From an uncultured Coriobacteriaceae bacterium (lineage in GTDB: Bacteria; Actinomycetota; Coriobacteriia; Coriobacteriales; Atopobiaceae), in contig CACXFF010000349.1 of NCBI GenBank assembly GCA_902766805.1, forward strand, positions 1 through 32,117: a stretch of 32,117 nt of DNA. The letters are read 5' to 3'. How positions within the stretch are numbered: the first letter of the stretch is position 1; every line of letters starts with the position of its first letter. This document shows, piece by piece, positions 1-32,117 of this stretch. The notes under the pieces are model-generated. The model was not told where the DNA came from. It saw only the letters and a list, made by a program, of their open reading frames with translations, and ran no database searches. Made by a program: the position numbers and the translations under genes.

Positions 1-207
1 GATGACGTACTGCATGGCCGTCTTGTGATCGGGCAGCGGGGCCTCGATCTTCTGCTTGCCCTCGACGGCGATGGACTCGTAGCCCACAAAGGAGCCGTCG
101 ATGCCGATGCGCTCGCAGTTGCCCTTGGCGTAGACCTCGCGGGTGTCGACGTCGAGCAGCTGGAACTTGAGCGAGGAGCTGCCAGCGTTGATGACCAAGA
201 CGTTCAT
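1..207 (-). CDS. ackA: Acetate kinase, N-terminal part. The gene runs off the left edge of the window.
   Basis: Reverse-complement translation from the ATG at 207 gives MNVLVINAGSSSLKFQLLDVDTREVYAKGNCERIGIDGSF..., the classic acetate kinase N-terminus (INAGSSSLK). A GAAAGGA RBS lies upstream. It is absent from the ORF track because there is no stop in the window. Confidence 0.85.
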   Translation of the reverse strand, partial: MNVLVINAGSSSLKFQLLDVDTREVYAKGNCERIGIDGSFVGYESIAVEGKQKIEAPLPDHKTAMQYVI

Positions 208-263
208 GGGATTCCTTTCGGTTTGGGTTGATGGCACAACGGTTAACTATACGCCTGCCAAGG

Positions 264-611
264 CTAGGCAAGCGCCATGGGGAGGGTTTCTCCACCCAAG
301 ACATGCCAGTGCAGATGCATGACCGTCTGGCCGGCGTCCTTGCCCGTGTTGGCAATCGTGCGGAAGCCGCTCTCGCGGATGCCCTCGGCGCGCGTGACCT
401 GGTCCACGGCGTGGGCCATGGCGGCCAGCGTGTCGGCGGGGACGGAGTCGACGATGTTGTCGTAGTGCTCTTTGGGCACGACGAGCACGTGGGTGGGTGC
501 CATGGGGCTCATGTCGCGGAAGGCCACGACCAGCTCGTCCTCGTACACGTAGTCCGACTCGATGACATGGTTGGCGATCTTGCAGAAGATGCATCCGTCT
601 TGCGTTGCCAT
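264..611 (-). CDS. HIT-family (histidine triad) nucleotide hydrolase
   Basis: 115 aa with a C-terminal HLHWHVLGG histidine triad (HxHxHxx) and an N-terminal CIFCKI motif. An AGGAG RBS lies upstream. Confidence 0.9.
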   Translation of the reverse strand: MATQDGCIFCKIANHVIESDYVYEDELVVAFRDMSPMAPTHVLVVPKEHYDNIVDSVPADTLAAMAHAVDQVTRAEGIRESGFRTIANTGKDAGQTVMHLHWHVLGGETLPMALA

Positions 612-621
612 GGTCTGTCTC

Positions 622-888
622 CTATTCCTGAATGAAGGCCGCGGCAGGTGCGGCCGTCGTGTCCGCCACGTGGCTGGCCTCTGAGCTGGCCACGAGCACC
701 TGAACCTTCTGTTCGGCGTCTGCCAGGCGCGCCCTCAGGCTCGCCAGCAGTTCCACGCCGCGTTGGTAGCGCGCCAGGGAGTCCTCGAGCTCCAGGTCGC
801 CCGCCTCGAGGGCGCGTACGATCTGCTCGAGCTCCACGCTCGCCTCCTTGAAGCTGAGCTCACCTACGGGTCTTGGCTGTTCCGTCAT
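622..888 (-). CDS. xseB: Exodeoxyribonuclease VII small subunit
   Basis: 88 aa helical protein (SFKEASVELEQIVRALEAGDLELEDSLARYQRGVELL). Its ATG overlaps the xseA stop (ATGA). Confidence 0.9.
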   Translation of the reverse strand: MTEQPRPVGELSFKEASVELEQIVRALEAGDLELEDSLARYQRGVELLASLRARLADAEQKVQVLVASSEASHVADTTAAPAAAFIQE

Positions 889-2462
889 GACTCCTCCTTC
901 CCGGTCACGCGTGCCTCAAGCGTGCCGCTTGCGACGCGTACCGTAATCTGTGCTCCCCTATCCACTTGCGACGCGTTGCTGATCACGTGGCCCCGATCGT
1001 CGCGCGCGATGGCGTATCCACGCCCCAGGACCTTGAGAGGCGAGAGTGCGTCGAGCGTGGCGGCCCCGGCCGCGACCGCGTCGGCGAAGGGCCTCAGCAT
1101 CCGCTTGCCCGTGCCGGACAAGCGCTCCGCCTGCCCGGCGAGGGCACGCTGCTGCGTGTCCAGCAGCCGGGGCAGCGCGTCATGCAGACGCTGCTCGGTC
1201 TGGGCGAGCTGCGCCTCGCGTGAGGCCACGAAGAAATCCGCGTCCTGCAGGCAGCGCCGGCCAGCCAGGGCGTCCAGCCTCACGCGCTCGCGGCCCAGGC
1301 GCCCGCGCTCGGCCTCGCGCGCACGGTCTCCCAGGGCGTCCAGGCGCAGGCGCTCGCGTGCGAGCTGGCTGCGCTGCGCCTCGCGCAGGCGGTCGCCCAG
1401 GGCCTGCTGCGTCGCGCGCCTCGACTCCAGGCACTTGGTGAGTGCCTGCGCGAGGCGTTCGGCGCGCGTCTCGATGGTGTTGGCGATCTCGTCAATCGCG
1501 GGCGCGACGCTCTCGGCGGCCGCCGTGGGCGTCGACGTGCGCCGGTCCGCGACCATGTCGCAGATGCAGGTGTCGGGCTCGTGCCCGATGCCGGTGACGA
1601 CCGGTACCGGGCAGGCCGCCACGGCGCGTGCCAAGGCCTCGTCGTTGAAGGTCATGAGGTCCTCGAACGAGCCGCCTCCGCGCACGAGCAGCACGCAGTC
1701 CGGGCGGGCTTTGGCGGCCGTGACGAGCGCCGCCATGAGCGACTCCGGAGCGCCGGGCCCCTGCACCTGGGCGCCCACCACCAAGAGCTCCACCAGCGGG
1801 TTGCGGCGGCGCAGCGTGCGCTTGACGTCGTCGATGACCGATCCCGACAGCGACGTGACCACCGCGACGCGCGTGCAGAAGCGCGGTATGGCACGCTTGC
1901 GCTCCTGTGCCATGAGGCCTTCGCGTTCGAGCTTGCGGGCGAGCTCGGCCACCTGCTGGCGCAGTTGGCCCTCCCCCGCCACGCGCAGGCGCCGGCAGAT
2001 GAAGCTCATGCGGCCCGTGCCGAGGTAGACGTCGAACTTGCCGGACATCTGCACCCGCAGGCCGTCGCGCAGCTCCACACCGCTCGCCTCGTGCACGCCG
2101 CGCCAGACGATGACGTCCATCGCGCTGCTGTCGTCTTTCACCTGGAAATAGCAGTGACCCGAGCGGGCGTTGGGACCGCGGAAGCCCGTGACCTCGCCCG
2201 TGACCTCGAGCTTGGGCAGGCCGTCCAGGCGGCCCTTGGCTATGCCGAGCGCTTCGCTCACCGAGAGCGGCGCGTTGTCGGGTTCGCTGGGGGCGGCGGG
2301 CTCCGGTGCATCCTGAAAGAGCGGTGCCCCGGCCGCTCGCGCGTTGCGCGTGAAAGCCGCGCGCACGTCGGACGGGCTTGCCCCTCCCATGCCCGAGCCG
2401 GGCGAAGGCGCACCGGACTGCAGGTCGGACAGGCGCAGCGGCCGTGTGGGACGGGCGGGCAT
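885..2462 (-). CDS. xseA: Exodeoxyribonuclease VII large subunit
   Basis: 525 aa. OB-fold N-terminal region (LEVTGEVTGFRGPNARSGHCYFQVKD) and catalytic region (GGGSFEDLMTFNDE, VVTGIGHEPD). The start codon directly abuts the upstream gene's stop. It has a low-complexity N-terminal extension and an expanded coiled-coil. Confidence 0.9.
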   Translation of the reverse strand: MPARPTRPLRLSDLQSGAPSPGSGMGGASPSDVRAAFTRNARAAGAPLFQDAPEPAAPSEPDNAPLSVSEALGIAKGRLDGLPKLEVTGEVTGFRGPNARSGHCYFQVKDDSSAMDVIVWRGVHEASGVELRDGLRVQMSGKFDVYLGTGRMSFICRRLRVAGEGQLRQQVAELARKLEREGLMAQERKRAIPRFCTRVAVVTSLSGSVIDDVKRTLRRRNPLVELLVVGAQVQGPGAPESLMAALVTAAKARPDCVLLVRGGGSFEDLMTFNDEALARAVAACPVPVVTGIGHEPDTCICDMVADRRTSTPTAAAESVAPAIDEIANTIETRAERLAQALTKCLESRRATQQALGDRLREAQRSQLARERLRLDALGDRAREAERGRLGRERVRLDALAGRRCLQDADFFVASREAQLAQTEQRLHDALPRLLDTQQRALAGQAERLSGTGKRMLRPFADAVAAGAATLDALSPLKVLGRGYAIARDDRGHVISNASQVDRGAQITVRVASGTLEARVTGKEES

Positions 2463-3152
2463 CTATCGGCTCCTACGGGAAAGGCCCAGGTAGTAGAACA
2501 GCTGGACGACCGACACCAGCGCGGCGGCGACGTAGGTGAGGGCGGCCGCGATCAGCACGCTGCGCGCCCCTCCCTCGGCCTGCTCCCCGAGCCCGGCGCC
2601 CTTGATGTACTTGACCGCGCGGCGCGAGGCGTCGATCTCCACCGGCAGCGTGACCAGCTGGAAGAGCACGGAGAACGCGAAGAGCACGATAGCGGCGGTC
2701 TGCAGGCCGCTCTGCCCGAGCAGCACGCCAGCCATGAAGACCAGCATCCAGATGGACGAGGTGAAGCTCACGAGCGGCACGAGCGCCGTGCGAATCTTGA
2801 CCGGCAGGTAACCGCGCGCGTGCTGGACCGCGTGGCCCGCCTCGTGGCAGGCGACGGCCACGCTTGCCACCGAGCCGCCGTTGAGGTTCTCCGACGAGAG
2901 GTTGAGCTGGTTGGTGCGCGGATCGTAGTTGTCGGTGAGGTGCCCAGAGATCTGCTGGATGCCCACGTCCGTAGCACCCTCGTCGCGCAGCATGCGCCTC
3001 GCGACATCTGCGCCCGTCTCGCCCGTGCTGATGCGCACGCGCGACCACTTGTCATACTGGCTCTTGATGTAGCTCTGCGTGATGAGGCCGAGCAGCGTCG
3101 AGAGCAGCACGATGCTCCAGTAGCCTAGGTTCCCCGAGAAAAAGTACGGCAT
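2463..3152 (-). CDS. Membrane zinc metallopeptidase (Zn_peptidase_2/YpjC-like family)
   Basis: The track ORF 2463..3689 is over-extended into rnd. An internal ATG at 3152 is preceded by AGGAGG and gives a 229-aa protein MPYFFSGNLGYW... with an HEAGHAV (HExxH) motif and several TM helices. Confidence 0.85.
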   Translation of the reverse strand: MPYFFSGNLGYWSIVLLSTLLGLITQSYIKSQYDKWSRVRISTGETGADVARRMLRDEGATDVGIQQISGHLTDNYDPRTNQLNLSSENLNGGSVASVAVACHEAGHAVQHARGYLPVKIRTALVPLVSFTSSIWMLVFMAGVLLGQSGLQTAAIVLFAFSVLFQLVTLPVEIDASRRAVKYIKGAGLGEQAEGGARSVLIAAALTYVAAALVSVVQLFYYLGLSRRSR

Positions 3153-3259
3153 CCTGCCTCCTTGCCCTTGTCTGCCTAGAGTCGCGCGCGGGCGTGCGAC
3201 GTTTTCAGCATACCTTACCCGTTGGCTCGGACAAAAAATCAGTTCCGGCGTGCTCGCTC

Positions 3260-4444
3260 CTAGAGCAGCTCGATGCGCCCGTTCTTGACCGTGAGGCCGA
3301 CCTCGCCCTCCAGCAGACGCGTCAGCGGCTTGCCCGCCAGCTCCGCGCGCCAGCCCTCGCTGAGCCTCCCGGACTTGCCGGACACGAGGTCCTGCAGGTC
3401 GTCGCGGGTGGCGATGAGCTGCGTGGCCACGCCCGAGCGGTCGGAGATCACGCGCAGCATCGCGTACATGAGGTCGAGCACGCTCTCCACCTCGGCCGCG
3501 GGCCGCTGCCTGCGCACGTAGCGCGGCAGCTCTTCTTCCGGGCACACCAGACCCGCATACACGGCTTCGAGCAGGGCGTTGGCGTCTGTGGCGGACAGCC
3601 TCTCGGCGCCGCGGATGCGCGCTAGGCGCTCGCGGGTGCGCGGGATGCGCTTGCACACCTCCAGCACCACCTCGTCGCTCAGGACCCATTTGCGGGGGAT
3701 GTCACGCGCAGCCGCGAGGCGCTCGCGCCAAGCGCAGACCTCGCGCGCCATGCCCATCTGGCGCCGCGTGAGCGACGTGACGCGGCGCAGGTGCGTATAG
3801 GCCTCCTCGGGGCTCAGGCGCACGCGGGCGGGGTCGTTGAGCGCCTCCATCTCGGGCCTGACCCAGGCGAGCCGGTCTCTGCGGATGAGGTCGGCCTGCA
3901 TCTCGTGGTAGATCTGCGGGAGGTAGCGCACGTCATCCTCGGCATAGGCGAGCTGCTCGGCGTCCAGCGGTCGCTGAGCCCAATCGGTGAGCGACTCGGC
4001 TTTGGGCAGGCGCACGTCGCACAGAGACTCCACGAGCGCGGCGTAGCCCAGCTGCATGCGATGCCCGAGGAACGCCGCGGCGACCTGCGTGTCGAAGACG
4101 GGACCGGGGATCACGCCGAGGGCGTGGTCGATGGCCTCCAGGTCTTGGGAGCAAGCGTGGATGACCTTGGTCACGCGCTCGTCTGTCATGAGGCGCGCGA
4201 CGCCGCTGAGGTCGAAGTCCGCGAAGGGGTCTACGCACGCGATGTCGTCGGCGCTCACCGACATCTGGAGCAGGCAGAGCCTGGGGTAGAGGGTCTTCTC
4301 GCGCAGGAACTCGGTGTCCACACACACGATCCGCTCGGAGCGGGCGCGGTCACAGAACGCATCGAGCTGGTCTTGATCTGCAATGTACAAAGCGTATGCC
4401 TTTCGCCGTCGGCCCCTGGGGCGCGCGACCTGAGGTACTATCAA
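3260..4444 (-). CDS. rnd: Ribonuclease D (DEDD 3'-5' exonuclease plus HRDC)
   Basis: CVDTEFLRE (DxE exo motif I), VKVIHACSQDLE, and YAEDDVRYL (exo III) followed by an HRDC-like region. The exact start is uncertain; an in-frame TTG about 50 nt downstream is an alternative. Confidence 0.85.
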   Translation of the reverse strand: MIVPQVARPRGRRRKAYALYIADQDQLDAFCDRARSERIVCVDTEFLREKTLYPRLCLLQMSVSADDIACVDPFADFDLSGVARLMTDERVTKVIHACSQDLEAIDHALGVIPGPVFDTQVAAAFLGHRMQLGYAALVESLCDVRLPKAESLTDWAQRPLDAEQLAYAEDDVRYLPQIYHEMQADLIRRDRLAWVRPEMEALNDPARVRLSPEEAYTHLRRVTSLTRRQMGMAREVCAWRERLAAARDIPRKWVLSDEVVLEVCKRIPRTRERLARIRGAERLSATDANALLEAVYAGLVCPEEELPRYVRRQRPAAEVESVLDLMYAMLRVISDRSGVATQLIATRDDLQDLVSGKSGRLSEGWRAELAGKPLTRLLEGEVGLTVKNGRIELL

Positions 4445-4505
4445 AGCGCTGCGCGTGCAGCCTGTATATCATACGCGAAAAGCCCCACCGACGAGGAAGG
4501 CGAGC

Positions 4506-5429
4506 ATGCGTACTGTCATCATCCACAATCCGCGTAGCGGTTTTGGCTCCGACGCGATCTTCGAGTTCGCGCGCTGCCTGATGGACGCCGGCGACGAGTG
4601 CGTGATACGCGCGCTGGGCGACGAGCAGCCGGTGGCGCAGGCCTTGGACGAGGCACGGGGCTTCGACCTGGCGGTCATCTCGGGAGGGGACGGCACCGTG
4701 GCGTCGGCGCTCTATGCGCTTGCCGACAGCGACGTCCCCACCTGCGTCTTTCCCAGCGGTACGGCCAACCTGCTCTTCGAGTCGCTCGGCAATGCCCCCG
4801 AGCCGATGGCCATCGCGCGGGCATGCCGTGAGGGTGTCACCGTGCGCCTCGACATCGGCGAGATGCGCTGGCGCGACCAGGACGGGCAGGATCACCGCAG
4901 GGGCTTCTCCCTGATGGCGGGCTCGGGCTACGACGCACAGATCATGGCCGAGGCGGCTCCCAACAAAGGCGCGCTGGGCGAGGCGGCATACTTCACGGCT
5001 GTGGCGGCAGTGTCGCCGCAACAGTACCGCTTCTCCGTCGAGCTCGACGGCGAGACGCACGAGAGCCAAGGCATGATGGCCATGGCGTGCAACAGCGCGC
5101 GCATCCAGGGCGACATCGAGCTCATCTCCGACTGCAGGATGGACGACGGGGTCATCGAAGTGGTGGTCTCGCAGATCCGCCATCGCCCGGAGCTGCTGCC
5201 CACGGTGGCCACCTGGCTCATGGATCCCGCCGCCACGCACGTCAGCCGCCCCATGGTGGAGCGTTTCAGTGGCACGCGGCTGCGCGTGACGGCCGACCGG
5301 CCCCTGCCCCTGCAGATAGACGGCGAGCCGATCCCCGGCACCACGACGGGCTATGAGGTGCGCGTCCTGCCTGGCGCGGCGCGCCTGATCGTGGACCCGC
5401 TCTCCCCCTTCTATCCCGAGGGCCGCTGA
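4506..5429 (+). CDS. Diacylglycerol/lipid kinase family protein (YegS/DagK-like)
   Basis: ATG at 4506 is preceded by GAGGAAGG. MRTVIIHNPRSG... with the GGDGT signature (VISGGDGTVASA). The track ORF starts 51 nt earlier without an RBS. Confidence 0.85.
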   Translation: MRTVIIHNPRSGFGSDAIFEFARCLMDAGDECVIRALGDEQPVAQALDEARGFDLAVISGGDGTVASALYALADSDVPTCVFPSGTANLLFESLGNAPEPMAIARACREGVTVRLDIGEMRWRDQDGQDHRRGFSLMAGSGYDAQIMAEAAPNKGALGEAAYFTAVAAVSPQQYRFSVELDGETHESQGMMAMACNSARIQGDIELISDCRMDDGVIEVVVSQIRHRPELLPTVATWLMDPAATHVSRPMVERFSGTRLRVTADRPLPLQIDGEPIPGTTTGYEVRVLPGAARLIVDPLSPFYPEGR

Positions 5430-5480
5430 GCCAGGTTTGTTGGCGTAGAGCCTTTGGCTTCTGGGTAACACGCGGTCGCA

Positions 5481-5816
5481 TCAGACCAGGTACAGGAGGG
5501 CTGCGTAGGCCACGAGGCCCGTGACCGCGCAGATCACCAACGATCCGCTCTTTTTGGCGACCACGGCCACCAGCAGCGCCGCGATCACGGGCTTCAGGGC
5601 GCCCCAAGGGTCAGCGGCGAAGGCGCCGGGCGTGAAGAGGTCGTTGGACACGAGCGCCGCGAACGCCGCGGGTGGGATGAGCGACAGCGCGTCGGTCACG
5701 GCTGGGGACAGCTCGCGGCCCTTCAGCACAAAAAGCGGTATGCAGCGGCAGGCGAGCATCGTCGCGCTGCAGGCGACGAGCAGGATGGCGAAGTCCGTGA
5801 ACGACATCGGCGTCAT
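5481..5816 (-). CDS. azlD: Branched-chain amino acid exporter small subunit AzlD
   Basis: 111 aa hydrophobic protein with a 4-nt overlap with the upstream azlC. Typical AzlD size and composition. Confidence 0.8.
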   Translation of the reverse strand: MTPMSFTDFAILLVACSATMLACRCIPLFVLKGRELSPAVTDALSLIPPAAFAALVSNDLFTPGAFAADPWGALKPVIAALLVAVVAKKSGSLVICAVTGLVAYAALLYLV

Positions 5817-6496
5817 GCGGCATCACCTCTTCCGCGCATGGCCACGCCCACCGCGACGCCCGCGAGGGCGCCGACCAGGATCGAGGCGCCTCCCAGGCCC
5901 AGCATCTTGCACAGGTACACGCTCACGCCCGCCACGAGCACCACCGCGGTCACGCGGGGCGAGAAGTCGCGCGCGACCAGCAGGCACACGAATATCGCGG
6001 TCATCGCGAAGGCCGCCAGGTTGGTGGGCACGTCGAGTGCCTCCCCCACGAGCGCCCCGGCGAAATTGGAGAATGCCCAGGAGCTGCAGCTCAGGTAGTT
6101 GACCATCGTGGCGGTGGCGCCGTCCCAGGTCTCGTCGTGCTCGAAGCGGTCCAGGTTCACGCCGAACGACTCGTCGGTCACCGACGCCGCGAAGAAGAAC
6201 GACAGCAACGGGTTCTCATTGCCGAAGTACGGCGAGAAGGCCGCGGAGTACAGGATCTGGCGCGTGTTGACGAAGCTCGTGCTCGCGATGATGGAGAGCA
6301 GCGGCGTCCCCGCCATCCACAGGTTGGGGATCATGAACTGGCCGGCTCCCGTGTAGTACACGTAGCTCATCACCAGGCACATCCAGGGGGCCATGCCCAC
6401 CTGGCTCTCCAAGATGCCGCAGGGGATGCCGATGGAGACGTAGCCGAGCATGATGGGGAGGGCGGCTGCGAAGGCTCTGCGCAGGCGTGTTCCCAT
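5813..6496 (-). CDS. azlC: Branched-chain amino acid exporter AzlC
   Basis: 227 aa polytopic membrane protein (LPIMLGYVSIGIPCGIL..., GAGQFM) paired with azlD. Confidence 0.85.
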   Translation of the reverse strand: MGTRLRRAFAAALPIMLGYVSIGIPCGILESQVGMAPWMCLVMSYVYYTGAGQFMIPNLWMAGTPLLSIIASTSFVNTRQILYSAAFSPYFGNENPLLSFFFAASVTDESFGVNLDRFEHDETWDGATATMVNYLSCSSWAFSNFAGALVGEALDVPTNLAAFAMTAIFVCLLVARDFSPRVTAVVLVAGVSVYLCKMLGLGGASILVGALAGVAVGVAMRGRGDAA

Positions 6497-6497
6497 G

Positions 6498-7157
6498 CTA
6501 GTCCACCATGCGTATCGACTCGATCACGGGCTGGTCCTGCGCCTCGATCGTGCCGAAATCGTCGACGGGCTTGGCGTTGGCGACGAGGGCGTCGATGACG
6601 TCCATGCCCGAGGTCACGTGCCCGAAGGCCGCGTACCGACCGTCGAACGAGGCGTTGTCCTCGGCGCAGATGAAGAACTGCGAGTCGGCCGAGTCATAGT
6701 CACGGCCGTTGCGGGCCATCGAGATCGTGCCACGCACGTGGCTGATGGTGTTGGGGTAGCCGTTGGCCGCGAACTCGCCCATGATGGTCTTGCCCGACCC
6801 GCCCTTGCCCGTTCCCGTGGGGTCGCCGCCTTGGACTAAGTCCTTTGTGATGCGGTGGAACGTGAGGCCGTCGTAGAAATGCGCCTCGGCCAACTCGGCG
6901 AAATTGGTCACCGTGACGGGCGCGATCAGGGCGTTGAGCTCCACGCTGATGTCGCCGTAGGACCTCACGCTGATGGTCGCGTGATGGATGCCCGCGGCGT
7001 ACGGAGAATCGGGCGTAGAGGCGTCCGTCGTGGCGGTGGTCGCCGCGCTTGTGGCCGCGCTCGTCGTGGCCTGCGCACCGCTGCAGGCGCCCAGCAGGAA
7101 GGCAAGGCCCGTCCCAAGGCCGGCACAGGCAAAGGCTCGACGAGTCAACGTAGGCAT
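6498..7157 (-). CDS. Cyclophilin-type peptidyl-prolyl cis-trans isomerase, predicted Tat-exported lipoprotein
   Basis: FHRITKDLVQGGDPTGTGKGG and FFICAEDNASFDGRYAAFG cyclophilin motifs. The N-terminus MPTLTRRAFACAGLGTGLAFLLGAC has a twin-arginine motif and an LLGAC lipobox. Confidence 0.85.
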   Translation of the reverse strand: MPTLTRRAFACAGLGTGLAFLLGACSGAQATTSAATSAATTATTDASTPDSPYAAGIHHATISVRSYGDISVELNALIAPVTVTNFAELAEAHFYDGLTFHRITKDLVQGGDPTGTGKGGSGKTIMGEFAANGYPNTISHVRGTISMARNGRDYDSADSQFFICAEDNASFDGRYAAFGHVTSGMDVIDALVANAKPVDDFGTIEAQDQPVIESIRMVD

Positions 7158-7176
7158 AGGTAACCCCTTTCAAAGA

Positions 7177-7194
7177 GAGCGCGAGGCCGCGCTC
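7177..7194 (-). terminator. Short GC hairpin downstream of the ATPase gene, possibly an intrinsic terminator
   Basis: GAGCGCG-aggc-CGCGCTC (7-bp stem), followed on the minus strand by TCTTTG. It lies between the ATPase stop (7255) and the PPIase RBS. Confidence 0.4.
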
Positions 7195-7254
7195 CGTCGA
7201 TTCGCACGAGAAACGACTATAGCGCAGCCTCGCTACGGACGTGTGTAGCAGCTT

Positions 7255-9729
7255 CTAGCTCCTGCGGACCTTCAACATCAGACGCAGGCCGTTCATGATG
7301 ACGATGATCGCCACGCCGGTGTCGGCGAAGACCGCTGCGGCCATGCCCGCCCAGCCGCCTGCCACCAGCACGAATACCAGCGCCTTGACCAGGATGGCAA
7401 AGACGATGTTCTCCCGCACCACGAGCATGGTGCGCCGCGCGAGGCGCATAAAGGTCGGCAGCGACGCCAGGTCATCGGAGAGCAGGGCAACGTCGGCGAC
7501 CTCGAGGGCGGTGTCGGACGAGGCCGCGCCCATGGTGATGCCCAGGTCGGCAGCCGCCAGCGCGGGCGCGTCGTTGATGCCGTCTCCCACCATCGCCACC
7601 ACGCCCGCCTGTTGCAGCGAACGGATGGCATTCACCTTGTCGTCGGGCAGGCAGGCGGCGCTCACGCTGTCCAGCCCGAGCTGTGCCGCGACAGCCTCGG
7701 CGACGCGCGCGTTGTCGCCAGTGAGCATGTGCAGGCGTTCCACGCCGAGGGCGCGGAGCTCCTCGAGCGCGGGCTGGGCGGCCGTGCGCGGGGCGTCTGC
7801 CAGGGCCAGCGCGCCAATGGCATGCCCGTCGCGGGCTACGGCCAGCACGGTGTTGCCTTGGGCTTCCAGGAGAGCCACGCACTCGTCCAGGGCGCTGCTG
7901 TCGGCCACGAGCTCGCGCACGTAGCTGGGCTTGCCGACGAAACAGTCCTGGCCGTCGAGGACGCCGGACACGCCGCGGGCCGCGAGCTCGCTCACCTGCG
8001 CGGCCTGACGCCGCGTGACGCCAGCCTGCTCTCCGTGAGCGCAGACCGCGCGAGCCAACGGGTGCGTAGAGCTCGACTCGAGCGCCAGCGCCACTTCGAG
8101 CACCTCGTCGAGCTTCGCGTCGTCCAGACAGGCCACGCGCACGAGCTGGGGAGCTCCCTTCGTGAGGGTGCCCGTCTTGTCGAAAGCGATGGCGTTCACG
8201 TGCGCGGCGACATCGAAGCAGGCACCGCCCTTGACGAGCACGCCGTCCTGCGCCGCGCGGCTGATCGCGCTCACGAACGTGACGGGCGTGGAGATGACCA
8301 GCGCACAGGGGCAGGCGACCACGAGCAGCGACAGGGCACGGTAGATCCAGTCCAGCCAGTTCACCTTGTCGAAGCCCAGGAACAGGCCCGCGAACAGGGG
8401 CACCACGATGCCGACTATGAGGGCGCCTGCGACCACGAGCGGCGTGTAGACTGCCGCGAAGCGGTCGATGAAGGCCTCGTAGGGTGCCTTGGCTGCCTGG
8501 GCACCCTGCACCATCGTCACGATGCGGGCCAGCGTGGACTCGTCGGCGTCGCTGGTGGTGCGCAGCTCCACGACTGCGCCTTCGTTCAGGGAGCCGGCGA
8601 AGGCCTGGGCGCCGACGCCCTTGTCCTGCGGCACCGACTCGCCCGTGATGGGAGCCTCGTTGAACGAGGAGCTGCCGCTCACGATCACGCCGTCAAGCGG
8701 GACGCGCTCGCCAACGAGCACGCGGATGAGGGTGCCCTCCTCCACGTCGTCGGCCTCCACGTCGTGGGCGCTGCCGTCCTCCCCCACCACGTGTGCGGTG
8801 TCGGGCGCAAGCTGCATGAGCTGCGCGATGCTGCCGCGCGACTTGCGCATGGACCAGCCTTCGAGCCACTCGCCCACCTGGTCGAGGAAGATGACCATCG
8901 CGGCCTCGCCAAAGGCTCCCATGAGCAGGGCTCCGATGACGGCGATCGTCATGAGCACGTTCATGTCGGCCGTCTTGCGCTTGAGGGCGTACCAGGCCAT
9001 CGGCGCGATGTAGACCAGGCCGCAGACCGCGGAGATGATGTAGCACACGTTGGAGGGAATCTCCGCGTGCACGAGGTGCTCCAAGACCAAGCCCGCGGCC
9101 AAGAACAGCCCAGAACCACCCATGAGCAGCTCCTGGCGGTGCTCGACGAACCAGGGAAGCTCCGCCTCGAGCTCGCGCAGCTTTTCCTCCGACAGGTCCA
9201 GGTCGTGGCCAGTCGAGCGCACGGCCGCAAGCACGGAGCGCTCTACGACGGCGTCCAGGGCGCCGGGTTCCTTCGAGACCAGCAGTTGGCCGCTGGCGTA
9301 GTTGAGCTCGCAATCGGCGACGCCTTCGGCCAGGCGCACCGCGTTTTCGCACTGCTTGGCGCAGGACGGGCAGTCGAGCCCCTTCACCGTGTACACGAAG
9401 CTGATGTTCTCTTCGTTGAGCGGGGCGACGCCCTCGTCTCGCTCGCAGCTGTCGCAGCCACAGTGCTCGTCGCCGCAGCCGCAGTGGTCGTGGTGGTGCC
9501 CCTCGTGCTCGTCGCCGCAGCCGCAGTGGTCATCGTTGCAGGTGTCATCGTGCTGATGCTGCTCAGGCGTCGCCTCGTGCCCGCCCACCGCAGGTGCGAA
9601 GGGCTCGTCGCTCAGTCCCTTGGGTTCGGCGGCCCCTGGCGTTTCGAGCCGCGTTTCACCCTCGCTGGCTTCAGTTGCGCCGTCTGGCGCGCCGGGCGCC
9701 ATCCCCTGTTCCAGCGACTTATCAGACAT
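7255..9729 (-). CDS. cadA: Heavy-metal-translocating P1B-type ATPase (Zn/Cd/Pb subgroup)
   Basis: 824 aa. HMA domain GLDCPSCAKQ, TM6 CPC (VVACPCALVISTP), DKTGTLT, GDGINDAPAL, and a TM8 ADTG motif as in ZntA. His/Cys-rich N-terminal tract. The symbol is nominal; zntA and cadA are used interchangeably. Confidence 0.95.
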   Translation of the reverse strand: MSDKSLEQGMAPGAPDGATEASEGETRLETPGAAEPKGLSDEPFAPAVGGHEATPEQHQHDDTCNDDHCGCGDEHEGHHHDHCGCGDEHCGCDSCERDEGVAPLNEENISFVYTVKGLDCPSCAKQCENAVRLAEGVADCELNYASGQLLVSKEPGALDAVVERSVLAAVRSTGHDLDLSEEKLRELEAELPWFVEHRQELLMGGSGLFLAAGLVLEHLVHAEIPSNVCYIISAVCGLVYIAPMAWYALKRKTADMNVLMTIAVIGALLMGAFGEAAMVIFLDQVGEWLEGWSMRKSRGSIAQLMQLAPDTAHVVGEDGSAHDVEADDVEEGTLIRVLVGERVPLDGVIVSGSSSFNEAPITGESVPQDKGVGAQAFAGSLNEGAVVELRTTSDADESTLARIVTMVQGAQAAKAPYEAFIDRFAAVYTPLVVAGALIVGIVVPLFAGLFLGFDKVNWLDWIYRALSLLVVACPCALVISTPVTFVSAISRAAQDGVLVKGGACFDVAAHVNAIAFDKTGTLTKGAPQLVRVACLDDAKLDEVLEVALALESSSTHPLARAVCAHGEQAGVTRRQAAQVSELAARGVSGVLDGQDCFVGKPSYVRELVADSSALDECVALLEAQGNTVLAVARDGHAIGALALADAPRTAAQPALEELRALGVERLHMLTGDNARVAEAVAAQLGLDSVSAACLPDDKVNAIRSLQQAGVVAMVGDGINDAPALAAADLGITMGAASSDTALEVADVALLSDDLASLPTFMRLARRTMLVVRENIVFAILVKALVFVLVAGGWAGMAAAVFADTGVAIIVIMNGLRLMLKVRRS

Positions 9730-10048
9730 GATCCGCCTCCCGTTCTGCCGCGTGCTCTAGGGCCACGGCAATCAAAGTGGATACGTGCTCGTCGGCGAGA
9801 CTGTAAATCTGGCGCTGTCCTTCGCGCCGCGCCACAACCAGGCCGCGGTCCTTGAGCATCCGCAGCTGGTGGGATATCGCCGACTGCGAAACGTGTGCGC
9901 TCTCCACCAGCTCCCCTACCGACCGCTCCCGAAGCGAGAGCGCGGCAAGGATCTGGAAACGCGTGTAGTCCGACAGCGCGTCAAAGATCTGCGTGGCCTC
10001 GTAGACCACCGACTCGTCTCGCAGGTGACGTGTCAGGTCTTGATCCAT
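9722..10048 (-). CDS. ArsR/SmtB-family metalloregulator with an alpha-5 (CzrA/SmtB-type) metal site
   Basis: 108 aa. wHTH ELVESAHVSQSAISHQLRMLKDRGLV. C-terminal DEH-x10-H-x2-E fits DxHx10Hx2(E/H). 8-nt overlap (ATGTCTGA) with the ATPase start. Confidence 0.9.
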   Translation of the reverse strand: MDQDLTRHLRDESVVYEATQIFDALSDYTRFQILAALSLRERSVGELVESAHVSQSAISHQLRMLKDRGLVVARREGQRQIYSLADEHVSTLIAVALEHAAEREADHV

Positions 10049-10074
10049 AGGAATTACCTTTCATATGAGTAAGT

Positions 10075-10084
10075 GTTCATGAAC
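10075..10084. promoter_or_regulatory. Candidate ArsR/SmtB operator core
   Basis: Perfect 10-bp palindrome GTTCATGAAC, 27 bp upstream of the arsR ATG and just downstream of the predicted -10. TGTTCA/TGAACA half-sites are typical of this family's operators. Confidence 0.45.
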
Positions 10085-10092
10085 TCACCCAA

Positions 10093-10121
10093 AGTATAGC
10101 TCCCGTGCAAGCGCTCGCCAA
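10093..10121 (-). promoter_or_regulatory. Putative sigma-70-type promoter of the arsR-ATPase operon
   Basis: The minus strand reads TTGGCG-N17-TATACT, with -35 at 10116..10121 and -10 at 10093..10098. Confidence 0.4.
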
Positions 10122-10145
10122 GGGGTCAAAGAAAGAATTGCCGAA

Positions 10146-10527
10146 AAGCACGGGCACCCAAAGTACGCAAAACGCTACCCGTGCGACACCCGCCGTGCGC
10201 ACGGATACGGAAAGCGGAGTCTTGCGAAGTTTGGGGTGCGCACGGGTACGAAAAGTGAAGTGTTGCGACAACCGCCGTGCGCACAGGAAAGGAATCGTTA
10301 GTCGTGCGACAGCCGCCGTGCGCACGGGAAAGGAAAACGAAGCCTTGCGAAGGTCGGATGACGCACGGGTACGGAAAGTGAAGTCTTGCGGCAACCGCCG
10401 TGCGCACGGGAAAGGAATCGTTAGTCGTGCGACACCCAGCCGACGCACGGTAAAGGAATCGTTAGTCTTGCGACAACGCGCGACGCCCAAGGGCCGCATC
10501 CCGTGAAGTAAGACGTCCTTTGGGTGC
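10146..10527. repeat. Non-coding tandem array of about 9 degenerate 41-bp units
   Basis: TGCGCACGG/GACGCACGG anchors sit at 10196, 10237, 10278, 10319, 10360, 10401, 10442 and 10482, with a period of 41 (last interval 40). Unit consensus is TGCGCACGGG-(t/a)A(c/a)GGAA..AGTC(t/g)TGCGACAaCCGCCG. The array is bounded by a 10-bp inverted repeat, GCACCCAAAG (10154..10163) and CTTTGGGTGC (10518..10527). Confidence 0.85.
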
Positions 10528-10617
10528 ATGACGTTGGCGTTCCTTGACCTTGAGGAGCCAGGCTATCTCAATTGGGCCAACTCAGGCTCTCTGGAGTATG
10601 GGTTTTCGCGTCTGCGG

Positions 10618-11775
10618 TCAGAGGCCGCTGGCTGCGATGAGCTCGCAGACTTCGCGCAGGCGCTCGGGAGGCTGCACCAAAGCGAAGCGCACGTAGCCCT
10701 CGCCGTGCGGGCCGAAGCTCGCGCCCGGCGTTACGATCACGCCCGTCCGTTCCATCAGCTCCATGGCGAAGCCCAGCGAGTCCTCGCGCCCGTGGGGCAG
10801 CTTGGCCCAGACGAACATCGTGCCCTGGGCGTTGGGGCGCTCCCAGCCCGCGGCCACCAGGCCGTCGCAGAGCGCGTCACGGCGCTCCTGGTAGAGCGCG
10901 CATTGGGCGCGCACGGAATCCAAGGGCCAGGTGAGCGCTGCGATGGCGACGCGCTGCTGGGGCAGCGGCATGCCGAAGTCGATCTGGCTGTGCAGGCGCT
11001 TGAACGCCGCGATGACGTCCGGGCGTCCGACGAGGTACGAGATGCGCAGGCCCGTGACATTGAAGGACTTGGAGAGCGAGAAGAACTCCACGCCCACCTC
11101 GGCCGCGCCCTCGTAGGCCAAGAACGAGCCCCCTTGCGCGCCGTCGTAGATGATGTCGGAGTAGGCGTTGTCGTGCACGATGAGCAGGTCGTGCTCGCGG
11201 GCAAAGGCGATGAGCTCGCGGTAGAGCTCGGGGGTGCCGATCGACCCCACGGGGTTGGCGGGCAGTGACACCACCATGTAGCGGGCGGCGTCAGCGACCT
11301 CGGCGGGGATGTCCGAAACGCGTGGCACGAAGCCCGTCTCGCGGGAGAGCGGGTAGTACCAGGGGGTGGCCCCGGACAGCAGCACCGCGTTTTGGAAGAC
11401 CGGGTAGCAGGGGTCAGGCACCAGCACGGTGTCGCCCTCGTCGACGAGCGCGAGCGCGAGCATGCCCATGCCCTCCTGCGTGCCGTGCGCCGAGCACACC
11501 ATGTCGGGACTGACCTGCACGCCGAAGCGCCGCTCGTAGTAGGAGCAGACCGCCTGGAGCATTTCGGGCGTGTCCACGATGGCGTACTTCCAGCACTCGG
11601 GGTCGCGCGCCGCTTGGGCATAGGCCTCGACCAGGTGCGCGGGTGGCTCGAAGTCGGGCGTGCCGATGGACAGGTCTATGACCGCAAGGCCCTGTGCCTC
11701 GCGCTTCATGCGCAGCTCTTTGAGCGCGGCGAAAACCTCGCTCCCGAACCGGTCCAGCCTCGCCGAGAAATGCAT
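10618..11775 (-). CDS. PLP-dependent aminotransferase, class I/II fold
   Basis: 385 aa. LSIGTPDF near the N-terminus and the PLP-lysine motif FSLSKSFNVTGLRISY. Confidence 0.9.
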   Translation of the reverse strand: MHFSARLDRFGSEVFAALKELRMKREAQGLAVIDLSIGTPDFEPPAHLVEAYAQAARDPECWKYAIVDTPEMLQAVCSYYERRFGVQVSPDMVCSAHGTQEGMGMLALALVDEGDTVLVPDPCYPVFQNAVLLSGATPWYYPLSRETGFVPRVSDIPAEVADAARYMVVSLPANPVGSIGTPELYRELIAFAREHDLLIVHDNAYSDIIYDGAQGGSFLAYEGAAEVGVEFFSLSKSFNVTGLRISYLVGRPDVIAAFKRLHSQIDFGMPLPQQRVAIAALTWPLDSVRAQCALYQERRDALCDGLVAAGWERPNAQGTMFVWAKLPHGREDSLGFAMELMERTGVIVTPGASFGPHGEGYVRFALVQPPERLREVCELIAASGL

Positions 11776-11903
11776 GTCGTCCCCTCTCCGCGCCTCGCGA
11801 GCGCACCCGCGCGTCGCGGGGCCTTCCCTGCGCGCAACGCTTCCCTTCTACGGAGCACGAGTATGCACGACGTACGTTGCGGGCGTGTGTCGTACGGCCG
11901 TCC

Positions 11904-14024
11904 TCAGCGCACCGAGGCCAAGGCGAGGTAGTCGAGCTTCGCCTCGTCGTCGCGCACGGGCAGCCATTCGGTCGGGGCGTCGCGCACGTACCAGACGCCG
12001 TCGGCCCCCTCGTATCCGTGCTCGTTGTAGGCGGGCACGGCCACGCGTGCGGCGAGCTGGGCCTTCTGGTATTCGGTGAGCGGGGCGCCGATGGCGTCGG
12101 CGACCATCGCGCCAAGGTAGTTGGGGCTCGCGTCGCGCACCAGGTCGGCCGCCGGCGTACCCGCTATGTCGTAGTTGGCCCACAGGAAATAGACCGTCTG
12201 GTGGATGCGCTCCTCATGGTCCACCCACGCCTCGTCCTTGCCAAAGATCTCGTCGTTGTACCAGTAGGAGAAGTAGGGCTGGTGGTCGCCGAAGAAGAGC
12301 AGGATGACCGGGCGCTGCAGCTGCTCGAGCTGGCCGACGAACCACTGAAGGTCCTGGTCGGAAGCCTGAATGCAGGAGAGGTACTCGTTGAGCAGCGGGT
12401 TGAACTCCTCGTCATCGAGCCCGGCCGGGTGCACGTCGGTGAGGCGCGCGGCGGGGATGTTGCCGCGGTCGTAGCCGGAGTGGTTCTGCATCGTCACGTC
12501 GAACACGAACTGCGGTGCTGCATCCTGCTCCAGGAGCTTGAGGATCAGCTGGTAGGTGGCCTTGTCGGTCACGCCGTTGTGGAACCACGGGGCGCCGCCG
12601 AACGAGTTGATGTCCAGGAAGCTCTGGAAGCCCAGGGCCGGGTATACCGTTGCGCGGTTCCAGTTCTCGGGGGCGTTGGGGTGGATGGCCGTCGTGACGT
12701 AGCCCAGCTCGTCGAACTGCTTGGGCAGGGAGGCCATCTCGGAGAGGTCGTACATGGAATAGGGGAACTTGCCCGCGCCGACCGCCTGGAGCGACACGCC
12801 TGTGAGCGTCTCGAACTCGGTGTTGCAGGTGCTGCCGCCGTATACCGAGACGCCCAGGTTGCCGCGCTCGAGCGTGTGGGTCAGGCCCTTCAGGAAGCTG
12901 GGGCCCTCATAGCCCGCGCGCAGCCCGTCGAAGCGCGAGAAGTCGTCGAAGGTCTCGTTCATCACGATCACGACGCTTGGCTTGAGCTCGTCGAACTGCT
13001 GCGTGGAGGCCGCGCGCCGCTCGGCCGAGCCCGTGTCAAAGGCCTGCGCGTAGCTGGCCTGCAGCTCGCGCGCCCCCTCGTCGCTGTAGCCCTCGGGCAT
13101 GCGGATGGGCAGGTCGTGCAGCGCCGTGACGAAGCTCGGGAGCAGGCCCTGCGCCTTGTACGACAGCGGGGCGTGCTCGATCCAGTAGAGCATGGAGAGC
13201 TGCAGGTCGTTGGCATAGTCGGGCACGGTCACCAGCGCGTAGCCCGACCACGCGGTGAGCGCTGCGAGGAACACGCTGCACAGCACGCGGCCCCATACCG
13301 GCTCACTGCGCTCGGCCACGGGGTAGGCGTAGCTGAGGGCTGCCATGGCCAGCGAGGCGTATCCCAGGCCAATGAGCATGGGACTCGTGAGCGTGTAGGC
13401 ATAGTGGCCGCTCACGTTGGCGGCCGTGGTCAGCGCGAACAGGTCGCGCGGGAAGATGGGCTCGCCACGGAATTCGTATACGTAGTGCATGGCAGTCGCC
13501 GCTATCACACACAGCGCGACGCCTGGCAGGCCGCCCACGCCGCGCCTGCCGCACAGGAAATAGCCAAAGGCCACGATCACCGCGAGCATCGCGCACTCGA
13601 TGACCACGTAGTTCCACCGTATCAGACTCCACTCGGGGTTCCAGGGAATCTCGATCGCGAAGCGCAGGCAGCACACCGCCGCGCCCAGGACTAGCAGGTC
13701 GCGCAGGCGTTCGAGGGCCCCTGCCCGCGCCTGGCCCGCAATGAGCTGGCCTATGCGCTCGCGTTGCGTGACGAGGCCTGCGGCGCCTGCGCAGAGCGCG
13801 CATCCGATCACGACGTCGCCGAAAAGCCCCTCGAGTGCCCCGGTCGCGCCGAAGGCCAACGCCACCACGAGCGTGCACGCGCAGGCGCAGGCCCATGCGT
13901 AGCTGGAACGCAGCCGCAGAGCCGAGCGGCGTTTCGCCAGCAGCAACAGCGCGGCCACGACCGCGATGCCGACGATCGGCACGAGGATCACGGTGCTCGG
14001 AAGGGTCTCAAAGGAGTCATACAT
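11904..14024 (-). CDS. LTA synthase-family (sulfatase/alkaline-phosphatase fold) membrane protein, paralog 1
   Basis: 706 aa. A multi-TM N-terminal half is followed by an extracytoplasmic domain with VMNETFDDFS, GGSTCNTEFETLTG and TMQNHSGY motifs. Confidence 0.85.
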   Translation of the reverse strand: MYDSFETLPSTVILVPIVGIAVVAALLLLAKRRSALRLRSSYAWACACACTLVVALAFGATGALEGLFGDVVIGCALCAGAAGLVTQRERIGQLIAGQARAGALERLRDLLVLGAAVCCLRFAIEIPWNPEWSLIRWNYVVIECAMLAVIVAFGYFLCGRRGVGGLPGVALCVIAATAMHYVYEFRGEPIFPRDLFALTTAANVSGHYAYTLTSPMLIGLGYASLAMAALSYAYPVAERSEPVWGRVLCSVFLAALTAWSGYALVTVPDYANDLQLSMLYWIEHAPLSYKAQGLLPSFVTALHDLPIRMPEGYSDEGARELQASYAQAFDTGSAERRAASTQQFDELKPSVVIVMNETFDDFSRFDGLRAGYEGPSFLKGLTHTLERGNLGVSVYGGSTCNTEFETLTGVSLQAVGAGKFPYSMYDLSEMASLPKQFDELGYVTTAIHPNAPENWNRATVYPALGFQSFLDINSFGGAPWFHNGVTDKATYQLILKLLEQDAAPQFVFDVTMQNHSGYDRGNIPAARLTDVHPAGLDDEEFNPLLNEYLSCIQASDQDLQWFVGQLEQLQRPVILLFFGDHQPYFSYWYNDEIFGKDEAWVDHEERIHQTVYFLWANYDIAGTPAADLVRDASPNYLGAMVADAIGAPLTEYQKAQLAARVAVPAYNEHGYEGADGVWYVRDAPTEWLPVRDDEAKLDYLALASVR

Positions 14025-14084
14025 CGCTCGTCGTTCCTCTCGGGGGCGTTCGCCACGCTCGTGCGCGCCCGGTTGCCACCCCGT

Positions 14085-16025
14085 TCAGCCTAGCTCCTGC
14101 AGGCTGCCGAAGTTGAGGTAGTCCAATGTGTTCAGCTCGCTGCGCAGGGCCGTGTAGTCCGTCTCGCTTTCTTGCTCGTGCCAAAGGTAATCGCCGCCCA
14201 GATAGCCCATGAGGTTGATAGCGGGCAGCTCGGGGCGTGCGGCTAGCTTGGCCTTCTGCCAGTCGCTGAGCGGTGCCCCCGCAAGCTCGAGGGCGCGTGC
14301 CGCGAGCTGGCTGCAGGACAGCACGGCCCCGCCACCAAGACCGTCGCTCGCGGGGTCCTGTGGTACGGGCTGGGCACCCGCCACCGCATAGTTGGCCCAG
14401 ACCAGCCAGTTGGTGCGGTAGGCGCGCTCGGCGTGGGTCGGCTCGGTCTCGCGTGGGTGCAGCGCGTCGTTGATCATCCACGTGAACTCGGGCTGGTGGT
14501 CGCCAAAGAAGACGACGACCACACGTTCGTCGAGCTCGAGCAGCTGGCGCAAGAACCACTCCAGGTCGCGGTCCGAGGCTTCGATGCAGGCCAGGTACTC
14601 GTTGAGCGCGTCGTCGCTCGGCAGCTCGACGCCGGGTTTGGCCAGGCTCTCCAACGTGTAGCGGGTGAGCTCGGAGCTGGGGATGTTGCCTTGGTCGTAG
14701 CCCGAGTGGTTCTGCATGGTCACGTCCATCACGAGCTGCGGCCCGTCGCGGCGCAGCAGCTCGAGGGCCTTCTCGTAGGTGGCGCGGTCGGTCACGCCGC
14801 TGTGGTAGGTCGGGGCGCCCGGGAAGTCGTCGATGGAGAGGAACGCGTCGAAGCCCAGGTCACGGTAGACGTCGCTGCGGTTCCAGTTGGCCGCCAGGTT
14901 GGGATGCATGGCGTAGGTCTCGTAGCCCAGGGCGCCGAGCTGGCGGCCCAGGTTCTCGCAGGCGCTCAGGTCGTACATCTGGAAGGGGTACTTGCCGCCG
15001 CCAATGAAGGCGAGCGAGGCCCCGGTGAGGAATTCGAACTCGGTGTTGCAGGTGCCGCCGCCATAGGCCGAGACGGCCAACGCGCCGCGGTCGAGCAGCG
15101 TGCCGCGCAGCTCGTTGATTCCGCTCGTGAAGAAGCGCGGACCCTCGTAGCCGCAGCACAGCCCGCCCGCGTCGCTGCGAAAGAAGGCGGACAGGTCGGA
15201 GAAGGTCTCGTTCATGACCACGACGATGGAGGCGGGCTGCTCGCTGAACTGCCGCGCAGCAGCGCTGCGTTGGGCCGACGAACCGGGGCCCTCGTCATAG
15301 CTGCGCGCCATGCGCGCCTGCAGGTCCTGGGCGGCCTGGGTGTCATAGTCCTGCGGGGGGCGGATCTTCATGTCCTGCCGCGCAGCGAGGAAGGTGGGCA
15401 CGAAGCCCTGCGTGCGGTAGTTCTCGATGGGCGCCCAATAGTCCAGCTGCACGCCGTAGTCGCGCTGGTAGTCGGGCTCGCGCACGAGCCGCCAGGCACC
15501 CAGCGCGCAGGCGGCGCCCAGCAGGGTGCACAGCACGACGCTCGCGACCTTTGCCCACCCCTCGTGGCGCGTCGAGGGACGTATGGCCGCCAGACAGGCG
15601 ACGGCTCCCACGCAGGCCGCCACTCCCACGAGCACGGATAGGTCGGGAGTGTAGTCGTAGTTGCCCGCCACGGCAGCCGCGGTGCGAAGGGCCAGAAGGT
15701 CGCTGGGCATGAAGGCGGTGCCCTTGAACTTCATGACGTAGTGCTGTCCCAGGCCCGCGGCCAGGCATAGGAACGGCACCGGGATGGCCCAAACGCCGCG
15801 ACGCTGGCCCAGCAGCGTGAGTGCGAGCAGCAAAAGCCCGACCATCGCAAGCTCTAGGCCCAAGAAGACCGTGGGCGTCACGAGGAACGCCAGCGAGGAG
15901 TAGGGCAGCTCCATGGCGGCCACGCTCAGCCAGGTGGCGAGCGCGAGGCGGCCCAGGTTGGCCCCTACGCGCACGGCCGTGCTGGCCTCCTGCGCCGGCG
16001 GACGCATGTGGGCGGCTTGGGACAT
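14085..16025 (-). CDS. LTA synthase-family membrane protein, paralog 2
   Basis: 646 aa with the same architecture (VMNETFSDLS, GGGTCNTEFEFLTG, TMQNHSGY). Roughly half the catalytic-domain residues are identical to paralog 1 (eyeball alignment). Confidence 0.85.
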   Translation of the reverse strand: MSQAAHMRPPAQEASTAVRVGANLGRLALATWLSVAAMELPYSSLAFLVTPTVFLGLELAMVGLLLLALTLLGQRRGVWAIPVPFLCLAAGLGQHYVMKFKGTAFMPSDLLALRTAAAVAGNYDYTPDLSVLVGVAACVGAVACLAAIRPSTRHEGWAKVASVVLCTLLGAACALGAWRLVREPDYQRDYGVQLDYWAPIENYRTQGFVPTFLAARQDMKIRPPQDYDTQAAQDLQARMARSYDEGPGSSAQRSAAARQFSEQPASIVVVMNETFSDLSAFFRSDAGGLCCGYEGPRFFTSGINELRGTLLDRGALAVSAYGGGTCNTEFEFLTGASLAFIGGGKYPFQMYDLSACENLGRQLGALGYETYAMHPNLAANWNRSDVYRDLGFDAFLSIDDFPGAPTYHSGVTDRATYEKALELLRRDGPQLVMDVTMQNHSGYDQGNIPSSELTRYTLESLAKPGVELPSDDALNEYLACIEASDRDLEWFLRQLLELDERVVVVFFGDHQPEFTWMINDALHPRETEPTHAERAYRTNWLVWANYAVAGAQPVPQDPASDGLGGGAVLSCSQLAARALELAGAPLSDWQKAKLAARPELPAINLMGYLGGDYLWHEQESETDYTALRSELNTLDYLNFGSLQELG

Positions 16026-16651
16026 CAGACGCGCGTGCCTTTCTCCAAGAAGTCATGCACGCGGCGGAGCAGGACCGTCATCTTGCCTGCGAACTCGTCG
16101 GCGTTGTAGATCACCGAGAAGTGCGGGTGGCCAGACCAAGAGGCGATGAGCCGGTCGTCCACGGCCGCCGCCTGCTCTGGCGTCTCCTTGCGAGTGGCGT
16201 TGTTCTCCAGCGTGTAGGCGCTCAGGGCGCCCTTGGCCGTGCTTACCAGGTGGAAGACCGCATCGTAGCGCGCGTAGATCTCCTCTTCCGTCATGCCCAG
16301 GTCCTCCAGCAGCCGCTCGAAACCCTCGGGCGTCATGTAGCCCTTGTTGTCCATCACGCCGCGGTCCTGGATGATGACGAGCTCCTCGTCGTCCATGCGC
16401 TCGGCCGCATGGCGGAAGGCGTCTTCTTTGGTCAGCTGCATCTCGCAGACGCTGCGCTGGAAGTCGTCGTAGGAGCGGCAGGTCCAGGGCGCGACGCCGC
16501 CCGAGATGAGCTCTGTGGCCACCTCGGGCACGAAAAGCAGCTTGTAGCCGCGCGACTCTAGGTCCGAGCGCAGCCAAGCGAGGGCCGTGGTCTTGCCCGA
16601 GCACGGGCCTCCGGTGATCACGATCGTGCGAATGCGAGGACTTGCTGCCAT
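16025..16651 (-). CDS. Stand-alone P-loop NTPase (AAA_28-like)
   Basis: Walker A ITGGPCSGKTT. The ATG at 16651 is preceded by GGAAGGGGAAG; the track start at 16678 is an alternative. The stop overlaps the ltaS-paralog-2 ATG by 1 nt (TGATG at 16023..16027). It is a paralog of the N-terminal half of the 26204..27307 product. Confidence 0.8.
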   Translation of the reverse strand: MAASPRIRTIVITGGPCSGKTTALAWLRSDLESRGYKLLFVPEVATELISGGVAPWTCRSYDDFQRSVCEMQLTKEDAFRHAAERMDDEELVIIQDRGVMDNKGYMTPEGFERLLEDLGMTEEEIYARYDAVFHLVSTAKGALSAYTLENNATRKETPEQAAAVDDRLIASWSGHPHFSVIYNADEFAGKMTVLLRRVHDFLEKGTRV

Positions 16652-16765
16652 GCTCTTCCCCTTCCTTGGCGACATCACACGCTACGTTATCAGACAGAAT
16701 ACCAAGTCCTGCCAGCTCGTCGGTGTACAGTTGTACGTACGCGGACAAGCGACGAGGAGGAAACC

Positions 16766-17806
16766 ATGGCCGTGCACACCATTCCCTATGCCACTCTGCC
16801 GAGCGGTCAGGACGTCTATCGTTACGTGCTGAGCGATCGGACCGGCATGACTGCCTCACTCACCGACCTGGGGGCTACGCTGCTCTCGCTCGAGGTGCCG
16901 AGCGCTCAGGGCACGCTCACCGACGTGGTCCTGGGCTATGCCGGCGTGCAGGACTACCTGGTCAACGACCCCAACCTGGGCGCGACCGTCGGGCGCAATG
17001 CCAACCGCATCGCCCGCGGGCGTTTCGAGCTCGCGGGGCGCGCCTGCCAGCTGGCCTGCAACGAGTACGGCAACTCCCTGCACAGCGGCCCCGACATGTG
17101 GAAGACGCGCGTCTGGGAGGCACAGGTCCACGACGATGCCGTGACCTTCCTGCTCGAGAGCCCCGATGGCGACCAGGGCTTCCCCGGAGACGTGGCGGTA
17201 CGCGTGACCTACGCGCTTGACGACGGCGCGCTGGTCATCTCCTACGAGGCCGAGGCCCGCCAGACCACCGTCATCAACCTCACCAACCACAGCTACTTCA
17301 ACCTCAACGGACATGCTGCGGGTGACGTGGGCGGCCACACGCTGCAGCTCTTTGCCGACAGCTGGCTGCCCATCGATGAGCATGGCATCCCCACGGGCGA
17401 GGTCGCGCGCGTGGGCCGCACCCCCATGGACTTCCGCGAGCCGTGGGCGCTGGCGGAGGGCCTCGACAGCGCCTTCCCCGCGCTGCGGGCTGCCGGCGGC
17501 TACGACCACAACTATTGCGTGGGAGAGCGCGCTGGGGAGCTGCGGCGGGTCGCCAGGCTCGTGGGCGACGCCTCGTACATCGCCATGGACGTGGAGACAG
17601 ACCTGCCAGGGCTGCAGCTCTACACGGCCAACCAGCTCCAGGAGTGCGTCGGCAAGGACGGGGCGACCTACGGACGTCACCAAGCCGTGTGCCTGGAGAC
17701 GCAGTATTGGCCCGACGCCGTGAACCACGCCGACTGGGACCAGCCCGTCTTTGGGCCGGACAGGCCGTATCACTCGGTCACGGCCTACCGCTTTGGCCTG
17801 GCCTGA
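16766..17806 (+). CDS. galM: Aldose 1-epimerase (galactose mutarotase)
   Basis: 346 aa. GRNANRIARGRF, SLHSG and NLTNHSYFNL signatures. A GAGGAGGA RBS lies upstream. Confidence 0.9.
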   Translation: MAVHTIPYATLPSGQDVYRYVLSDRTGMTASLTDLGATLLSLEVPSAQGTLTDVVLGYAGVQDYLVNDPNLGATVGRNANRIARGRFELAGRACQLACNEYGNSLHSGPDMWKTRVWEAQVHDDAVTFLLESPDGDQGFPGDVAVRVTYALDDGALVISYEAEARQTTVINLTNHSYFNLNGHAAGDVGGHTLQLFADSWLPIDEHGIPTGEVARVGRTPMDFREPWALAEGLDSAFPALRAAGGYDHNYCVGERAGELRRVARLVGDASYIAMDVETDLPGLQLYTANQLQECVGKDGATYGRHQAVCLETQYWPDAVNHADWDQPVFGPDRPYHSVTAYRFGLA

Positions 17807-17834
17807 GGCACGTAGGCCACAGATGAGGGCGTCC

Positions 17835-17878
17835 GGGAGGGGGACGGGTCCTGAGGGCCCGCTCCCCTCTTTCTTTGG
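17835..17878 (+). terminator. Probable intrinsic terminator after galM
   Basis: Imperfect GC-rich inverted repeat GGGAGGGGGACGGG...CCCGCTCCCCTC followed by TTTCTTT. Confidence 0.4.
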
Positions 17879-17976
17879 CGTGCTGCCGCGGCCCCAGCCG
17901 GCTCATGCGGGGCTTCCCACGGCTAGCCCTGGGTTTAAATAACTATCCGTTATGGACAGTGATTGCCGATAGGCAT

Positions 17977-18005
17977 TTGTTATTGATGCTCCTGCGTCGT
18001 AGGCT
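17977..18005 (+). promoter_or_regulatory. Putative promoter for the small-protein/beta-helix pair
   Basis: TTGTTA-N17-TAGGCT in a locally AT-rich stretch, about 27 nt upstream of the 18032 ATG. Confidence 0.3.
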
Positions 18006-18031
18006 TAGTTCAACACACGAGAGGAGACCCG

Positions 18032-18247
18032 ATGACTCAGCCGACGGAAGCCTCCCTGCGCGAGGCAGGGTGTACCGACACGTTCATCCGCGAGTTCGTG
18101 AACTGCTGGGACGCAGGCGGGCAGGACCTGTGTCTGCGCCTACTGCGTCTGCACCGCTGCGAGCTGCTCGAGGAGCTGCACAAAGCCCAGCGCCCCCTGG
18201 ACGTCCTGGACTGGATCATCAGAGACTGCGAGGAGAATCATGTCTAA
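18032..18247 (+). CDS. Small (71 aa) Cys-containing helical protein of unknown function
   Basis: GAGGAG RBS 5 nt upstream and high GC3. It has an 8-nt overlap (ATGTCTAA) with the next gene. Sequence: ...GCTDTFIREFVNCWDAGGQDLCLRLLRLHRCELLEELHKAQRPLDVLDWIIRDCE. Confidence 0.6.
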   Translation: MTQPTEASLREAGCTDTFIREFVNCWDAGGQDLCLRLLRLHRCELLEELHKAQRPLDVLDWIIRDCEENHV

Positions 18248-19115
18248 GACCATCATCTTGGGCCGGCGCTTCGACGAAGAGCGCGCCTTGTTCGGGTGCG
18301 AGGACCTCAACTTGGAAGGCGTTGCCTTCGCCGGTCCTGCCGACGGCGAGTCCGCGCTCAAGGAGTGCCGTTCGTTGCAGGTGCGCGACACGCTATTTGA
18401 CCTGCGCTATCCGCTCTGGCACGACCAAGGCGTGAGCCTTGTGCGCTGCACGCTCACTGAGGGCTGCCGCGCCGCGCTGTGGTACTCGCGCGACGTGAGC
18501 GTGAGCGACAGCCGCCTGATGGGCATCAAGGCGCTGCGCGAGTGCGACAACGTGTCGATCGATGCGAGCGAGGTGGTCTCCCCCGAGTTTGGCTGGAACT
18601 GCCGGGGCGTGCAGGTGGACGGCGGCTCCATCAGCTCGGAATACGCCTTCATGCACGCCCGCGACCTCAGCCTGCACGACGTGGACTTCTGCGGCAAGTA
18701 CTCGTTCCAGTACACGGAGCACGTGCGCGTGGAGGGCGGATTCTTCGATACCAAAGACGCCTTTTGGCACGCGAGCGACGTGGTGGTGCGCAACGCCACG
18801 CTCAAGGGCGAGTACCTCGGCTGGTACTCCCGCAACCTCACGCTCATCAACTGCCGCATCGAGGGCACCCAGCCCTTCGTCCACTGCGAGGGGCTCAAGC
18901 TGGTGAACTGCGAGATGGTGGGCTGCGACCTGGCCTTCGAGGCCTGCGACGTGCAGGCGGACGTGCGCGGCCACATCGACTCCATCCGCGACCCGCGCTC
19001 GGGCCTGATCGTGGCCGACTCGGTCGGGGAGCTCGTTCATGACACGCAACGGCCCTTTGGCGCTCAGCTCGTCATCCGCGAAGACCCTTTTGATTGCAGC
19101 TGCGCCTGCGCCTAA
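18240..19115 (+). CDS. Right-handed beta-helix repeat protein, DUF3737-like (assignment from recollection)
   Basis: 291 aa made of about 22-aa repeats of the type (D/N)V.(L/V)....(L/F)(G/E). No signal peptide. C-terminal CSCACA. Confidence 0.7.
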   Translation: MSKTIILGRRFDEERALFGCEDLNLEGVAFAGPADGESALKECRSLQVRDTLFDLRYPLWHDQGVSLVRCTLTEGCRAALWYSRDVSVSDSRLMGIKALRECDNVSIDASEVVSPEFGWNCRGVQVDGGSISSEYAFMHARDLSLHDVDFCGKYSFQYTEHVRVEGGFFDTKDAFWHASDVVVRNATLKGEYLGWYSRNLTLINCRIEGTQPFVHCEGLKLVNCEMVGCDLAFEACDVQADVRGHIDSIRDPRSGLIVADSVGELVHDTQRPFGAQLVIREDPFDCSCACA

Positions 19116-19138
19116 ACCCCAAAGCTCAACCTCAACAT

Positions 19139-19179
19139 GAAGGTGGCGGACTTGTGCCAGGTACAAGTCCGCCACCTTC
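19139..19179. terminator. Bidirectional terminator hairpin between convergent genes
   Basis: Perfect 17-bp inverted repeat GAAGGTGGCGGACTTGT-gccaggt-ACAAGTCCGCCACCTTC. The flanking T-tracts are weak. Confidence 0.65.
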
Positions 19180-19195
19180 AATCTTTACCTGAGGC

Positions 19196-20311
19196 TTAGG
19201 CTAGGCAGGAGTCCAGGCCGGCGATGACCGCGTCGCGGTCCATGTGACGGCCGATGATGACGATCTTGGTCTGGCGGTCGCCCACCTCGGGATCCCACTC
19301 GTCCATGATCTCGGGGTTCTGCTCGATGATCTCGCGCTTGGTTTCCTCGGGAGCGCTGGCGACGAACAGGCCGTTCTCCTGCAGGCGGATCTGGTGGCCG
19401 GACTGCTCGAAGACGTAGGCCATGTCGTAGTTGTCCTTGAACCAGACCAGGCCCTTGGCGCGGATGACCGTGTCGGGCCAGTCCTGCGCGAACTTCTCCA
19501 GCTTGGCCATCGAGAACGGCGCGCGGCGCTGGTAGACGAAGGTCTCGATCTCGTACTCGAGGACCTCGGGGTCCTCGTGCTCCTCGGGGTGCTCCATGGC
19601 CTCGATCCAGGCGGCGGAGCCGTAGGCGCGGTCGAAGTCGAAGCGCCCGGTGTCGAGCAGCTCGTCGAGGTCTACCTCGCCCTGGACGCACTCCACGATC
19701 TTGGCTTCCTTCTGCAGGCTGCGCACCAGCGCCTTGAGCTCGTCGACCTGCTCGGGCGTGACGCAGTCGGTCTTGTTGAGCAGCAGCGTGGTGCAGAATT
19801 CGATCTGCTGGACGAGCAGGCTCTCGATGTCCTCCTCGTCGATGTCGTCCTTGACCAGCGCCTTGCCGCCATTGAACTCGTCGTACATGCGGGCGCAGTC
19901 GACCACGGCCACGATGTTGTCGAGCACGATGTTGGTGCCTCGCTCGGCCTGCTCCTTGCAGAAGTTGTCGATCGTGAAGGCGATGGGGATGGGCTCGCAG
20001 ATGCCGGAGGCCTCGATGATGATGTAGTCGAACTTGCCCGACTCCGCCAGGTCGGTCAGCTGGCGCGCGAGGTCGTCGGCCAGCGTGCAGCAGATGCAGC
20101 CGTTGGACAGCGGCACGAGCGTGTTGTCGACCTGGGTGACCACGCCGGCCTTCTCGATGAGGGCAGCGTCGACGTTGACCTCGCCGATGTCGTTGACGAT
20201 GACGGCGGCGCGGACGCCGCGGTCATTGCCGAGGATGTGGTTGAGCAGGGTCGTCTTGCCCGCCCCGAGATAGCCCGTGATGAGGACGATCTTGACGGTG
20301 TTTTCAGCCAT
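19196..20311 (-). CDS. COG0523-family (CobW/ZigA/YjiA-like) metallochaperone GTPase
   Basis: The ATG at 20311 (MAENTVKIVLITGYLGAGKTTLLN) is preceded by GAAAGGA. It has the GCICC metal motif, an acidic/His linker (EHPEEHEDPE) and a CobW C-terminal domain. The track ORF extends 228 nt further upstream without support. Confidence 0.9.
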   Translation of the reverse strand: MAENTVKIVLITGYLGAGKTTLLNHILGNDRGVRAAVIVNDIGEVNVDAALIEKAGVVTQVDNTLVPLSNGCICCTLADDLARQLTDLAESGKFDYIIIEASGICEPIPIAFTIDNFCKEQAERGTNIVLDNIVAVVDCARMYDEFNGGKALVKDDIDEEDIESLLVQQIEFCTTLLLNKTDCVTPEQVDELKALVRSLQKEAKIVECVQGEVDLDELLDTGRFDFDRAYGSAAWIEAMEHPEEHEDPEVLEYEIETFVYQRRAPFSMAKLEKFAQDWPDTVIRAKGLVWFKDNYDMAYVFEQSGHQIRLQENGLFVASAPEETKREIIEQNPEIMDEWDPEVGDRQTKIVIIGRHMDRDAVIAGLDSCLA

Positions 20312-20460
20312 GTTGATTCCTTTCCGTCGCATGACAGCAGTCAGTGTACCCAATCGCTGCGGCATAACGTCCCGAGAGCCGCCTTCGCCGTGCCAAAAAC
20401 CTGCGACAGGCCGTGCGTGAGCGCCTGCCGCATGAAGGCCTATGGGATTCTTGCGCATTC

Positions 20461-20489
20461 TTCGAAATAATGCCTGGCTTAAGTAGAAT
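20461..20489 (+). promoter_or_regulatory. Putative promoter of the dlt operon
   Basis: TTCGAA-N17-TAGAAT in the only AT-rich patch of the divergent intergenic region, about 85 nt upstream of the 20573 ATG. Confidence 0.3.
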
Positions 20490-20572
20490 GTGAAGGCTAT
20501 TGCGTTTGCCGAGGGGCTGGGCGCCCTCGCGCGGACCACCTAGATGCGCCCAGAGAACACAGAGGTTCCCAC

Positions 20573-20743
20573 ATGAACTCCTCCACCGATCAGAACAAGA
20601 TCTCCGATTCGGCCCGCAAGGTCGTGGCCGCCATCCTGTCGTGCAGCCTGGCGCTGGGCTCGCTGTCCCTTGCGGCCTGCGGCGGCAACTCACAGGAGCA
20701 GGACAACTGCTATGGCGAGGACATGCCGGTCGTCAACGAGTAA
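20573..20743 (+). CDS. 56-aa predicted mini-lipoprotein (below the ORF-track size cut-off)
   Basis: AGAGG RBS 7 nt upstream. MNSSTDQNKISDSARKVVAAILSCSLALGSLSLAAC|GGNSQEQDNCYGEDMPVVNE has an LAAC lipobox. About 90% GC3. The stop is 9 nt before the dltA start. Confidence 0.55.
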   Translation: MNSSTDQNKISDSARKVVAAILSCSLALGSLSLAACGGNSQEQDNCYGEDMPVVNE

Positions 20744-20752
20744 GGATGAGCC

Positions 20753-22327
20753 TTGTTTGGTAGCAAGTACCTCGATGCGGTAGAGCTTCAGGCGCAGCGC
20801 GTGCCCGACCGCCTGGTCTTCTTCAACTCCGCGGGCGAGCGCCTCAGCTATGCCGAGCTCTCCGCGCGCTCCTCTGCCCTGGCCTGCTGGCTGGCCGACG
20901 AGCGCAACCTCACCCCGGGCGTGCCGGTGGTGCTCTATGGCCACAAAGCTCCCGAGATGCTCGTGGGCATCTTCGCCTGCGCCAAGGCGGGCCACCCCTA
21001 TGCCCCCATCGACACGGTCTATCCTGCCGACCGCGTGGCCAACATCATCGAGCAGATCGGTGACACCCTCGTGCTCGACACCGCGGGCAGTTTCGACTGG
21101 GGCGCGCTGGCGCTGGACGACGCGCCGCGCGTGCTGGGTCCCGAGCAGATCCAGCAGCTGTGCGCGCAGGCCCCGAACGCCGAGGACGTCGCCGCCCTGC
21201 CGGGCAAACGTCCCCAGGACACCTTCTACATCATCTTCACCTCCGGCTCGACCGGCACGCCCAAGGGCGTAGAGGTGAGCTCGGAGTGCGTGGACGGCTT
21301 CCTGGCGTGGCTGAGCGAGGACTACGCCTTTGCCGAGGAGGGTCACCGCGTGTGGTTCAACCGCGCCGCCTACTCCTTTGACCTGTAGGTGACCGACCTG
21401 GTCTACGCTCCCGCGCACGGCGACACCTGCTTCGCTCTGGCCGAGGAGGCCGAGGGCAGCCTGGCGCTCACCTTCCAGGCGCTGGCGGAGAGCGGCATGA
21501 CGGATTGGGTCTCCACCCCGTCGTTTTTGGACCAATGCCTGGCCGATTCCTCCTTTGGCTCCGAGCTGCTCCCCCAGCTCAAGCGCATGCTGTTCGTGGG
21601 CGAGACCCTGCGCCCCGCCACCGTGCGCGGCGCCAAAGAGCGTTTTGCGGGGATTCACGTGTACAACGGCTATGGCCCCACGGAGTCCACGGACTTCGTG
21701 TCGCTGTGCGAGATCGACGACGAGATGCTTGCCGACGACAAGCCCCTGCCCGTGGGCTACGCCATGCCGGGCGTGCGCCTGGCGGTGCTCGACCCCGAGA
21801 CCCTCGAGGAGAAGCCCGTCGGCGAGCCCGGCGAGCTGTTCATCGTGGGCCACACGGTGGCCAAGGGCTACTACAAGCGCCCTGACCTCACGCAGGCGGC
21901 CTTCCACTCCTGTCCCGAGCGAGTGGCTCAGGGATCCAAATCCTATCGCACCGGCGACGAGGTCACGCTCTCACCGAGCGGCCTGTACTATTTCCACGGC
22001 CGTCTGGACCTGCAGATCAAGCTGCACGGCTTCCGCATCGAGCTGGGCGACATCGAGGCGTGCCTCTGCGCGCTGCCACAGGTGCACATGGCCTGCGTCC
22101 TGCCCGTCGTGCGCGACGGCGTGATCCACCACCTCTGTGCCTGCGTGGTGCCGGACGCGGCGACCGAGCTGCGCGGCCTGCGCCTCTCACGCCAGCTCAA
22201 GGAGGGCCTGGCCGAGACGCTGCCCGCCTACATGATACCGACGCAGTTCAAGTATCTGGACGTCCTGCCGCTCAACCAGAACGGCAAGGCGGATCGCAAG
22301 GCGCTCGCAGCGCTCATCGAGGCGTAA
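20753..22327 (+). pseudogene. dltA: D-alanine--D-alanyl carrier protein ligase DltA, interrupted by an in-frame TAG at 21386..21388
   Basis: Track ORFs 20753..21388 and 21389..22327 are one frame. Adenylation motifs are IIFTSGSTGTPKG, YSFDL*VTDL, YGPTEST, YRTGD and NGKADRK. The TAG sits where DltA orthologs have Ser (FSFDLSV). TTG start with an AAGGA RBS. Confidence 0.85.
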
Positions 22328-22336
22328 GGGGCGAGC

Positions 22337-23500
22337 GTGGATTTCTATGTGGAGCCGGCGTTTTTCGTCCTGAGCGGGGGCATCGCGCTGGTCGGAGCGC
22401 TGCTCGGCCTGTTCGAACGCAGGCAGGCGACCTTTGGCCTCGTCGCGTCGCTTGCGATGCTGGGGCTGCTCTTCTTCCGCTCGGTGCCGGCGCTCGTCTA
22501 TGCGGCGCTCTACCTGGCGTTCTCGTTGGGCCTCTACCGCTGGGTGCTTGGCCTGTTCGAGCGTCACGACCCACGGGCCGTGACGCTCTATCGCGTCGCG
22601 CTGGGCCTGCAGATAGCGCCGCTCGCCCTCTACAAGGTGGGCGTGCTCTTCACGCCTGACTTCCCGGGCTTCTTGGGCATCTCCTACATCACCTTCAAGG
22701 CGGTGCAGGCGCTCATAGAGGTGCGCGACGGGCTCATACATGACATGAGCCTCACGGAGTACCTGTACTTCCTCTCCTTCTTTCCCACCTTCACGTCCGG
22801 CCCGATCCTGCGCAGCAGGGCCTTTGTGGACAATGTGCGCGAGCAGCCCTCGCGCGACGTCTACCTGGGCAGGCTCTATCGCGGCCTGGGCTGGTTCGTG
22901 TTGGGCGCGCTGTACAAGTTCGTCTTCTCGGCGCTCGCGCAGTGGGCGCTGTGGTTCGTGCCGAGTGTGCTGGACTCCCCGGTCCTCGACTGGCTGGCCA
23001 AGGCCCTCTTCTTTGGGCTCGACCTGTTCTTCGACTTCGCCGGCTACTCCGACATGGCGATGGGCCTGGGCCTCGTCCTGGGCATCGAGGTGCCGCGCAA
23101 CTTCCACATGCCCTTCGCCGCGACCGACATCAAGGAGTTCTGGGACCGCTGGCACATCACGCTGTCCACCTGGCTGCGCGACTTCGTCTTCATGCGCTTC
23201 ACCCGCTTCGCCCTGGCGCGCAAGCTCTTCGCCAACCGTCAAGTGACGGCCTGCGTGGGCTTCGTGCTCAACATGGCGCTCATGGGCGTGTGGCACGGCA
23301 TCACCCTGGACTACATCGTCTACGGCCTGTACCACGGCCTGCTGCTGGCAGGCTGGCACTACTTCCAGCAGACTTCCAAGTTCTACAAGGCGCAGCGCAA
23401 GCAGCGTTGGTTCAAGATCGTGAGCTGGGCCTTCACGATGGTCGCCGTCTTCTTTGGCTTCGCGCTGTTCGGCGGCTACGTCTTTGGCCCCGCCCGCTAG
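22337..23500 (+). CDS. dltB: D-alanyl transfer MBOAT protein DltB
   Basis: 387 aa polytopic protein. FFDFAGYSDMA, FWDRWHITLSTWLRD and the MBOAT His in MGVWHG. GTG start. Confidence 0.9.
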   Translation: MDFYVEPAFFVLSGGIALVGALLGLFERRQATFGLVASLAMLGLLFFRSVPALVYAALYLAFSLGLYRWVLGLFERHDPRAVTLYRVALGLQIAPLALYKVGVLFTPDFPGFLGISYITFKAVQALIEVRDGLIHDMSLTEYLYFLSFFPTFTSGPILRSRAFVDNVREQPSRDVYLGRLYRGLGWFVLGALYKFVFSALAQWALWFVPSVLDSPVLDWLAKALFFGLDLFFDFAGYSDMAMGLGLVLGIEVPRNFHMPFAATDIKEFWDRWHITLSTWLRDFVFMRFTRFALARKLFANRQVTACVGFVLNMALMGVWHGITLDYIVYGLYHGLLLAGWHYFQQTSKFYKAQRKQRWFKIVSWAFTMVAVFFGFALFGGYVFGPAR

Positions 23501-23531
23501 GTCGACTCACCCATCCCAGAAAGGACCCATC

Positions 23532-23771
23532 ATGACCGAACTAGAGGAAAAGATCATCAACCTCGTCGTGGACATCTCCGGCGAGGAGGACATCGCCGAG
23601 GAGCGTGACCTGGACCTGTTCGAGGAGCGCGTGCTCGACTCCCTGGCCGCCATCGAGCTGCTCGTGGCCATCCAGGAGGAGTTCGGCGTGTCCATCGCCC
23701 CCACGGAGCTCGAGCGCGAGGAGATGAACACCATCAACAAGATCATCGCGCGCGTGTCCGAGCGCCTCTAG
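23532..23771 (+). CDS. dltC: D-alanyl carrier protein DltC
   Basis: 79 aa acidic protein with the phosphopantetheine Ser in VLDSLAAIELL. AAGGA RBS. The track ORF 23454..23771 is over-extended. Confidence 0.9.
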   Translation: MTELEEKIINLVVDISGEEDIAEERDLDLFEERVLDSLAAIELLVAIQEEFGVSIAPTELEREEMNTINKIIARVSERL

Positions 23772-23784
23772 GAGCGATGCCCAC

Positions 23785-24948
23785 GTGAACGCTCAGACCC
23801 AAAAGAAGCGCCTCGCGGCCCTGCTGGGCGGTGTCGCGGTCGCGGCTGCCGTGGTGGGCGCCTGCGGCGTGGCGCTGCCCGCCCAGGCAAGCGTCTCCCG
23901 GGCGCGTGACTACGGCTACGTGTATTCGGGCGCCAAGTCCACGAGCGTGGACTTCGTGCGGGCCAACCTCGACGACGAGACCCTGCTCGTGCTCGGCTCG
24001 TCGGAGTTCTCCACCCCGGCGAGCACGGTGCCCCAGGTGCCTGCCGCCGTCATGGGCGGACACAACTACGGGCTGCGCCTGATGCTCGTGGGAGAGGCCT
24101 TCGACCAGTGCCTCTGGGACGCCATGGCCCTCGGCGCGCTTGCCGACGGCGGTCTGCCGCACGACCGCGTGGCCCTGATCGTGGGCTTGGGCATGTTCAC
24201 CGACGGCGGCCTGGACAACGCGACCTTCCAAGAGCGCTTCTCGTTCCCCCTCTACCGCGGCTTCATGGCCAACCCGGCGCTGCCCGCCGAGCTCAAGCAG
24301 AAGCTGCGCGCTCGCCTGGCGGAACAGGGCGTGGACGAAGCCACGCTGCGCGCGGGCCAGCCGGGTGACCCGATCGCCGCCATCGACGGCGCCGTGCTGG
24401 GTTGGCAGAACGACCTGCGCCTGCGCCAACAGCTCATGGAAGTGCGCGACAAGAGCCTGGAGCGCGCCCAGGAGCCGGCCGTGGCGCCCGACTGGGACGC
24501 CCTCATGGCCGACGCCTATGCGACCGCGCAGCAGATGAGCACCACCAACGACTGGGGCGCGGAGGACAAGTTCTACACCACGCAGCTCGCGCCGGCGCTC
24601 GACTCGCTTGCGGGCGCACGCGCTGGGGAGACCTACAGCAACACGCCCGAATACGATGACCTCGAGCTGTTCCTGCAGGTCTGTGACGCCTGCGGCGTGG
24701 CGCCGCTCGTGATGATCGAGCCGGTGATGGGTCCCTACTACGACCACATCGGCATTGACGCCGCCACCCGTGCGTCGGCCTACGACAGGATCCGCAACGT
24801 AGTGTGGGCGCACCCCAATGCGCGGCTGGTAGACTACAGCGATCGCGAGTACGAACCGTACTTCCTTTTCGACATCGTGCATTTCGGCTGGACGGGCTGG
24901 ATCGAGGCGCAGCACGCGCTCTACGACTTCGGCACGGAAGGAGCGTGA
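23785..24948 (+). CDS. dltD: D-alanyl-lipoteichoic acid biosynthesis protein DltD
   Basis: 387 aa with an N-terminal anchor and the SGNH-like LVLGSSEF catalytic motif. Its position after dltC fits. Confidence 0.85.
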   Translation: MNAQTQKKRLAALLGGVAVAAAVVGACGVALPAQASVSRARDYGYVYSGAKSTSVDFVRANLDDETLLVLGSSEFSTPASTVPQVPAAVMGGHNYGLRLMLVGEAFDQCLWDAMALGALADGGLPHDRVALIVGLGMFTDGGLDNATFQERFSFPLYRGFMANPALPAELKQKLRARLAEQGVDEATLRAGQPGDPIAAIDGAVLGWQNDLRLRQQLMEVRDKSLERAQEPAVAPDWDALMADAYATAQQMSTTNDWGAEDKFYTTQLAPALDSLAGARAGETYSNTPEYDDLELFLQVCDACGVAPLVMIEPVMGPYYDHIGIDAATRASAYDRIRNVVWAHPNARLVDYSDREYEPYFLFDIVHFGWTGWIEAQHALYDFGTEGA

Positions 24949-24951
24949 CGT

Positions 24952-25131
24952 ATGGCACGCACGCGCAAGCTCAGCGCACGGCAGCGCTACGATGCTTGGC
25001 TGGAGGCGCACCCTGCCCTCGCCTGCCTCATCGTGGGCGCCAGCGTGGCGCTGGCCCTGATCGGCATCTTCGCCTTTGTGACGTTCTCGGGCTTTGGCGC
25101 CTCGGCAGAGTTCATCTACAACCAGTTCTAG
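24952..25131 (+). CDS. dltX: DltX-like small membrane protein (59 aa, below the ORF-track size cut-off)
   Basis: GGAAGGAG RBS 8 nt upstream. MARTRKLSARQRYDAWLEAHPALACLIVGASVALALIGIFAFVTFSGFGASAEFIYNQF has one TM helix and a C-terminal FIYNQF, matching the DltX FIYNEF-type tail. High GC3. Confidence 0.75.
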   Translation: MARTRKLSARQRYDAWLEAHPALACLIVGASVALALIGIFAFVTFSGFGASAEFIYNQF

Positions 25132-25141
25132 CGGAGGGACC

Positions 25142-26176
25142 ATGGACGGCTACGAAGACTACGGAAACTACGGAGACACGGACCGCTCACCGTACGGGTC
25201 AGACCAGAGCATCCGCCTGACCAGTCGTGAAGACCTGCGGCGCCAGGCGGACGCACGCGATGATACGGCGTACGCAGGTTCTGACATGCGGCGGGAGCGC
25301 AGCCATGACGGCGGGACCCACGATCCCCACGCTCGTCATCGCTCCTCGGAGCGCGGCCGCACGCGTCCTGCACGCAGGCGACGTGGGATTCCCGTGCCCG
25401 CAGCCGTCGTGGCAGTCGTGCTCTGCGCCGGCCTTGCGGCGCTCGTGACCTTCTTTGTGATGCGGCCTCAGGTCGCAGACGCCCAGAAGCAGGCGCGCGA
25501 CGCCAGCAACCAGGTCACGCAGCTCACGGTGGAGAACAAGCAGCTCCAGGAGCAGCTCACCCTGGCTCAGCAACAGGCCGATGCCGCGAAGACGAGCGCC
25601 TCGCAGTCCGGCTCCTCGAGCTCTGCCAACTCCTCTACCGCGCCCCAGACGGACAACAGCTCACAGACGCAGTCCTCGGGCGCCGGCCAGGGCGTCGAGA
25701 GCCCGTGGATCAAGGACGGCAAGTTCAGCACGGGCGATGCGACTCTCGACAACGAGGTCAAGGAGTTCTGCGACGGCAAGGTCAATACGTCGATGGCGCT
25801 CGAGGACGCCGCGCTCGAGGTCTACAAGGGCGTTGCGTGGGCTGACTACGTGGAACGCGCGGAGGCTCAGCACCCCTCGGGGGCCGACTGGCGCCTGCGC
25901 TTCGCACGGCAGTTCTACGAGAACAACTGCTCGGGCAACTGCTACGAGTTCGCGCCCTTCCTCGCCTACTGCCTGCGCTACCTCGGCTATTCGGACGCCA
26001 TCGCCGAAGGCTGCCTCATCGAGCAACAGAGCGGCAACTGGGGCGACCACGGCATCGTCTTCGTCACCAACACCGACGGGCGCAAGTGCCTGTGCGACAC
26101 TGCGCGCGGCACGAACGGCTGGATGCTCGACGCAGACTCCTACAATCTCACCATACAGGACTTCGAAAACGCCTAA
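25142..26176 (+). CDS. Membrane-anchored protein with a coiled-coil, a Ser/Gln-rich linker and a C-terminal transglutaminase-like (Cys-His-Asp) domain (putative)
   Basis: The ATG at 25142 follows GGAGGG. TM helix PVPAAVVAVVLCAGLAALVTFFV. The C-terminal GNCYEFAPFLAYCLRYLGY...GDHGIVFV...CDTA resembles the papain-like transglutaminase core. Confidence 0.65.
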   Translation: MDGYEDYGNYGDTDRSPYGSDQSIRLTSREDLRRQADARDDTAYAGSDMRRERSHDGGTHDPHARHRSSERGRTRPARRRRGIPVPAAVVAVVLCAGLAALVTFFVMRPQVADAQKQARDASNQVTQLTVENKQLQEQLTLAQQQADAAKTSASQSGSSSSANSSTAPQTDNSSQTQSSGAGQGVESPWIKDGKFSTGDATLDNEVKEFCDGKVNTSMALEDAALEVYKGVAWADYVERAEAQHPSGADWRLRFARQFYENNCSGNCYEFAPFLAYCLRYLGYSDAIAEGCLIEQQSGNWGDHGIVFVTNTDGRKCLCDTARGTNGWMLDADSYNLTIQDFENA

Positions 26177-26203
26177 GGCTCCTGCGCGAGGGAGGATGAA
26201 CCC

Positions 26204-27307
26204 ATGTCCATCAGCAAGATCGTCATCACCGGTGGTCCCTGCGCTGGCAAGACCACGGCGCTCAGCCGTATTCAGCGCGACCTGTCCCACCTGGGCTACA
26301 CCGTCCTGATCGTGCCCGAGACCGCCACCTCCCTCATCTCTGGCGGCGTGGCGCCGTGGACCTGCGCCTCCAATGTGGAGTACCAGAAGTGCCAGATGCG
26401 CATGCAACGCGAAAAGGAGCAGGTCTTCGAACAGGCTGCGCGCACCATGCCGCAGGACAAGATCCTGATCGTCTGCGACCGCGGCGAGCTCGACAACAAG
26501 GCCTATATGACCGACGAGGAGTTCGCCGAGGTCCTGGCGTACCTGGGCGAGACCGAGACCGAGCTGCGCGACAACTACGATGCCGTCTTCCACCTGGTCT
26601 CCGCGGCCAAGGGCGCCGAGGAGTTCTACACGCTCGACAACAACGAGGCGCGCTACGAGACGGCCGAGCAGGCCGCCGAGCTCGACGACCGCTTCATCGC
26701 CTCCTGGACCGGGCATCCCTACCTGCGCGTCATCGACAACGCGCAGGACTTCGAGGACAAGATGCGTGCCCTCATCCGCGAGATCAGCTATTTCCTGGGC
26801 GAGCTCGCGCCGTACGAGATCGAGCGCAAGTTCCTCGTCGAACCGCCCGACCTGGCGTGGCTCGAGAGCCTGCCCAACTGCAAGCGCGTGCAGATCGTCC
26901 AGACCTACCTGCGTTCCGACCCCGACCACGAGGTGCGCATCCGCAAGCGCGGCAACGATGACGACTGCCTCTATTACCTCACCGACAAGCGCATGGTCCG
27001 CAGCCATCGGCGTCTCATGACGCAGCGCAGGCTCACGGCAAGCGAGTATCACATGCTCCTGTCCCAGGCTGATCCGAACAAGCGCGAGATCCGCAAGACG
27101 CGCTACTGCCTCACCTTCCAGGGCCAGTACTTCGAGATCGACCTGTTCCCGTGCTGGGACGACCAGGCCATGGTGGAGATCGAGCTCTCGAGCGAGGACA
27201 CCCCCGTGGTCTTCCCGGAACAGATCAAGGTGATCCGCGAAGTGACCGGCGACGCACGCTACCGCAACAGCACGATGGCCTCCAAGCCCCAGGGCGCAAC
27301 CCACTAG
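26204..27307 (+). CDS. P-loop NTPase (AAA_28-like) fused to a CYTH (triphosphate tunnel metalloenzyme) domain
   Basis: Walker A ITGGPCAGKTT. The C-terminal half has YEIERKF (ExExK), VRIRKRG, IRKTRY, FEIDLF and VEIEL, alternating basic and acidic strands as in CYTH. Confidence 0.85.
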   Translation: MSISKIVITGGPCAGKTTALSRIQRDLSHLGYTVLIVPETATSLISGGVAPWTCASNVEYQKCQMRMQREKEQVFEQAARTMPQDKILIVCDRGELDNKAYMTDEEFAEVLAYLGETETELRDNYDAVFHLVSAAKGAEEFYTLDNNEARYETAEQAAELDDRFIASWTGHPYLRVIDNAQDFEDKMRALIREISYFLGELAPYEIERKFLVEPPDLAWLESLPNCKRVQIVQTYLRSDPDHEVRIRKRGNDDDCLYYLTDKRMVRSHRRLMTQRRLTASEYHMLLSQADPNKREIRKTRYCLTFQGQYFEIDLFPCWDDQAMVEIELSSEDTPVVFPEQIKVIREVTGDARYRNSTMASKPQGATH

Positions 27308-28221
27308 CGGCGGGCAGCCTCCCGCTTGTCCGCGGCACCCACCTCGGAGCGCAGCACGCGCAGGAACTCGAGTGCTGCGCGCGACATGGGTTGGTAGCGC
27401 TTCCAGACGACGCGCGCCGTGAGCGGCTCAAGGTCCGTGAGCGGCACGAAGGCGAAGGCCGTGCCCTCCCCCGTCGCCACCAAGCCGCCGAGGGTCACGC
27501 AGACGCCCAAGCCCTGCTCCACGAGCAGCGACGCGTTGTACAGCAGCGTGTGGGTCGCGACGATGTCGAGGCCCTTCCCCTCGTAGAAGGCGGGCGTGGT
27601 GGAGGCCGCTCCCTCATGGGCATCGTGGCTCTGCGAGCTCACGATGAGGCTTTCGCCGCAGAGGTCGGCCAAGGTCAGCTCCTTGCGCTGGGCCAGCGGA
27701 TGGTCGGCCCGCATGAGCACGCCCCAGCTGTCCCTGTGGGGCAGCACGAGGCTCTCGTGGTGTCCGCCGGGCTCGCGGCCGAGCGTCACGCCGAAGTCCA
27801 GCAGCCCCTTGTCCACACGTTCGAGCACGTCGTCCGCGTTGCCCGAGTGCAGGCGCAGGCGGACGCGAGGATGCAGCTGGCGCAGGCGCACGGTCGTGCG
27901 CGCGATCACCTCCATGGCGCGCGACTCGCCGCCGCCAACCCACACGTCGCCCTCCACTTGGGCGGTCGGCGAGCGTATCTCCAGCTCGGTGCGGTCTGCC
28001 AGCCCGACGATCTCCTCGGCGCGTTTGCGCAGGAGCATGCCCTCGTCGGTGAGAGTCACGCCGCGGGCGGAACGTATGAGCAGCTCACAGCCAAACTCGC
28101 GCTCGAGCTCGGAGAGCTGGCGCGAGAGCGCGGGCTGCGTGATGTGCAGTGTCGCCGCGGCGCGCGTGACGTTGCCTTCGCGGGCGACGGCCAAAAACGA
28201 TCTCAGCGTGCGCAGCTCCAT
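27304..28221 (-). CDS. LysR-family transcriptional regulator
   Basis: The ATG at 28221 follows AAGGAG. MELRTLRSFLAVAREGNVTRAAATLHITQPALSRQLSELE HTH. Convergent 4-nt overlap (CTAG) with the preceding gene. Confidence 0.9.
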   Translation of the reverse strand: MELRTLRSFLAVAREGNVTRAAATLHITQPALSRQLSELEREFGCELLIRSARGVTLTDEGMLLRKRAEEIVGLADRTELEIRSPTAQVEGDVWVGGGESRAMEVIARTTVRLRQLHPRVRLRLHSGNADDVLERVDKGLLDFGVTLGREPGGHHESLVLPHRDSWGVLMRADHPLAQRKELTLADLCGESLIVSSQSHDAHEGAASTTPAFYEGKGLDIVATHTLLYNASLLVEQGLGVCVTLGGLVATGEGTAFAFVPLTDLEPLTARVVWKRYQPMSRAALEFLRVLRSEVGAADKREAARR

Positions 28222-28257
28222 GTCGCGCTCCTTTGCTTTTGCTGGTCCCATGCTGTC

Positions 28258-28275
28258 CGGTAATGACTTTTACCG
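28258..28275. promoter_or_regulatory. Candidate LysR operator in the divergent intergenic region
   Basis: Perfect inverted repeat CGGTAA-tgactt-TTACCG between the LysR start (28221) and the PPTase start (28297). Confidence 0.35.
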
Positions 28276-28296
28276 TATCATGCTCACAAAAGGAGC

Positions 28297-29034
28297 ATGT
28301 TTGGGGAATGCTCGGCATCGGTTAACGGGTCTGGGGATGGGGACATGGAAACGCCAGCGGGAGTCCGTGCGTGGGAGCGCGCAATGGCCGACGAGCTGCG
28401 GCCCTGGGGCGTCGAGGCCTTGGGCATCTGCTGGGGCGAACCGCGCGGCTGGGACGAGGGCGGCTCACGCATCGTGCCGCACGAGGACGGCACGCGCCTG
28501 GTGTTGACGCACGACGAGCGTGAGGCCCCGTATGCGTTGCGGCCAGACGGCCGCGAGGACACCGGACTACTCGTGAGCCTCAGCGACGAGGATGCGCTGG
28601 CGACCTGCGCTTGGGCCCGCGTCACGCCTGATTCGCAGGTCGTGGGCCTAGGCATCGACCTGGCGGACCCACGGGATTTCGCGGGCGCACGAGGCGAGCG
28701 CTTCAACCGCCTGCTGTTCACCCAAGCAGAGCAGGGCCTGGTGCCCGCCCTTGCCCCCGGGGACGAAGCCCTGGGCTATGCCTATGCCTTCTCGGCCAAG
28801 GAGGCGGCGTTCAAGGCCTGCGCAGCTCCGCTGCGGCGCTGGTACGAGGCCCATGACGAAGAGCTGGTCTTCGACCTGCGAGGGTTCGAGCTCGCCGACC
28901 TGCGCCACGAGGCGGGCACGGCGCGTGACGGAGCCGCACAGGCGGCGCTTGACGCCCTGGGCATCCGCGCCATAGAGCTGTTCCGCACAGAAGTCCAGGG
29001 CTGTGCCTGTACCGTCGCGTGGGCGCGCGCCTAG
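28297..29034 (+). CDS. 4'-phosphopantetheinyl transferase superfamily protein
   Basis: GLGIDLAD (GxD) and FSAKEAAFKA ((F/W)(S/T)xKE(A/S)xxK) motifs. The start is uncertain: at 28297 the SD is only 1 nt away, and ATG 28345 (METPAG) is an alternative. Confidence 0.7.
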   Translation: MFGECSASVNGSGDGDMETPAGVRAWERAMADELRPWGVEALGICWGEPRGWDEGGSRIVPHEDGTRLVLTHDEREAPYALRPDGREDTGLLVSLSDEDALATCAWARVTPDSQVVGLGIDLADPRDFAGARGERFNRLLFTQAEQGLVPALAPGDEALGYAYAFSAKEAAFKACAAPLRRWYEAHDEELVFDLRGFELADLRHEAGTARDGAAQAALDALGIRAIELFRTEVQGCACTVAWARA

Positions 29035-29882
29035 CCCTGCAGGAAGGCGGGGAGCTCGCCCCGGCGGGTCGCCTGTGCGATCTGCTCGAAAGCGGCGGCC
29101 ACCGAGTCCTCCGCGGATGGCCCGATGTGCCAACGCGTCGCCGCGTTGGCCTCGGCGCAGGCGTTGCCGACCGCCACCGCATAGGGGAACGGCTCGAGCA
29201 TGGACAGGTCGTTCTCGGAATCGCCGAACGTCGCTATCTCATCGTCGCCCAGGCCGAGCGCCTGTGCCAGGATGCGCACCGCGCTCCCCTTCCCGTAGCC
29301 CGCGGGCAGGATGTCCAGGATGGGGGCGCTGTTGCTGGGGAACACGAAGTCCAGCTCGGGCACTTCGCTGCGCAGCAGGTCGCGGATCTCCGTGTGACGC
29401 ACCCGAGAGCCCTGTGCGAGGTGCACGTTGGCCTTGAGCGAGGGCTCCTCGACGCACGAGGCCATCCCAAAGAGCCTCGACCACGCGCTCAGGCCTACGT
29501 GCGGACGGCTGCCACGCGAGGTCACGAAGCAGCCTTGGCCGTCGTAGTCCATCCCATAGAGCGTGAGAGCAGCGTCGCCCTCGGCGTCGCAGATGTCGGC
29601 CACGCGCTGCAGGGGCTCGACCGGGCAGTACTCACGATGGATGACCGACCCGTCCAAGAGCACAATCTGCCCGTTGGAGAAGGCGCCGGTCGCATAGGCG
29701 GGCTCATAGCCGCAGAACATGCCTTCCATCGAAGAAGGCGTGCGGCCGGATACCGGCCCGAAGTGCACGCCCGCGTCCAAGAGCTCCCGTATGGCGTCCA
29801 GCGCCCGCGGGCTCGCGTTCTCCTGTCCGGCGTCATGGCTGATGAGGGTGTCGTCGAGGTCGGTCATCACGAGCTTAATCAT
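29031..29882 (-). CDS. Cof-type HAD-IIB phosphatase
   Basis: MIKLVMTDLDDTL (DxDxT) and GDSENDLSML motifs. 283 aa. Confidence 0.9.
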   Translation of the reverse strand: MIKLVMTDLDDTLISHDAGQENASPRALDAIRELLDAGVHFGPVSGRTPSSMEGMFCGYEPAYATGAFSNGQIVLLDGSVIHREYCPVEPLQRVADICDAEGDAALTLYGMDYDGQGCFVTSRGSRPHVGLSAWSRLFGMASCVEEPSLKANVHLAQGSRVRHTEIRDLLRSEVPELDFVFPSNSAPILDILPAGYGKGSAVRILAQALGLGDDEIATFGDSENDLSMLEPFPYAVAVGNACAEANAATRWHIGPSAEDSVAAAFEQIAQATRRGELPAFLQG

Positions 29883-30143
29883 AGAATCTCCTTGAATGGG
29901 CTCATTTGCTCATTCCTAGTATATGGGAAGAGCGCTCTGGACGAACTGTCGCTATTTCCGCAGCTCAGAGTTGTTGTCTGAGGAACCGCTCACAGCGTAT
30001 GCATATCCGCTCGCCCCCTTTGCGCGCTTCTGAGAAATGGGGGAACTTTGGATTTTGTGCAATTCGGATTGCCCTGCGTTAACATTTCAAGAGTTGGGCG
30101 CATACGGCGTCCACACGTGACACACACGAAAGGGTGGGAACAC

Positions 30144-31532
30144 GTGAAGAACACCAACGCACGCAGGCTTGGCTCCATTGTCCTGGCTGGCGCGCTCGCG
30201 AGCAGCTTCGTCGCCGCTCCGCTGAGCACAGCTTTTGCAGCCACGAGCGCCGAGCTCAATGCGCAGGCCGACGCTACGGCCGCCGAGCGCAAGTCGCTCG
30301 AGGCCCAAGTCGCGGAAGCCCAGGCTCGCCTGGAAACCCTCTATGCCGAGGCCGAAGGCTGCCAGAACGATCTCATCACGACGCAGGTCAACATCAGCAA
30401 CACGGAAAAGCACATCTCCGAGCTTGAGGGCGAGATCGAGGAGCTTTCGGGCCGCATCGGCTTGCTGCAGGAGGACCTCTCGGACATCATCTCGTCCAAC
30501 TACAAGAACGGGCGGCCCACGCTGCTCAACATCGTGCTCGAGTCCAAGAGCTTCGACGAGCTCATCTCTCGCATCACCTATGCCAACAAGGTCACCGAGC
30601 ACGAGAACAACGTGATCGGTGAGGTGCGCACGCTCCAGGCCCAGCAGATCGAGGCCAAGACGACGCGCGAGCAGGAGCTCGACAGCCTCAAGTCGCTCGA
30701 GACCGAGCAGACCGAGCGCCTCGCTGCGTCCAAGGCCGCGGCTGCCGAGGTCGAGGACTACCGCTCGCAGCTCTCTGCTGAGGTCAGCCAAAAGATCGCC
30801 GAGGAAGAGGCTGCGCGCCAGCAGGCTGCCCAGGCCGCTGCCGCCGAGGCCGCCGAGGCCGCGCGCATCCGTGCCGAGCAGGAGGCTGCCGCTGCCGCCG
30901 CTGCTCAGGCTGCTGCGGCTGCCGCGGCACAGGCTGAGGCCCAGGCTGCTCCTTCCGCCCCAGCCGAGTCCTCTCCGGCTCCCAGCGCGCCCGTCTCGGC
31001 GCCTTCCGACTCCGGCTCTGCCTCCTCTGGCTCCTGGGGTGGCGGCTCGCGTTCCGAGAGCTCCTCGGGCTCCAGCTCGGGCGGTTCCTACTCCGTGGAC
31101 GAGGACGACTATTCGTACGATGACTCCGACGATGACGACTACGGCTACAGCACCCCGAGCTACTCCGGTGGCTCCGGTATGGTCGCGCGTGCGTACTCCA
31201 TCATCGGCTCGGGCTACTCCTACAGCGGTTACAACTGGACGGGCTCCACGTCGAGCTCTTGGTTCACCTGCTCGGGCGTCGTCGACTTCGCCCTGGGCCT
31301 GCCGAGCCACTCGAACTCGCCCGAGACCCTCTATGCGGCCGTGGGCAGCAACATGAAGTACGACATCAGCCAGCTGAACTACGGTGACCTGGTGTTCTTC
31401 CCCTACGCGGGCCGCTATCCCGGCCACGTGGGCATCTACATCGGCGGTGGCCAGATGATTGACGCTAGCCCTGGCACCGGCGTTTCCATCCGTACTGTGG
31501 GCAGCAGCTTCATGGGCGGCGGCCCCCTCTAA
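30144..31532 (+). CDS. Secreted NlpC/P60 peptidoglycan hydrolase with an N-terminal coiled-coil (CwlO/PcsB/RipA-like architecture)
   Basis: The GTG at 30144 follows AAAGGGTGGG. Signal peptide ...STAFAATSAE, about 230 aa of heptad-like coiled-coil, an Ala/Ser/Asp low-complexity linker, and an NlpC/P60 core with Cys in WFTCSGVVDF and His in GHVGIYIG. Confidence 0.85.
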   Translation: MKNTNARRLGSIVLAGALASSFVAAPLSTAFAATSAELNAQADATAAERKSLEAQVAEAQARLETLYAEAEGCQNDLITTQVNISNTEKHISELEGEIEELSGRIGLLQEDLSDIISSNYKNGRPTLLNIVLESKSFDELISRITYANKVTEHENNVIGEVRTLQAQQIEAKTTREQELDSLKSLETEQTERLAASKAAAAEVEDYRSQLSAEVSQKIAEEEAARQQAAQAAAAEAAEAARIRAEQEAAAAAAAQAAAAAAAQAEAQAAPSAPAESSPAPSAPVSAPSDSGSASSGSWGGGSRSESSSGSSSGGSYSVDEDDYSYDDSDDDDYGYSTPSYSGGSGMVARAYSIIGSGYSYSGYNWTGSTSSSWFTCSGVVDFALGLPSHSNSPETLYAAVGSNMKYDISQLNYGDLVFFPYAGRYPGHVGIYIGGGQMIDASPGTGVSIRTVGSSFMGGGPL

Positions 31533-31559
31533 GAGCGGGGTGACAGGACGTCACAGACA

Positions 31560-31589
31560 GGCGGGCGGATCCTTGTGGGTCCGCCCGCC
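31560..31589 (+). terminator. Intrinsic terminator after the NlpC/P60 gene
   Basis: GGCGGGCGGA-tccttgtggg-TCCGCCCGCC (10-bp perfect GC stem) followed by TTCTCTGTGT. Confidence 0.7.
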
Positions 31590-31754
31590 TTCTCTGTGTC
31601 CATGTCGGGATTGCTGCCCGCAGTGCGACGCAGCAGATTGTCGACCTCCGCGGAGCCCTCAGGCTCCCGTAGAGGGTATGGGTCATGCGCCAGGCCCCTG
31701 CACAACCTTCAAGCTCCCCCTGAGGGTGGGGGGCTTGGGACAGGCGCGCGGCTG

Positions 31755-32117
31755 TCAGGGGTTTCGTACGGGCGGAGGCACGATCACGTCGTAGCGTATG
31801 GCCTTGCCAGCCAAGGAGTGGCTGGGCTTGACGCCGGCGAGCAGGGGCCCTTTGGCAGGGCGCTTGACCACGATCTTGCGCGGCCGTGCGGCCAAGGCGG
31901 CGTCCATGAGGGCCTCCTCGTCGTCACAGGGCTTCTCGAGCAGCTGGATGAGCTGCAGCTTCTTCTTCACCGCCGCGCTCTTGCTGCGGCCTGGGAACAT
32001 GGGGTCGAGCAGCACGACGTCAGCGGACAGCTCGCCCGTCGCCAACGCGGCGATGCTGTCCTCGGCCCGCAGCGTCATGCGCGCGGCTATCGGCGCCAGG
32101 CGCTCGTCGAGGGCCGC
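31755..32117 (-). CDS. RsmJ-like class I SAM-dependent methyltransferase, C-terminal part. The gene runs off the right edge of the window.
   Basis: VVLLDPMFPGRSKSAAVKKKLQ...IVVKRP matches the RsmJ (YLDPMFP...K...VKK) family. The frame stays open upstream of the track's ATG (32078) to the window end. Confidence 0.75.
   Translation of the reverse strand, partial: AALDERLAPIAARMTLRAEDSIAALATGELSADVVLLDPMFPGRSKSAAVKKKLQLIQLLEKPCDDEEALMDAALAARPRKIVVKRPAKGPLLAGVKPSHSLAGKAIRYDVIVPPPVRNP

Follow-up and report, generated by a model that had tools for sequence, protein, structure and literature searches.

How is one to understand an amber codon in the middle of dltA, in an operon whose other genes are whole? 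The question is posed by a single contig of 32,117 bp (66.7% G+C), all of which was analyzed and which I will refer to as the window. At positions 21380-21394 it reads GAC CTG TAG GTG ACC, interrupting the protein in the context ...NRAAYSFDL, stop, VTDLVYAP... A first-pass annotation took the gene to be one frame split by this TAG and nothing else, and it saw three possible explanations: an inactivation of very recent date, an error of sequencing or assembly, or a stop codon tolerated by means of read-through or re-initiation.

Mechanical calling of open reading frames yields two ORFs, of 211 aa with a TTG start and of 312 aa with a GTG start, and not the single ORF, start to stop, of an uninterrupted gene. 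Read in one frame, 20753-22327 comprises 524 sense codons and a lone internal stop, at codon 212, just as the annotation had read it. When compared to profiles of the DltA family, the two halves fall on consecutive positions: 5-198 and 207-501 of 505 in NF003417, and 3-196 and 206-501 of 504 in TIGR01734. The Pfam AMP-binding match is similarly divided (2-189, then 229-384) and is followed by AMP-binding_C. Both ORFs are pieces of one DltA, and an annotation of the contig should flag dltA as a possible pseudogene or a possible error, not enter it as two proteins. The features of the region are collected in Table 1.

Table 1. Features in and around the dlt cluster, with positions given in the numbering of the window.
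Feature	Position	Strand	Basis
Candidate sigma-70-like promoter	20462..20489	+	TCGAAA-16-TAGAAT, 9/12 matches; consensus match alone
orf56, first small ORF of the cluster, 56 aa, lipoprotein-like signal (...LSLAAC/GG...)	20573..20743	+	Translation
dltA, 5' part, 211 codons and TAG	20753..21388	+	TTG start after AAGGA; A3 TSGSTGTPKG, FDL of A4 (stop in place of S)
In-frame amber TAG for Ser212 (TCG)	21386..21388	+	Private C-to-A at 21387
dltA, 3' part, 312 codons and TAA	21389..22327	+	Motifs A5 NGYGPTE, A7 YRTGD, A8 GRLDLQIKLHGFRIELGDIE, A10 NGKADR
dltB (MBOAT), intact, ends at TAG	22337..23500	+	TIGR04091, 392 bits vs 375, positions 2-379/380; PF03062
dltC, D-alanyl carrier protein, 79 aa, intact, ends at TAG	23532..23771	+	NF003464, 73 bits vs 68
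dltD, intact	23785..24948	+	TIGR04092, 203 bits vs 150; PF04914, 217 bits
DltX-like small membrane protein, 59 aa, ends ...EFIYNQF, stop	24952..25131	+	Motif, size and position only
orf344, 344 aa, co-directional, directly after the DltX-like ORF	25142..26176	+	Gene calls in conspecifics

With its roughly 500 aa and its core motifs A3, A4, A5, A7, A8 and A10, the joined frame describes a stand-alone adenylation enzyme. The preservation of these motifs on both sides of the stop, remarked upon in the first-pass annotation, is evident in the frame itself, in the alignment of homologues and in comparison with structures, where the DltA chains in PDB match at an E-value of about 1e-100. In all the core motifs, and in the position of the gene directly 5' of dltB, dltC and dltD, the window resembles the solved DltA proteins of the dltABCD(X) pathway (3E7W, 3DHV, 3FCC). 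It differs from known DltA in the break at the serine of motif A4, and also in that even the intact protein of the same species scores below the curated NCBIfam cut-offs for DltA. That protein (P0121, 524 aa, from the 90%-identity cluster of the best match), 99.2% identical to the joined frame of the window, reaches 447.7 against a cut-off of 476 for NF003417 and 432.5 against 559.85 for TIGR01734, while the two halves from the window score 149 + 277 bits and 138 + 274 bits, respectively, again below the curated cut-offs. These two DltA families are nonetheless the best-scoring ones for both halves and for P0121, and the generic adenylation-domain model TIGR01733 is passed (340 against a cut-off of 317). 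The low scores account for the fact that several of the homologues bear only the name "amino acid adenylation domain-containing protein". By its motifs, its structural homologues and its operon context, the gene is best regarded as DltA in function and, formally, as a divergent member of a Coriobacteriia type; the activation of D-alanine and the loading of DltC are predicted from homology to solved DltA and from the operon. A minor peculiarity of P0121 is a valine (MLFVGE) at the place where, in the alignment, B. cereus DltA has Cys269 (FLFCGE).

The genes are arranged in the order orf56, dltA, dltB, dltC, dltD, the DltX-like ORF and orf344. The operon thus comprises an MBOAT protein, a carrier protein and DltD along with DltA, and the order is identical at all conspecific loci. 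The 79-aa dltC is called as a gene in conspecifics, and an identical protein is encoded on 14 contigs. The annotation had described dltB, dltC, dltD and dltX as undamaged, and this holds for dltB, dltC and dltD, which are full length and score above their cut-offs. If, however, the small ORF upstream of dltA was what was meant by dltX, the identification lacks support: that ORF (20573-20743) has no DltX motif and finds no DltX match in Pfam or NCBIfam even at E<=10. A better candidate lies at the other end. The ORF at 24952-25131 encodes a hydrophobic stretch and a C-terminal EFIYNQF, and exactly the same protein is found on 22 contigs; it has no match in Pfam or NCBIfam. DltX itself is a protein of about 45-60 aa with a single transmembrane helix, encoded within the dlt operon. 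Its functionally critical C-terminal motif is FIYNEF (PMC13653941). In this lineage, then, the DltX-like ORF follows dltD, unlike known dlt operons, where it precedes dltA, a point of practical use for annotation.

The remaining members of the cluster are less readily placed. The exact orf56 protein occurs on 23 contigs, and its gene is directly 5' of dltA at every locus examined; it may be an accessory of the dlt operon specific to the lineage. The mature part of the protein would come to only about 21 residues after a lipobox-like LAAC, and no family matches it. The orf344 protein, which has no significant Pfam match, may be part of the dlt transcription unit. Near the cluster are two genes of the sulfatase family (PF00884), which I take to be LtaS-like, and a gene for a phosphopantetheinyl transferase of the ACPS family (PF01648).

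The amber codon replaces the serine of adenylation core motif A4 (FDxS), and the description of this serine as conserved proved well founded. The position is occupied by serine throughout an alignment of 14 homologues and in 119 of the 119 homologues retrieved by protein search (50-99% identity), always within FD[LVM]S. Its aligned counterparts in the solved structures are Ser198 in B. subtilis DltA (3E7W) and Ser199 in B. cereus DltA (3DHV/3FCC), in both cases within the motif FSFDLSV, and the A4 motif of the window also aligns with FDxS of the adenylation domains of gramicidin synthetase. Apart from the window's own 312-aa fragment, the homologues are all undisrupted: 118 of them are 512-545 aa in length and one is 478 aa, covering 89% of the query. 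The best named homologues are proteins from metagenome-assembled genomes of Atopobiaceae and Eggerthellaceae, with identities of 57-66%. On the strength of named homologues with identities of 59-66%, the organism is placed as Atopobiaceae-like.

Closer relatives permit the comparison to be made at the level of the codon. P0121, with serine at position 212, occurs on five contigs, each from a different sample, and further conspecific contigs were found by way of the protein P0122, by scanning JGI metagenomes for a pattern and by looking for exact copies of the upstream small ORF. The set available at codon 212 consists of ten independent contigs from ten samples (L082-L088 and L101-L103), with nucleotide identities to the window of 97.3-99.4% over the stretches compared; L083 falls to 95.7% over a longer span that takes in flanking sequence outside dltA. 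The samples are ERZ28614353, ERZ27280418, ERZ920288, ERZ1029110, ERZ1029114, ERZ27256863, ERZ28615068, ERZ27280032, ERZ931398 and JGI Ga0326513. All ten contigs carry TCG, and the A at 21387 is confined to the window. In L001, which is more distant (87% nucleotide identity), the codon is TCC. Since TCG is present in every conspecific contig, the lesion amounts to a single C-to-A transversion at 21387, the change that the annotation had predicted. The refuting condition named in the annotation, the same TAG in related genomes amid decayed motifs, gave a negative outcome: the TAG is in no relative, and the adenylation motifs are all preserved. Exact-sequence look-ups in the collection found the 312-aa fragment, DltB and DltD of the window on no other contig, and a scan of the genome collection with the DltA protein returned no close relative, the best match being 43% identical and most of the matches unrelated adenylation enzymes.

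How old is the stop allele? In a comparison limited at first to five conspecific contigs, five positions in dltA looked specific to the window. Once further contigs were added, three of the four changes other than TAG proved to be shared: 20947A is common to the window, L100, L101 and L102, 21171C to the window, L103 and L104, and 21436T to the window, L087, L088, L101 and L102. Because each is shared with some conspecific contigs, these three are standing polymorphisms that recombine in the population. Only 21783C is, like 21387A, confined to the window. On these alignments the nonsense allele sits at a tip of the genealogy and is the youngest change in dltA. The lineage-specific changes, synonymous to non-synonymous, number 2/2 in dltA, 6/2 in dltB and 2/1 in dltD, too few for a test of relaxed selection.

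The credibility of a single base depends on the quality of the contig that carries it. Alignment of the window with the conspecific scaffold L082 runs for 20,944 bp without a gap and shows 176 mismatches, and the remaining 10 kb were aligned to L089, which is that scaffold's other end, and to another four contigs. The only indels in that part are 3 nt, in frame, within the gene for a cyclophilin-type prolyl isomerase, a single base between genes and variation in a tandem repeat that is likewise intergenic, and all the genes within 1-10.7 kb have full-length domain matches. Nowhere else in the 32 kb does a gene show an interruption or a frameshift when compared to the conspecific scaffolds. Where two or more conspecific contigs could be compared, a span of approximately 17 kb, there are 89 SNPs specific to the window (53 synonymous, 30 non-synonymous, 5 intergenic and 1 nonsense), 65 of them transitions and 24 transversions, with C>A and G>T together accounting for only 10. 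Such a pattern is what selection leaves of real divergence between strains, and it is not that of random error. Given the observed mutation spectrum, about 2.7% of random coding substitutions create stops, and mutation alone, scaled to the 53 synonymous changes, would be expected to yield about 4.7 nonsense changes, as compared to the one observed. Statistically, there is nothing unusual in a single nonsense change among 84 coding differences specific to the lineage.

Of the explanations that accept the TAG and would leave the gene in working order or long dead, none fits these observations well. That TAG is a sense codon, whether through a reassigned code or pyrrolysine, has nothing in its favor beyond the in-frame TAG itself. 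Of the 29 genes in the window, 12 end in TAG, 10 in TGA and 7 in TAA, TAG being the commonest terminator, and among them dltB and dltC stop at TAG just where their family models end. There is no second in-frame TAG among the window genes, conspecifics use a serine codon at the site, and the window contains neither a tRNA gene, cognate or otherwise, nor any match to an Rfam family. With TAG a normal terminator, I regard recoding as ruled out, its chances being negligible. It is very unlikely, too, that the TAG is real but tolerated, by suppressor-tRNA read-through, near-cognate decoding or re-initiation at the GTG with assembly of the fragments, an option that the annotation had allowed and that is now disfavored. 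The GTG does adjoin the stop, as had been noted, both halves keep all their motifs, and a suppressor tRNA may lie elsewhere in the genome, beyond the window. But the GTG is merely the ancestral codon for Val213, present in all relatives, and the 25 nt before it (CGCCGCCTACTCCTTTGACCTGTAG) contain nothing resembling a Shine-Dalgarno element, unlike the real starts of the cluster, all seven of which have one: AGAGG for orf56, and one of AAGGA, AAGGGG, AAAGGA, AGGAG, GGAAGGAG and GCGGAGGGA for each of dltA, dltB, dltC, dltD, the DltX-like ORF and orf344. Complementation between the fragments seems improbable since the break falls within the large N-terminal subdomain, at motif A4, and not at the domain hinge. 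A strong suppressor would be costly where TAG is the ordinary terminator of so many genes, and, the TAG not being conserved, programmed read-through can be rejected. An old pseudogene, surviving in a lineage that gave up D-alanylation, is scarcely worth entertaining and may likewise be considered ruled out: no relative has the TAG, dltA has no further lesion and no other sign of decay, and dltB, dltC and dltD are intact.

The choice comes down to a real mutation or a wrong base, the two that stand from the original list with recent inactivation in the lead. The A at 21387 may be an error of sequencing, assembly or consensus, hiding a real TCG and a working dltA; I consider this the less likely of the two, yet a serious contender. 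It would explain a private singleton in one assembly where ten conspecific contigs have C, a change that strikes an invariant residue of a gene otherwise under purifying selection, and the lack of relaxation elsewhere in the operon. C-to-A changes are, moreover, a known class of artefact, the signature of oxidative damage. The contig shows no further sign of error, however: it has no frameshift and no second interrupted gene, and its other differences have a natural spectrum and an excess of synonymous changes. An error that happened to make a stop would be rare and unlucky. Because the contig is clean, positions where a substitution makes a stop are few and nonsense polymorphisms are expected at about this frequency, I favor the real mutation and infer that the base call is probably correct: a very recent loss of function in a strain or sub-population. 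Single-strain nonsense mutations are common. That the amber allele is, in addition, under selection, as an off-switch for D-alanylation in a sub-population that could revert from TAG back to TCG, strikes me as improbable. If it were so, the advantage might lie in escape from a phage or binding factor that recognizes D-alanylated teichoic acid, or in a saving of cost, and the community would contain a simple, revertible on/off polymorphism of surface charge.

A real and recent loss of function would have the following course. A C-to-A transversion at 21387 would, very recently and in the strain or sub-population from which the contig came, have turned TCG for Ser212 into amber. Translation would end after 211 residues, giving a fragment that keeps the P-loop (A3) and the FD of A4 and lacks everything in A5-A10: NGYGPTE, YRTGD, the hinge, the C-terminal subdomain and the catalytic lysine of A10. 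From what is established of adenylate-forming enzymes, a fragment of this kind should be inactive, unable to form D-alanyl-AMP or to load DltC. The downstream piece of 312 codons has neither a ribosome-binding site nor a P-loop. In the absence of DltA, the intact DltB, DltC, DltD and DltX-like proteins would have no D-alanyl-DltC as substrate, and the expression of dltBCD might be lowered through polarity. The predicted outcome, provided that no second dltA or suppressor tRNA lies elsewhere in the genome, is that D-alanyl esters would be lost from teichoic acids, making the surface more negative and the cell more sensitive to cationic peptides.

There is precedent for natural lesions of this sort. 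Field isolates of Listeria monocytogenes with dlt lesions exhibit sensitivity to nisin, a more negative surface and reduced virulence (PMC7574537); the lesions are a deletion of the promoter and 5' end of dltA and missense mutations in dltB and dltD (PMC7574537). Those alleles resemble the present one as strain-specific lesions in an otherwise conserved dlt operon, and they differ from it in that they come from cultured isolates with measured phenotypes, whereas the nonsense SNP is known from one assembled contig. Provided that the base call is real, one would expect the strain to be without D-alanyl esters and to withstand cationic antimicrobial peptides and bacteriocins less well, a strain-level phenotype of relevance to anyone culturing or modeling the organism. 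The feature nevertheless comes down to a base error or to a private nonsense SNP of the ordinary sort; it represents no novel type of system and leaves the general picture unchanged, loss-of-function alleles of dlt having already been documented in natural isolates.

Some further observations were made in the course of comparing the contigs. Between a gene for an ArsR-type regulator and one for an aminotransferase, at 10182-10477, lies an imperfect intergenic tandem repeat, which may be described as 7.2 copies with a period of about 41 nt or as 2.3 copies of 123 nt at 86% match. Most of its units contain GTGCGCAC; it varies by indels among conspecific contigs and has no Rfam match. Substitutions specific to the window are dense in two places, 13014-13095, within the LtaS-like PF00884 gene at 11904-14024 on the minus strand, and 25653-25673, within orf344, and roughly half or more of them are non-synonymous. 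Both clusters have the look of hypervariable loops in envelope-related proteins or of short tracts of recombination.

Upstream of cobW, the conspecific contig L083 (ERZ27280418 k141_227307, 108 kb) has in its positions 1-8400 a neighborhood different from that of the window at 10753-19200: a peptide deformylase, an esterase and a DEAD helicase, as compared to DUF3737, an aldose epimerase and the two sulfatase-family genes. The difference indicates a rearrangement or the boundary of an island just upstream of the dlt cluster. Downstream of dlt, a regulator of the LysR family that is a single gene of 305 aa in L082, L083 and the window is called as two pieces, of 68 and 224 aa, in L084 (16552-17417; ERZ920288 scaffold_3611), and is another instance within the same species of a gene disrupted in a single assembly.

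Follow-up and report, generated by a model that had tools for sequence, protein, structure and literature searches.

We analysed a window of 32,117 nt (contig CACXFF010000349.1 of assembly GCA_902766805.1), the source of which is an Atopobiaceae/Coriobacteriales bacterium from gut or rumen. The window carries a dlt operon within a string of + strand genes that is ended by a convergent gene:

20573 to 20743, + strand: small conserved lipoprotein ORF of 56 aa, with lipobox LAAC and the C-terminal motif EQDNCYGEDMPVVNE
20753 to 22327, + strand: dltA (D-alanine--carrier protein ligase), with an in-frame TAG inside; AMP-binding and AMP-binding_C domains on the two halves
22337 to 23500, + strand: dltB (MBOAT; PF03062, E 3.3e-21)
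23532 to 23771, + strand: dltC (D-alanyl carrier protein; NCBIfam DltC equivalog, 74.4 bits against a cut-off of 68)
23785 to 24948, + strand: dltD (PF04914, E 7.6e-64)
24952 to 25131, + strand: dltX-like membrane microprotein of 59 aa, directly 3' of dltD
25142 to 26176, + strand: transglutaminase-like membrane protein of 344 aa (TGL), assigned by AF2/Foldseek fold, catalytic motif and synteny with dlt
26204 to 27307, + strand: AAA_28-CYTH fusion of 367 aa, cytoplasmic, with AAA_28 at aa 1 to ~195 and a NeuTTM-like CYTH/TTM domain at aa ~200 to 360
27304 to 28251, - strand: LysR-family regulator with HTH_1 and LysR_substrate domains

The 56-aa lipoprotein ORF is likely the first gene of the operon. 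It had no Pfam match, and its orthologs lie just 5' of dltA in three related loci (L089, L100 and L101) and between dltA and dltB in another (L091). The dltX-like ORF was matched by no Pfam or NCBIfam model. It has one hydrophobic segment and ends in FIYNQF, which fits FXYXXF, the acyl-shuttle hexapeptide motif of DltX (PMC12148441); its position is kept in all related loci and its C-terminal ending is identical in all relatives. Behind dltA-B-C-D-X, the initial annotation had placed two further + strand genes and a convergent neighbor, and the ORFs agreed with this layout. A gap of 10 nt separates dltX from TGL and one of 27 nt separates TGL from the fusion; both contain a GGAGG ribosome-binding site. 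The LysR gene overlaps the fusion gene by 4 nt (CTAG). A promoter/terminator scan, which used an E. coli-type consensus and so gives weak evidence in a 66% GC actinobacterium, found a promoter-like site at 20462-20489, 5' of the lipoprotein ORF, and no terminator-like site among the TGL and fusion genes. This absence, together with the tight packing behind dltX, makes co-transcription of TGL and the fusion plausible. A literature search for dltA in Coriobacteriia returned nothing relevant.

The description of the first of these two genes as encoding a transglutaminase-like membrane protein proved sound. TGL begins with a disordered, presumably cytoplasmic N-terminus and a single transmembrane helix (aa 83-107, nt 25388-25462), followed by a coiled coil, a Ser/Gln-rich linker and a C-terminal Cys267-His303-Asp319 domain (nt 25931-26104). 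The C-terminal domain was modelled by AF2 with pLDDT >90, and is predicted to face outward, on the side of the DltD active site and the DltX tyrosine. Foldseek matched it with probability 1.0 to PeiP/PeiW, arylamine N-acyltransferases, LapG and TglA. Residues C267, H303 and D319, which form the motif GxCxxFA...H...D, were kept in 16 of 18 aligned homologs, with D319 invariant. TGL scored below the Pfam cut-off both for Transglut_core (E 0.006, 17.2 versus 23 bits) and for Acetyltransf_2 (20.3 versus 22.8 bits); it reached true PF01841 proteins by transitive matches, and its remote relatives pass the PF01841 cut-off. TGL thus shares the Cys-His-Asp triad, its layout and the fold with PeiW/PeiP, LapG, arylamine N-acetyltransferases and TglA, but stands apart from that superfamily in its sub-cut-off scores, its own architecture of anchor, coiled coil and linker, and its fixed position in dlt operons. 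The family is tiny, with 129 representatives among 1.84 billion proteins and only 8 loci in a metagenome scan. NCBIfam gave no specific match for either TGL or the fusion. We found no description of the TGL family, and a literature search for dlt operons with transglutaminases gave nothing relevant.

TGL is a true, conserved, non-canonical member of the dlt operon. It was found directly 3' of dltX in all 12 related loci with upstream sequence, which represent about 10 lineages; dltD was also present in nearly all of these. The loci that place TGL 3' of dltD-dltX (L088, L089/90/93, L091, L094 and L096-L101) encode TGL proteins of 43-63% identity to that of the window. The flanks of the dlt/TGL block differed, with FtsH upstream in L089, L100 and L101, flavodoxin/glutaredoxin genes in L091 and cobW in the window, and the gene 3' of TGL varied between a TGL paralog, a LUD domain protein and an MBOAT+DHHW pair. 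That TGL is strictly kept right after dltX despite these differing flanks argues for a link at the level of the pathway. One distant homolog (31% identity) was located elsewhere than dlt.

The domain assignment of the second gene, a P-loop NTPase fused to a CYTH domain, was also borne out. All of the quoted motifs were located in the protein: GGPCAGKTT at aa 10-18, EIERKF at 205-210, RIRKRG at 245-250, KTRY at 298-301, FEIDLF at 310-315 and VEIEL at 324-328. In the HMM searches AAA_28 was well above its cut-off (E 2.7e-27, 96.4 versus 27 bits) and covered profile positions 1-164 of 164, whereas PF01928 on the full protein scored 17.0 bits against a gathering cut-off of 23.2 and thus, like Transglut_core on full-length TGL, remained below it. 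The CYTH domain was recovered by other routes: orthologs at ~65% identity are annotated with PF01928, the C-terminal half matched a family profile (E 1e-10), and phmmer against the PDB aligned it to NeuTTM (2FBL/3TYP) over ~156 residues at 29-30% identity (E 5e-8). Foldseek likewise matched the AF2 model of this half (pLDDT ~80-90) to 3TYP/2FBL (E 5e-10, TM 0.73), followed by AtTTM3, CyaB-type class IV cyclases and SaTTM. The tunnel residues E205/E207/K209, R245/R247, K298/R300, E311/D313 and E327 (ExExK, RxR, KxR, ExD and ExE) were invariant in 14 fusion sequences. Y235 and K262, which match the proposed Tyr28/Lys52 dyad of NeuTTM (PMC3440374), were invariant across the alignment, as were GGPCAGKT and the DRG motif of the P-loop half. 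Judged from sequence, the intact catalytic residues of the tunnel domain indicate that the fusion is probably an active triphosphatase of nucleotide or phosphate metabolism.

NeuTTM (Nitrosomonas europaea NE1496), a member of the CYTH/TTM superfamily, is a specific inorganic triphosphatase. Like NeuTTM, the fusion has the ExExK motif, basic residues in the tunnel, acidic ligands for the metal and equivalents of the Tyr/Lys dyad; unlike the single-domain NeuTTM, its tunnel domain, with the putative activity, sits behind an AAA_28 P-loop domain. Fusions of nucleotidyl kinases with CYTH have been noted ever since CYTH was defined (PMC9582702; PMC8233210). Arabidopsis TTM1/TTM2 (PDB 7Z67) share the domain order of P-loop kinase-like domain and then TTM tunnel, but their kinase half is of the UCK type, whereas that of the fusion is AAA_28 and NadR-RNK-like, and whole-length superposition on 7Z67 was poor (Foldseek TM 0.25, rmsd 20.9). 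The tunnel of AtTTM1 is catalytically dead, while the acidic residues of the fusion are intact. Plant TTM1/2 also possess a C-terminal membrane anchor; no C-terminal hydrophobic segment was present in the fusion sequence, which therefore falls outside the plant TTM1/2 type. The N-terminal half resembled the folds of thymidylate kinase, deoxycytidine kinase and NRK1 in Foldseek. It matches end to end the Pfam family AAA_28, that of the NadR ribosylnicotinamide-kinase domain and NRK1-type small-molecule kinases, but unlike NadR the fusion is without an NMN adenylyltransferase domain and has CYTH as its partner domain. Some Clostridia homologs of the fusion add an N-terminal HTH domain, an arrangement that recalls NadR architecture. 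Literature searches for CYTH with AAA_28 and for CYTH with NadR returned nothing relevant.

The initial annotation had regarded both genes as members of the dlt operon. This stands for TGL; it does not extend to the fusion, which followed the dlt/TGL block in none of the 9 other lineages. The fusion family is large (>7,384 clusters, in Clostridia and Coriobacteriales), and dltA, dltB, dltC or dltD lay within 10 kb of a fusion ortholog in 0 of 80 species-representative genomes, where at least 3 kb of upstream sequence was available at 56 loci and at least 6 kb at 41, and in neither of 2 further metagenome lineages. Loci were retrieved with the proteins of the window as reference, an approach that may overlook strongly diverged dlt genes. 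Fusion orthologs showed no enrichment next to dlt or ltaS, the outcome that the initial annotation had itself named as refuting, and the proposal of a nucleotide- or polyphosphate-handling module hard-wired to D-alanylation was not upheld. Neighbor clustering of 77 of the 80 loci (3 were without a callable fusion ORF) revealed no conserved partner, with the largest neighbor cluster reaching 5 of 77 loci. An ECF S-component, a VTC domain protein and a second fusion copy were the neighbors that recurred, and other contexts included GGDEF/FeoAB and zinc-ribbon/SbcCD genes. A reading of the fusion as part of a defence system, suggested by the variable contexts and a Wadjet neighbor in L005, was dropped when PADLOC models gave no meaningful match. 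In relatives, the fusion lies between cobW and a gene for a Cof-type HAD phosphatase, and L011 and L012 show this cobW...fusion-HAD backbone without dlt. In GCA_030529625.1 the fusion, with cobW/HAD neighbors as in the window, is on contig JAUMWN010000008 and the dlt block on JAUMWN010000009. The fusion followed TGL only in L088, L092 and L095, where it is 91-100% identical to that of the window. The fusion is thus a widespread, usually free-standing cytoplasmic enzyme and not a conserved dlt partner. The missing linkage in other genomes and lineages, together with the separate contigs, indicates that its adjacency to dlt is a lineage-specific juxtaposition, probably co-transcribed.

A second AAA_28 gene, without CYTH, lies at 16025-16678 on the - strand of the window, start/stop-coupled to two LtaS-like genes, and constitutes a second adjacency of a P-loop protein with teichoic-acid genes in this window. 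Its orthologs neighbor PfkB kinases, or genes for nucleoside salvage and HAD proteins, and not LtaS; an LtaS-like gene was present in none of the fetched loci. A recruitment of AAA_28 paralogs in this lineage, to the LtaS as well as to the Dlt module, is highly improbable.

We consider it probable that TGL is a conserved dlt member and that the fusion is a stand-alone enzyme brought beside dlt by rearrangement. As part of the same explanation, and with the same confidence, the operon order would be small lipoprotein, dltA, dltB, dltC, dltD, dltX and TGL as a clade-specific sixth gene. In the lineage of the window, the dlt block would fill a variable slot just 5' of the fusion, and the adjacency would reflect genome rearrangement and not a shared pathway. 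As the block leaves a gap of only 27 nt, dlt transcription probably reads through into the fusion, whose co-expression with dlt in this lineage, as predicted from the DNA, is likely. The fusion could instead assist or regulate the D-alanylation of teichoic acids in this lineage, perhaps by sensing or hydrolysing a signal made of triphosphate or polyphosphate, or by keeping ATP and PPi in balance for DltA; the AAA_28-only paralog would then serve the neighboring LtaS genes. The short gap, the ribosome-binding site, the lack of a terminator-like site, the coupling of the paralog to LtaS-like genes and the order kept in L088, L092 and L095 are consistent with such a role; the dlt-TGL-fusion order is preserved in L088 even though its TGL is only 63% identical, so the fusion may have been recruited to a function in this lineage. 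We nevertheless regard this role as very unlikely, because linkage was found in none of the 80 species-representative loci and none of the 9 other dlt/TGL lineages, the two units are on separate contigs in GCA_030529625.1, orthologs of the paralog are not beside LtaS, and the fusion, a cytoplasmic protein, is abundant across many lineages of Clostridia. It would also be possible for the arrangement to be functionally meaningless if the operon were decaying, since a dltA pseudogene would mean that the downstream genes are no longer selected as a unit. An in-frame TAG does replace a conserved Ser codon of dltA at 21386-21388 (the codon is TCG in L091). However, only one base differs (C to A), the assembly probably derives from a metagenome, and an error in sequencing or a mutation confined to this strain is no less likely to explain the TAG. 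An exact DltB lookup yielded no independent assembly in which to check the TAG, and no near-identical fetched locus spans dltA. The remaining dlt genes, TGL and the fusion are all intact and conserved, with identities to L088 of 93% for DltB, 95% for DltC, 88% for DltD and 91% for the fusion, and we regard decay as very unlikely.

Within the preferred explanation, in which TGL belongs to the operon, Cys267 would form an acyl-thioester. TGL might then take D-alanine from DltX, DltD or lipoteichoic acid and hand it to a different acceptor in the wall, or might alternatively remove or trim D-alanine esters or wall cross-links. That TGL is a sixth catalytic Dlt step in Atopobiaceae/Coriobacteriales, in which a D-alanyl thioester drawn from DltX, DltD or lipoteichoic acid is delivered to a second wall acceptor or edited off, is a tentative proposal that we think rather doubtful. 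TGL may instead be a cell-wall hydrolase or cross-linking enzyme, for instance with isopeptidase activity as in PeiW/PeiP or protease activity as in LapG, that leaves D-alanine esters untouched and is only co-regulated with dlt in a general envelope-remodelling regulon. This is possible, if on the unlikely side. The best fold matches of TGL are the pseudomurein endo-isopeptidases PeiP/PeiW, and LapG; its remote relatives are surface proteins that carry Transglut_core with SLH, ChW or lectin modules, and its paralogs also adjoin a different acylation pair, MBOAT+DHHW. Arylamine N-acyltransferases, which are thioester acyl-transfer enzymes, ranked almost equally among the fold matches, however, and the strict position right after dltX across differing flanks also speaks against a role outside the pathway. 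Like the known lineage-specific Dlt accessories DltX, DltE and FmtA, TGL would be an extra extracytoplasmic factor encoded with, or acting on, the D-alanylation pathway. DltE and FmtA are D-Ala esterases, serine enzymes of the penicillin-binding-protein type, whereas TGL is a Cys-His-Asp enzyme. No published link between TGL and Dlt was found in the literature searched.

A triphosphate or nucleotide module wired to D-alanylation would, if true, add a layer of regulation that is new, but the genome comparisons give it no support. The analysis points instead to two conserved extra genes in the dlt operons of this gut and rumen actinobacterial clade, an upstream mini-lipoprotein and the downstream TGL. 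The route by which D-alanine reaches other wall polymers is still debated. The extracellular Dlt route itself has recently been worked out, from the DltX tyrosine to the DltD serine and on to lipoteichoic acid (PMC12148441). Taken together, these make TGL a candidate for a further step of transfer or editing, and one that can be tested; if it is indeed a sixth Dlt step, it would provide a genetic handle on the movement of D-alanine beyond lipoteichoic acid. The AAA_28-CYTH family is large and widespread in gut Clostridia and Coriobacteriales, and merits characterisation in its own right.

The following features lie on the forward strand from upstream of dltA to the end of the AAA_28-CYTH fusion gene:

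20573-20743, forward: conserved lipoprotein ORF, 56 aa (lipobox LAAC; C-terminal motif EQDNCYGEDMPVVNE)
20753-22327, forward: dltA, two AMP-binding halves
22337-23500, forward: dltB, MBOAT
23532-23771, forward: dltC, score above the NCBIfam DltC equivalog cut-off
23785-24948, forward: dltD, PF04914 (E 7.6e-64)
24952-25131, forward: dltX-like ORF, 59 aa, C-terminus FIYNQF
25142-26176, forward: transglutaminase-like membrane protein (TGL), 344 aa
26204-27307, forward: fusion, 367 aa

The initial annotation had placed two further forward-strand genes behind dltX, and the ORF coordinates bear this out: TGL follows dltX after 10 nt and the fusion follows TGL after 27 nt, both gaps contain a GGAGG ribosome-binding site, and a convergent LysR gene overlaps the fusion stop codon by 4 nt. 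All motifs quoted in that annotation were located in the sequence. The FIYNQF terminus of the 59-aa ORF fits the FXYXXF acyl-shuttle motif, the defining mark of DltX (PMC12148441). A consensus scan, which is weak evidence (genome GC ~66%), detected no terminator-like or promoter-like sites from dltX to the end of the fusion gene, and a single promoter-like site upstream of the dlt operon (20462-20489). An in-frame TAG (21386-21388) interrupts dltA (SFDL*VTDL) where orthologs have Ser (TCG in the relative's locus L091); possible explanations are a nonsense mutation, an error in the assembly and recoding. Beyond the LysR gene, as the second gene after the dlt block, comes a 4'-phosphopantetheinyl transferase (ACPS) gene (28297-29034, forward) whose product could load DltC; this order is repeated in locus L088, and the gene is missing near dlt in the remaining lineages.

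TGL orthologs (43-98% identity) were found directly after dltX in 12 of the 12 relatives' loci with upstream sequence (L088-L091, L093, L094 and L096-L101), covering ~10 lineages. TGL is a conserved dlt operon member in this clade, as had been proposed for the window. The flanks of the operon vary among these loci. The next gene after TGL also differs: L089 and L101 have a TGL paralog there, whereas TGL is followed by a LUD-domain gene in L091, by a second MBOAT (DltB-like, 32%), a DHHW/ALGX-type protein and then another TGL paralog in L100, and by a DltB-like MBOAT in L097. The fusion follows TGL only in L088, L092 and L095, where it is 91-100% identical to that of the window. A distant TGL homolog (31% identity) did not adjoin dlt. 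In L096 (1032-2455), dltX and TGL lie directly after dltC, with dltD not detected between them and no upstream dltB match, a pattern that reflects either a different gene order in this operon or a faulty assembly.

Downstream of the dlt-linked copy, TGL paralogs (29-38% identity) occur repeatedly, and the regions with such paralogs or a DltB-like MBOAT after TGL are:

L100, 8978-13391
L097, 2140-2787
L089, 9146-10333
L101, 9224-10228

Because TGL paralogs adjoin another MBOAT/DHHW pair, this suggests that the family partners with MBOAT-type polymer-acylation systems generally.

A database-wide search with TGL returned only 76 clusters, all unnamed, with named sources in Atopobiaceae or Coriobacteriales, and an exhaustive HMMER search of its C-terminal domain against 1.84 billion representatives gave only 129 matches (E <= 1e-3). 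The remote matches were true PF01841 (Transglut_core) proteins with SLH, ChW, ricin-lectin or Bsp cell-surface modules. The AF2 model comprises a disordered N-terminus, a long helix including a membrane segment (aa 83-107), a low-complexity linker and a compact C-terminal domain (pLDDT > 90), for which Foldseek retrieved PeiP/PeiW pseudomurein endo-isopeptidases, arylamine N-acyltransferases, LapG, TglA and vasohibins. Of 18 aligned homologs, 16 retain the motifs GNC267YEFA, WGDH303 and D319. Model and alignment show a predicted transglutaminase-like fold with an intact triad, and the arginine run ahead of the membrane helix suggests an outward-facing catalytic domain.

The 56-aa lipoprotein ORF is directly upstream of dltA, with orthologs equally placed in L089, L100 and L101, while in L091 the ortholog separates dltA from dltB. 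The ORF had no Pfam match, and looks like a further undescribed gene belonging to the clade's dlt operon.

The description of the last gene as a P-loop NTPase fused to CYTH was upheld. Its N-terminal half matched AAA_28 end to end (Pfam, E 2.7e-27) and thymidylate kinase, deoxycytidine kinase and NRK1 folds in Foldseek. Against Pfam CYTH the protein scored 17.0 bits, below the cut-off of 23.2, but its C-terminal half aligned over ~156 residues with NeuTTM, a Nitrosomonas europaea triphosphatase and triphosphate tunnel metalloenzyme (TTM; 2FBL/3TYP), with E 5e-8 for the single sequence and 1e-10 for the family profile. Foldseek with the AF2 model (pLDDT 79.8, pTM 0.73) returned NeuTTM (E 5e-10, TM 0.73), then other TTM and class IV cyclase structures. 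Walker A, DRG, ExExK, RxR, KxR, ExD and ExE were invariant in a 14-sequence alignment, as were the Tyr and Lys equivalent to the pair proposed as the catalytic dyad of NeuTTM (PMC3440374). The P-loop and tunnel residues of the fusion are intact, and on these matches, folds and residues it is probably an active cytoplasmic enzyme with two domains. Kinase-CYTH fusions have been noted as an architecture class ever since CYTH was defined, according to a passage in PMC8233210 citing Iyer and Aravind 2002, and the plant members AtTTM1/2 are structurally characterised (PMC9582702); the kinase domain of the latter, however, belongs to a family other than AAA_28, and whole-length superposition on the fusion is poor. 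The fusion is an uncharacterised yet widespread member of this class (> 7,384 clusters at E <= 1e-5), named 'AAA family ATPase' or 'CYTH domain-containing protein/predicted ATPase' in the sources. Many Clostridia homologs (P0103-P0120 among those listed) carry an additional N-terminal HTH_3 (XRE) domain, an architecture recalling NadR, and several Coriobacteriales genomes have two nearby copies (L008, L013, L014, L015 and L016; for example L015 10001-11098 and 13854-14930).

The initial annotation had also proposed that the fusion is hard-wired to teichoic-acid D-alanylation. Searches of one genome per GTDB species gave at least 578 relatives, of which the best 80 were kept (Coriobacteriales and many Clostridia families; upstream sequence of at least 3 kb in 56 and at least 6 kb in 41). 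Using tblastn, we found none of the window's DltA, DltB, DltC, DltD, DltX and TGL in these 80 loci, or in those of two further fusion orthologs. Clustering of three genes per side in the 77 loci with a callable fusion ORF revealed no conserved partner, the largest neighbour cluster comprising 5 loci. Across the loci covered, neither dlt nor ltaS is a conserved neighbour of the fusion; this lack of enrichment was the outcome named beforehand as speaking against the proposal, and the fusion-dlt link is not supported. In the Coriobacteriales loci L011 and L012 (fusion 73-74% identity), the fusion has cobW on its upstream side and is directly followed by a Cof-type HAD gene; in the window, too, these backbone genes border the region. 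The cobW-fusion interval of L011 holds LDH, PAS-GGDEF-EAL and GNAT genes and not dlt. Assembly GCA_030529625.1 carries the fusion on JAUMWN010000008 (L011) and dlt with TGL on JAUMWN010000009 (L091). The fusion thus belongs to the backbone, and it was the dlt block that moved beside it.

Functional recruitment of the fusion to dlt in this lineage alone appears improbable to us. The dlt-TGL-fusion arrangement is retained in L088 although TGL is only 63% identical there, and a second AAA_28 gene in the window is start/stop-coupled to two LtaS-like sulfatase-family genes, which would favour such recruitment:

16025-16678, reverse: AAA_28-only paralog without CYTH, 56% identical to the fusion N-terminal half
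14085-16025 and 11904-14024, reverse: tandem LtaS-like genes (Sulfatase, multi-TM)

However, neither of the two divergent paralog orthologs inspected preserves this pairing: one has PfkB kinase genes beside it (L103), the other nucleoside-salvage genes and three Cof-type HAD genes (L105). No LtaS-like gene was found in any fetched locus.

In Coriobacteriales, the genes that recur most often beside AAA_28 and AAA_28-CYTH genes encode Cof-type HAD phosphatases (Hydrolase_3), which might point to paired phosphorylation and dephosphorylation of a small metabolite:

L011, 7515-8279, reverse: Cof-type HAD
L012, 11113-11937, reverse: Cof-type HAD
Window, 29031-29882, reverse: Cof-type HAD
L105, 5182-8453: Cof-type HAD region

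Directly downstream of the fusion, an ECF-transporter S component occurs in 5 Clostridia loci and a VTC polyphosphate-polymerase-like domain protein in 4 (examples of such downstream genes: L054 8160-8801; L066 10466-11215). From these weak context hints (the HAD genes, the paralog's nucleoside-salvage and PfkB neighbours, and ECF or VTC in few Clostridia), the fusion would work in nucleotide or phosphate metabolism, and in the window read-through probably gives it a shared transcript with dlt. TGL would act outside the membrane via a Cys267 acyl-thioester, either on D-alanyl esters, by transfer to a further acceptor or by editing, or on wall cross-links. Our literature search found no paper on dlt with a transglutaminase-like protein, or on dlt in Coriobacteriia. 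TGL and the upstream mini-lipoprotein extend the known dlt pathway in one clade.
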